This document shows positions 1 to 64,000 of a DNA stretch of 64,000 bases, in pieces. Where the stretch lies: NCBI GenBank assembly GCA_002269645.1, contig NIVC01000900.1, positions 1-64,000 on the forward strand, in the 5' to 3' direction. Each line of letters starts with the position of its first letter. Within the stretch, counting starts at the first letter, position 1. The stretch is from Macrostomum lignano (lineage: Eukaryota). Position numbers and translations under genes: made by a program. Under the pieces are notes generated by a model that searched no databases, had not been told where the DNA came from, and worked only from the letters and a program-made list of their open reading frames with translations.

Positions 1-66
1 GAGTTTGGCGTCGAATATTTCACCTTCAATGTACTTCCTAAACGTTGTTATCGTTGCTAATTTCAG

Positions 67-853
67 GCCTCCACCAGCTACCCCGTCAACTCTCCAGCCC
101 CGCCGCCCTACACTCCGAGTTCGAGCGGCCCACCGTACGGCGGCGGAGGTCCCGGCGGTCCAGGCGCTCCCTACGGCGCTCCGTACGGTGGCGCCCCTAC
201 GGCGCTCCTTACGGCGGTGCCCCCTACGGTGGTCCGCCATACGGAGGCCCCGGTGGTCCGGCGGTCCCGGCGGCCCAGCGCCTTACCCCGGCGGCCATGG
301 CGGTCCTGGAGGCCCTGGCGGTCCACCGCCAATCGGTTTCAACATTGGCGGCGGTCCCGGTGGTCCTCCAATGCCTCCGGGTTCTTCCGGCGGCTATCCC
401 GGACCGCACCATAGCGGCCCGCCGCCTCCGCCGCCGCCGACCTACGCTGGGCCGGGGGTTCCGGCCCGGTTATTACGGAGCGCCACCAGGCGGCGGCGCT
501 GTGGGCTACCCGATGCAGCCGTACCAGCAGCAGCCGCGCTACCCTCAAGCAGCTGGTGGAGCTGCAGCCTATCCCTACGGCCATCCGCCGCAGCAGCAGT
601 ATCAGCAATACCCACAGCAGCCGGGCGGCGTTGTTGTTGTTAAACAGAAAAAGAAGAAGAACAAAGGAATGCGCAATGCTGCGGTAGGCTTGGCTGCCGG
701 AGCGGCTGGAGCCTATGTTGCGCATCGCGCGTTGGCGGCTGGGGTCACGGCATGGGCTGGGGCCATGGGATGGGTTGGCGACATGGCTCCTGGTCTTCGC
801 TGAGCAGCTGGGGCAGCTGTGGCAGTTTCAGCAGCTTTGGAAGTTTTGATTAA
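67..853 (+). CDS. Terminal exon of a Gly/Pro/Tyr-rich low-complexity protein; reading frame broken by four small indels
   Basis: Acceptor tttcag at 61-66. The GP/PPY-rich peptide passes through successive frames (ASTSYPVNSPAPPPYTP..., PYGAPYGGAPYGG..., GGPAPYPGGHGG..., GFRPGYYGAPP...KKKKNKGMRNAAVGLAAGAAGAY..., GGWGHGMGWGHGMGWRHGSWSSLSSWGSCGSFSSFGSFD*). Shifts near 198, 258, 458 and 732; stop TAA 851-853. Upstream exon(s) lie outside the window. Confidence 0.65.
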
Positions 854-1102
854 TCAACAGGATGTTGGACGATTGATGGTAGAGAGCGTTAGATGCTCAT
901 TTGTGCATTCTGGATACCAAATCTCCCTCTGTAAATTGTTTTATTTTTATTATTTTATGAAGTGGACAAACAGATGTGTAACTGTGTAAGAGATACGATA
1001 TAATTTTACAATATTGCTAACCCAGCCAAGTAAGACGCGCTGTTCACGAAGAGTGGTCACAGATGCTCTAAAAGAAAGTTGACAAGACTTCGTTGAAGCA
1101 TT

Positions 1103-1376
1103 GGGTTAATAAAGTAGTGTCAGAGCGTCGAACTCACGACTTGAAGGTCGGGGGCTCGATTCTCGGTCCCATTGGAACTATTTGTGGCCTTGAGCAACCC
1201 AGCTGTAAAACGGGTGCCAGCATTAGCTGGACTAATTGAGGATGTGTGTGGCGACCCCCCAGTCCTTGGACTGAACAGCCGTACGCAGCCTTCAGATGCG
1301 CCGCGCAATAGCTGCGGCTGAGCTGTCGGTTGCACACCTGCCCATTTTGGGAAGGTGTAATCAATTATTATTATTA
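1103..1376 (+). mobile_element. tRNA-derived SINE, family A
   Basis: tRNA-like head with B box (GGCTCGATTCTC), body shared with copies at 2543, 14710, 38510 and 57139 (CCCAGCTGTAAAA..GGTGCCAGC; GCTGCGGCTGAGCTGTCGGTTGCAC), (TAT)n tail. Confidence 0.8.
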
Positions 1377-2101
1377 AAATACTAATATTGCAAGATATTT
1401 ACACAATAAAGAAATGTTCCCTGCGTCTGTGACTTCTTTATAATGATATTTAGATGTTGCTTTTGATGGCACCATGACAGTGGCATCATAAATTATAATA
1501 TTTCTTCGCACATTGTCAGCTTAAAAACTTTTCAAGCCAGTTTTTAATCATTGTTTTATCTGCTTTTAAATCAAGAGACCAGTTAATAAGTTTACTTAGT
1601 GGATAATGCTATGTACCCTGTATACAGTTTTGAGCCTCTATATATTTATTCAGATTTCTAGCAACACATTTTACTCAGAAAAAAATCATTTGGTTTTTAA
1701 ATAATTAAGCTTTGCTATTTGTGACAAAGAATAGTAGCTATCCAAATATATACTATATTAAATTTATAAATTAACTAACGCATTGTTGTTGTAGAATGCG
1801 TATCATTTAACATTTATCCTATAGGAGCGTAAATTATCAAGTTCTATATTTGTCTGCTTTGATAATTTCAATCTCTAGAAGCGCACGATGCTCACATACC
1901 GTTTACAACCTTGAGCACAGTTCGTACAACAATGTAAATCTGGCTCTTATAAGCGTTTATATAGTCTACACCATAGACACATTATTATATTCACGCATAT
2001 TTGAATCCTAAACTTATACTCGTATTACTTGTAGAAAATCAAATTTAGCGAATTTATCGCGTAATTCATCATTTTTACATGTAAAGTACATAAAAATCGG
2101 C

Positions 2102-5062
2102 ATGTCAACCAGCTGTCACCATCTAGATCACAACTGCGAATGGCCAGACACGGACGAGCTGGTGGCAGCAGCCAATCGGATTCGACCCTACGTAAGCGTC
2201 ACTCCAGTCATGACGTCATCTTTATTGGACTCGATGTCCAACGGTAGGCGACTTTACTTCAAATGCGAGCATCTTCAACGTACTGGAAGTTTTAAGCTGC
2301 GAGGCGCTTTGAACGCCTTGCTGAGAATGCCTCAGGGCTATGCAGGTGTGGTGGCGCACAGCAGCGGTAACCATGGACAGGCGCTGGCCTGGGCAGCGGA
2401 CAGGCTCCGTCTGGTCTGCTGCGTTGTGGTGCCAAACGATACACCGGCGGCAAAGGTTGGCCTTTAAACATTTTTTTAAATGAATCATTTTGGACTAGCT
2501 GAGCTTCTTTTTGGCAACCCCTAAACCCCCATAGCCTAGCCTGGAGTTGTACCTGTATTCTAGTGGTTAGAGCGTCGGACTCACGACTGAAAGGTCGGGG
2601 GTTCGATTCTCGATCACACTGGAACAATTTGTGTCCTCGAACGAGACATTAAACTCTGCATTGCTTCAGTTCATAGCTGCGGCTGAGCTGTCGGTTGCAA
2701 ATCTGCCCATTATTGTATAATTTGGTACAAAAAGCAAAAAAGGCGTCGAAATATTAAAGCTCTATTATATTATGGTTTCTTAGTGTTAGTTTTGTGTAAT
2801 GAAGATGGCAGAAAACAGAAAATACAGGGTCTGTCCCACCGATTACGACGACAGATGCCGATTTACGAAACTTGTTGATTATTTGCTTTTCTCGCCATCT
2901 TAGACTAGGTTAGACCCTTCGATCCTTAATTTAGAGGAACCCATTTTTAGTCTCCCTCCCCCTTCACAACCAGATTCAGCCCATGCGCAGCTACGGCGCG
3001 GAGGTGCACTTCTGCCAGCCGAACTACTCAGATCGACGGCGGGTCTGCGACAGGCTGGCCGCCGAGCGACGACTCTATCCGGTGCCCTCGTCCGACCACT
3101 GGGACGTGATCTCTGGGCAAGCCAGTGTCGGGCTGGAGCTGATAGAACAGGTGCCAGAGCTGGATGCGGTCTTGGTACCTGTCTGTGGCGGGGGACTGGC
3201 CGCAGGTGTGGCTCTGGCGTCGGCGACGATGTCCAAAGCTGCAGAGCCTGCATCGGCCAGTGCTGCACGGTCGTCTGTTAGAGTCTACTGCGTTGAGGCA
3301 GCCGGGAAGGTTAGCAAATTTTCAGGAATTTTAGTCAGGAGACTTAATTTTCTGCAGGAACACCAAGCCATTACTGCCCATTCTGAGGCATTATACTGCC
3401 GATTCTGCCGACTCCCCTGAGCAGGCACACAAGTGCGTGGTCACGTGCGCAGTCATACGCGCAGGCACACACTCACACACGGGAGTGTACAGCGGCCCTA
3501 ACTTTATTTTTCGTTAGGCATGTACACTTCACTGCGCTTTGTGGACCCTCACGGGGCGTTAATTCTAAGGGCGTCCAAGTTAATGCTAGCTACTGCACTT
3601 AGAATCGAGCCTGGGCTGCTGACACATGAGAACGCCTCGCTAGACCACTTGACTAGGGCCCAACGGCTTCTAGAGTCATTTGGCGTTACCTTTTTCCACA
3701 AGCTCCGCTTAAGTGAAGGCCAGTGGCCACCACTGTCAGAGAGATGATGCACTAGCACTAGCTTATGAAAACAATTCAATTTTCTGGCAGTATTGTTTAG
3801 TATCTCGACGGTTTAGAGGCCTGGCGACTTGACTATTGTGTGAGAAAGTGCAGAAAAAAGGAAAAACAAAGATTTTCATCTGGCCTAATGTACTTTACAG
3901 TTAAATTTAGCTTTTAAAAAAGTCTAGAGTAAATTACGCACTCGTATGCTTTGAAATTTGATATTCTTGAGAAAGACGCCAGCATCAGAAGACTCCAGCG
4001 TCAGAAGACTCCAGCGTCAGAAGACTCCAGCGTCAGAAGACTCCAGCGTCAGAAGACTCCAGCGTCAGAAGACTCCAGCGTCAGAAGACTCCAGCGTCAG
4101 AAGACTCCAGCGTCAGAAGACTCCAGCGTCAGAAGACTCCAGCGTCAGAAGACTCCAGCGTCAGAAGACTCCAGCGTCAGAAGACTCCAGCGTCAGAAGA
4201 CTCCAGCGTCGGAAGACTCCAGCGTCAGAAGACTCCAGCGTCAGAAGACTCCAGCGTCGGAAGACACCAGCGTCAGAAGACTCCAGCGTCAGAAGACTCC
4301 AGCGTCAGAAGACTCCAGCGTCAGATGCATAAGCGTCAGCTGGCGACATGCAGTCTTGTCATTCATCTACGCCACTGACTCTTGTCCGTCTGTCGAGAAT
4401 GCTTTCAAAGTAAATGAGATGCCATTTGGTATTATTGTACTACACTGTATATCTCTTTAAATATACCTGGTATTTGAAACTTCAATTAGCAAAAAGATTT
4501 CACGCATCACTTTTTACGGAATTACTTCTCTAACAGGAGTCATGAAAATATTTTAATGACTGTATGCGTATAGTCTGGAAAAGAAAATGGGAAATGCATC
4601 TGGTACTTTTCCAACTCGGGCATCAACTTGCAGAATCTCGCGGCCAGCCTTGTCGCCGGCCAGCCGCTGAATACGTCCGACGAGTTTATTCCGACCGTTG
4701 CCGAGTCGCTTCGTCTTCGGCCAGTTGCTCCGCTCGCTCTCTCGGTGCTGCACCGTCTGGCCGAACGAAGAGTTTTCAGCGTTGACAACGCCGGTATGGC
4801 TGGCGGCGTGCGGCTGGCCGCTCGCTATCTCAAACAGACAGTGGAAGCCGCCAGCGGCGCCGCCCTGTTCGCCGCTGTACACCTGGCCGACAAGACTCTC
4901 CCTCCGGTGACTGAGTGCCAAAATATTGGCGTCGTGCTGAGTGGGGGAAATCTTGACCCGTTTTCTAAGGAGTTCTACAGATTGACTGCTGAGCTAGAGA
5001 CAGTCACGGATGGTGGCGGCGGCCCGGTGAACATTGTCGGGCCTGTGATGCTTCAGATGTGA
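2102..5062 (+). CDS. SRR: PLP-dependent serine/aspartate racemase family enzyme, 372 aa; exons 2102-2455, 2974-3309, 4634-5062
   Basis: PLP-lysine motif FKCEHLQRTGSFKLRGA, HSSGNHGQA, VISGQ, VPVCGGGL, VVLSGGNLD. Both introns are GT-AG phase 0 and join in frame. AATAAA at about 5128. Confidence 0.92.
2543..2715 (+). mobile_element. SINE family A, internally deleted copy in racemase intron 1
   Basis: TAGTGGTTAGAGCGTCGGACTCACGACTGAAAGGTCGGGGTTCGATTCTC head plus the shared 3' block GCTGCGGCTGAGCTGTCGGTTGCA. Confidence 0.75.
3360..3662 (-). mobile_element. tRNA-derived SINE, family B, in racemase intron 2
   Basis: Minus strand reads GGGCCCTAGTCAAGTGGTCTAGCG...CCCAGGCTCGATTCTAAGTGCAGT (A/B-box-like); body homologous to the complemented copy at 51688-52049. 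Confidence 0.75.
3972..4324. repeat. 16-bp minisatellite AGAAGACTCCAGCGTC, about 22 copies
   Basis: Direct reading; explains the repetitive ORFs 3951-4460 and 3958-4332. Confidence 0.95.
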
Positions 5063-5925
5063 AGGCGTGTCTTTGTTTTGTGAGCAGTTGCATTTAGTCG
5101 TGAAATCGTAGTACATGCCGCTTCATGAATAAAGAACAGGTAGAGCATTATACGAGCGTACTAAATGCAACTTAATCTATACATGTATGTCTATAAGAAC
5201 TAAATTAATGAATGCAACATCTTCAATTTCAACAGTTACTATTTGCAGAATTTATTTTTCTTTACTTGCAATAGCTACTTAATAGTAGTATTAGTGCTTT
5301 CTTAGTTGCTTTGTAATTTTTATGGCTAAAAAGAGCTAAAAATATAAATGCTATGATATACGTGCTGAGTGCAGTGGCAACCATAAGTTGGTTAATTTTT
5401 GCTATATCAATATAACAAAATCGTTGAAAGGCAGTCAAAAATTCTTAACAAATGATGTGCGATTATGTATAATTCCCAGATGATTTTCGAATGAAAAAAA
5501 TGAAAAAAATCAGATGGAACCAATTGTGCTGCCTATTGATAATTGTCCTCTGTCGGTTTTTCTATCTGTCCTATCAAGCTGGCGATAACGATAAGTATAA
5601 CGATACTAAACTCAAATGTGGGTGCCTCATCCAAAAAAATCTTGAAGGTTAATCTTAATGCCAGTTTCCGCAAACTAGACGCCGTTCATGTGTCCGTCTG
5701 GGCGCCGGACGCTGGCAGCCTTTAGCAACGTCCGAGCGCTGCATGGCTCTCGATGCAATTAATCTACTGCGTGGAGTCAACTGGACGGGATCTGGCCGTC
5801 AGCATTGAAGTCGGGAAGCCGTTTAAAACTTGTCCGACGAGTTTTTAGTTCACAGCTACACTGGCATGGCCTCGAGGGCGTTCGTCTGGCAGCTCTTTAC
5901 CTGATCATGAAGCAGACGATGCCCC

Positions 5926-7662
5926 ATGCTATGGGCATTGCTCTCACATTTAAGGATGCCGAAAGAGGCGATACATAAATTACAAGACCTACACGAGAAC
6001 ACACTTTACCGAGTGAAGGGCGGGGAAGGAATAAGCGAAGGTTGGTCACCAGAACGCGGTCTCAGAGAAGGATGCCCTACGTCACCGGTTTTATTCAACA
6101 TTTATCACCAAGCGTGCATGAGAATGGCAGAGAAAGAAAGACAAGAAGAAGCCAAGAAGTCAGGAAACATATGTGGAATTGAGTGGAGCTGGCCACCAGG
6201 ACACTCATTACCGCCACAGCGCAGACACCAATACAACTCAGAAAACCGGACACACATGTTCCAGACCTCCCTCTCTTCGCGGACGACACCACCCTAACAG
6301 GGAACCGCGGTGAACTGACCGGTGGCCTCGGAATAACAAAAGAAGTCATGCAGCGGTTTGAGGAGAAGACCAACGACCAGAAGCAAGAGAACCTCCTCTT
6401 CGGAACACCAGAAGGAGGTACGGTGAGGATGCTAGGAAGCTGGCTAGACGGAGAAGAAGTAGACGTGAGGCAGAGGATCGGAAGAGCCAATAAGAGCTGG
6501 AAGACAATAAGGAAACGCTCGTAAAGTGCAGATTGTGAAAGAGAACACAAGGACGAGTGATTGAAGCCTGAGTCGAGAGCACACTTCTGTATCAAGCCAA
6601 CGTGAGACCGTTCCACCTGTCCCAAATAAAGAAAATGCAGCGATGCATGGACAGAATGTATCGGTTTGTCTGGAGCTCTAAAGTGAAGGAACCAATCAGA
6701 AAATGGAAGAAAAGGAGGTGAATATGCAAGACATCAGAAACGAACTAGGCGTCGCATCCGTGAGATTTAAGATTGAACGCACACACCTCATCCGTGTTTG
6801 GCACGTATTACGCATGCCGGACGAGAGACAGACCAAGAAAGCAGTCTTAGGCTGGTACAAGAGGCTGGAAGGAATCGGGAAGAGAAGACAACGGAAGAAC
6901 CAGACAATTGACTCTTGGAGGAGATTGTTAAAGGAAGCAGAAATCGAATCAGAGAGCGCAGAAAGATTTACACAAGATCGAAGTGGAGAAGTGGAGAAGT
7001 GGGTTGTGGAAGCGATGACGAAAGAAATGCGAGAATGGGAGGAACGTCAAGGAAAAAAGGCCGAGGGAAGAAAGCGTAATAACCCGAGACAGAGATCCCA
7101 CCCACCGGTAGAAACAGAATAGGAACCGGAAGTAATACGGGAAGAGAGAGGTAGAAGGAAGGAGAAGAGAACGGAGTTCAAATGTGAATATGAAGGATGT
7201 GAGAAGATCTGCAAGAGTAAAGCGGGACTAGCGATCCATGAGAAGAGAATGCACCGCGTTAGGAACACACAAGTGATGTTCGAGTGCAGCAAGTGCAAGA
7301 AAACATTCACGCAAGAAGCGACAATGAAAAACCACAAGAAGAGTTGCAGAGGCGAGCAGGAAAAGGACGGAAAGACGGCATGCAACAAGGAATGCGGTAT
7401 AGAAGTGACAACATCAAATTTGGCGAGACACCGAAAGAATTGCAGCAAACCAGGAAAGAGCACAGAAAACTCCACCTAGGAAGTACAAAGCGAAAGTGAA
7501 GGAGTGCGAAACGTGCGGCAGAAATTTGTCAGCAACGAACATGGCGAGGCATATGAGGATCTGTGGAAGGCCCTGATCTGAGAGGACCCTGTGGAGCCAA
7601 GCCGAAAGGCGATAACGGCCAAGAAGAAAAAGAAGACGGCTTAGCTACTACTACTACTACTA
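5926..7662 (+). mobile_element. 5'-truncated, frameshifted non-LTR retrotransposon (RTE-like reverse transcriptase) with four C-terminal zinc fingers and a (CTA)n tail
   Basis: RT motifs RGLREGCPTSPVLFNIY, LFADD, VRMLGSWL, WHVLRMPDERQTKKAVLGW spread over broken frames; Cys/His fingers at about 7175-7570; (CTA)6 at 7645-7662. Confidence 0.85.
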
Positions 7663-7663
7663 A

Positions 7664-7985
7664 CGGTATATATATGTCTGCGCCAAACCCCCCCCCATTC
7701 TGTCTGCGCCAACCCCCCAATTCTGTTTGCGTCACCCCCCCATTCTGTCTGCGTCAACCCCCAGTTGCACCCAACCCCACTGTTTGTTAGGCCAGCCGGT
7801 TTTGGCTGGCTGCGGCTCCAGTGCGCCCCTCGCTCGCCCTGCGATTGGCTGGTGGTCCAGCCAATATCGGTTTATATTCTTTTCTCCCTCCAATCGCGAC
7901 CCCGGCTTTGTAACTTTTATAAGACGATCGTAATTTTGGCTAGCTGAGCCTGGGGTAGCGATACCCCAGGGCTTAACCAGCTAGC
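7664..7985. mobile_element. Possible non-autonomous rolling-circle (Helentron/HINE-like) element
   Basis: Three short TCTGTCTGCG-C-rich repeats, then TTTTGG-CTAGCTG...CAGCTAG inverted pair enclosing the perfect hairpin CCTGGGGTA-GCGA-TACCCCAGG. Family assignment is inference. Confidence 0.35.
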
Positions 7986-8563
7986 GCCAATATAAATATA
8001 TGCAGGAGCGGCAGTAGGGGAGGCATCTTTTTGGTTGAATTGTGCAAGACACAGCCATAAGTTCTAGTACTGCAATAAGACCCGAAGTTATACGCAGTTA
8101 CTCAGAAGTTACTCAGCCAGAACTGAAGAGCGAAGTTGAGAGAAGCCTCCCCTACTGCCATCGCCGCTGCTTCGTGAAGATAAAGGAGTGAGTCGCGCGT
8201 TTTTCTCATTTGAGGGACTGGCGGGGATTAATTCATGCAATAGGGACGGGCTAATCAAGTCTCTTGACGCGATCCCTCGCTCAGAGTCTGAAGTCAGTCC
8301 GGCCAGTTGACTGAAGCCATCTTCGGCTCGTTCACTGTGATAATCAGAGTCGCGATCCGGCCTGTAGCACAACACCATACACAGCTACTATAACGTACAA
8401 CTACCAACAATCTGGCGGGCCATAGGAAAAAGTGAGTGCCTAGACTGACCGGCCGGACCTGCTTGGTGCGCGGGTGAATGTACCAATGCCGAAAGGCAAA
8501 TAAAGGGAAGAAGAAGAAGAAGAAGGGCAAGAACTACACGACCAGGGCAAAGTAGCAGAATTA

Positions 8564-8750
8564 TACTTATCGTCGCTATTTACCAACATTAACAAATCTA
8601 ATATATCTAAAGTAGCAACCCCCCCTCCACCGGCCCTGTCTGTCTGTGGGTATGTAACAGGTTATCTCCCAAAAGGCTCAACCGATTTAACTTATCTTTA
8701 CTTTACTTTTACTTTTTACTTATCGTCGCTATTTACCAACATTAACAAAT
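8564..8750. repeat. 34-bp exact direct repeat pair (8564-8597, 8717-8750) flanking a 119-bp spacer
   Basis: TACTTATCGTCGCTATTTACCAACATTAACAAAT occurs twice. Confidence 0.85.
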
Positions 8751-9039
8751 ATAAACTAATAGTGTTACTAAAAAGTATAAATAACAGAAAAGATTTTCAA
8801 ATAGATATTCGTGTATGTAACGAAGTATTATGTTAGATTAATTCTGTATTATTTAGTGAGTTCAGATTTAGTACCGCTAATTTACTTGTTTCTAAGAAAA
8901 TGACTTTTGCCATTAGGGCCTTTCGAAGTGGCTCTAGCCTCTTACAGATTTAAAGTGTTCAAATTAGCTGTACCGTACCGAAATGCTAGATAGCGGCACT
9001 AAATTTAGCGGGGCCCATCACTAGCAGTGGTGCGTCGAA

Positions 9040-12000
9040 TGGGCTAGAAAGTGAAACTTGCAACTTTAATTATTTCTAATTTTAGCATCCTTAAAGAAGT
9101 AAAATGGTGAACAAAGATTGACAGTGACACTGACCTGTATATAATCTGTATATTGTATGGGTGAAGACAAATTAGACAATAGTTCCAAAATTATAAAAAT
9201 GAATGGCACAGCTTGACTTATGCTTAGGCCCTATGGTTTATGAATATATTTAATATTTTATCATCTCTATTATTAGACTTAATTTGTGTTACATCTTTTA
9301 TCTAAAGCTAAGTGGGCAGACAAACAAACAACCAGAACCAGGCACCAGCTGGGTTGTTAAATGCGTATCTCCTAGTTTTATATAATATTGTTAACACAGT
9401 CAGCTAAGAATTATAAAATATAATTCAAAAACCAATGAGCTAAGGCTGCAGCTGCTGAGCTATTCCATTCTATATAAGCCTATGGTTTTAGATAGCCTTA
9501 TAGCCTATACTTAGGCCTATAGGACATTTTTATGATAAATAGGCCTAGGCCTAATTAATTGAGTTTTATTATGTAAAAATTGACTTAACATTGAATCTAA
9601 TTTTCTAAAGCTTTATTTATTATTAATAATTATGAAAATGAATGTTATACTATAGTAGTAAGCCTAGAATCCCCTAGATCTAAATCTAGGTTTCTATGCC
9701 TTTTGGCACCTCAGTACCTATGCTTTTTGGTACTCTATGCTTTTGGTACCTAGCATGGGTAGGCCTACTAGTCATTTAGATGACAAGTTGTTTTGGTGAC
9801 AAGTTTGTTAGGATTTTTGTTTTGTTCCTATTTGAAAATATCTATCAAAAGATGAATAAATCATATATGTAAAAAAATAAATCAAACTAATTAGACCATG
9901 TATAGGCCCCTAGTTTTCTTTTTGTGTATATAGATTTGAATTACCCTAGGCCTAGAATTTCTATAAGAAATGCAAAACATAGAAAGATTTATATATTAGG
10001 TCTGCCTCCTACAAAAAATAGGCCTAGTCATTTTGGGCTAAAATGCAAGTTTTCTATATTTATAATGATTTTTTAGGCAAATTTAACAGTTCTATACAAT
10101 ATAATCATCTCTATAAACTAGGCCTAATCTCTAAATATTCCAAGAAATATAGTTTATTATCCCATTTATATAGGCTTAGTTCTTGCTTTATAATTGATTA
10201 GTCTAATAATTTAGTCATTATATTATCTAAGATTAGATAGGGATAAGCAAATTGTGGCCCATAGGTCTTATACAAAGGCTATCCTAAAAGTTTTTCCAAT
10301 CATGCTACAGTTTGGACTGATATCACAACAAAACTATTGATTTTTCATAGGGAGTCAAAATAGGATCCAATTAATATAATGGCTTTCTCAGTGCTTAGAA
10401 AACTTAGAAATGCCATCTATAACACTTGAATCACCCAGGTGTTTTAGAAGTCAGATGATCTCATTGAAAAGCTTGTTCAGGCATTGATACTAGCAACTCC
10501 TAGTCCTCTGTAAGAATTTGGTGGATGCTAGATAAAAGAATTTTACTAAGTTCTGCCATTTCTTCAAATATCTATTTTGGATCAATTTCTAGCAGATTTC
10601 TAGTGGCTATGTTGATAGTTGCAGCCACTACAGCATTGTCTATGGTAGAAATAGATCAATTGTATGAACTTTTGGGATGCCCCTTGTAGTTTTCAAAACC
10701 TCTATCTAGCTCTTAGGTACTTTATAACTTCATAATATCAATCTGGCCTACTTAGGCCTAAGGCTTATGTTTCTTAGTTCTCTTTTTCTAGAGTCTCTTT
10801 TCTTCATTTTTTCTCCTTTTCTCCTTTCTATTGTCTTCTCTTTTTCCATTTTTATCTCTTCTTTTTTACTTTAATGTTTTCTTTTTATTTTGCTACTTTC
10901 TTTTCTATTTTTTATCTTCTCTATTTTCCTTATCTTTGCTATTTTCTCTTTTTCTTTTTCCTTTCTATATGATTGCTTTGCTAAAAAAGCAAAATATAAA
11001 TATAATTGCATGTCATTCAAGATTAAGGCTAAAAATTTCTTACAATTGTAATAAAATAGTTGAACATTGTTTATGTAAAATTTGAGTAGTATTTTTGGTA
11101 AAAGTGGAATGATGCTATATAGTAGCTTTGCCATAACCATTTTTTCTATATCTATAGCCATGTCTCAAAATCTTTCCCATAGCTTATCTATATCCATATC
11201 CATAGCTAATAAGCTTTCTATAACTGTTATACAATGCTAAGACCTGGACCCTGATAGATGTATTGTATTAGCTAGACACAATGTATATGGCTATCCTGTA
11301 TACACAGTTTTGCAGGTTCACATGAGTCTAGGCAGCAAAACCAATGTTGCACTTTTCACAAAGGTGTGCTTGATATAGGTTTCTGACCTACTGTGTAGAT
11401 GAAAAGTTGAAAACTTTGACTGGCTAGCCATATTATCTGGTTATAGGTCCGTTGCCTTGAGCTATTACTTGAAATGCTGCTATTCAAGCTGTAGGGACTG
11501 CATAGGCTAGTCCAATGGCAAATAGCAATATTCTCTTCTCTGTCCCCTTTTCTATCCTCTTCTCTATTGGCTTTGTTAATCTTAACTTAAGCCCTTACTA
11601 TCCCAACCACAAAGTGCATATGCTGTCAAAATATTGTTTGAGTCCCTGACTTCAGGTACTTAAGAGCTCCCTTTGTAGGCCCATTGATAATAAAAACATG
11701 TCTTGACTTTAACCCCCCCATTTCAATGCCAATGTGCAATAGTGTCAAAAAATGTCTTTGTTGCTTGAGTCCTCAATTCTATTCTAAGGACTTAAGAGCT
11801 CCCCACATAATGAAAGTGAAAACATTCATCTTAAATTTAGCCTCTACAATCCCAGCCCTATCCTAGTCCCTAACCCCAGGGACTTAAGAGCTTCCCTTGA
11901 AAGTGATTCATCTTAACTTTAGCCCCTTCCACCTAACAACAATGTGCATATGGCATCAAAACTCTCTGTTGCTTCAGTAGCATGCTTTTACTAGCATCTT

Positions 12001-12070
12001 ATATACATTATTGGCCTAAGCAGTATTTTACTTGTTACAATGTTAATTATATATTGTCAATCAAATAAGC
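9040..12070 (-). pseudogene. CpG-free block containing a heavily decayed, possibly intron-containing ORF
   Basis: Only two CG dinucleotides counted by eye (9364, 11450). Minus strand about 11560-10380 gives a hydrophobic start LLFAIGLAYAVP, a Cys pair, GY-like repeats and a K/R/E-rich tract with many stops; GTAAG...TTTTTTAG 63-nt intron-like segment 11043-10981. Confidence 0.45.
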
Positions 12071-12484
12071 TACAACGAACAACTTTACAAAGGTGTTATC
12101 TAGTACAAAACTGAGTTCACAAATGAAAATAATAGTAATTTTTATTTTTTATTCATCAGGCTAAACGCTCCATAAAATTACTTTGTTTAAACACTATAAT
12201 AACATCTACTATTTTCAATCAATTCAAACAAGGTAAGCAAAATTTATCATCAATAAAATTTCAAAATGTTATTTTAAAGATTTCGAATACCATTGGATCT
12301 CTATTGCATAAGAAGCTTAGATTTTTAAAGTGCATACTTTTATATACTTTCTGAGTAACTTTAATATAGAATCTTTGTTCATTTTTTTGCATGTTTATAT
12401 CAGATTTCTTAAAAGCATTATTAATAGTCACCAGATTGTAGCAATATAAAAGATAATTAATATAAAAAACTCTAAAGACTGCAG

Positions 12485-15400
12485 ATGGTTGGCAGCTGCA
12501 CTAACTTCGACTCTGTAGAAGACGAGAAGAGTTCACATCGTCAGGATTTAAGCACGCTATCAGACTCTGCTGCCAATGAAGAGCTGTCTTCTAAAGCTAC
12601 CGATAATGATGCTACTGCAACGGAAAATATGGATGCTGAAGCCGGCTCTAATGCCAATACAGTCTCCGGTTTTGATTCTCCAACAGCCGAAGGATCCAGT
12701 GATGGAGATACATCGATAGAATCTTCCTTAATCTCTGTCCCAGCCTCCGTGTTGCCTTCTCCATCCTCTTCATCATCTTCGACAGCATCATCAACTGCTT
12801 CTACATCGAAACAGTCGTTAGTGACATTTCCGAATAGTTTAGATTGTAGCTCTGTAGGGCCAGAGTCTCATGAAGACCAGGCTCTGTTCGATGTGATTAT
12901 CATTGGTGCCGGAGTGTCCGGTTTAGCGGCTGCTCAGATGCTGCACAAAGCCGGTCTGAGATGCGTTGTACTCGAGGCTCGAGATCGGATTGGTGGCAGG
13001 ATTCACACTATCGAACTGCCAGCTAGCGCAGAGCACGGTCTGCCATCCGTTTCAGTTGATTTGGGTGCCAACTATTTGCATGGCTGCTCAAATTCTCAGC
13101 TGGAACAGCCGCTGTTTCATTTGGCTAGGTGGGTGATGTGCGGGTCTTGTAGTTGATTACTTCATTGGTTAGCTCTGTAAATAAATATTCGCTGGGTTGG
13201 TTTGTGGGTTTTCGGTTACGTCTTCCTATCACCCGGCGCTGAAACAATTCCGTCCATTTCTTAGACTCCTGTCGTGTGATTCAAAACCCATGAGAGCCAA
13301 CCCACAAGGCACAAAGAGGGTAATTTGCCTGACAGGAGTGGAAATTCAAAGGCCGCTCTGTACACCCCATATGAGCAGCGGGGCACATGGGGGACATGCT
13401 CCCAGTAAAAGGTATGGGGGGCATGCCTTTGCTTTGGCTCCATAGCCCCACCTCGACCTCACCTTGTGACCCGTTGTGGAAGTTGAAATTTTGCTTCAGG
13501 GCGCCAAAATATAGCGCTGTCAGCGCTAAAGTATGTTTTTAGCGCTAAAATGAGTGCCTGCGGCGCCAAAATAAATGCCTGCGGGGCTAAAATGAGTGCC
13601 TGCGGCGCCAAAATAAATGCCTGTGGCGCCAAAATGAGTGCCTGCAGCGCTAAAATGAGTGCCTGCGGTGCCAAAATGAGTGCCAGCAGCGCTAAAATGA
13701 GTGCCTGCAGCGCCAAAATGAGTGCCTGCGGCGCCAAAATGAGTGCCTGCGGCGCCAAAATGAGTGCCTGCAGCGCCAAAATGAGTGCCTGCAGCGCTAA
13801 AATGAGTGCCTGCAGCGCCAAAATGAGTGCCTGCGGCGCCAAAATGAGTGCCTGCGGCGCCAAAATGAGTGCCTGCAGCGCTAAAATGAGTGCCTGCAGC
13901 GCTAAAATGAGTGCCTGCGGCGCCAAAATGAGTGCCTGCGGCGCCAAAATGAGTGCCTGCAGCGCCAAAATGAGTGCCTGCAGCGCCAAAATGAGTGCCT
14001 GCAGCGCTAAAATGAGTGCCTGCAGCGCCAAAATGAGTGCCTGCGGCGCCAAAATGAGTGCCCGCGGTGCCAAAATGAGTGCCTGCAGCGCCAAAATGAG
14101 TGCCTGCAGCGCTAAAATGAGTGCCTGCAGCGCCAAAATGAGTGCCTGCGGCGCCAAAATGAGTGCCCGCGGCGCCAAAATGAGTGCCTGCGGCGCCAAA
14201 ATGAGTGCCTGCGGCGCCAAAATGACTTACTGCGGCGCCAAAATGAGTGCCTGCGGCGCCAAAATGAGTTACTGCGGCGCCAAAATGAGTGCTAACAACA
14301 CTTATGTTCGTATTTCCAAAATAGTTGTAGGAATATAGTCGTGTGTGGAATACTTGGCTTTGTCCTCAATATTTCATCAATTTTACATTTTAACAATCAA
14401 TCCACAGGCATTTAAAAGTGCAAACCTGCGTAGCCCCAGCCGATCTGGGCGACAAATATCGCGGCTGGGAGTCAGCCGAAGTGGCCGTCTGGCGAGATTT
14501 GGACAGTGGCAATGAGATTCCATTGGAAACTGTGGCTGATGTCTGCTTTCTGTTTGATCAGTGCCTGATGCACTGCTTGGCCTCGGTTAGGAGGCTGAGA
14601 AATCCCGCTTGGGTGCCGCTACAGTCCGTGTTTCGCGCTTCGACTCGGTGAGTTCTGAACGTTTTTTTAGGATGTAGTGTTCTATTCAGTCATGATCTTC
14701 AGATCTTAATGCTGGCACCCATTTTACAGCTGGGTGAACTGAAGCAATGCATAGTTAGGTGTCTTACTCAAGGACACAAATTGTTCCGAGTGGGTCAGGA
14801 ATCGAACCCCCGACCTTTCAGTTGTGAGTCCGCCGCTCTCACCACTAGGCTACAACCCCTTACCTATCTATCTACCTACCTACCTATCTGCCTACCTGCG
14901 TATCTCCCTACCTATCCACTTACCTATCTACCTACCGATCTACCTATCTACCTGCCTGTCTACCTACCTGCGTATCTACCTATCGATCTACCTACGTGTC
15001 CATCTACCTACCTCTCTGTCTACCTACCTACCTACCTATCTACCTACCTACCTACCTATCTACCTACCTACCTACCTATCGACCTACCTACGTAACTACG
15101 TAACTACTACCTCCTTACATATCTGCTTACCTACCTACCTACCTAACTACCTAATAGGTGCCCATATTGCCGCCAATGGTGTGCAATCTACGAGGGGTTA
15201 AAGAGATGAATATATACTACACATTATATGATAGCTTTACCTTTCTCCATAAGGTAGACAAATAGAAATTGTTTTATCAAGTGCTCCCAATTGCATTTGA
15301 ATTTAAGATCATTTTTAATTTAAGAAATTTAATAACATTTCATATCTATAACTTTGTAAGTTACCTGATTTCAGCGCCATACTAAAGATGCACTGTCAAA

Positions 15401-18400
15401 ACGGCCGCCGACCAAACCAGTTATTGACGCCACTTGAGCAAGGAATCTTCAGCTCACTGTGCGCTCGCCTAATTGCCTACGTGAATCCGTTTCATCGACT
15501 GCCGGCTAGCGAAGTCAGTCTGATTGGCTACGATGCTTATCTAGCGCTGGCCTATCACACTGATCCGGATTATCCGCCTACGGGCGAGAGGGAACGCTTT
15601 GTGCAATATCTGCGAGATAAGCTGCGGTCGGCGAGTAAGCCTGACATTTGCGTGGCTGTTAAGCCCAAGCAGCGACACGAGGATAGGCTTGTTGTGAGTG
15701 CCGCGTATAAAGATTTGGTCTCTGGGGAGTTTAAGGGATTTCCCTGTTCACTTATAAAATGGAGGATTTCCCTGTTCCCTTAGAAATTGGAGGATTTCCC
15801 TGTTCCCTTAGAAATTGGAGGATTTCCCTGTTCACTTAGAAATTGGAGGATTTCCCTGTTCACTTAGAAATTGGAGGATTTCCCTGTTCACTTAGAAATT
15901 GGAGGATTTCCCTGTTCACTTAGAAATTGGAGGATTTCCCTGTTCCCTTAGAAATTGGAGGATTTCCCTGTTCACTTAGAAATTGGAGGATTTCCCTGTT
16001 CCTTAGAAATTGGAGGATTTCCCTGTTCCTTAGAAATTGGAGGATTTCCCGTTCACTTAAAAATTGGAGGATTTCCCTGTTCCTTAGAAATTGGAGGATT
16101 TCCCTGTTCACTTAGAAATTGGAGGATTTCCCCGTTCACTTAGAAATTGGAGAATTTCCCCGTTCACTTAAAAATTGGAGGATTTCCCTGTTCACTTAGA
16201 AATTGGAGGATTTCCCTGTTCACTTAGAAATTGGAGGATTTCCCTGTTCACTTAGAAATTGGAGGATTTCCCCGTTCACTTAGAAATTGGAGGATTTCCC
16301 TGTTCCCTTAGAAATTGGAGGATTTCCCTGTTCACTTAGAAATTGGAGGATTTCCCCGTTCACTTAAAAATTGGAGGATTTCCCTGTTCCCTTAGAAATT
16401 GGAGGATTTCCCTGTTCCTTAGAAATTGGAGGATTTCCCTGTTCCCTTAGAAATTGGAGGATTTCCCTGTTCACTTAGAAATTGGAGGATTTCCCTGTTC
16501 CCTTAGAAATTGGAGGATTTCCCCGTTCACTTAAAAATTGGAGGATTTCCCTGTTCACTTAGAAATTGGAGGATTTCCCTGTTCACTTAGAAATTGGAGG
16601 ATTTCCCTGTTCACTTAGAAATTGGAGGATTTCCCGTTCACTTAGAAATTGGAGGATTTCCCTGTTCCCTTAGAAATTGGAGGATTTCCCTGTTCACTTA
16701 GAAATTGGAGGATTTCCCCGTTCACTTAGAAATTGGAGGATTTCCCTGTTCCCTTAGAAATTGGAGGATTTCCCTGTTCCCTTAGAAATTGGAGGATTTC
16801 CCTGTTCCTTAGAAATTGGAGGATTTCCCTGTTCACTTAGAAATTGGAGGATTTCCCTGTTCCCTTAGAAATTGGAGGATTTCCCCGTTCACTTAAAAAT
16901 TGGAGGATTTCCCTGTTCACTTAGAAATTGGAGGATTTCCCTGTTCACTTAGAAATTGGAGGATTTCCCTGTTCACTTAGAAATTGGAGGATTTCCCTGT
17001 TCACTTAGAAATTGGAGGATTTCCCTGTTCACTTAGAAATTGGAGGATTTCCCCGTTCACTTAGTAATTAGAGGATTTCCCTGTTCCCTTAGAAATTGGA
17101 GGATTTCCCCGTTCGCTGAGAAATCAGGGGATTTCCCTGTTCGCTGAGGAATCAGGGGATTTCCCTGTTCGCTGAGGAATCAGGGGATTTCCCTGTTCGC
17201 TGAGGAATCAGGGGATTTCCCTGTTCGATGAGGAATCAGGGGATTTCTATGTTCCCTAAAGAATTCGGGGCTTTCCCTCTTTCTTAAAGAATTCGGGGCT
17301 TTCCCTTTTTTCCTGAAGAATTCGGGGCTTTCCCTCCTTCCTAAAGAATTCGGGGCTTTCCCTCTTTCCTAAAGAATTCGGGGCTTTCCCTTTTTTCCTA
17401 AAGAATTCGGGGCTTTCCCTCTTTCCTAAAGAATTCGGGGCTTTCCCTCTTTCCTAAAGAATTCGGGGCTTTCCCTCTTTCCTAAAGAATTCGGGGCTTT
17501 CCCTCTTTCCTAAAGAATTCGGGGCTTTCCCTCCTTCCTAAAGAATTCGGGGCTTTCCCTCTTTCCTAAAGAATTCGGGGCTTTCCCTCCTTCCTAAAGA
17601 ATTCGGGACTTCCCTCCTTCCTAAAGAATTCGGGACTTCCCTCCTTCCTAAAGAATTCGGGGCTTTCCCTCCTTCCTAAAGAATCTCTGAAGGACTCACT
17701 TGTCCGGGAAGCATCAGAATGGATTTCAACAGAGTATTTTGGCTCACATCAATACGTACAACTCTCCAAATCTGTAAAACCTCAGGTAAGCGGTTTCTCG
17801 GCCATCACAGACTTCCTATCCAAAGGTTTGGACATTCGTCTGTCCTGTCCTGTCCGAGCAATTGACTGGACAGCCGGACGTCCGGTTTCTGTCCGAAGCC
17901 AAGACGGTCAAGTCTTCAAAGCTCGGCATTGCTGCGTTGTCTCCCTACCTGCCGGCGTGTTGAAAGGGCTGCACGATGATAGCAGCGTCACCTTTACGCC
18001 GCCTTTACCCAGGGCAAAGCGACAGGTGAGGGCTTTCTATGACACTCAGACATTAAGACAGGCACTGAGACAGGCACTGAGACAGGCACTGAGACAGGCA
18101 CTGAGACAGGCACTGAGACAGGCACTGAGACAGGCACTGAGACAGGCACTGAGACAGGCACTGAGACAGGCACTGAGACAGGCACTGAGACAGGCACTGA
18201 GACAGACACTGAGACAGGCACTGAGACAGGCACTGAGACAGGAACTAGGACAGACACTGAGACAGACACCAAAACCCAAGACAGACACCAAGACAGACAC
18301 TGAGACAGACACCAAGACAGACACCAAGGCAGACACTGAGACAGACACTGAGGCAGACACTGAGACAGACACTAAGACAGACACTGAGACAGACACCAAG

Positions 18401-19425
18401 ACAGACACCAAGACAGACACCAAGACAGACACCAAGACAGACACCAAGACAGACACCAAGACAGACACTGAGACAGACACCAAAACCCAAGACAGACACA
18501 AAGGCAGACACCAAGACAGACACTTAAGACAGGCACTAAGCAGGCTGCACACACAATTATCCATCAATTGAATCCGCACGCAGGCGCTGGGACGCCTCGG
18601 CATACCCAAAATCGGCGCCGAAACTCACGACAAAGTTGTGCTCCGGTTCGCCCGGCCGTTCTGGGATTTGGAGGCTCCGCATCTCGAATGCCCGGATCCT
18701 CGGGTTCACCTGCTCAATCTGCATCTGTACGGCAAGACTGGCGTCCTTATGGCTCACCTGTTCGGCGGCTCCAGCATGCGGACTGCCGGCCTCACCGATG
18801 ACCAGATTGTTGGCGTCATTGTTGGTGCACTGCACCGCATGTATCCGATTGCTGCTGCCGGACAGCAACCTGTGAGTGTCCGACTGTCCGAGTGTCTGAG
18901 GTGACTGTCCAAGTGTCTGAGGTGACTGTCCGAGTGTCTGATGAGACTGTCCGAGTGTCTGATATGACTGTCCGAGTGTCTGAGGTGACTGTCCGAGTGT
19001 CTGAGGTGAATGTCCGAGTGTGAGGTGACTTTCCGAGTGTCTAATGTGACTCCAAGTGTCTTATGTGACTGTCCGAGTGTCTGATATGACTGTCCGAGTG
19101 TCTGATATGACTGTCCGAGTGTCTGATATGACTGTCCGAGTGTCTTATGTGACTCCGAGTGTCTGATGTGACTGTCCGAGTGTCTGATATGACTGTCCAA
19201 GTGTCTGATATGACTGTCCGAGTGTCTTATGTGACTCCGAGTGTCTGATGTGACTGTCCGAGTGTCTGATATGACTGTCCAAGTGTCTGATATGACTGTC
19301 CGAGTGTCTGATATGACTGTCCGAGTGTCTGATATGACTGTCCGAGTGTCTTATGTGACTCCGAGTGTCTGATGTGACTGTCCAAGTGTCTCCTGTGACT
19401 GTCCGAGTTTCTAATCTGTCTGTTC

Positions 19426-19499
<74 letters not shown>

Positions 19500-20007
19500 G
19501 TCTGTGTAGTCTTCTCTGAATTCCAAACAGTAATTGTCTGTCTGACCTGTCTTCCTGTTTTCTGTCTGAATATCTGCCTGCGCTCATCTGCATGTCACCA
19601 AAAAACCACATCCTCAGATCTTCAGTTTGGTCACGCGCTGGTCCGAGGACCCGTGGACGCTGGGCTCGTACACCTCCGGCGAGCTCGGCTGCAGCGAAGC
19701 TGACCGTTCAGTGTACTCCAGCCCCCTGCCGGCTCCGTCTGCTAATCCTGGCTCGTCGCCAGCTTCTCCCAGAGTCCATTTTGCTGGTGAAGCCACAGTC
19801 TCCCTATCGGAAGCGTACCAGTGCACCCACGGCGCATTCTGGTCTGGCGTGCACCGCGCCAGCGACATCCTGCGCGCCTGCCAGCTGGACAGATTCATCC
19901 CGCCCGAGCGTCGGATTGTCGACTATTTGATTGGCCGACTGCCGCCGCAGGAACCGTCGCATCCAATGAAACGACGTCGGTTGTGTGCTAATAGTAAATT
20001 CGTCTGA
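12485..20007 (+). CDS. Flavin-containing amine oxidase (MAO/polyamine oxidase/LSD1 superfamily), 706 aa if 12485 is the start; exons 12485-13128, 14408-14647, 15375-15693, 17786-18025, 18584-18871, 19618-20007
   Basis: FAD motif [15 protein letters not shown]...[78 protein letters not shown]. All five introns are GT-AG with matching phases; total 2121 nt in frame. Confidence 0.9.
13495..14292. repeat. 21-bp minisatellite AAAATGAGTGCCTGCGGCGCC, amine oxidase intron 1
   Basis: Direct reading; gives the MSACGAK and QALILAP repeat ORFs. Confidence 0.95.
14710..14859 (-). mobile_element. SINE family A, 5' half, amine oxidase intron 2
   Basis: Minus strand GGGGTTGTAGCCTAGTGGTGAGAGCGGCGGACTCACAACTGAAAGGTCGGGGGTTCGATTCC followed by the TGTGTCCTTGAGTAAGACAC core. 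Confidence 0.8.
14860..15150. repeat. Degenerate (ACCT)n microsatellite
   Basis: Direct reading. Confidence 0.9.
15735..17685. repeat. 28-bp minisatellite array with three successive unit variants, amine oxidase intron 3
   Basis: TTAGAAATTGGAGGATTTCCCTGTTCAC to about 17110, GCTGAGGAATCAGGGGATTTCCCTGTTC to about 17250, CCTAAAGAATTCGGGGCTTTCCCTCTTT to about 17685. Confidence 0.95.
18045..18545. repeat. 12-bp minisatellite AGACAGGCACTG grading to AGACAGACACCA, amine oxidase intron 4
   Basis: Direct reading. Confidence 0.9.
18872..19505. repeat. 21-bp minisatellite TGACTGTCCGAGTGTCTGATA followed by (TGTC)n, amine oxidase intron 5
   Basis: Direct reading; the array begins at the splice donor. 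Confidence 0.9.
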
Positions 20008-20524
20008 TACTACTTGCTAGAAGTTTTGTTCGAGTAGTGTGTCTTGGTTACATGAAGTTTGACGCTAATATATTTAGCCACTAATCAGCGAAGAAAAATG
20101 TTTTCTCAAGTGGTTTTTTAGCTTTATATCTACTGAATACTACTAGAAAAGACTAGCGAGTAGTAGATGGCCACAGGTATATGATTAGTAAGTTAAGTAC
20201 TTTCTTGACCAATTTTTTGGCGTGTTCTTAACGTTAGTGCTTTTTAACGGTGTTATTTCTCTTTATCCTAGTATATATTATCATCATTATATGTGTATTA
20301 AATAAGCACCTCTCCATGTGCCAGTAGGAATATACTGGTTAATAAACTTTGTACCTGTATAATTAAAGTCATTATTTATCGCGATTACAATAGCTTTTTG
20401 AGCAAGTCTTTATCTTTATCCTGCTGGATTTTGCTAAACGATGAACAAATAAAATGCGCTAATAAAACCCGGCGGTCAGTATAGTTTTATTGCTTAATTA
20501 TAGGCTACAATTCAACCCTTTTTC

Positions 20525-20935
20525 CTGCCCCTCTCTCTCTCCCCTAGCAATTCCTTACCCCCTCTGCCCAGGGCAATGTACACTGGCTCTCTCCCCCCAG
20601 CAGTCCCTTACCCCCTCTGCCCAGGTCAATGTACACTGGCTCTCTCCCCCAGCAGTCCCTTACCCCCTCTGCCCAGGGAAATTTACACTCGCTCTCTCCC
20701 CTAGCAGTCCCTTCCCTCTGCCCAGGGCAATGTACATTGGCTCTCTCCCCCAGCAGTCCCTTCCCCCCTCTGCCCAGGGCAAATGTACACTGGCTCTCTC
20801 CCCCAGCAGTCCCTTCCCCCCTCTGCCCAGGGCAAATGTACACTGGCTCTCTCCCCCAGCAGTCCCTTACCCCCTCTGTCCAGGGCAATGTACACTCCCC
20901 CAGCAATCCCTTCCCCCCTCTGCCCAGGGCAATGT
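20525..20935. repeat. About 53-bp minisatellite (CCTCTGCCCAGGGCAATGTACACTGGCTCTCTCCCCCAGCAGTCCCTT..)
   Basis: About 8 imperfect copies. Confidence 0.9.
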
Positions 20936-21834
20936 AAACTCTCTACCCTACAATCTTTTATCAAACTTGGTTTCTGAAACTACAAGTTACTAATTTCGTT
21001 ATGGAGTTAGCATTGTTTAGTAGTATATTAAAAACTTTAATGTTGTGCATATTGTATTCAAGCGTATATTCAAAGTTACTTTTCTTTTATTATTTATTAT
21101 AGAACCTTGCTTTGTTTATCGATAGCTTTTTTTCAATTGTTGATTTTTCTGTTTTTGCTTTCTTGAGTTTTCTTTGCACAAAAGATTCTAATTTGTTTTT
21201 TCGTCTTTAAACATTTTTTAACTAATAACTATAGTTTTAGTGCAATATGTTAATTTTGATTCTATTGATTCAAATATATTCATTGATTCTGCACTTGCTA
21301 CTTAAAGTAATACTATAAAAATATGACGCACAATTTTTGACTATCCGACATTTAACTAGATGACACCCATGACTCATTATTGAACTCTCATTACTATTAA
21401 TAATTTCGTTTCTCTGTGTAATTATCAAACCGAAATTAATAAGGTGCTTTCAAACTTGAACCCAGCCACCCATGCAGCTAGCAGCAAGCAGAATTCCACT
21501 AAATTGTCCGATTCATACCGTATCCCATCAAGCTTTACTTACTTTATACAGTAGTAGATTAAAGTGTTGTTGTATCTCCTAACTGTAATATATTTCTAAT
21601 TACTGTTTGATAAATTAACCAAATATCACTCAGTGACGATATTGTGTACAGTGTGACTAAATTTCATTAACGTGTCAATTCGCAGCTGTTTTTGTTAACT
21701 ATTACTATAAGTAATATAAAAACAAATTGTCAAGAATTTCAAGCTTTGTTCTTCAATTCTCAGTTGTTTGTAAAGTCTACGTTTTTCCCGTTTTTTGTGC
21801 ATCATTTGTTTGTTTTTCTTCAATGTATAATTGG

Positions 21835-23150
21835 ATACCCCTCTCTTTCCCTGCCCTCTGTATCGTCTCCCTGCCCTCTGTACCCTCTCCCTGCCCTCTG
21901 TACCCTCTCCCTGCCCTCTGTACCCTCTCCCTGCCCGGTGTACCCTCTCCCTACCCTCTGTACCCTCTCCCTGCCCTCTGTACCCTCTCCCTGCCCGGTG
22001 TACCCCCTAACTACCCTCTGTACCCTCTCCCTGCCCGCTGTACCCCCTAACTACCCTCTGTACCCTCTCCCTGCCCTCTGTACCCTCTCCCAACCCTCTG
22101 TACCCTCTCCCTGCCCGCTGTACCCCCTAACTACCCTCTGTACCCTCTCCCTGCCCGCTGTACCCCCTAACTACCCTCTGTACCCTCTCCCTGCCCTCTG
22201 TACCCTGTAACTACCCTCTGTACCCTCTCCCTGCCCTCTGTACCCTCTCCCTGCCCTCTGTACCCTCTAACTACCCTCTGTACCCTCTCCCTGCCCTCTG
22301 TACCCTCTAACTACCCTCTGTACCCTCTCCCTGCCCTCTGTACCCTCTCCCAACCCTCTGTACCCTCTCCCTGCCCTCTGTACCCTCTCCCTGCCCTCTG
22401 TACCCTCTAACTACCCTCTGTACCCTCTCCCTGCCCTCTGTACCCTCTCCCTGCCCTCTGTACCCTCTAAATACCCTCTGTACCCTCTCCCTGCCCTCTG
22501 TACCCTCTCCCAACCCCCTGTACCCTCTCCCTGCCCTTTGTACCCTCTCCCTGCCCTCTGTACCCTCTAACTACCCTCTGTACCCTCTCCCTGCCCTCTG
22601 TACCCTCTCCCAACCCTCTGTACCCTCTCCCTGCCCTCTGTACCCTCTAACTACCCTCTGTACCCTCTCCCTGCCCTCTGTACCCTCTCCCTGCCCTCTG
22701 TACCCTCTAAATACCCTCTGTACCCTCTCCCTGCCCTCTGTACCCTCTCCCAACCCCCTGTACCCTCTCCCAACCCCCTGTACCCTCTCCCTGCCCTTTG
22801 TACCCTCTCCCTGCCCTCTGTACCCTCTAACTACCCTCTGTACCCTCTCCCTGCCCTCTGTACCCTCTCCCAACCCTCTGTACCCTCTCCCTGCCTTCTG
22901 TACCCTCTCCCTGCCCTCTGTACCCTCTAACTACCCTCTGTACCCTCTCCCTGCCCTCTGTACCCTCTCCCTGTCCTCTGTACCCTCTAAATACCCTCTG
23001 TACCCTCTCCCTGCCCTCTGTACCCTCTCCCAACCCCCTGTACCCTCTCCCTGCCCTTTGTACCCTCTCCCTGCCCTCTGTACCCTCTCCCAACCCTCTG
23101 TACCCTCTCCCTGCCCGCTGTACCCTCTCCCTGCCCTTTGTACCCTCTCC
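21835..23150. repeat. 20-bp minisatellite TGTACCCTCTCCCTGCCCTC
   Basis: About 65 copies between the amine oxidase and phosphatase 1. Confidence 0.95.
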
Positions 23151-23273
23151 TCATACCAATCATCATAAAAATGATTCACTTTGATATTGACAAATAATTG
23201 TTTAATAAATTGTGTATTTCAATAATTCCATGCAATCGCTTACTGTGTTGCATGCCATCTCCAACAGACAGGC

Positions 23274-26200
23274 ATGCTTCGGTCAGTATTGTTGCTGCTG
23301 TTGTGCCAATTTCTTCTTCTAGTAGAGATTTGTCGCACATCGGCCGCAGTTTATCAAGCAAGCAAGGAGGAGTCTGTCTCTCAGTCGGCACCCACCCTGC
23401 TCCAGGTGACTCTGCTGTATCGTCACGGGGAGCGAACCCCGGTGCACACGTTTCCTTCAGATCCTTACAAGCAGCTGTTTCGACCGTACGGCAGTGAGCA
23501 GCTTCTGGAAGAGGGCGTCAGGCAGCACTTTGAGCTGGGCAAATATCTGCGTAGGAGGTACTCGAGCTTGTTGCCAAGGCGATTCAATGTAACCCGGATG
23601 CACGTGCGCAGCACAGACACGGATAGGACTATCATGAGTGCTCAGGCCAATCTGGCTGGCCTGTTCCCTGATCAGTGCTCTGCGGCTGCTGATGGCGCTC
23701 CCCAGCTGCCCGCCTGCTATCCTGTGCCGGTATGTCTGTGTGCTGTCTGTGTGTGTCTGCTGTGTCTGCTGTGTCTTTGTGTCTGCTGTGTCTTTGCGTC
23801 TGCTGTGTCTTTGTGTGTGTCTGCTGTGTCTTTGTGTGTGTCTGCTGTGTCTTTGTGTCTGCTGTGTCTTTGTGTCTGCTGTGTCTTTGTGTCTGCTGTG
23901 TCTGCTGTGTCTGCTGTGTCTTTGTGTCTGCTGTGTCTGCTGTGTCTTTATGTCTGCTGTGTCTGCTGTGTCTTTATGTCTGCTGTGTCTTTGTGTCTGC
24001 TGTGTCTGTGTGTGTCTGGTGTGTCTTTGTGTCTGCTGTGTCTTTGTGTCCGCTGTGTCTTTGTGTCTGCTGTGTCTGCTGTTTCTTTGTGTCTGCTGTG
24101 TCTTTGTGTCTGCTGTGTCTTTGTGTCTGCTGTGTCTGGTGTGTCTTTGTGTCTGCTGTGTCTGTGTCTGGTGTGTCTTTGTGTCTGCTGTGTCTGTGTC
24201 TGCTGTGTCTTTGTGTCTGCTGTGGATCTTTGTGTCTGCTGTGTGCTGTGTCTTTGTGTCTGCTGTGGATCTTTGTGTCTGCTGTGTCTGTGTGTGTCTG
24301 GTGTGTCTTTGTGTCTGCTGTGTCTGTGTCTGCTGTGTCTTTGTGTCTGCTGTGGATCTTTGTGTCTGCTGTGTGCTGTGTCTTTGTGTCTGCTGTGGAT
24401 CTTTGTGTCTGCTGTGTCTGTGTGTGTCTGGTGTGTCTTTGTGTCTGCTGTGTCTTTGTGTCTGCTGTGTCTTTGTGTCTGCTGTGTCTGCTGTTTCTTT
24501 GTGTCTGCTGTGTCTTTGTGTCTGCTGTGGATCTTTGTGTCTGCTGTGTCTTTGTGTCTGCTGTGTCTTTGTGTCTGCTGTGTCTTTGTGTCTGCTGTGG
24601 ATCTTTCTGTCTGCTGTGGATCTTTGTGTCTGCTGTGTCTGCTGTTTCTTTGTGTCTGCTGTGTCTTTGTGTCTGCTGTGTCTTTGTGTTCGCTGTGTCT
24701 TTGTGTCTGCTGTGTCTTTGTGTCTGCTGTGTCTTTGTGTCTGCTGTGTCTTTGTGTCTGCTGTGGATCTTTGTGTCTGCTGTGTCTGTGTGTGTCTGCT
24801 GTCTGTGTGTGTCTGCTGTGTCTTTATGTTTGTCGGCTGTCTGTTGTGTGTCTGCTGTCTGTTGTGTGTCTGCTGTCTCTGTCCACCTGTTCCTCTCACT
24901 CGCCAGTTGCCCCCCCCCTCAACCCGCCGCAGATCCACACGGTACCGAAGCCCACAGACCAGCTGCTCAAGATGAGCTCCCCCTGCCCAGCCTACACTCG
25001 GCACTGGCGCGAATTCAAACTGCGCCCCGATGGTCCGTACGCGTCCGCTGGCCGGCGATTCGCCTGGCTGGCCGAGCGCGCTCGAGTCGGGACTGGGTGG
25101 CGCCAAGGCGAGCCTCTCGGCATCTCGGAGCTGTGGAAAATCGCCGACCCCATAGCGGTGTGGCGCTCCCTGGGCCTGAAGCTGCCCGACTGGGTGGATC
25201 ATGACGTCATAGCCGGATTAGAAGAGCTGCGACATTTGAAATTTGCTTGGAAATTCTCGGAACCGAAATTGTACGGCAGCAGGATTGGAGCCCTGATTGC
25301 TCGGTTGGTTGGGGATATGGAAGCTCGCCTGGCTGGGAGAAGCAATAAGGTGCGGTGGGGATTGTTTTTTTGGGAATTTTTCTCTTGTTGTTTGTCATTA
25401 AGAATTCTGAAATGCAATATTTAAAATCTTAAATCCTTTTTATAGTCTATTTATTGGGAATTTCCCCCAAAATGTTTAAAATCCCAATCCTGATTTTATA
25501 TCCCATTTTAGGAATTCTTCCTAAAATGTAAAAAATCCCAGATCCTAGATTACTTTATAATCCTCTTATTTGGAATTCTCCCCCAAAATATTTCAAATCC
25601 CAATTTTGATTTATGATCCCGTTATTGATGATTTTCCGCAAATATTAAAAAATCTCAATTTTTTTAAATCCCCTTATTGGGAATTCTCCCCAAAATTTAC
25701 AAATCTCTGTTATGGTTTATAATCCCCTTGTTGGCAATTCTTCCTTAAATATTTAAAATCCCAATTCTGATTTAAAATCCCCATATTGAAAATTCTTCCA
25801 CAAATATTTAAAATTCCAATTTCGTTTTGTGATCCCTTTTTTGGGATTTTGTAATCGATTTTGATCCCATATCTGAAATGCGGATTTTCCTACCGCATTC
25901 TACCCTCCCCCCTTCCCCCAGATTCTGCAAGTGTACTCCGCACACGACAGCACCGTCTCGGCATTTTTAAGCGCCTTTGGCGTCTTCAACAATCTCCAAC
26001 CTCCATTGGCTGCCTGCGCTATGCTAGAGCTGTACAGCGATGGAGAAGTGCGGCTGTTCTATCGGAATGCTACTACTACTACTAATAGTAGTTTGTCAGC
26101 TGATCCGCCACTGCCAATGCTGATACCATTCTGTCAGAAGCCCTGCCTACTAAGCCAGTTAGCTAAGCAGATGCGCAAGCGCGGTGCTCACTCTGATTCA

Positions 26201-26425
26201 GGCGAATCGATGTGCGAATTAGCTACTGATAGTAGCGTTTCTAAAACTACTGTTACTACTGATAGTAGTTCTAATGCGATTTTCATTGTACTTTTTGGAT
26301 TGATTCTTTGTCTAGCTATTACTCTCGTAATCACCTGTTGGTTGTGGAATAAAGAGCGACAGCTGAGATTGGAGTTTGATAGTAATATGTTTGCTAATCA
26401 TATTAGTAAGACGAAGGATTGCTAG
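23274..26425 (+). CDS. Histidine acid phosphatase 1 (lysosomal/prostatic acid phosphatase-like), 458 aa; exons 23274-23729, 24933-25349, 25922-26425
   Basis: Signal peptide, RHGERTP, RSTDTDRTIMSAQANLAGLFP, VP|IHTVP, CPAY, YSAHD, C-terminal TM helix (AIFIVLFGLILCLAITLVITCWLW); both introns GT-AG phase 0. Confidence 0.92.
23730..24880. repeat. 9/17-bp TG/TC-rich minisatellite (CTGCTGTGTCTTTGTGT) filling phosphatase 1 intron 1
   Basis: Direct reading; starts at the donor site. Confidence 0.95.
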
Positions 26426-26929
26426 TCTATATTGACTGTCTACAGCTAGACTCTATTGGAATCCTCTATATGGACCTTTGGGGCATTTCGTGCGACTCAC
26501 AACCCATGAGAGGCCAACCACCAAGGATCAGAGGAATTCTTTGTTAAATATGTTTGTTTGTTTGGCTTCACCTATGCTTAAATTCCAGGTTTTGTTTTTT
26601 TGTGAAATTCCGATATCGTATTTTTGTATGAAATTATGCTAGGTAAAGTATATTATAATACTTTAGTATTCCTTGCGCCTTAAGAAATCCTCAACAGTGA
26701 AACTGTATACTCCTTTTTATAATTGGGATTTTTTCCTGAGCTCCAGTTGTATCAGTTAGTGATTTGGCAATCATTCACTTCTGTATGATATGCTGCCCGG
26801 GTCGGCAAAACTGCTACCTTGAAAAGTCAGATAAAGAATCTTCATCAGTTCATGGCTGAGGGGAGGAGAGTATAGAGAATGAGGATTGAGATGTAAAATT
26901 AAAAGATGATGAAGGCTAGACAGAAAATA

Positions 26930-27076
26930 CAAAGAAAGAAGAGATTGGACGGTAGATGAGAGAGATGAGAAGAGAGGTGAGAAAAGGGGGAGAGAGGACA
27001 TTGATGATAGAAGAGTAGAGTGAGTAGAAAATAGGGGAAAGAGAAGAGGATAAAGAAGAGGGGAGAGGAGAGAGGG

Positions 27077-27125
<49 letters not shown>

Positions 27126-27270
27126 AGAGAAGAGAAGAGAAGGGGAGGAGAGAAGAGAGGAGAGAAGAGAGGGGAGAGAAGAGAGGGGGGAGAGGAGAGA
27201 AGAGAAGAGGCAAGAGGAAAGGACAGAAGAAGCGAACGAGGAGAGAGGAGACAAGAGAGCTAAGAAGGGA
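26930..27270. repeat. GA-rich low-complexity tract
   Basis: Direct reading. Confidence 0.8.
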
Positions 27271-27799
27271 CACAAACCTCGGATTCCTATTGTAAAGTTT
27301 CAATGGGCCCTAATGCCAGGGACTTTGCTGACCCCGTAATCTAGGTCAATTCCGCCTCCAAGTTTATTGTTTAAAATACAATAAAATAGTGCTAACTTTA
27401 ACAAAATGAATTTTGAAATGCTTTCTTTATATCATTCATTTTTCTAAGTAGTTTTACTATTAGTAGTTATGCACGCATTTAGATGCAATAAATTGTTTTT
27501 CTTAAAGTTGTTTTGTCTGTCTCTTTAATTAGATTAATTATAAGATTTACCCCGATGATTAGTCAGGTATATCTAATTCCTAGAAAGTATAGATTAATTT
27601 TCGTATCATTGTATGTACTTATATAAGCACAGCGCGCCGCATATTATATTTGATGCTTGGGTGATGACTGACAATTCTTTTCATTTCGTTTCTATTTTTT
27701 ATCCTATTTTGACAATTTAGCACAGCCAATCTGGTCCACTGCCTCTCTGTCTCTCTTGTCATCTCACTCTCGATATGCCCCCTTCTACCGTTCTCTTCT

Positions 27800-28253
27800 C
27801 AAGCTCACTATACCTCTGTCCTCATCTCCCTCTCTCTCATCTCCCTCTCTCTCATCTTCCTCTCTCTCATCTCCCTCTCTCTCATCTCCCCCTCTCTCAT
27901 CTCCCTCTCTCTCTCATCTCCCTCTCTCTCATCTCCCTCTCTCTCATCTCCCTCTCTCTCTCTCTCTCATCTCCCCATCTCTTATCTCCCTCTCTCTCAC
28001 CCTCTCTCTATCTCCCCATCTCTTATCTCCCTCTCTCTCACCCTCTCTCTCATCTCCCATCTCTTATCTCCCTCTCTCTCACCCTCTCTCTCATCTCCCT
28101 CTCTCTCTCTCTCTCATCTCCCCATCTCTTATCTCCCTCTCTCTTATCTCCCTCTCTCTCATCTCCCTCTCTCTCATCTCCCTCTCTCTCTCATCTCCCT
28201 CTCTCTCATCTCCCTCTCTCTCATCTCCCCCTCTCTCATCTCCCTCTCTCTCA

Positions 28254-28320
<67 letters not shown>

Positions 28321-28720
28321 TCCCTCTCTCTCATCTCCCTCTCTCTCATCTCCCTCTCTCTCTCTCATCTCCCTCTCTCTCATCTCCCTCTCTCTCATCT
28401 CCCTCTCTCTCTCTCATCTCCCTCTCTCTCATCTCCCTCTCTCTCTCTCATCTCCCTCTCTCTCATCTCCCTCTCTCTCATCTCCCTCTCTCTCATCTCC
28501 CTCTCTCTCATCTCCCTCTCTCTCATCCCCCCCCTCTCTCATCTCTCTCTCTCATCTCCCTCTCTCTCACCCTCTCTCTCATCTCCCCCTCTCTTATCTC
28601 CCCCTCTCTCATCTCTCTCTCTCATCTCCCTCTCTCTCACCCTCTCTCTCACCCTCTCTCTCATCTCCCCCTCTCTTATCCCCCTCTCTCATCTCTCTCA
28701 TCCTCTCATCTTTATCTTCC
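27800..28720. repeat. CT-rich microsatellite mosaic ((CT)n and CTCTCTCATCTCC)
   Basis: Direct reading. Confidence 0.9.
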
Positions 28721-28945
28721 TCTCCTGTATTTCTCGCTCTGCATCTCCATCTCCCCCAAATTTCTCTTTATATATCACTCCGGCCATTACCTATTGAACA
28801 CATTTACGTACACCAGTCACATTGTTAGGTACCGCTTGAGTACTAGGCTTCTACCATAGAGTTAAAAGACAAACGATAACTCAACCTCTGTTGATAAAAA
28901 ATCAACAGATGAAATTTTGAATTGATTTTTTCAGAGCGCCGCACC

Positions 28946-31900
28946 ATGTCCATGACAGCTGCAGAACGTCAGTCCTTCTCATTGAGTCAGCAATCTGTGC
29001 TATTGTCCACTTTGCTTCTTCTTCTTTTAGTAGCAGAAATTCCCTGCCCAGTTCGGGCCACCAGTCTGGTACAATTGCAGCTGGTATTTCGTCACGGCAT
29101 CAGAAATCCAATTCGCATGCCCCCGAATGACCCGTACGCTGGCAGGTACAATGCGACTCTGGGCCAGCTCACTCCGGCAGGTGCCAAGCAAATGCGGGAT
29201 TTGGGTCACTTTGTTCGGACCTACTATGCTGAACAAAGGGTGCTGCCCGAGCGCTATGACCCCAATGTGGTGAGTGGGGGGCTCTGGTGTCTGTAATGTG
29301 CATCCTCTGAGCTGGCATCTACCTGGATGCTTAGTTGCTGGGCAGCCAGCCTCCCAGATCCTCAGTTGCTGGGCAGCCAGCCTCCCAGATCCCCAGTTGC
29401 TGGGCAGCCAGCCTCCCAGATTCTCAGTTGCTGAGCCAGCATCCCGATCCTCAGTTGCTGGGCCAGCCTCCCCGATCCTCAGTTGCTGAGCCAGCCTCCC
29501 AGATCCTCAGTTGCTGGGCAGCCAGCCTCCCAGATCCTCAGTTGCTGGGCAGCCAGCCTCCCAGATCCTCAGTTGCTGGGCCAGCCTCCCCGATCCTCAG
29601 TTGCTGAGCCAGCCTCCCAGATCCTCAGTTGCTGGGCAGCCAGCCTCCCAGATCCTCAGTTGCTGAGCCAGCCTCCCAGTTCCTCAGTTGCTGAGCCAGC
29701 CTCCCAGATCCTCAGTTGCTGGGCAGCCTCCCAGATCCTCAGTTGCTGGGCAGCCAGCCTCCCAGATCTTCAGTTGCTGAGCCAGCCTCCCAGATCCTCA
29801 GTTGCTGGGCAGCCTCCCAGATCCTCAGTTGCTGAGCCAGCATCCCGATCCTCAGTTGCTGGGCCAGCCTCCCAGATCCTCAGTTGCTGAGCCAGCATCC
29901 CCGATCCTCAGTTGCTGGGCCAGCCTCCCAGATCCTCAGATGCTGAGACAGCCTCCCGGATTCTCTGCAGTTGCTCTGCAATCTATATGTCAAATCCTAA
30001 AATAAGTCCCTAATCATCCTCAAGTGCTGAAAAAATCCCCAATTACAGATGTGGGCCTACAGCACGGACACAGATCGCACGCTGGCTTCCTGTCAGGCAT
30101 TTTTATTAGGTCTGTTTCCCAACCAGTCGCCAGGCACTAATCTAAGCCGTAACGGAAGCTCCGTTGCCTCCGCCGGGACTCCCATACCGATCCACTCCGG
30201 CCCAAAAAAGAGCGATGTTTTAAAGCCTACTGGGTAAGCAATATTCTATGCTACATGTCGCTTATTACATATTTGGATTTGAATCATTGCATTTTTGTCG
30301 TAGGGTGTTTGTAGGGAGTGCCAGATGGTTTTTGAGAGTGCCAGATGATTATTGAGAGTGCCAGATGATTGTTGAGAGTGCCAGATGATTGTTGAGAGTG
30401 CCAGATGATTATTGAGAGTGCCAGCTGGTTGTTGAGAGTTCCAGATGATTATTGAGAGTGCCAGATGATTATTAAAAGTGCCAGATGATTATTAAGAGTG
30501 CCAGATGATTATTGAGAGTGCCAGATGATTGTTGAGAGTGCCAGATGATTATTAAAAGTGCCAGATGATTATTAAGAGTGCCAGATGATTATTGAGAGTG
30601 CCAGATGATTGTTGAGAGTGCCAGATGATTATTGAGAGTGCCAGATGATTATTAAAAGTGCCAGATGATTATTAAGAGTGCCAGATGATTATTGAGAGTG
30701 CCAGATGATTGTTGAGAGTGCCAGATGATTATTGAGAGTGCCAGATGATTGTTGAGAGTGCCAGATGATTATTGAGAGTGCCAGATGATTATTAAAAGTG
30801 CCAGATGATTATTAAAAGGGCCAGATGATTATTAAGAGTGCCAGATGATTATTGAGAGTGCCAGATGATTATTAAAAGTGCCAGATGATTATTAAGAGTG
30901 CCAGATGATTATTGAGAGTGCCAGATGATTGTTGAGAGTGCCAGATGATTATTGAGAGTGCCAGATGATTATTAAGAGTGCCAGATGATTATTGAGAGTG
31001 CCAGATGATTGTTGAGAGTGCCAGATGATTATTAAAAGTGCCAGATGATTATTAAGAGTGCCAGATGATTATTGAGAGTGCCAGATGATTGTTGAGAGTG
31101 CCAGATGATTATTGAGAGTGCCAGATGATTATTAAAAGTGCCAGATGATTATTAAGAGTGCCAGATGATTATTGAGAGTGCCAGATGATTGTTGAGAGTG
31201 CCAGATGATTATTGAGAGTGCCAGCTGGTTGTTGAGAGTTCCAGATGATTATTGAGAGTGCCAGATGATTATTAAAAGTGCCAGATGATTATTAAGAGTG
31301 CCAGATGATTATTGAGAGTGCCAGATGATTGTTGAGAGTGCCAGATGATTATTAAAAGTGCCAGATGATTATTAAGAGTGCCAGATGATTATTGAGAGTG
31401 CCAGATGATTGTTGAGAGTGCCAGATGATTATTGAGAGTGCCAGATGATTATTAAAAGTGCCAGATGATTATTAAGAGTGCCAGATGATTATTGAGAGTG
31501 CCAGATGATTGTTGAGAGTGCCAGATGATTATTGAGAGTGCCAGATGATTGTTGAGAGTGCCAGATGATTATTGAGAGTGCCAGATGATTATTAAAAGTG
31601 CCAGATGATTATTAAAAGGGCCAGATGATTATTAAGAGTGCCAGATGATTATTGAGAGTGCCAGATGATTATTAAAAGTGCCAGATGATTATTAAGAGTG
31701 CCAGATGATTATTGAGAGTGCCAGATGATTGTTAAAAGTGTCAGATGATTATTAAAAGTGCCAGATGATTATTAAGAGTGCCAGATGATTATTGAGAGTG
31801 CCAGATGATTGTTGAGAGTGCCAGATGATTATTAAAAGTGCCAGATGATTATTAAGAGTGCCAGATGATTATTAAGAGTGCCAGATGATTATTAAGAGTG

Positions 31901-34900
31901 CCAGATGATTATTGAGAGTGCCAGAAGATTGTTGAGAGTGCCAGAAGATTGTTGAGAGTGCCAGATGATTGTTGAGAGTGCCAGAAGATTGTTGAGAGTT
32001 CCAGAAGATTGTTGAGAGTGCCAGAAGATTTTTGAGAGTGCCAGAAGATTGTTGAGAGTGCCAGAAGATTTTTGAGAGTGCCAGAAGATTGTTGAGAGTG
32101 CCAGATGATTATTAAAAGTGCCAGAAGATTGTTGAGAGTGCCAGATGATTTTTCAGAGTGCCAGCTGGTTGTTGAGAGTGCCAGATGCTAGGTGAGAGTG
32201 CCAGATGATAGGTGAGTGCCAGATGATAGGTGAGAGTGCCAGATGATAGGTGAGAGTGCCAGATGATAGGTGAGAGTGCCAGATGGTTGTTGAGAGTGCC
32301 AGATGATTTTTGAGAGTGCCAGATGATAGGTGAGAGTGCCAGATGGTTGTTGAGAGTGATGGATCATGATTAAGGAATCTTACTTTAGTTTCTGTGTTTA
32401 AAACAATTATTTTCATTTGACATCTCTACAGAATATTCACTGTTCGTACTTTTACAACACTGATTGAGAAAAATTGCATTGATTTTTTTAGATGCACTCC
32501 TTTGAACGTTGCGCAGTCGGAATTCATTAAAGAGGCTTTGCTAAAATAGCCTCTAAAATTTGCCATTCTGTTTGCGAGCTATATTCAGTTAGTTTGAGCA
32601 CACAGATAGAGAGACGTTATGCTTTGTAAATGCTTTGATTTTTGTCAAAAGAGGATTCCGTTGAAAGGTCCCTAGAGTCTGTCTATTGCAATTTTAAATG
32701 TTCTCATTCGATTTGAGAATTGTGAACTTCTTCTGAGTGAATAATTATCGAATTCTCCACCCTGAGATTTGCCTCAGGAACCTCACCCAAACCTGAGATT
32801 CGCCCTAGAATCTCACCCTGAGATTCGCCCTAGAATCTCACCCTGAGATTCGCCCTAAAATCTCACTCTGAGATTAGCTCTAAAATCTCACCATGAGATT
32901 AGCTCTAAAATCTCACCATGAGATTAGCTCTAAAATCTCACCATGAGATTAGCTCTAAAATCTCACCCAGAGATTCGCCCTAGAATCTCACCCTGATATT
33001 TACCCCAAAATCTCACCCATTAAATTAGCTCTAAAATCTCACCCTGAAATACGCCCCAGAATCTCACCCAGAGATTCGCCCCAGAATCTCACCCTGGGAT
33101 TCGGCCTAGAATCTCACTCAGAGATTCGCCCAAGAATCTCACCCTGGGATTCGGCCTAGAATCTCACCCACCCTGAGATTCGCCTCAGAATCTCACCCAC
33201 CCTGAGATTCGCCCTAGAATCTCACCCTGGGATTCGGCCTAGAATCTCATCCACCCTGAGATTCGCCTCAGAATCTCACCCACCCTGAGATTCGCCTCAG
33301 AATCTCACCCATCCTGAGATTCGCCTCAGAATCTCACCCACCCTTAGATTTGCTCTAAAGTCTCACTCTGAGATTCGCTCTAAAGTCTCACTCTGAGATT
33401 CGCTCTAAAGTCTCACTCTGAGATTCGCTCTAAAGTCTCACTCTGAGATTCGCTAATGTCTTCATCAAATGATTCCAGCTACACCTGCCCAGTTCGAGAT
33501 CAGCTCATTAAAGCCACCACAACCGGCGCAGCTTATCGAGCCGAGGAGAATCGAGCTCGCGACTTTCTCAAGCGTTTAGCCTCGGCAACGGGCAAGCAGT
33601 CGTTTAGTTTGTCGGATGCCTGGACTCTGGGGAGTGCCGCAGAGATGTGGCTTGGGATGGGCCTGCGGCTGCCCGACTGGCTCAGCTTCTCCGACTACCA
33701 ACGGCTGCAGCTAATGAGGCTGAGGAAATACGAAATGAAATTCGACGATAATCCCCTGGTGAGGAAATTCTGCGGAGGCCCCCTGCTGGATCGGATGCTG
33801 ACCAGGTGAGGCTGGCAGATTAAACCATTGGGACTGTAGTATCCTTTGTCTCACCCTCCCTTGCTCTCTGCCGTGTGTGTCTATCTTCTTCTCTCCCTTG
33901 TGTGCCTCTCCCATTCTCTCCCTTGTGTGCCTCTCCCCTTTCTCTCAATTGTGTGCCTCTCCCTTGTGTGCCTCTCCCTTGTGTGCCTCTCCCCTTTCTC
34001 TCAATTGTGTGCCTCTCCCTTGTGTGCCTCTCCCTTGTGTGCCTCTCCCCTTTCTCTCAATTGTGTGCCTCTCCCATTCTCTCCCTTGTGTGCCTCTCCC
34101 ATTCTCTCCCTTGTGTGCCTCTCTCATTCTCTCCCTTGTGTGCCTCTCCCATTCTCTCCCTTGTGTGCCTCTCTCATTCTCTCCCTTGTGTGCCTCTCTC
34201 ATTCTCTCCCTTGTGTGCCTCTCCCATTCTCTCCCTTGTGTGCCTCTCCCATTCTCTCCCTTGTGTGCCTCTCCCCTTTCTCTCCCTTGTGTGCCTCTCC
34301 CATTCTCTCCCTTGTGTGCCTCTCCCATTCTCTCCCTTGTGTGCCTCTCCCATTCTCTCCCTTGTGTGCCTCTCCCATTCTCTCCCTTGTGTGCCTCTCC
34401 CCTTCTCTCCCTTGTGTGCCTCTCCCCTTCTCTCCCTTGTGTGCCTCTCCCCTTCTCTCCCTTGTGTGCCTCTCCCATTCTCTCCCTTGTGTGCCTCTCC
34501 CCTTCTCTCCCTTGTGTGCCTCTCCCATTCTCTCCCTTGTGTGCCTCTCCCCTTCTCTCCCTTGTGTGCCTCTCCCCTTCTCTCCCTTGTGTGCCTCTCC
34601 CCTTCTCTCCCTTGTGTGCCTCTCCCATTCTCTCCCTTGTGTGCCTCTCCCCTTTCTCTCCCTTGTGTGCCTCTCCCCTTTCTCTCCCTTGTGTGCCTCT
34701 CCCATTCTCTCCCTTGTGTGCCTCTCCCCTTCTCTCCCTTGTGTGCCTCTCCCCTTCTCTCCCTTGTGTGCCTCTCCCCTTCTCTCCCTTGTGTGCCTCT
34801 CCCATTCTCTCCCTTGTGTGCCTCTCCCCTTTCTCTCCCTTGTGTGCCTCTCCCCTTTCTCTCCCTTGTGTGCCTCTCCCATTCTCTCCCTTGTGTGCCT

Positions 34901-37405
34901 CTCCCATTCTCTCCCTTGTGTGCCTCTCCCATTCTCTCCCTTGTGTGCCTCTCCCATTCTCTCCCTTGTGTGCCTCTCCCATTCTCTCCCTTGTGTGCCT
35001 CTCCCTTGTGTGCCTCTCCCATTCTCTCCCTTGTGTGCCTCTCCCTTGTGTGCCTCTCCCCTTCTCTCCCTTGTGTGCCTCTCCCTTGTGTGCCTCTCCC
35101 CCTTCTCTCCCTTGTGTGCCTCTCCCCTTCTCTCCCTTGTGTGCCTCTCCCTTGTGTGCCTCTCCCATTCTCTCCGTTCTGTGCCTCTCCCATTCTCTCC
35201 CTTGTGTGCCTCTCCCCTTTCTCTCCCTTGTGTGCCTCTCCCATTCTCTCCCTTGTGTGCCTCTCCCATTCTCTCCCTTGTGTGCCTCTCCCATTCTCTC
35301 CCTTGTGTGCCTCTCCCCTTTCTCTCCCTTGTGTGCCTCTCCCATTCTCTCCCTTGTGTGCCTCTCCCCTTTCTCTCCCTTGTGTGCCTCTCCCTTTCTC
35401 TCCCTTGTGTGCCTCTCCCCTTTCTCTCCCTTGTGTGCCTCTCCCCTTTCTCTCCCTTGTGTGCCTCTCCCATTCTCTCCCCTGTGTGCCTCTCTTCCTT
35501 CTCTCCCTTGTGTGACTCTCCCCTTTCTCTTCCTTGTGTGCCTCTCTTCCTTCTCTCCCTTGTGTGCCTCTCTTCCTTCTCTCCCTTGTGTGACTCTCCC
35601 CTTTCTCTCCCTTGTGTGCCTCTCCCATTCTCTCCCTTGTGTGCCTCTCCCCTTCTCTCCCCTGTGTGCCTCTCCCCTTCTCTTTCTGTGTGCCTCTCCC
35701 CTTCTCATATTCTCCCTCTCTCTCTCCCTCTCTCTCCATTATTTCCCTTTACCCTATATCATTTCTGCCATGCCTCCTTTTCACATCAAATTTTTCTCAT
35801 ATTGCTTTTTGTCAGCAGCAACTTTGTGGCGGCTTGTCCAGATCAATAGAAATCATTTAGTATTTTTATTTCATACATTTAAAGAAACTTCGAAATTCTT
35901 TCTTCAAATTCTTGCTTTGAAACGCATTTGTAAATCGTTAGTTTAGTCAATCGAATTTTGTTCCGCAATTGCCGTCTCAGAACTGACAGCTGTGGATATC
36001 AAATCCATTATGATCTGATCTAAAAAGACTTTGATTTATTGGCAGCACAAACAGTTTCAATCGTTTTTCCTTTTTTCTTGTCTCTCATCTGATCTAATCT
36101 AATCTCACTGTGTCTTTCATCTGATCTAATCTAATCTCACTGTGTCTTTCATCTGATCTAATCTAATCTCAGTGTGTCTGTCATCTGATCTAATCTAATC
36201 TCACTGTGTCTCTCAACTGATCTAATCTAATCTCACTGTGTCTCTCAACTGATCTAATCTAATCTCACTGTGTTTCTCATCTGATCTAATCTAATCTCAC
36301 TGTGTCTCTCAACTGATCTAATCTAATCTCACTGTGTTTCTCATCTGATCTAATCTAATATTGCTGTGTCTGTCATCTGATCTAATCTAATCTCACTGTG
36401 TCTCTCATCTGATCTAATCTAATCTCACTGTCTCTCATCTGATCTAGTCTAATATCACTGTGTCTCTCATTTAATCGAATCTAATCTCACTGCCTTTCTT
36501 ATATGATCTAATCTAATCTCACCGTGTCTCATCAGATCTAATCTAATATCACTGTGTCTCTCAACTGATATGATCTAATCTCACTGCGTCTGTTATCTAA
36601 CCAAATCTAATCTTACTGTCTTTCTTATCTGATCGAACCTAATCTTACTGTGTCTCTCATCTGGTTTAATCTAATCTCACTGTGTCTCTCATCTGGTCTA
36701 ATCTAATCTCACCTCGTCTCTCATCTGATCTAATCTAATCTCTCTCGCCCGCAGTGCCCGAGCGAAACTATCAGGCCAAACCAGCAAAGTCTCCCAGAAA
36801 AACAGCAAGAATCAAAACCAGAATCATGGCCTGAGTCTAATCATTTACTCAGCGCACGACTCAACAGTGGCCTCGCTAGCCTCAGCACTGGACCTGGAGT
36901 TGCCAAGCTGGGCTTTGTGCCTCCGCCTTCGGCCCTGCTCGCCATGGAGGTGTACAGCGATGCCACGGTTCGCTTTGCTTATAATAACTCCACGAAATAC
37001 CGGCCGGTCCTGTTGAAGCCACCAGCTTGCGGTCAGTCGGATTGCCAGCTAGAGAAAATGCTGCCAGCTCAGTTCCCATCGCTTGGCGCTGTCAATCTGG
37101 CTTATGAATGCCGCAGCGAAGATAGCGCCGGGCCTACCGGTGTTAAAGCGCCAGTTGTACTTTTATTATTGCTAATTGCGTGCGTCTGTCTTATGTGCAC
37201 GGTGCTGCTGTTTGGCAAGAGATTCCGTCGTAGGTGCTTCAGTATTCGAGGCAGGTCCGGCTCGGCTGCGATTTCTAATCGATCAGGGACTGGTGCTGGC
37301 CGACGACAGGGCGGTGAGTATGCCTATAAACCGCTGATCAACTCCGCCGGTGAGGCTGACTGCGATGATGAAGACGCCGAGATGAATGAGAATGCTCGAT
37401 TGTAA
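28946..37405 (+). CDS. Histidine acid phosphatase 2 (lysosomal acid phosphatase-like), about 495 aa; exons 28946-29269, 30049-30233, 33479-33805, 36755-37405; one 1-nt deletion at about 36915
   Basis: Signal peptide, RHGIRNP, YSTDTDRTLASCQAFLLGLFP, G|YTCP, YSAHD, TM helix, YKPL in the tail. Intron phases 0, 2, 2 match. Spliced length 1487 nt (one short of a codon multiple); frame switches between SWA and VPPPSALLAMEVY. Confidence 0.85.
29330..29960. repeat. 27/31-bp minisatellite GCTGGGCAGCCAGCCTCCCAGATCCTCAGTT, phosphatase 2 intron 1
   Basis: Direct reading. Confidence 0.92.
30315..32360. repeat. 20-bp minisatellite CCAGATGATTATTGAGAGTG, phosphatase 2 intron 2
   Basis: About 100 copies. 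Confidence 0.95.
32755..33455. repeat. 25/29-bp minisatellite CCCTGAGATTCGCCCTAGAATCTCA, phosphatase 2 intron 2
   Basis: Direct reading; runs up to the acceptor region. Confidence 0.9.
33880..35700. repeat. 25-bp minisatellite CTCCCTTGTGTGCCTCTCCCATTCT, phosphatase 2 intron 3
   Basis: Direct reading; explains six long repetitive ORFs. Confidence 0.95.
36085..36745. repeat. 32-bp minisatellite TCTGATCTAATCTAATCTCACTGTGTCTCTCA, array 1
   Basis: Direct reading; same unit at 39595-40560. Confidence 0.92.
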
Positions 37406-37539
37406 TTATATAAATTTCTCTTTTTAATCTTTGGTCAGTTATGCTGACCATTGAATTTTTTTATTTATTTCTTAACTGCGCAACATTGCTTTACTTCGAC
37501 TATTCGGTTTTTGGGAGGCTTTCTATCTGTATTTGTTAA

Positions 37540-37844
37540 TGACGTCATCTCTTTTTTGATGATGACGTCATAAGTTGAAGTTGTGACGTCATTTGTTAAA
37601 GTAATGACGTCATATCATAGTCATATGCAATATCATAATCACGACGTCATAAGTTAAATTTCTGGCGTCGTTTGTTAAAATTATGACGTCATTAGCTGTT
37701 CATACGATGACGTCATTTTTGAAGTAATGACGTCATTAGGTAAAGTAAAAACGGTATAACTTAAAAAATGACGTCATTTAATTAAAGTATTCATTGAACG
37801 TCATTTGTTAAAGCGAAACTATGACGCTGAAGCTTATGACGTCA
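37540..37844. promoter_or_regulatory. Cluster of nine perfect TGACGTCA (CRE-type) palindromes
   Basis: At 37540, 37563, 37584, 37605, 37684, 37708, 37728, 37768, 37837; regulatory function not shown. Confidence 0.4.
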
Positions 37845-38509
37845 TTACTTTATTTAATAATAACTTCATTATTTTCTATATTGTATTCCAATTAATAAAT
37901 ATATAACTGTTAGTTATTAGCTTTTTACATCAGTTTTGTATTATACGCATGACGCTTTACATCGGCATGAATAACTATGAACTTTGCCAATCCAGAAGTT
38001 CCAGTCGTGCTTTAATCAGATTTTTTCAGTTTCCAAAAAAACATTCATTCCACTGCGCGTACAAAAGCAATGCTTATTTGTGTTGTATGGAACAAATACA
38101 ATTTTGAATCTTAATTGCTATTTTTTCATTGATTATTGCATTGATAAAACAATTAGAAAACAACTTTTAGAATTTTAACTTGTTTAATAGTCTTTTATTA
38201 TCTGGTTTTGTAGGATGAGATTTGTCGGAAATTAAAGCATAATTAACGATTTAGTTTTTAGGATTAAACTGTCTTAATATATATATAATTTGTAAGTTTA
38301 CGTCAACCCTATTTAATCAAAAAATCTTGCATGAACTTTCTTTTCAGTTTGTAAGCTAATAGTTTTCATTTTCTGTTTGCATTCGATAATTAATGTGCTG
38401 TGCCAGAAGTCTTCCTTCTGAGAGTTTATCGAGACATTTGCTAATTTAAAAATAAACCAACCTAATTACATGTAAATGGCCTTAGTTCTTTGGTTTTTAT
38501 GGTCATTTC

Positions 38510-38744
38510 GGGGTTGTAGCCCACAACTTAAAAGTCGGGGGTTCGATTCTCGACCCACTCAGTTCACCCAGCTGTAAAATGGGTGCCAGCATTAGCTGGG
38601 GTAATTGATGGTGTGCGTGGCAACCCCCAGTCCTTGGACTGAACAGCCGTACTCAACCTTCAGATGCGCCGCGCAATAGCTGCGGCTGAGCTGTCGGTTG
38701 CACACCTGGCCCATTGGGGTAGGTGTGATCAATTATTATTATTA
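38510..38744 (+). mobile_element. SINE family A
   Basis: GGGGTTGTAGC head, GGTTCGATTCTC B box, shared body, (TAT)n tail. Confidence 0.8.
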
Positions 38745-39594
38745 ATTTGTCATGACACACATCAACGTTAGCAATTGGCTGCATCTTATGAGTTCCATGG
38801 TATATTTGAACAATTTAAAATTTTATAATGGCACAGCAAACTTGGAAAATCTAGCGCTGGCAAAAGAAAGTGTCTCTGTGAAAGTAGCAAACGATTTTTT
38901 TTGCTATCTTGGCTTCTTGGACAAAAAACAGCTATCGTGTTCGGACAAAAAAGATCGATATATAGCTACCTTTCTTGGACCAAATCCGTGGTGTCTGCCT
39001 TGCCTGCCTGAGTACGAGGTGAAAAATTAATGTTACAAAAGGTGCGCCCCTCCCTGTTCAGCGTGTGAAACTTGAAACGTGTTTCCCTTGTACGTTTCGC
39101 TCGCCTACTTTTTGCCTTTCCTTTCGCTTCTGCTCTGCAGTCGATGAATCGATCTCCGAGGTAATGCACTTCTCCGTGTTTCTGGAGGAAGACAGGCCCT
39201 CAATTCAAGGAACCTTGCATTCAGACAGAGTTAGAAGAAGAAGAAGTGGCTCTTTGATGCTGCAATGAGCCTTTCTGTCTCTTGTTTGAAGCTATTGGCC
39301 TCTAGAGTCGCTCGCTCATTGTCTCACGAGCTGTTCTGTGAAAGACAAGAGCCAAGGACAGACAGCGGCAGACACAAGCCTGCTGCTGCAACAGACGTCA
39401 AGATGTGCTGGCATATTTTCATTGTCCAAGCTGTGCTTAATTGTTGCATTCCAATTGCTTCCAGGCTGCCTACTGTATAGCTACAATATTGCTGGTTCCT
39501 TACGCTGGGTGGTCTTAACGAGCTGTATAATTATCAGGAAGTGCCGGTTTTGCACTTTACACCGAGTCATTTTGTTTTTGTTTCAGCTCTTACT

Positions 39595-40560
39595 GATCTG
39601 ATCTGATCTCATCGTGTCTCACATCTGATCTAATCTAATCTCACTGTGTCTCGCATCTGATCTGATCTAATCTCACTGTGTCTCTCATCTGATCTAATCT
39701 AATCTCACTGTGTCTCATCTGATCTAATCTAATCTTACTGTGTCTCTCATCTGATCTAATCTAATCTCACTGTGTCTCGCATCTGATCTGTTCTAATCTC
39801 ACTGTGTCTCTCATCTGATCTAATCTAATCTCACTGTGTCTCATCTGATCTAATCTAATCTTACTGTGTCTCTCATCTGATCTAATCTAATCTCACTGTG
39901 TCTCGCATCTGATCTGTTCTAATCTCACTGTGTCTCTCATCTGATCTAATCTAGTCTCACCGTGTCTCACATCTGATCTAATCTAATCTCACTGTGTCTC
40001 TCATCTGATCTAATCTAATCTCATCGTGTCTCACATCTGATCTAATCTAATCTCACTGTGTCTCGCATCTGATCTGTTCTAATCTCACTGTATCTCTCAT
40101 CTGATCTAATCTCACTGTGTTTCGCATCTGATCTGATATAAACTCACTGTCTCATATCTGATATAATCTCATTGTGTCTCATCTGATCTGTTCTAATCTC
40201 ACCGTGTCTCGCGTCTGATCTGATCTAATCTCGCCATGTCTCATATCTGATCTAATCTCGCCATGTCTCATATCTGATCTAATCTCATTGTGTCTCATCT
40301 GATCTGTTCTAATCTAATCTCACTGTGTCTCACTTCTGGTTTAATGTAATTCACAGTGTCTCACATCTGATCTGATCTAATCTCGTCATGTCTCATATCT
40401 GATCTGATCTGATCTCGTCATGTCTCATATCTGATCTAATCTAATTTTATCGTGTCTCTCATCTGATCTGATATAATCTCATTTTGTCTCTTAAATCTCA
40501 CCATGTTGTACAGCTGATCTAATCTAATCTCACTACGTTCCGCATCTGAATAAATCTAAT
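39595..40560. repeat. 32-bp minisatellite, array 2 (same family as 36085-36745)
   Basis: Direct reading; degenerates toward the right end. Confidence 0.92.
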
Positions 40561-41184
40561 CCGTCTACTTCCAATCTGTCTATAGCTGCAATATATTGCA
40601 GGTTTATTGATAGTTAAACAAAAGAACTATACACTCAGAATCGCTTATAGATGCTGTATATTGTTAACTGATCCCTTGCAGCTGATTTCACCGTGTCCCA
40701 ATGTAAGGCTTGGTGTTTGGTGTAGAGTTGCTACTCCAAATTCTGTTTTAAAGTCTCCTTGTGAAGGCCTCTTAAATTGACAGCTGGCTTGCTTTCTCGT
40801 CACCGATCATCTCAGGCAGCTCATTGTCTTATTAGTGACTGTGAATGTCTTACTTTCTCCCTATTAGCCTAGACACTCCGTGCAAGCGGTTACAGTGTAA
40901 AAGTACTTCTGCGACGGATGCTGAAGAGTTTCTGGCTGTCTCAGGCTTTAGTGTTGGAAATTTTACATGCACTTTTTAATTATCTTGGAGCTAATTAGAG
41001 ATTTTAGTTGAGTCCAATCAATTTTCCACTACAACAGTATTTATTAATTGGCATCGTTAAATATCGTGACTATTTTAACGAGACTTGTTGAAGATTTATG
41101 CAAAATAAGATAAACACCATCGGACAAAGAAAGGCCGGTTACAAGATTAGATAGACAAACAGGTAGATAGAAAGACACTGGTAG

Positions 41185-42127
41185 ACAGATGCCTACAACC
41201 ATTGCAAGATGACACAAGAACATGCCTACAACCATAGGGAGAAGACACAAGGACATGCCTACAACCATAGAGAGAAGACACAAGGACATGCCTACAACCA
41301 TAGAGAGAAGACACAAGGACATGCCTACAACCATAGAGAGAAGACACAAGGACATACCTACAACCATAGAGAGAAGACACAAGTACATGCCTACAACCAT
41401 AGAGAGAAGACACAAGGACATGCCTACAACCATAGAGAGAAGACACAAGGACATGCTTAAGAGAGAAGACACAAGGACATGCCTACAACCAGAGAAGACA
41501 CAAGGACATGCCTACAACCATAGATAGAAGACACAAGGACATGCCGCTTGTACAACCATAGAGAGAAGACACAAGGACATGCCTAAGAGAGAAGACACAA
41601 GGACATGCCTACAACCATAGAGAGAAGACACAAGGACATGCTTAAGAGAGAAGACACAAGGACATGCCTACAACCAGAGAAGACACAAGGACATGCCTAC
41701 AACCATAGATAGAAGACACAAGGACATGCCGCTTGTACAACCATAGAGAGAAGACACAAGGACATGCCTAAGAGAGAAGACACAAGGACATGCCTACAAC
41801 CATAGAGAGAAGACACAAGAACATGCCTACAACCATAGGGAGAAGACACAAGAACATGCCTACAACCATAGAGAGAAGACACAAGAACATGCCTACAACC
41901 ATAGGGAGAAGACACAAGAACATGCCTACAACCATAGAGAGAAGACACAAGGACATGCCGCTTGTACAACCATAGAGAGAAGACACAAGGACATGCTTAA
42001 GAGAGAAGACACAAGGACATGCCTACAACCATAGAGAGAAGACACAAGAACATGCCTACAACCATAGAGAGAAGACACAAGGACATGCCTACAACCATAG
42101 GGAGAAGACACAAGAACATGCCTACAA
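41185..42127. repeat. 33-bp minisatellite GACATGCCTACAACCATAGAGAGAAGACACAAG
   Basis: Direct reading. Confidence 0.93.
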
Positions 42128-43119
42128 ATGCCATTTGACATTCTCCTGTTAAAATGGACTGTCTTCCCGACTATAATTAGTCGTCTTAGTTGTTTACGAG
42201 TAATTCTGCTCGTTTCGAATGAATGCATCAATTGATCTGCTTTTACTGATCCGTTCTCAGTCTTGATATCTGTTCTGCATGCATATTAATTTGATCCTTG
42301 GTTTTCCCTTGAGACCTGCTGATGGCATGATTAAGCTCTATACTGCTTGCTTTCAACTGCTGCACTGTATTTTCTCTTCAAAAACTGGTTGAGGATGCAA
42401 GTCGTTAAATTGGTAATCGGCTGTGCGTACTGGTTTTGTCCCCACGATTTCACATGCCAATAATTAGATGTGGATAGCGAGTCTGACAGCATTTCTGCTG
42501 CTGCTGAAGTTCTGTCTTGTCAATTCTTTTTCTGGTTATTTCTCCCACTTTTGCATTGCTTCTGTCACGTGGGATTTCTCAGCCTGTTTCATTGTCTGTC
42601 TCTACTCTGCCCCTCTTATCTAAGCAAGGACCCGGGAGCTTGTGCAGACAAACTGCTTTCCTCCTTTATCCCCTTTCTATCCTTCCTCTCGATACTAGCT
42701 GTAAGTACCTCTATTCAAGTGCGTCTTACCGTTGCTACACATCACTCCCTGCATCGCAGAGCAGAGCAGCTTCCAGCTGCCTCACCCTAGCAACGGACGC
42801 CGCGAGATGATATTGGCGAGTTTTTAGTTATGTTTATCTCAGGTTTTTAGCCCACAGCCATTTCTCCCGTGAGCATTTCCTCACGAATGCTACTTAAACC
42901 CTGCGGCCTCTGCGTCAGTGCGTGTGGCTTTTTTGCACTGTTTTGTTTCCACCTATTCTCAAGTGCTACTTCGGATTGCCGGCTTTGGTTCTGGTTTTTT
43001 TTCTCTTCTCTTCGATTGACTACCTCCCCGAGTAATCACGGGGCTGTTTGTTACTGCTGCCGACTGCCTGCGCTTTTTCACTTGCCTGGCTGCGTGCATT
43101 TGCGTATTTAACACTCCTG

Positions 43120-43131
43120 TCTACCTGTCTG

Positions 43132-43162
<31 letters not shown>

Positions 43163-43183
43163 GTCTGCCTGTCTGTCTGTCTG

Positions 43184-43242
<59 letters not shown>

Positions 43243-43263
43243 GTCTGCCTGTCTGTCTGTCTG

Positions 43264-43326
<63 letters not shown>

Positions 43327-43399
43327 GTGTCTGTCTGTCTGTCTGTCTATCTGTCTGTCTGTGTCTGTCTGTCTGTCTGTCTGTCTGTCTGCCTGCCTG

Positions 43400-43440
<41 letters not shown>

Positions 43441-43460
43441 GCCTGCCTGTCTGTCTGTCT
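43120..43460. repeat. (TGTC)n microsatellite
   Basis: Direct reading. Confidence 0.95.
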
Positions 43461-43792
43461 TAGTGTCTGTCTCTTTAATAGCACGTGTTGACAGCCTGTC
43501 CCACTGCCCCACCCTGTCTGTCTGTTTCTCAATCCCCGCCTCTCCATCTCTCTCTCTTGTCTTGTCCCAATAATTTCTCTTAGCTTATCAGTTCGTCCTT
43601 CCTTCCTTTTGAATAATCTGTCAGCCAATCGCGCTTGAGAGCCCGCATCTGCCGCAACCCCATCCGTTGCCTAGATCTGCCGTAGTTCCCAAGTTTCTCC
43701 TCACTTCCTCTCCTCGCGTTCCGTGACATCGGGATCTGACGCTACTGAACTCAATTGGCATTATTCTTTTCCAACTATCAGCAAACTCTGAA

Positions 43793-44249
43793 ATGGCAAT
43801 GGAAATCACTGAGAATCTGCTCTGCTCGCTGATACCAAAATGCAACAATAGCATTTATAACTCGAGTTCAACGGTGACTCAAAGCTCCGCTTACTCGCCT
43901 ATGCCGAGGTCAGAATGCTTTTTCTGTCGCCTATTTTACCTGGTAGTTACTCCGCTGATAGTGCTGCTGGGCTGTATTGGCAATGCGCTCTGCATCAAAG
44001 TGTTTACCAGACGAAGGTTCCAAAACCAAAGTGCCAGCGTGTACTTTGCCTGTCTGTCCGGAGCAGACCTGCTCGTGCTAATCTTCTACGTCATTCCGGA
44101 GTGGCTGGCCAAGCAGAACTTCCTGCCGACTGCCGCTAAGTCTTGGCTGGATCTGCAGATCATGTGCCAGAGCCTGCTGTTCTTCTCCTATTCGTTTAGA
44201 ATGGTGTCGGTCTGGATGCTCGTGACGTCAACGGTGGAGCGGTACATCG
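43793..44249 (+). CDS. Class A (rhodopsin-like) peptide GPCR, coding exon 1 (TM1-TM3)
   Basis: TM1 LLGCIGNALCIKVF, TM2 SASVYFACLSGADLL, TM3 CQSLLFFSYSFRMVSVWMLVTSTVERYI; phase-1 donor G|GTAAGT at 44249/44250. Confidence 0.9.
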
Positions 44250-44284
44250 GTAAGTTGCTGGTCATGGATGGCCTTGTCTGCTTA

Positions 44285-45510
44285 TCAGCTGTCCATTGAT
44301 GTTTTATGTCAGCTATCCATTGGCGTCTTTTATCCGCTATCCATTGGCGTCTTTTATCCGCTATCCATTGGCGTCTTTTATCCGCTATCCATTGGCGTCT
44401 TTTATCCGCTATCCATTGGCGTCTTTTATCCGCTATCCATTGGCGTCTTTTATCCGCTATCCATTGGCGTCTTTTATCCGCTATCCATTGGCGTCTTTTA
44501 TCCGCTATCCATTGGCGTCTTTTATCCGCTATCCATTGGCGTCTTTTATCCGCTATCCATTGGCGTCTTTTATCCGCTATCCATTGGCGTCTTTTATCCG
44601 CTATCCATTGGCGTCTTTTATCCGCTATCCATTGGCGTCTTTTATCCGCTATCCATTGGCGTCTTTTATCCGCTATCCATTGGCGTCTTTTATCCGCTAT
44701 CCATTGGCGTCTTTTATCCGCTATCCATTGGCGTCTTTTATCCGCTATCCATTGGCGTCTTTTATCCGCTATCCATTGGCGTCTTATCAGCTATCCATTG
44801 GCGTCTTATTAGCTATCCATTGGCGTCGTATTAGCTATCCATGGGCGTCTTATCAGCTATCCATTGGCGTCTTATCAGCTATCCATTGGCGTCTTTTATC
44901 CGCTATCCATTGGCGTCTTTTATCCGCTATCCATTGGCGTCTTTTATCCGCTATCCATTGGCGTCTTTTATCCGCTATCCATTGGCGTCTTTTATCCGCT
45001 ATCCATTGGCGTCTTTTATCCGCTATCCATTGGCGTCTTTTATCCGCTATCCATTGGCGTCTTTTATCCGCTATCCATTGGCGTCTTATCAGCTATCCAT
45101 TGGCGTCTTATTAGCTATCCATTGGCGTCGTATTAGCTATCCATGGGCGTCTTATCAGCTATCCATTGGCGTCTTATCAGCTATCCATTGGCGTCTTTTA
45201 TCCGCTATCCATTGGCGTCTTTTATCCGCTATCCATTGGCGTCTTTTATCCGCTATCCATTGGCGTCTTTTATCCGCTATCCATTGGCGTCTTTTATCCG
45301 CTATCCATTGGCGTCTTTTATCCGCTATCCATTGGCGTCTTTTATCCGCTATCCATTGGCGTCTTATCAGCTATCCATTGGCGTCTTATCAGCTATCCAT
45401 AATGTCTTATATCAGCTATCCATTGGCGTCTTATCAGCTATCCATAATGTCTTATATCAGCTATCCATTGGCGTCTTATCAGCTATCCATAAATGTCTTA
45501 TCAGCTATCC
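44285..45510. repeat. 24-bp minisatellite GCTATCCATTGGCGTCTTTTATCC, GPCR intron
   Basis: Direct reading. Confidence 0.95.
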
Positions 45511-46223
45511 TTGGAAACAGGATCCTAAAGTAGCATCCTTGACGCAGTTACCTTTAGACAGTCAAGTAGTGAAACAGCATAAAGTATTTATAAACTTTAC
45601 TAAAACGAACTAAAATAAATTAATCAGCAAATAGCAAATCTTTACAATTACTCACATTCAAGTCAGTCTCACAAAAAACTTTAATTTCCCAAATGGACTT
45701 GATAATCTCGTGAGCTATTCGGCTTGGGAATTAACTAAACCAACTGCTCGTGCGCTCGAGTATGCTAGCCGTGACTGGTACACAGTCATAGCATAAACGA
45801 AGATCGAACAATCTGATGAAAGAAAGACAGGCATATGCGATGCTTCAGTCCGGCCTATCTATCCATCTGAGGCCGGGACTGACTGCTTGTGAATTTCTAA
45901 TCGTGTAGAAAATCGTTGCGTGACAACGAGATTCTCATGCCACACGGAGCACACTTAACAGATTTCGGAAAGGGATTGTTAATTTATACATTTTTTCGAG
46001 TGGGAACTGCAGATATGAAATGCAGAATCAGTCTGACTGGATAATCGAATACTCCTATAGGGTGTTCAGCCCTGGAGTAGATAAATCTAAAAATATTTCG
46101 ATTTTATCGGTTAGCATTGATTTATAAGCAACTGTCCATTGAAACTTGATTCAACATCTAAAGATGAAGCATTGGTGAAGCTTTCGATGTGTGATTTAAA
46201 TTTTTTGCAAGTGGACTTAGAAC

Positions 46224-46695
46224 AGCATCTTTGATGCAAACCCTTGATAAAGCATCCTTGATACGTGTAGGAACTATGTCATAGGAACTATATCGTAGGA
46301 ACTACGTCTTGGGAACTATGTCGTAGGAACTATGTCGTAGGAACTATGTCGTAGGAATTATGTTGTAGGAACTATGTCGCAGAAAATTTGTTGTAAGAAC
46401 TATGTCTTAGGAATTTGTGTTGTAGGAACTATGTCGTAGGAACTATGTCATAGGGAATTTGTTGTAAGAACTATGTCGTAGGAATTATGTCGTAGGGAAT
46501 TTGTTGTAGGAACTATGTCGTAGGAAATTTTGTTGTACGAACTATGTGTCGTAGGGAATTTGTTGTAGGAACTATGTCGTAGGAACTATGTCGTAGGGAA
46601 TTTGTTGTAGGAATTTTGTTGTAGGGAATTTGTTGTAGGAACTATGTCGTAGGAACTATGTCGTAGGAACTATGTCGTAGGAACTATATCGTAGG
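46224..46695. repeat. 14-bp minisatellite AGCATCCTTGATAC that switches to its complement TCGTAGGAACTATG at 46265
   Basis: Units at 46224-46264 read forward; from 46265 units are the base-by-base complement in unbroken 14-bp register. Confidence 0.9.
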
Positions 46696-47069
46696 GACCT
46701 TGTAGTGGGATTTATACGACACATTCCGAATATTTGTTCGGGGATTTGTAAAACGTCATATCGACCCTATGTAGTGACTAAGTTTAAAAAGGAGTCGTGT
46801 CTTCGACAAGTTGACAGTTTGTCTTGGAACTGCCTACCGGTGGTACCAGTCTTCAGACAAATTTTACGTCGTCTGTTGTTTTCTAGCTTCTGATAAAAAC
46901 ATGTGACCACGTAACCTAGGGGTGACCTGTCGTTTAGGGGAACTTCGAACCGAAAGTTGCGTCAGGGGTGCAGGTCCTTTGTATAAAAAAAGTTTCCTGT
47001 GAGCTGTAAACACAGGACCTTTTTCTTCGATTTGGTAGCGTTCATCCTTGTGTATTTGAACTTAAACGA

Positions 47070-48705
47070 ATTGTACGAATAGTCTCGATTTACTGTGTAC
47101 GAATAGTCTCGGTGTACTGTGTACGAATAGTCTCGGTTTACTGTGTACGAATAGTCTCGGTTTACTGTGTACGAATAGTCTCGGTTTACTGTGTACGAAA
47201 GTCTCGGTTTACTGTGTACGAATAGTCTCGGTTTACTGTGTACGAATAGTCTCGGTGTACTGTGTACGGATAGTCTAGGTGTACTGTGTACGAATAGTCA
47301 CGATTTACTGTGCACGAATAGTCTCGATTTACTGTGTACGGATAGTCTCGGTGTACTTTGTACGAATAGTCTCGGTGTACTGTGTACGGATAGTCTCGGT
47401 GTACTGTGTACGAATAGTCTCGATTTACTGTGCACGAATAGTCTCGATTTACTGTGTACGGATAGTCTCGGTGTACTGTGTACGAATAGTCTCGGTGTAC
47501 TGTGTACGAATAGTCTCGATTTACTGTGTACGGATAGTCTCGGTGTACTGTGTACGAATAGTCTCGGTGTACTGTGTACGGATAGTCTCGGTGTACTGTG
47601 TACGAATAGTCTCGGTGTACTGTGTACGAATAGTCTCGGTGTACTGTGTACGAATAGTCTCGGTGTACTGTGTACGAATAGTCTCGGTGTACTGTGTACG
47701 AATAGTCTCGATTTACTGTGTACGAATAGTCTCGGTGTACTGTGTACGGAATAGTCTCGATTTACTGTGTACGGATAGTCTCGGTTTACTGTGTACGAAT
47801 AGTCTCGGTTTACTGTGTACGAATAGTCTCGGTGTACTGTGTACGAATAGTCTCGATTTACTGTGTACGGATAGTCTCGGTTTACTGTGTACGAATAGTC
47901 TAGGTTTACTGTGTACGAATAGTCTCGGTGTACTGTGTACGAATAGTCTCGATTTACTGTGTACGAATAGTCTCGGTGTACTGTGTACGAATAGTCTCGA
48001 TTTACTGTGTACGAATAGTCTCGGTTTACTGTGTACGAATAGTCTCGGTGTTACTGTGTACGAATAGTCTCGGTTTACTGTGTACGAATAGTCTCGGTTT
48101 ACTGTGTACGAATAGTCTCGGTTTACTGTGTACGAATAGTCTCGGTGTACTGTGTACGAATAGTCTCGATTTACTGTGTACGAATAGTCTCGGTGTACTG
48201 TGTACGAATAGTCTCGGTGTACTGTGTACGAATAGTCTCGGTGTACAGTGTACTGTGTACGAATAGTCTCGGTGTACTGTGTACGAATAGTCTCGGTGTA
48301 CTGTGTACGAATAGTCTCGATTTACTGTGTACGAATAGTCTCGGTGTACTGTGTACGAATAGTCTCGATTTACTGTGTACGGATAGTCTCGGTTTACTGT
48401 GTACGAATAGTCTCGGTGTACTGTGTACGAATAGTCTCGTGTACTGTGTACGAATAGTCTCGGTTACTGTGTACGAATAGTCTCGGTTTACTGTGTACGA
48501 ATAGTCTCGGTTTACTGTGTACGAATAGTCTCGGTTTACTGTGTACGAATAGTCTCGGTGTACTGTGTACGAATAGTCTCGATTTACTGTGTACGAATAG
48601 TCTCGGTGTACTGTGTACGAATAGTCGATTTACTGTGTACGGATAGTCTCGGTTTACTGTGTACGAATAGTCTCGGTGTACTGTGTACGAATAGTCTGGG
48701 TTTAC
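47070..48705. repeat. 24-bp minisatellite TACTGTGTACGAATAGTCTCGGTG (inside the complemented block)
   Basis: Direct reading; the native unit would be ATGACACATGCTTATCAGAGCCAC. Confidence 0.95.
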
Positions 48706-49797
48706 TTTAAAACTCTCTTGATTCTCTTGATTTGTATGGTTATGAGCATCAATTGTCAGTAGTAATTGTATTACGCCGAGCTTTTGAACTGTGACGTTTA
48801 TTAAAGATAGCGGGTCTCCGAGCCTGTGTAGAACACTGAAGTTTGTAACGGACTCCGAACTTGCTTATACATTTAATATTTGCTGACCGAATTAGGGACC
48901 TTGCACTGTTTGGGTCCAGTTGATTCCCAACCAAGACAAACTGTCCTCTTTTTTGAGTTAAGTGAGGAGCAATCGAAGCTCCGAAAGAGCGCGACAATAC
49001 GTCGGAATCAATGGATGTTACGTAACTAAAGTGCGTGCTATACTCTATGTCGATCCCTATAGGTTATAGTCTTACAATATTTGAGCCGAAATCGACTCCT
49101 CTAAAGTGCGTATCTAGGCTCGGAATAGTTAAGGAAAGGTGCTGTTCTTTAAGCGACTGTTTTTGTGCCATTCTACCATTTTTCTGCCATTGAGTTAGTC
49201 GTTCAACCGATTTAAAATGAGCTACATATACGACTGTTCGATGTACCTGTTCCGTCACCACTCTCCGAGACAATCTCTGCGCTTTACGCTTAGACAGACA
49301 ATGAATAACTGACTTGGAGAAGAACGTGTCCTGAGAACATCTATCTTATCTTAGAACTGGTTAATTACGCACACCTTAAACTTCCATTGGGTATCGATCG
49401 GAATACCAAAACATCGTAGAGTTCTTATAGATGGAAAAGATCAGCAAACTGAGAAGAAAGCTAAGTTTCGATGTTTCGAAACAAGTAAAATTCTTAAAAG
49501 ACGAAGCTGCTACAGTTTTTGACCTAAATCATAAGATGTTTAGACTTTAAATTTTCGAAAATCCTGGGTGTCAGTGTACTACCAACAAATGGCAAGTTAT
49601 CTAATAGGGAATCTTGATTATCATAAATTAGGATAAGCTCAAAACAGTAAATTTCAAGACAACACCGTCCTAATGTCGAACGGGCTGAAGCGATTGCATC
49701 CAAAAGAAATGCTAAAAGCACGTCTTTTACGTCTCTAACGGTTACCAACTTTTAACTAGTTCGAGCCGAGACGATTGGCGTAAATTAGCGGGGAGTC

Positions 49798-50708
49798 CGC
49801 AGGCAGTGGGCTACGAAGCCGCGGCCTAGACATGTTTCGCGTCGCGGGCGGCGTAGTAGAAGTAGAACCAGTGGTTGTCGATGCGGGAGACGGATACCTT
49901 CGGCAAATACGTGCAGTGGGTCGCAAACTTGCGGTTGCAGTGGCGGACGAACGGCGCAGGGCCCCGGTTGCAACTCGACAAGCACGACCTGTGTCGGATA
50001 CGACGGGACGACTGGCAGTAGGGCAGGCGATAGTATAAGCAGAAGTTGCGCGACTAGCGAGCAGTGAACGACTAACAGGCGGCAAGAGCTAGCACGTGGT
50101 TAGTGCTGCAACAGCCCGTGGTCAAGCGGACAGACGATGACCAGCACAGCAGGTGAAAAGACGAGGACTGAACCGGGATGATAGACTAGACCTAACAGTC
50201 GAAACACCACTTCAAAGCGTAGGCGTGGCCGGACTGGCTGTCGATGGACTGTTAGCTGCCTCCACTGCCCTAATTCGTCCCGGTTATGCCGTCGCGGTAC
50301 TGGTAGTGCTTCTGGTAGATGATGGATTGAATGTCGCAGTTGAAGAAAGAGATAAGGATGCGATCGTGGATGAAGGCGTTCCTCTACTTCGCTTACAAGT
50401 GGCACTTCTACTTCGCCCTGTTCCGAGCGGCTAAGATAGTCGTACCGTCAGTCCTCCCGGGCTGCCTCGCCAAGTTGAAGTGGTACTCGGCCGGTTCGTC
50501 GCCGCCTAGGTGGATACGGCCCGACGAGCTGGCGATGTTCTTCTAGTGGTAGGCAGCCTACGGCTGGTACGCGTTCGGGTGGCTCAGCCGATAGTGGCCG
50601 CCGCCGCAGCCACCGCAGTCGCCGCAGTCGCAGAGGCCAGGGAGTAGCAGCAGCGTCCACCACCGTCGGGTCTACGTGTTGACGGCTCGCTAACTTCTTC
50701 GCTTAACT
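49798..50708. CDS. GPCR coding exon 2 (TM4-TM7 and tail), legible only in the non-reversed complement of the + strand; full receptor 455 aa
   Basis: Complement reads CCCTCAG|GC GTC CGT CAC CCG..., completing ERYI-G-VRHPMLRRRICTKRSARRIIFILVTNSYALCLWKPF...LDTAYAALLTVIPSAIIFVFNALIARHL...FACLLLVVSSTFLLLTWPYYL...YYLTYSVNFFLYSYASTYFRKEMKRMF...IEEAN*; 911 nt with no internal stop, TGA at 50706-50708, AATAAA just after. Confidence 0.93.
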
Positions 50709-51687
50709 TAGTTATTATTTAGTTTATTAACGCCTTTTAAAAAACTAAGCCCACTCGGTAAGCCAAAAGTAGTGCGTCTAACTCAGTTCAAATTTAATTG
50801 TTTTAGAAAAGGCAGTAATTGCTTAATCAACTTGATAGCTCAATAAAACACAAAAACAAAGATATAACTGCTCACAAAATGGTCAAATAAACTAACGAGA
50901 ATGTAAAATTTTGTAGGACTCTCAACATTTGAACAAACATACATCAACCCTCTGAGCTTGAACAAATATAAAGTTTAGAAACGTCGGTGTATAGCGCTAA
51001 TTCTAGCTTTCGACGTAACCTTGAAGCTAACAAGAAACATTGGTTTGTGTGTTATTTTAGACTTCAATTAGCGCATATAAATGGTATAAATGAAGATATC
51101 ATCGTGAGACTAAGCCGATAATTGCAATAACAATTAACAATATTATATCGTGAACAAAATGATTAAAACCGTGAAGATTGTTGGGACAAATAGAACGCAT
51201 AAACGTGGACAATTTTTCGTCTCACGTGGTGGTGACTCTAATATTAACTCAGTTCCAATATGAACAAAACTTAACTGGCGTTGAGATAAATTTTTCACGT
51301 ATAACGGTGCGCAACGGCAAAAGATTCTTTTACATGTCTTAAAAAGGAGGTTGCTTGAAATGGCGAATACAAAACTAGACTTACATGCACATGACTTAAT
51401 ACGTGTTCAAAAGCTAAAAAAAGACGTGTAAAAACAAATACAACTTCTCATTAAAAAAGAACAAAAGAAAGGTGTCCGTGTATCGCAGCGATAACAAAAT
51501 TACACTTCAAGGGGTACAGTGTCGCTGCAGGTCATGCGTTCATGTTAATGTGAACTTACGTGGGGCAATAATCTACACCGTGAACACACGTCGCAGAAAA
51601 ACGTTGTTCAAAGTTAATATTTAATAATGATATTATTATTTGAATTGACGTTTGACGTGATATTTACAACCTTTCCAAGTAACCATT

Positions 51688-52049
51688 CCCCCCGGCATCG
51701 GGTCGCCAGATCGCGTCCGAGACCACAAGGTCGCTGGGTCCGAGCTAAGGTTCACGTCAGTGTAATTAAACCCCGACTTAACCTTAGAGACGAACCGAGA
51801 CAAGCACGTTAATTGCCGGAACTCTCGGTTGGGGGTTCCGCGTCACTTCACATGTACGGATTGCTATTTATTTCAATCCCGGCGACATGTGAGGAAACAC
51901 TCACACATGGACGCATGCATAGGAACGCGAACATACGGACGAGTCCCCTCAGCCGCCTTACCCGTCATTACGAGAGCGGCCAACACACGGTTACAGCGAA
52001 TTTCACGCGGTCCCACGTGTGTTGGGGGACGAAGATTATTTTTTTTATT
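51688..52049. mobile_element. SINE family B, full length with 15-bp TSDs, legible only in the non-reversed complement
   Basis: Complement reads GGGGGGCCGTAGCCCAGCGGTCTAGCG...GGCTCGATTCC...CTAATAAAAAAAATAAA; direct repeat TTTCCAAGTAACCAT at 51672-51686 and 52050-52064. Confidence 0.85.
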
Positions 52050-54489
52050 TTTCCAAGTAACCATGGTGACTTATTCATTAAATACATAGTCTCAACGAGT
52101 CGCAATGCTTTATAACCGATCTCACCCCCCCACACGCTAAGTGTGAACCGGGTTCTGTGTACATGTACGGACTGGATGGTTAGTTATTGTTAACGGTTCC
52201 GACTCGACGTTATTATAGTGCCGTCGTGTCGTTTAGGTACCTCCGTGCTGTTATCGAATATGTTATCTTTCTTAATGATGATGTCGATGATCGTACGAAT
52301 CTGCAACGAAAGTACGTTTCTGTTTTTTCGGTCGTCGTATGTGTACATCCGTGTCGCCCGGTGTGGGACCCACTTCGTAAATATATTAAGACTCTTCTAC
52401 TTTGTGTGAACTGCTCACTGCTCAATACGAGAGTCAGCGCATGCAGAGCGCTAACAGGTAGGTTGGCTGCTCATTCGCGTGGAACGGCCACGCAGATGGG
52501 AATGAGTGAGTTCTGCCTCACTCGCTCAAGCAGTTACTCTCTCGTTCCTATAATTCTCCCCATTTTCCGACATGCGGCCCTCCCCATTCCTGACGAATGC
52601 TTTTTGTTGCAGAAATTCTCTCTACAGTTTTTGTTAAAAAGCGATTTTCAAAAAAAATCACCTCAGGTAGAATTTCAAGGATGCACATTTCTTTTTTGTA
52701 AAAAATTCTATCTCATATTTTTGGTCATTCGATAATAAAAAAGTGTGGCGGACCTTGTCTGTCTTCCAAATGATCCCTACAGTATAATGGAAGCAACTCG
52801 CCCCCCTCGAGTGGATCTTCAGCTGCGGTACAAAAAAAGACATTGGCTGGCGCGAGATGCGGTGAGTAGGAAGGAACTTTTCAATAAAATAACCGACATA
52901 TGCGAAATTGAATTCATTAGAGAAAGAAGAAAAAATGTGCGCCGCTTTGAAATGACAAATTCAAATTTTAAATTAGCTACTTGAAATTTAAGTATTTTAA
53001 ATAAATTTGCTTTGTTATACTTTGTACGCCAGTCGTGTAGCACTGAGGGCTCATCATGATATACACCCAGTGCTGTTACAAAATTTACATATAATTATAG
53101 AGTATTTCTCTTTATTTCATAGTGTTTGATAAGCAAAAATTTATTTGCCATCCAAAACTAATAAATATAGAAAATTAAAAACCCAATACGGATAATATAA
53201 ATTTAATAACGATTCATTCAAAAGAATCAAATCAGTGATACGCGATCTGGTTTCCGCTGCCAAATGTTTAAAACAAACAGTTTAAAAAAATAAATAAGTA
53301 ATTTCCTTACGATTTTAACATTTTAAGGATATTTTTGAACACAAAGTGATTAATATCTAACCGTATAGCTGCACATTTAATGTAACTGTATATAATAACA
53401 GTATATTTCTATTCATGTTGTCGGATAATATCTGTGCGCCGATAGCTACAGCAATAATTCAGGATCCAATGCCAGAATAAAACTAAAAACACAAAAAACA
53501 CAGACTTGTAACAGAAACAAATAAATAATTAACTAAAAACTGTCCTAATTTCGTAAGACAATTCTCTTAACGTTAATTTTAGCCGCATATAACACGGGCT
53601 GATTTTGGCCAAACGTGCAAAATAACTGAGGAAATCAGTCACTTTGAACTAGCAATATATTGCTATCAATATTATTCAAACCATTAGGTTAATTTTTGTT
53701 TAATACAAACGTCACTCTTGACATAACTAAAAAGTTATCGAATCAGTTTTAAATTCTGGTCCAAGACTTTCCAATTCAAACAATCACACTTTTTAATATT
53801 GCTCATTGGTTTTAAAAATCGCATTCCAAGTGCAAGAAATCAACCTCTATCCATGATTAAAGAGTAATTATTCTCACCTATTCCGAACGCACTGGCCAAT
53901 ACAAAAAATCCTATTATCTATGCACAAATAATAGTTTAAGAAAGCCAAATAAAATAAAACTGCGGGGGCTTTTAACACAAATATTTGTTGTAACGAAGAC
54001 ATGGACTAAAACGTTGATTAAATCTTGTACGTCTACAAGTTAATAAAGATTAAAGGAAGGTATCTGGTATACGAGTGAACTTCGACCGTAGTCTGTACGA
54101 AATGCACAATAAATAATATATCGGTAAACGAGTGCAACACCAAAACTGAACAAGGGAATACAGAGAAGCATGAGGTTATGATGGAGTTGTTTTGAAGTTA
54201 TTCAGAAAGATTTGTTAGCTAAATATTCGCGGCAAATATCATGCATAACACCATGAAATTCAGCTCGCAATTCAAGACATTAATAAATATTGGTATTAAC
54301 AACAGATCGAACTTGGCCGATGTCCAAACACGTTAAAACAGAGCGTTTTTTCAGGGCACCTCATACCTACAGGCCTATTAAATAGGTAAACACCAGTGCA
54401 GCGAAACAGCGAAAATAAATTTATTGCAAAAATTGTACATGAATTGCTGTCAATATAAGTTTCTTAACTCCAATGCACACAATGCACAA

Positions 54490-54880
54490 AGATCTCTTAC
54501 CCCACTGTACACACCGCTCTCTCAGGAATCTCTTACCCCACTGTACACACCGCTCTCTCAGGAATCTCTTACCCCACTGTACACACCGCTCTCTCAGGAA
54601 TCTCTTACCCCACTGTACACACCGCTCTCTCAGGAATCTCTTACCCCACTGTACACACCGCTCTCTCAGGAATCTCTTACCCCACTGTACACACCGCTCT
54701 CTCCGGAATCTCTTACCCCACTGTACACACCGCTCTCTCAGGAATCTCTTACCCACTGTACACACCGCTCTCCCAGGAATCTCTTACCCCACTGTACACA
54801 CCGCTCTCTCAGGAATCTCTTACCCCACTGTACACACCGCTCTCTCAGGAATCTCTTACCCCACTGTACACACCGCTATA
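54490..54880. repeat. 36-bp minisatellite CTCTTACCCCACTGTACACACCGCTCTCTCAGGAAT
   Basis: About 11 copies. Confidence 0.95.
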
Positions 54881-55999
54881 GTAACTTTTAACCACCTGCA
54901 CCACAGCTAATATTAAATACAACTGTATTGTATCTACAAGAACACTTACCTGACAAATAATAACAAAAAATAACGGAGCAAAAAATCACAGAATAAAATG
55001 CCGCACAACAGAGAAGGCATCCAACAAGAAGACAAAAGCCAAGATTAATATTAAAGTTAAAATTAAAAGCCAAATAAAAGAAGCACGAAGACCAGACACA
55101 AAATTCGCGAACTGCTCACGCAGCTGTTTAAACAATTATTACAGTTATAAACGGAAAATATTATTTGTGTCGAACACAAAACTAGCGGAGACAGCAAGAA
55201 TAAACGTGAAAAAACTGTTTAAAAAAGAGCCATATTATTTGTCGAAAACCAAAGCACTTAATTCAATAATTCAGAAAGTCGTCGAATGGCTGCAGAAAAT
55301 TTCTTTTTTTATGTTTTCTTCAAAAAATGATGAGGTTTGGTGCACGCACTAAAAACTCAATAAAAACAGGCTTGTGTTATAAATCATTGAATTAATTTTG
55401 TTATATTTTTCTCTGCAATTTAGTTAAAACAAAACGCACAAACCATAAAAAATCTCTACTGAATATGCGACTTGGAAAAATACTGAAGAAAACAAACCAG
55501 TATAACTGTTTCTGAGTGTCTGGCCTAATATTTTACCACCATATCAACTAAACAAGGACACAAAAATAAAAGTTTATAATTTTTTCTCTGAAAAAATAGA
55601 CACATAAAACATAACTATAAGACACGGAACAAAGATCACAGGAAAAAACGAAAACACCAAAAATGAAGAACAAATCAATCAGGATCGACTTCAAAAGAAG
55701 GATTAGCAAATAAAGCTATTTTTTACACAACAGCCATACGAGGGAATTAAAAACACTGATAGATAAATTGGAATCGACTGACATTGAAAACGAAATTTTC
55801 TATAACTTAGCTATACTAGCCTTAGACATCGTGTATCCAGGGAGCGTTCGCAATAACCGGTCAAACAATGATTGCAATAGCAATGGAAAAAACTTTAATT
55901 AAGTAATTACACTTATTGACTGCTGCGTGGCGCTGCAGCTTTAGAATAATAAAACAATTAGGAATGCAACTTTCAGCTTTGCCACGACTTTCAGCATTA

Positions 56000-56520
56000 G
56001 ATTGTGACTCAATGTACATTCTCGGGGGTAGAGAGGAATCTCGTGCTATTTTGACTCTCTGCCCCTCAATGTACATTCTCTGGAATCTCGTGCTGGTCTG
56101 ATTCTCTCTGCCCCTCAATGTACATTCTCTGAAATCTCACGCTAGTCTTATTCTCTCTGCCCCTCAATGTACATTCTCTGGAATATCGTGCTGGTCTGAT
56201 TCTCTCTGCCCCTCAATGTACATTCTCTGAAATCTCGTGCTAGTCTGATTATCTCTGCCCCTCAATGTACATTCTCTGGAATCTCGTGCTGGTCTGATTC
56301 TCTCTGCCCCTCAATGTACATTCTCTGGAATCTCGTGCTAGTCTGATTATCTCTGCCCCTCAATGTACATTCTCTGGAATCTCGTGCTAGTCTGAATCTC
56401 TCTGCCCCTCAATGTACATTCTCTGGAATCTCGTGCTAGTCTGATTATCTCTGCCCCTCAATGTACATTCTATGGAATCTCGTGCTAGTCTGAATCTCTC
56501 TACCCCTCAATGTACATTCT
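56000..56520. repeat. 49-bp minisatellite CTCTGCCCCTCAATGTACATTCTCTGGAATCTCGTGCTAGTCTGATTAT
   Basis: About 10 copies. Confidence 0.93.
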
Positions 56521-56636
56521 TGGCCAAGTTGCAAGCCTAGACTAGAATTAGACACAATAAAATTACTGCAGATAATTCGACAGAACAAATAAACCAATGT
56601 AAATTAGTCGCGAATACCCAATCTCAAGCAACAAGC

Positions 56637-63753
<7,117 letters not shown>

Positions 63754-64000
63754 CTGTGGGAGGTTAATAATTTACTTTTATTTATTTTTTTATTTTTATT
63801 TACTCAATAGTTCGCTTTTAAAACTGACAAAATACGCCAGTAAAAATTCTAAGAATCCCCCTCAAAAAGTAAAAAAAATCCGCCTGACTCTAAAAGTACA
63901 AAATCAGCTCTACTCTAAAAGTACAAAAATCCGACCCCTCAGAACATCAAAGAAGACCCGCCCCTCAGAACTGCGAAAACCCAACACTCAGAACTGCAAA

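Follow-up and report, generated by a model that had tools for sequence, protein, structure and literature searches.

A 6.1-kb interval of a Macrostomum lignano contig, very probably altered by an incomplete strand flip in silico, hides the second half of a receptor gene

A receptor gene that continues only in the complement of the given sequence

The window analysed here, a stretch of 64,000 nucleotides from a contig of Macrostomum lignano, contains the first exon of a G protein-coupled receptor (GPCR) gene that reads normally on the + strand. The first-pass annotation had proposed that this exon stops after the third transmembrane segment (TM3), that no real frame continues it, and that the missing half of the gene appears when the downstream sequence is complemented without being reversed. 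Features that can be read only in this way are given no strand (.) below.

43793..44249, + strand: GPCR exon 1, written normally, starting at the ATG and ending with the first base of codon 153; it encodes the N-terminus and TM1-TM3 up to the ERY motif
44250..49797, + strand: intron 1, rich in minisatellites, 5,548 nt, of which the first 2,015 nt are normal and the remainder lies within the complement-only block
49798..50708, strand (.): GPCR exon 2, 911 nt including the TGA, TM4-TM7 and C-terminal tail, read as the unreversed complement
50715..50720, strand (.): AATAAA poly(A) signal, complement-only reading, 7 nt past the stop codon

Every element of this proposal was recovered in our analysis. 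Exon 1 ends with ...GAG CGG TAC ATC G/GTAAGT, placing the donor at 44249/44250, and a tblastn search of the as-given sequence with the Capitella teleta protein CAPTEDRAFT_115578 (P0001) returned exon 1 only (43928-44251, E = 1.7e-24). The same query, searched against the complement-only version, gave a match over residues 122-333 at 49806-50402 (E = 5e-23). The complement-only reading supplies a CAG acceptor in matching phase (cccctcag/GC, 49797/49798) and a stop-free exon of 911 nt; together the two exons comprise 457 + 911 = 1368 nt, corresponding to 455 aa plus a TGA at 50706-50708. The joined product reads ERYIG-VRHPMLRRRICTKRSARRII ... YSVNFFLY, as had been claimed. The annotation had staked its reading on a GPCR profile match of the complement translation, and the joined protein scored 66.4 bits on Pfam 7tm_1 (E = 3.5e-18), with a match spanning residues 63-289. 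Exon 1 alone reached 30.4 bits on this profile (PF00001), whose curated cut-off is 30.5 bits.

Relatives were picked by an HMMER search with exon 1 alone and were then aligned to exon 2 in all readings. A total of 69 relatives matched the complement-only frame right after their own exon-1 match, with a best E value of 8e-35, while none matched any of the other 11 readings of 49798-50705 used as controls, which comprised the as-given, reverse-complement and reverse-only frames. The Capitella GPCR aligned unbroken over residues 46-354, across the exon junction (BLASTP, 3e-57), and the Capitella orthologue is a single colinear exon. The M. lignano protein P0178 matched TM5-TM7 at 2e-52; the word-indexed protein search was run without the low-complexity tail of the receptor. 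In addition, a Logan contig of a related worm carries an exon-1 ORF that is 83% identical and has the same donor position. A metagenome scan for a single locus carrying both receptor halves found none.

The corrected protein shares the TM7 sequence YSVNFFLY with CAPTEDRAFT_115578, and TM3 ends in ERY, as in class-A peptide-type GPCRs. Among solved receptors, its best matches in the PDB were NMBR (2.9e-10) and TRHR (6e-09). It differs from class-A peptide-type GPCRs in a long TM6-TM7 loop and a low-complexity Gly/Ser/Val tail, its TM7 has the motif NFFLY where NPxxY is canonical, and its nearest named protein is just 35% identical. Hydropathy analysis gave six clear peaks; TM7 fell under the crude threshold, although it is aligned to the Capitella TM7. 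As predicted from sequence, the corrected gene is a two-exon gene encoding an intact rhodopsin-class receptor of 455 aa, which looks like a peptide receptor.

One alternative is that the open frame and its resemblance to a GPCR arose by coincidence and that the receptor is truly a three-TM fragment or a pseudogene. Long spurious open frames are indeed numerous in repeat-rich windows, whichever of the four readings is taken. However, the frame in question is non-repetitive, the chance of 302 open codons at the given base composition is approximately 1e-4 per position, and the relatives match it exactly at their TM4-TM7 halves with no match in the controls. Moreover, three unrelated kinds of evidence described below, namely k-mers, the register of a minisatellite and a SINE-like copy, delimit the same block. 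On these sequence comparisons, the homology E values exclude coincidence as the source of the open frame. Coincidence was thus refuted by the tblastn results, the frame matches of the relatives and the k-mer segmentation, and we regard its probability as practically zero.

Extent and sequence statistics of the block

46265..52399, strand (.): complement-only block of ~6,135 nt; left edge accurate to +/-3 nt, right edge at about 52390-52412

This block is legible on neither real strand and becomes ordinary sequence again when complemented in place. Its extent was evaluated with an orientation score, defined as the log-odds of each k-mer versus its own complement, strand-symmetrised, for k = 3-5, followed by a maximal-segment search. 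Across the 64-kb window, the maximal reversed-orientation segment was 46262-52400, with 507 nats versus 41 for the next best, so that this independent segmentation agrees with the limits 46265-52400 that had been proposed from reading the sequence. The TG+CA/GT+AC ratio was 0.64 in the block versus 1.33 outside, and the CG/GC ratio was 2.08 versus 0.59. The swap of TG/GT and CG/GC ratios by which the annotation expected such sequence to be recognisable was therefore present when the window was scanned, and the TA/AT ratio was inverted too (1.49 versus 0.83). Negative k-mer orientation was found in 36 of the 39 300-bp windows in the block and in 41 of the 350 outside. No further complement-only or reverse-only block was detected in the window, where the next-best segments reached at most 41 nats and lay within repeats.

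The sequence contains no Ns. The left join, 46264/46265, is seamless, without lost or duplicated bases; the right edge lies in unremarkable unique sequence, with nothing recognisable spanning it, and the block edges match no gene or repeat boundary. Within the block, the order of features (intron, exon 2, poly(A) signal) is preserved from left to right. Besides exon 2, a search of the corrected block for additional hidden genes revealed repeat-derived open frames only.

Two sharp breakpoints, one of them within intron 1, would also be produced by an ordinary chromosomal inversion that interrupts the gene, and a two-breakpoint block disrupting a gene is indeed the likeness between the two. The strands of DNA are antiparallel, and a real inversion gives a reverse complement. 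An inversion therefore differs from what lies here: it flips the order of features, which is kept in the block; the reverse-complement frames of 49798-50705 match none of the GPCR relatives; and the block taken as reverse complement has no match elsewhere in the window. In addition, the k-mer statistics are symmetric under reverse complementation and would be left unchanged by an inversion, but in the block they are inverted. Refuted by the frames, the BLAST results and the k-mer statistics, an inversion retains essentially no probability.

Repeats as internal markers of orientation

The window contains the following repeats, outside the block and within it.

44282-45490: 24-nt minisatellite within intron 1, written normally (TRF)
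46222..46264, + strand: 14-nt minisatellite, AGCATCCTTGATAC; its first three units, in normal orientation, directly left of the block
46265..46695, strand (.): further units of the 14-nt minisatellite, here as complement, GTAGGAACTATGTC
47072..48706, strand (.): 24-nt minisatellite in the block, 68 copies (TRF)
3394..3661, - strand: second SINE-like copy, written normally, an internal reference exposing the transformation of the block
51672..51686, strand (.): left target-site duplication, AAAGGTTCATTGGTA once corrected
51687..52049, strand (.): SINE-like interspersed repeat, written as complement; when corrected, a 5' head and a 3' A-rich tail
52050..52064, strand (.): right target-site duplication, the identical 15-mer directly after the A-rich tail

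The 14-nt minisatellite crosses the left edge. On the corrected sequence, TRF reported one 14-nt array at 46222-46695, whereas the as-given array begins only at 46267, and the 14-nt register is kept across 46264/46265 only after correction. The strongest reversed k-mer signal came from the 24-nt minisatellite at 47072-48706 (bins 47 and 48: -160 and -128).

The SINE-like repeat provided a comparison with sequence far outside the block. The complement of 51691-51968 matched 3661-3394 with 72% identity over 296 bp (E = 6e-38), while a BLAST search of the as-given block against the rest of the window on both strands matched nothing. In the corrected sequence, the head of the repeat, its A-rich tail and its perfect 15-bp target-site duplication are arranged as they should be. 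Motifs resembling box A and box B in its head are a by-eye impression only; ARAGORN called no tRNA in the block in either reading, and no similarity was found between the repeat and the tRNA-like Rfam hit at 57374-57443. Taken over the whole block, the exon, acceptor, stop and poly(A) signal were transformed together with the minisatellites, the SINE-like repeat and the target-site duplication that flanks it, and no kind of feature was damaged.

An orientation fault or a physical event

Five independent kinds of evidence concur: the joined exon, the matches of the relatives, the orientation score, the minisatellite register and the SINE-like copy. Everything internal to the sequence fits one contiguous interval having been transformed in silico, which upholds the inference in the first-pass annotation of an orientation fault. 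We are almost certain that the block is a computational fault, the incomplete strand flip of one interval in ordinary nuclear genome sequence. Two operations could have produced it. In one, a minus-strand copy of 46265-52399 would have been reversed but not complemented; in the other, the interval would have been complemented in place but not reversed. Both would yield the identical string, and the preserved left-to-right order is the outcome expected of either. The true DNA would then be the window with 46265-52399 complemented base for base. Since the left join is seamless and Ns are absent, the interval was probably no scaffold join but a patch, a long-read fill or a stretch cut from sequence that was already contiguous. 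Because 302 open codons and intact signals show no decay, the change must have been instantaneous on the evolutionary scale.

Strand-handling errors of this kind have precedents in the databases: GenBank holds records with exactly the A<->T + C<->G transformation, from many laboratories (PMC4942731). The block is exactly the string that such operations produce, but what is affected here is an internal interval of 6.1 kb, embedded without a seam in long contiguous sequence, and not an entire submitted record or read. Literature phrase searches brought up no report in which an assembler or scaffolder had written complement-only sequence in error. Nor are we aware of documentation that any mainstream assembler, polisher or scaffolder outputs such sequence. 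The published M. lignano pipeline consisted of Canu, Pilon and SSPACE, with no such known fault.

The opposing view is that the block is physically real and arose by germ-line copying in parallel orientation or by an A<->T + C<->G exchange, as proposed for 'swinger DNA' (Seligmann). The transformation follows exactly this swinger rule, the same bijective exchange, and the switches between regular and transformed sequence are abrupt at both ends, as in chimeric swinger sequences (PMC4942731). Another description of this rule is opposite-strand sequence inverted 3'-to-5'. According to the same paper, the biological interpretation of such GenBank records is held by its author alone (PMC4942731). 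The block does match ordinary sequence after the exchange, but such a match has by itself no power to tell biology from a handling error. The swinger proposal posits an unusual state of the polymerase, and the sequences it deals with are mostly mitochondrial or rRNA sequences, from about one hundred to a few hundred nucleotides long. The present case differs in that a nuclear interval with an intron, an exon, minisatellites and a retroposon was transformed whole, and the transformation of such a mixture of features points to an operation on text, not on molecules.

To our knowledge, swinger DNA has no accepted biochemical support. All polymerases and recombinases known to us yield reverse complements, and we know of none that makes complement-only DNA or would be capable of doing so, given antiparallel strands and templated 5'->3' synthesis. 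Furthermore, the conserved receptor gene would have been wrecked by a real event. Since its exon and signals and the 15-bp duplication are intact, such an event would need to be extremely recent and fixed in the germ line. The exclusion of a physical origin rests on this prior knowledge, and we consider a real block extremely improbable.

Where the fault may have arisen

Under the preferred explanation, an incomplete strand flip in silico, the fault could have arisen in the assembly pipeline, in the deposited record or in handling at any later point until this window was prepared; two origins were weighed. First, it may have occurred inside the genome project and be carried by the public assembly, where, for example, a custom or buggy step could have reversed a long-read gap fill, patch or contig without complementing it; we assign this origin about an even chance. 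The left edge lies within a minisatellite, a typical spot for contig ends and gap filling, and the block length of ~6.1 kb is within the range of long-read fills. Macrostomum genomes, with approximately 15% tandem repeats, are hard to assemble. Protein collections contain no annotated full-length protein for this gene, as expected for a broken locus, which an unannotated genome would fit too. However, the right edge falls in unremarkable unique sequence, and a tool with such a fault is undocumented in the literature searched.

Second, the public assembly may be correct and the interval may have been altered later, in downstream file handling or because a control was planted deliberately in the data set that this window was cut from, a possibility to which we give slightly under an even chance. 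The left join shows no seam at all, its register is kept, Ns are absent and not a base was lost or duplicated there; the edges are unrelated to gene or repeat boundaries, and the block is the only one in 64 kb. These features fit an operation on finished sequence between two arbitrary coordinates. Nevertheless, nothing in the sequence separates such an alteration from a gap fill, and one block per 64 kb says little about the genome-wide rate.

Implications for the receptor gene and for the assembly

The block is of consequence for quality control. Annotation of the sequence as written would yield a false three-TM receptor fragment and would miss exon 2, the SINE-like repeat and two minisatellites. 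Read mapping and alignment, too, will leave a 6-kb hole at the block that nothing explains. If the fault lies in the public assembly, other intervals or loci may be affected. The k-mer orientation test finds such blocks without external data, with a more than tenfold separation in this window. As this case shows, 'swinger-like' database sequences can originate as embedded chimeras, which bears on claims of a biological origin for these. Were the block real after all, it would be the first case of nuclear, kilobase-scale 'swinger' or parallel-strand synthesis. Most likely, its biological weight is nil, and the receptor gene of M. lignano is ordinary and intact once the text has been corrected.

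Receptor gene structure

The window contains the first exon of a rhodopsin-family receptor, which stops just past the ERY motif of TM3. We found no real frame that extends it, and a tblastn search of the as-written window with the Capitella teleta GPCR CAPTEDRAFT_115578 matched exon 1 only (E 1.7e-24). When the sequence was complemented without being reversed, residues 122-333 of the same protein matched positions 49806-50402 (tblastn, E 5e-23), and this reading also presented an acceptor (cccctcag followed by GC, at the 49797/49798 boundary) whose phase matches the exon 1 donor, and an AATAAA 7 nt beyond the TGA. The two exons are as follows:

43793 (ATG)-44249, plus strand: GPCR exon 1, from translation, ending ...ERYI G and then GTAAGT
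49798-50708, complement-only, read left to right: GPCR exon 2, 911 nt, TGA at 50706-50708

Exon 1 (457 nt) and exon 2 together make 455 codons and a stop. The Pfam 7tm_1 profile gave 66.4 bits for the joined protein versus 30.4 for exon 1 alone, and the alignment with the Capitella protein runs unbroken over residues 46-354, across the junction and through TM7, where both proteins carry YSVNFFLY. The Capitella orthologue is one colinear exon. The first-pass annotation had thus correctly described an exon 1 ending after TM3 that no real frame continues, a phase-matched acceptor and 911-nt exon in the unreversed complement supplying TM4-TM7, and the TGA and AATAAA; the complement translation that it proposed to check for stops and a GPCR profile has 302 open codons and the 7tm_1 match.

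Among solved structures, those of the neuromedin-B and TRH receptors come closest to the joined protein (E about 1e-9 to 1e-10), and the receptor is an unremarkable new class-A, peptide-receptor-like GPCR. In place of the canonical NPxxY of TM7, the joined protein has NFFLY; its loop between TM6 and TM7 is long, and its tail is rich in Gly, Ser and Val.

Homologue control on exon 2

Exon 1 only was used to query 1.84 billion representative proteins, and the best 150 matches were compared with 12 readings of 49798-50705 (three frames each of the as-written, reverse-complement, complement-only and reverse-only text). Among these 150 proteins, 69 matched one complement-only frame (best E 8e-35), and for every one of the 69 the exon 2 alignment begins directly past the part of the protein aligned to exon 1. 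The other 11 readings matched none of the 150.

The best match to exon 2 comes from M. lignano, a 235-aa UniRef protein that is its nearest Macrostomum relative. A 39-residue gap in the alignment shows that this protein has no counterpart to the TM6-TM7 loop and the beginning of TM7; a wrongly annotated intron or a genuine difference between paralogues may account for the gap. A read-derived Logan contig of run SRR31628394, from a related worm, carries the exon-1 orthologue at 441-908 (83% identical, same phase-1 donor position). Since the ORF there continues two codons into the intron, the gene caller made a 155-aa 'protein' of it, and exon-sized calls of this kind fill protein collections as seemingly truncated receptors. 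A metagenome scan for a locus with both receptor halves found none.

Limits of the block

In strand-symmetric DNA, complement-only text has mirrored k-mer statistics. An orientation score that compares each k-mer with its complement, trained outside the region, fell below zero in kb bins 46-52 and stayed above it in nearly all the rest of the window. Its change-points lie at 46260 and 52400, and the maximal negative segment, 46262-52400, reaches 507 nats, while the next best in the window reaches 41, in close agreement with the previously proposed block of 46265-52400. Within the block 36 of 39 300-bp windows were negative and the remaining three near zero. The swap of TG/GT and CG/GC ratios suggested as a diagnostic was likewise seen within the window: TG+CA/GT+AC is 0.64 in the block versus 1.33 outside, CG/GC 2.08 versus 0.59 and TA/AT 1.49 versus 0.83. 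The left edge has an uncertainty of about +/-3 nt; the right one lies within about 52390-52412, with no recognisable feature across it. A true inversion is excluded, since the reverse-complement frames of 49798-50705 have no GPCR match and the k-mer statistics are mirrored.

Repeats within the block and around it

A 14-nt minisatellite, AGCATCCTTGATAC, begins at 46222 and from 46265 on continues as its complement, GTAGGAACTATGTC; only in the corrected sequence, with the block complemented in place, did TRF report one array, 46222-46695, with the 14-nt register unbroken. When the as-written block was compared by BLAST with the remainder of the window, neither strand gave a match, and the complemented block matched 3661-3394 (72% over 296 bp, E 6e-38). 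The repeat behind this match is, after correction, bounded by a perfect 15-bp target-site duplication:

51687-52049, in the block: SINE-like repeat with, after correction, head, body and A-rich tail

Long minisatellite arrays are unusually dense in the window. They occupy 44282-45490 in intron 1 (a 24-mer, 51.6 copies) and many other places (for example 13.3-14.4, 17.6-18.6, 22.3-25.4, 27.7-28.9, 33.8-35.9, 41.1-42.2, 54.4-54.9 and 58.4-59.3 kb), consistent with the 15% of simple and tandem repeats in the M. lignano genome (PMC5730564). Owing to these arrays, every reading contains spurious open frames amounting to hundreds of codons, and GC/AT skew is locally strong.

Other features were found to the right of the block:

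56637-63763, minus strand: multi-exon FN3 gene whose product has several fibronectin type III domains and, at its C-terminus, a transmembrane segment
62205-62303, minus strand: U6atac minor-spliceosomal snRNA gene (Rfam RF00619, 48.6 bits versus a cut-off of 33, full length)
57374-57443, minus strand: tRNA-like Rfam match (37.1 bits)

The exon ORFs of the FN3 gene end at about 63736, 61649, 60565 and 57008; its best matches are M. lignano proteins (83% and 48% identity), and (CTGT)n-like and further microsatellite arrays lie in its introns. The U6atac gene sits between its exons. Taken with the M. lignano match of exon 2 and the many minisatellites, these matches make the window look like nuclear DNA from a Macrostomum flatworm or a near relative. 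ARAGORN called no tRNA at the tRNA-like match, which is followed by non-tRNA sequence and is unrelated to the SINE-like repeat of the block; it is perhaps a degenerate tRNA, or else the head of some other tRNA-derived repeat.

Origin of the block

Complement-only text is equivalent to reverse-only text of the opposite strand. Because the features of the block keep their natural order from left to right (intron, exon 2, poly(A) signal, SINE-like repeat), either a minus-strand copy of the interval would have been reversed without complementing, or the interval would have been complemented in place. All feature classes were transformed together and none has decayed, as the 302 open codons, intact signals and perfect target-site duplication illustrate; no Ns were found, and the left join gained or lost zero bases. 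These facts speak for a manipulation of text and support the orientation fault in assembly, gap filling or file handling proposed earlier. We know of no polymerase or recombinase that gives a complement-only product, because DNA strands are antiparallel. The block is almost certainly a text artefact and not a biological feature, and that it is physical DNA seems to us extremely improbable.

The fault could have arisen while the genome project was filling gaps or patching, and the position of the left edge within a minisatellite is slightly in favour of a gap fill or contig end. Roughly equal in likelihood is later file handling, in which an arbitrary coordinate interval was transformed; the perfectly seamless left join and featureless right edge fit this equally well. 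The deposited record is a third possible step.

The exchange seen in the block, A<->T + C<->G, is exactly one of Seligmann's 'swinger' rules (PMC4942731). According to his own paper, this is the sole rule under which swinger DNA is known to date, the GenBank records concerned come from many laboratories, and Seligmann alone reads them in this way (PMC4942731). A strand-handling error is the simpler reading, both of those records and of the block. The block is of low biological interest and of real practical value for assembly quality control.

What the first reader, a model, noticed from the sequence alone, without database searches (positions are those of the whole stretch)
46224..46334. Left breakpoint caught inside a tandem array that flips to its complement in register
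Seen: AGCATCTTTGATGC, AAACCCTTGATAA and AGCATCCTTGATAC (to 46264) are followed directly by GTGTAGGAACTATG, TCATAGGAACTATA, TCGTAGGAACTACG, TCTTGGGAACTATG and TCGTAGGAACTATG. The last is the exact complement of AGCATCCTTGATAC; the reverse complement GTATCAAGGATGCT does not appear. The 14-bp phase is unbroken, so the block sits in its native position and order with only the base pairing swapped. This fixes the junction at 46264/46265 within about 2 bp.
Basis: seen in the sequence. Interest (0 to 1): 0.7.

Follow-up and report, generated by a model that had tools for sequence, protein, structure and literature searches.

The report
6-kb block stored as plain complement
About 6.1 kb of this animal genome window (46265 to about 52400) is written as the base-by-base complement without being reversed, a data-handling error rather than biology, and it hides the second half of a receptor gene.

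Summary
Three 14-bp units at 46224-46264 are followed, in unbroken phase, by about 30 units that are their plain (unreversed) complement. The reverse complement occurs nowhere in the window.

A block from 46265 (within 2 bp) to about 52400 (within about 20 bp) is complemented in place. Five independent lines agree:
- Complementing the block extends the minisatellite from 30.4 to 33.6 copies across the junction.
- Di- to pentanucleotide asymmetries flip sign only inside the block, with sharp change points at about 46210 and 52400.
- The block as given has no BLASTN match to the rest of the window. Once complemented, it matches a dispersed repeat at 3394-3661 (E=4e-38).
- Only the complemented block encodes a GPCR exon. 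Its homologues are in Macrostomum lignano (E=2e-40) and Capitella teleta.
- That exon splices in frame, through a GTAAGT donor and a CAG acceptor, to a native exon 1 upstream of the breakpoint. The product is a 455-aa protein with one continuous 7tm_1 match (66 bits).

No polymerase copies DNA in parallel orientation, so this is an artefact and not a biological feature. Whether it sits in the public record or was introduced later could not be determined.

The parts
46224..46264 (+). Native stub: the first three units (14, 13 and 14 bp) of a 14-bp minisatellite with true unit AGCATCCTTGATAC.
   Evidence: TRF on the restored sequence runs through these units (46222-46695, 33.6 copies).
46265..46695 (.). 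Rest of the same minisatellite (about 30 units), stored as plain complement (GTAGGAACTATGTC as given).
   Evidence: There are 21 near-exact copies in 14-bp register with the stub. Complemented, this stretch matches the stub at E=6.8e-10.
46265..52400 (.). The whole block written as base-wise complement without reversal, about 6136 bp. The left edge is fixed to within 2 bp and the right edge to within about 20 bp.
   Evidence: The cumulative log-likelihood ratio (native versus complemented k-mers) peaks at 46208-46212 and bottoms at 52398-52402 for k=2-5. With held-out training the block scores -15.4 per kb against +17.8 per kb outside. It is the strongest mirrored segment (63.3, next 14.4). 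Of 163 outside segments of equal size, none falls below +37, whereas the block scores -62.8.
47072..48706 (.). 24-bp minisatellite inside the block. The unit as given is TGTACGAATAGTCTCGGTTTACTG, so the true unit is its complement ACATGCTTATCAGAGCCAAATGAC.
   Evidence: TRF. It lies wholly within the complemented block and within the GPCR intron.
43793..44249 (+). GPCR exon 1, native and outside the block. It runs from the ATG through TM1-TM3 to the ERY motif and ends at a GTAAGT donor.
   Evidence: Alone it matches Pfam 7tm_1 over profile positions 1-85 (30.4 bits).
49798..50708 (+). GPCR exon 2 (intracellular loop 2 to the C-terminus plus the stop codon). It is readable only after complementing the given bases, and it is preceded by the acceptor TTAATCGCCCCTCAG.
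   Evidence: Alone it matches 7tm_1 over profile 77-228. The M. lignano homologue scores E=2.4e-40. tblastn gives E=5.6e-47 on the restored window against a best of 0.6 on the given window.
51691..51968 (.). Copy of a dispersed repeat of about 280 bp that looks tRNA-SINE-like by eye. Its partner is at 3394-3661 on the minus strand. The match appears only after complementing the block.
   Evidence: BLASTN: 72% identity over 296 bp, E=4e-38. There were 45 plain-reverse 13-mer pairs between 3000-4000 and 51500-52000.
52380..52420 (.). Right breakpoint of the complemented block, in unique sequence. No N run or repeat marks it.
   Evidence: V-shaped minimum of the cumulative log-likelihood ratio at 52398-52402 for k=2, 3, 4 and 5. 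Sequence read.

Best explanation
A contiguous block of the record, 46265 to about 52400, was replaced by its base-wise complement (A<->T, C<->G) without being reversed. The block stayed in its original position and order. This is a data-handling artefact: a 'complement' operation applied where either nothing or a reverse complement belonged, or a deliberate perturbation. It is not a property of the organism's DNA.

The true sequence is obtained by complementing the block in place. That restores one continuous 14-bp minisatellite across 46264/46265. It also restores a two-exon class-A GPCR gene: exon 1 at 43793-44249, a 5.5-kb intron full of minisatellites, and exon 2 at 49798-50708.

Shown: the complement relation, both breakpoints, the in-place order, and the hidden gene. 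Inferred: that the cause is software or human handling, and at which stage it happened.
For: 1. The array is continuous in 14-bp register only after complementation.
2. Strand-symmetric k-mer statistics are mirrored only inside the block, with sharp change points. In non-repeat sequence CG/GC is above 1 and (CA+TG)/(AC+GT) is below 1 only there.
3. The block as given has 0 BLASTN HSPs against the remaining 58 kb on either strand. Complemented, it has 9-10, including a 296-bp dispersed repeat at E=4e-38.
4. The complemented block has a 316-codon open frame matching 7tm_1. It matches a Macrostomum lignano GPCR at E=2.4e-40 in a 5.8-billion-sequence database. tblastn gives E=5.6e-47 restored against 0.6 as given.
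5. Native exon 1 plus complemented exon 2 join through GTAAGT...CCCCTCAG in frame, reading VERYI|GVRHPML. The product gives one 7tm_1 stretch over profile 1-228, at 66.4 bits against a 30.5 cut-off. It also gives a single colinear HSP with a Capitella teleta GPCR, E=3e-57, crossing the junction.
6. Outside the block the given sequence reads normally: PALP, amine-oxidase and fn3 exons, a U6atac gene and a tRNA-like element.
7. From established knowledge: all known DNA and RNA polymerases synthesise antiparallel copies, so no biological process yields a parallel complement.
Against: No reads, AGP file or public record of the source could be reached, so the artefact is inferred from the sequence alone. 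The right breakpoint rests on statistics only (within about 20 bp), because no feature straddles it. There is no N run or other assembly scar at either junction of the kind a patching step often leaves.
Confidence: 0.97

Rival explanations
1. The block was plainly reversed (written 3'->5') rather than complemented. In that case the true block would be in the opposite order, with the GPCR exon on the minus strand.
For: Plain reversal and plain complementation give identical strand-symmetric k-mer statistics and the same readable content on one strand. therefore cannot separate the two.
Against: The array continues in exact 14-bp register across 46264/46265 only under in-place complementation. 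Under in-place complementation exon 2 lies downstream of exon 1 on the same strand, with matching donor, acceptor and frame, and the product is colinear with real GPCRs. Under reversal exon 2 would sit on the opposite strand from exon 1.
Confidence: 0.015
2. A genuine chromosomal inversion or strand-switch rearrangement with a breakpoint inside the minisatellite.
For: Minisatellites are fragile and often sit at rearrangement breakpoints (general knowledge). The window is 36% minisatellite.
Against: An inversion produces the reverse complement. GTATCAAGGATGCT and its near variants are absent. The block as given matches nothing in the window on either strand. No frame of the given block encodes the GPCR.
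Confidence: 0.003
3. The left units and the right array are unrelated native sequences, and their complement relation is a coincidence or a natural mirror or parallel-complement repeat.
For: Short mirror-symmetric k-mers do occur in other simple arrays of this window, for example ATCTAATCTA in 36079-36742 and 39593-40490.
Against: Three consecutive units match in register (E=6.8e-10). The anomaly also extends over 6.1 kb of unique sequence, a gene and a dispersed repeat. Natural mirror repeats are short and mostly homopurine/homopyrimidine (general knowledge), and this unit is neither.
Confidence: 0.002

Closest known systems
Orientation errors in sequence records (entries or segments deposited in the wrong orientation, or primers listed unreversed)
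   Same: Both are errors of sequence bookkeeping rather than biology. Both are detected because genes, repeats and k-mer asymmetries make sense only after a formal string operation. One example of the genre is a published correction noting that two primers should have been reverse-complemented (PMC7758918, found).
   Different: The usual case is a whole entry left as its reverse complement, which is still valid DNA. Here only an internal 6.1-kb block is affected and the operation is complement without reversal. Neither strand of the given block therefore exists in the organism.
Assembly misorientation or inversion misassembly
   Same: Both involve a discrete internal block with two breakpoints, one of them in a tandem repeat.
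   Different: A misoriented contig is the reverse complement and would still give BLAST and protein hits on the other strand. This block gives none. There are no Ns at the junctions. The block's position and order are already correct, so this is not a failed attempt to fix a real inversion.
Mirror repeats, as found by 'parallel complement' searches (10.1101/2023.07.10.548352, listed; abstract line only, not read)
   Same: The stub and the array are related by the parallel-complement operation that such searches use.
   Different: Natural mirror repeats are short and symmetric about a centre. This is a 6.1-kb unidirectional relation that includes a coding exon.
Class-A (rhodopsin-family) G-protein-coupled receptors of spiralian animals (the gene hidden by the artefact)
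   Same: Full 7tm_1 match at 66.4 bits. It has an ERY motif at the end of TM3 and NFFLY in TM7. It is 35% identical over 331 aligned positions to a Capitella teleta receptor and 50% identical to a Macrostomum lignano fragment.
   Different: No close orthologue (above 50% identity) is held in the protein collection. The ligand is unknown. There is an insertion of about 37 residues relative to the M. lignano fragment, which may reflect the fragment's incomplete gene model.

Membership tests
Plain-complement (unreversed) data artefact | Features that cross a junction become continuous, in register and in order, after base-wise complementation of the block in place. | tested here: met
   The 14-bp array extends from 30.4 to 33.6 copies. 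GPCR exon 1 (native) and exon 2 (complemented) join in frame with canonical splice sites and give one 7tm_1 stretch.
Plain-complement (unreversed) data artefact | Reversal-sensitive k-mer statistics (CG vs GC, TA vs AT, CA+TG vs AC+GT) are mirrored inside the block and normal outside. | tested here: met
   -15.4 per kb inside against +17.8 per kb outside with held-out training. No other segment comes close.
Plain-complement (unreversed) data artefact | Homology to proteins and dispersed repeats appears only after complementation. | tested here: met
Plain-complement (unreversed) data artefact | Raw reads or the assembly history contradict the record at the two junctions. | not testable with these tools
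   No reads, AGP file or eukaryotic genome collection was available. Four exact-product look-ups found nothing.
Genuine inversion | The block is the reverse complement of its ancestral or native state, so content is readable on the opposite strand. | tested here: not met
   No minus-strand copy of the unit. No BLASTN or tblastn hit on either strand of the given block.
Natural mirror repeat (H-DNA type) | Short, centre-symmetric, usually a homopurine/homopyrimidine tract. | tested here: not met
   The unit AGCATCCTTGATAC is of mixed composition. The relation is a unidirectional parallel complement over 6.1 kb.
Rhodopsin-family GPCR (the restored gene) | Pfam 7tm_1 match above the gathering score covering the TM1-TM7 region. 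| tested here: met
   66.4 bits against a 30.5 cut-off, profile positions 1-228 of 260, residues 63-289. The TM7 region aligns to the Capitella receptor.
Rhodopsin-family GPCR (the restored gene) | E/DRY motif at the TM3 end and NPxxY in TM7. | tested here: inconclusive
   ERY is present (VERYIG). TM7 carries NFFLY rather than NPxxY, and the same variant is present in both homologues.
tRNA-derived SINE (the dispersed repeat) | tRNA-related head with A and B boxes, and many genomic copies. | not tested
   Only read by eye in the alignment (GGTCTAGCG... and GGCTCGATTC on the reverse strand). It did not reach Rfam's tRNA threshold. Only two copies were seen.

The most novel reading that the evidence does not exclude
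The sequence as given is physically real. On that reading, some unknown process copied 6.1 kb of chromosome in parallel rather than antiparallel orientation, destroying a GPCR gene very recently, because the restored exon 2 is still an intact 303-codon frame. A more modest version: the flip sits in a deposited public assembly and reflects a systematic pipeline bug that affects other loci as well.
Probability: 0.002. Interest if true: 0.95.

Novelty: not a real feature. Interest (0 to 1): 0.12.

Why it matters
Biologically it does not matter, because the flip is not a property of the organism. Practically it does.

- Neither strand of the given 6.1 kb exists in nature. Aligners, gene finders and repeat maskers will therefore all fail silently on it.
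- Half of a receptor gene and a dispersed-repeat copy are hidden.
- If the error is in a public record, the record should be corrected and the rest of the assembly screened.
- The screen used here is cheap, needs no reference, and found both breakpoints. It takes the log-likelihood ratio of strand-symmetric k-mers against their complements and follows the cumulative sum.

Tried and rejected
- Exact-product look-ups to find the source contigs all returned nothing on record. I tried the junction-spanning ORF 52187-52735, and the ORFs 45143-45613, 43793-44299 and 12485-13156.
- Two protein searches found only distant homologues (50% and 35% identity) and no hit near 100%. The source proteome is therefore not held, and the stage at which the flip arose could not be determined.
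- GC and AT skew of non-repeat sequence shows no usable contrast between the block and its flanks.
- ARAGORN finds no tRNA in the block in either form.
- No open frame or repeat straddles the right breakpoint informatively. The 129-codon minus-strand frame at 52084-52470 in the restored sequence looks non-coding.
- Literature searches for documented complement-without-reverse errors gave nothing specific.
- I did not scan the metagenome, prokaryotic-genome or viral collections, because the window is from an animal.

Full report
**The observation.** Three units, AGCATCTTTGATGC, AAACCCTTGATAA and AGCATCCTTGATAC (46224-46264), are followed directly by a 14-bp array. Its units (GTGTAGGAACTATG, TCATAGGAACTATA, TCGTAGGAACTACG, TCTTGGGAACTATG, TCGTAGGAACTATG and so on) are the base-wise complement of the left units, read in the same direction.

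- TRF calls the array 46267-46695 (30.4 copies).
- TCGTAGGAACTATG with up to 2 mismatches occurs 21 times, all on the + strand. The first eight copies are exactly 14 bp apart, starting at 46265, which is 46251 + 14. Shuffles give 0.49 matches on average.
- AGCATCCTTGATAC occurs only on the + strand, and its reverse complement is absent from the window.
- The complemented array matches the 41-nt stub at 92.9% identity, E=6.8e-10. The array as given does not match it.

**How far the anomaly extends.** Real double-stranded DNA obeys strand symmetry, but it is not symmetric under reversal. CG differs from GC, TA from AT, and CA+TG from AC+GT. A plain complement swaps each of these pairs.

- In non-repeat sequence, CG/GC is 0.5-0.8 and (CA+TG)/(AC+GT) is 1.1-1.5 across the window. 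Between about 46000 and 52500 these become 1.0-3.0 and 0.7-0.9.
- I trained a strand-symmetric k-mer model outside the region and scored the log-likelihood ratio of each k-mer against its complement. The sum is positive in every 1-kb bin that contains non-repeat sequence outside 46-53 kb except one (41001-42000, -3.4, mostly masked repeat), and negative in all seven bins inside.
- The cumulative sum peaks at 46208-46212, just before the masked array. It bottoms at 52399-52400 for k=2-4 and at 52398-52402 for k=2-5 in a finer scan showing a sharp V.
- With leave-chunk-out training, the strongest mirrored segment of the window is 46213-52400 (score 63.3). The next scores 14.4.
- The block scores -15.4 per kb against +17.8 per kb outside.
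- None of 163 outside segments of equal size falls below +37, whereas the block scores -62.8.

**Repeats.** BLASTN of the block as given against the other 58 kb, both strands, finds nothing, with or without the low-complexity filter. The complemented block finds the array stub and a 296-bp, 72%-identical dispersed repeat: 51691-51968 against 3661-3394, E=4e-38. The same pair appears as 45 plain-reverse 13-mer matches in a k-mer dot plot.

**Coding content.** The block as given has no convincing open frame outside its arrays and no Pfam hit. Complemented, it has a 316-codon frame on the + strand (49758-50705) that matches Pfam 7tm_1 (E=6.4e-7, profile 77-228).

- Against 5.8 billion proteins this frame hits a Macrostomum lignano GPCR fragment at E=2.4e-40 with 50% identity, including runs such as RHLLIVRRSRSC-NHDVVGHQFA.
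- tblastn of that protein gives E=5.6e-47 on the restored window. The best hit on the window as given is 0.6.

**In-place complement, not reversal.** Plain reversal would give the same statistics and the same readable content, so junction-spanning features have to decide between the two.

- The array is in exact register across 46264/46265 after in-place complementation. TRF then calls one array, 46222-46695, with 33.6 copies.
- A native open frame upstream of the block (43793-44249, + strand) encodes the missing front of the receptor: the N-terminus and TM1-TM3, ending in VERYI at a consensus GTAAGT donor.
- The complemented block offers the acceptor TTAATCGCCCCTCAG at 49797/49798.
- The join is in frame and gives a 455-aa protein reading ...VERYI|GVRHPMLRRR....
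- Exon 1 alone matches 7tm_1 positions 1-85 and exon 2 alone matches 77-228. The joined protein gives a single stretch over 1-228 at 66.4 bits (cut-off 30.5).
- The joined protein aligns in one colinear HSP (residues 46-354, E=3e-57) to residues 10-333 of a Capitella teleta GPCR, straight across the exon junction.

Exon 2 is therefore downstream of exon 1, on the same strand and in the right frame. That holds only if the block is complemented where it stands.

**Controls.** Outside the block the sequence as given reads normally.

- A PALP exon lies at 2983-3420 (+).
- An amine-oxidase exon lies at 12485-13156 (+).
- fn3 exons lie at 61068-61649 and 62984-63736 (-).
- A U6atac gene and a tRNA-like element are also present.

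It is the block that is wrong, not the rest of the window.

**Explanation.** All known polymerases make antiparallel copies (established knowledge). Inversions, template switches and fold-backs yield reverse complements, and none is present here. A parallel complement of 6.1 kb that carries an intact, spliceable exon can only be a string operation on the record.

The pre-flip order and orientation were already correct, so this is not a half-finished correction of a real inversion. The breakpoints fall at arbitrary places, one in the middle of a minisatellite and one in unique sequence, with no Ns. This is what a coordinate-based scripting slip or a deliberate perturbation would leave. I could not tell at which stage it happened. 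The source genome and its proteome are not in the collections I could reach.

**What the locus really is.** It is an animal locus, and its best protein relatives are spiralian (a flatworm and an annelid). The window is 36% minisatellite. It carries a two-exon class-A GPCR gene whose 5.5-kb intron holds three minisatellites. These are 44282-45490 (24-bp unit), 46224-46695 (14-bp unit) and 47072-48706 (24-bp unit). The artefact's left edge falls in the second of them.

**Verdict.** The feature is a data artefact, so its biological interest is low. Its practical value is as a quality-control catch and as a method for finding such blocks.

Noticed in passing
window 37540-37845: Nine copies of the palindrome TGACGTCA, mostly as ATGACGTCAT (a CRE/ATF-like site), lie within about 300 bp, just downstream of an open frame at 36734-37402. 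This cluster is the second most 'mirrored' segment in the k-mer scan (score 14.4). Its CG- and TA-rich palindromes explain that score, so it is not a second flip.
   Followed up: partly
window, whole (31 arrays, 23.3 kb): Minisatellites are extraordinarily dense. About 36% of the 64 kb is in 31 tandem arrays with periods from 2 to 56 bp, and most have unrelated units. Their origin and any relation between them were not studied.
   Followed up: no
window 62205-62303 (-): Rfam match to U6atac minor-spliceosomal snRNA: 48.6 bits against a gathering score of 33, covering the full model.
   Followed up: no
window 57374-57443 (-): tRNA-like element (Rfam tRNA, 37.1 bits) that ARAGORN does not call. 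It directly abuts the 20-bp array at 57448-57963. It may be a SINE head or a tRNA pseudogene seeding an array.
   Followed up: no
window 3394-3661 (-) and 51691-51968 (restored +): Two copies of a dispersed element of about 280 bp, 72% identical. One end looks tRNA-derived by eye (GGTCTAGCG... and GGCTCGATTC on the reverse strand). The left copy starts at the edge of a PALP-domain exon (2983-3420).
   Followed up: partly
window 45532-45545 (+): AGCATCCTTGACGC is a lone near-copy (2 mismatches) of the 14-bp minisatellite unit. It lies about 700 bp upstream of the array, in native orientation, just after the 24-bp array.
   Followed up: no
window 2983-3420 (+), 12485-13156 (+), 61068-61649 (-), 62984-63736 (-): Exons of other genes, all reading normally as given: a pyridoxal-phosphate enzyme (PALP), a flavin amine oxidase N-terminus, and two fibronectin type III exons.
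   Followed up: partly
window 1-830: A GC-rich stretch with 9-, 12-, 18- and 26-bp repeats (GGCGCTCCCTAC and similar) lies inside long open frames at 5-643 and 45-803 (+). It may encode a Gly/Pro/Tyr-rich repetitive protein.
   Followed up: no
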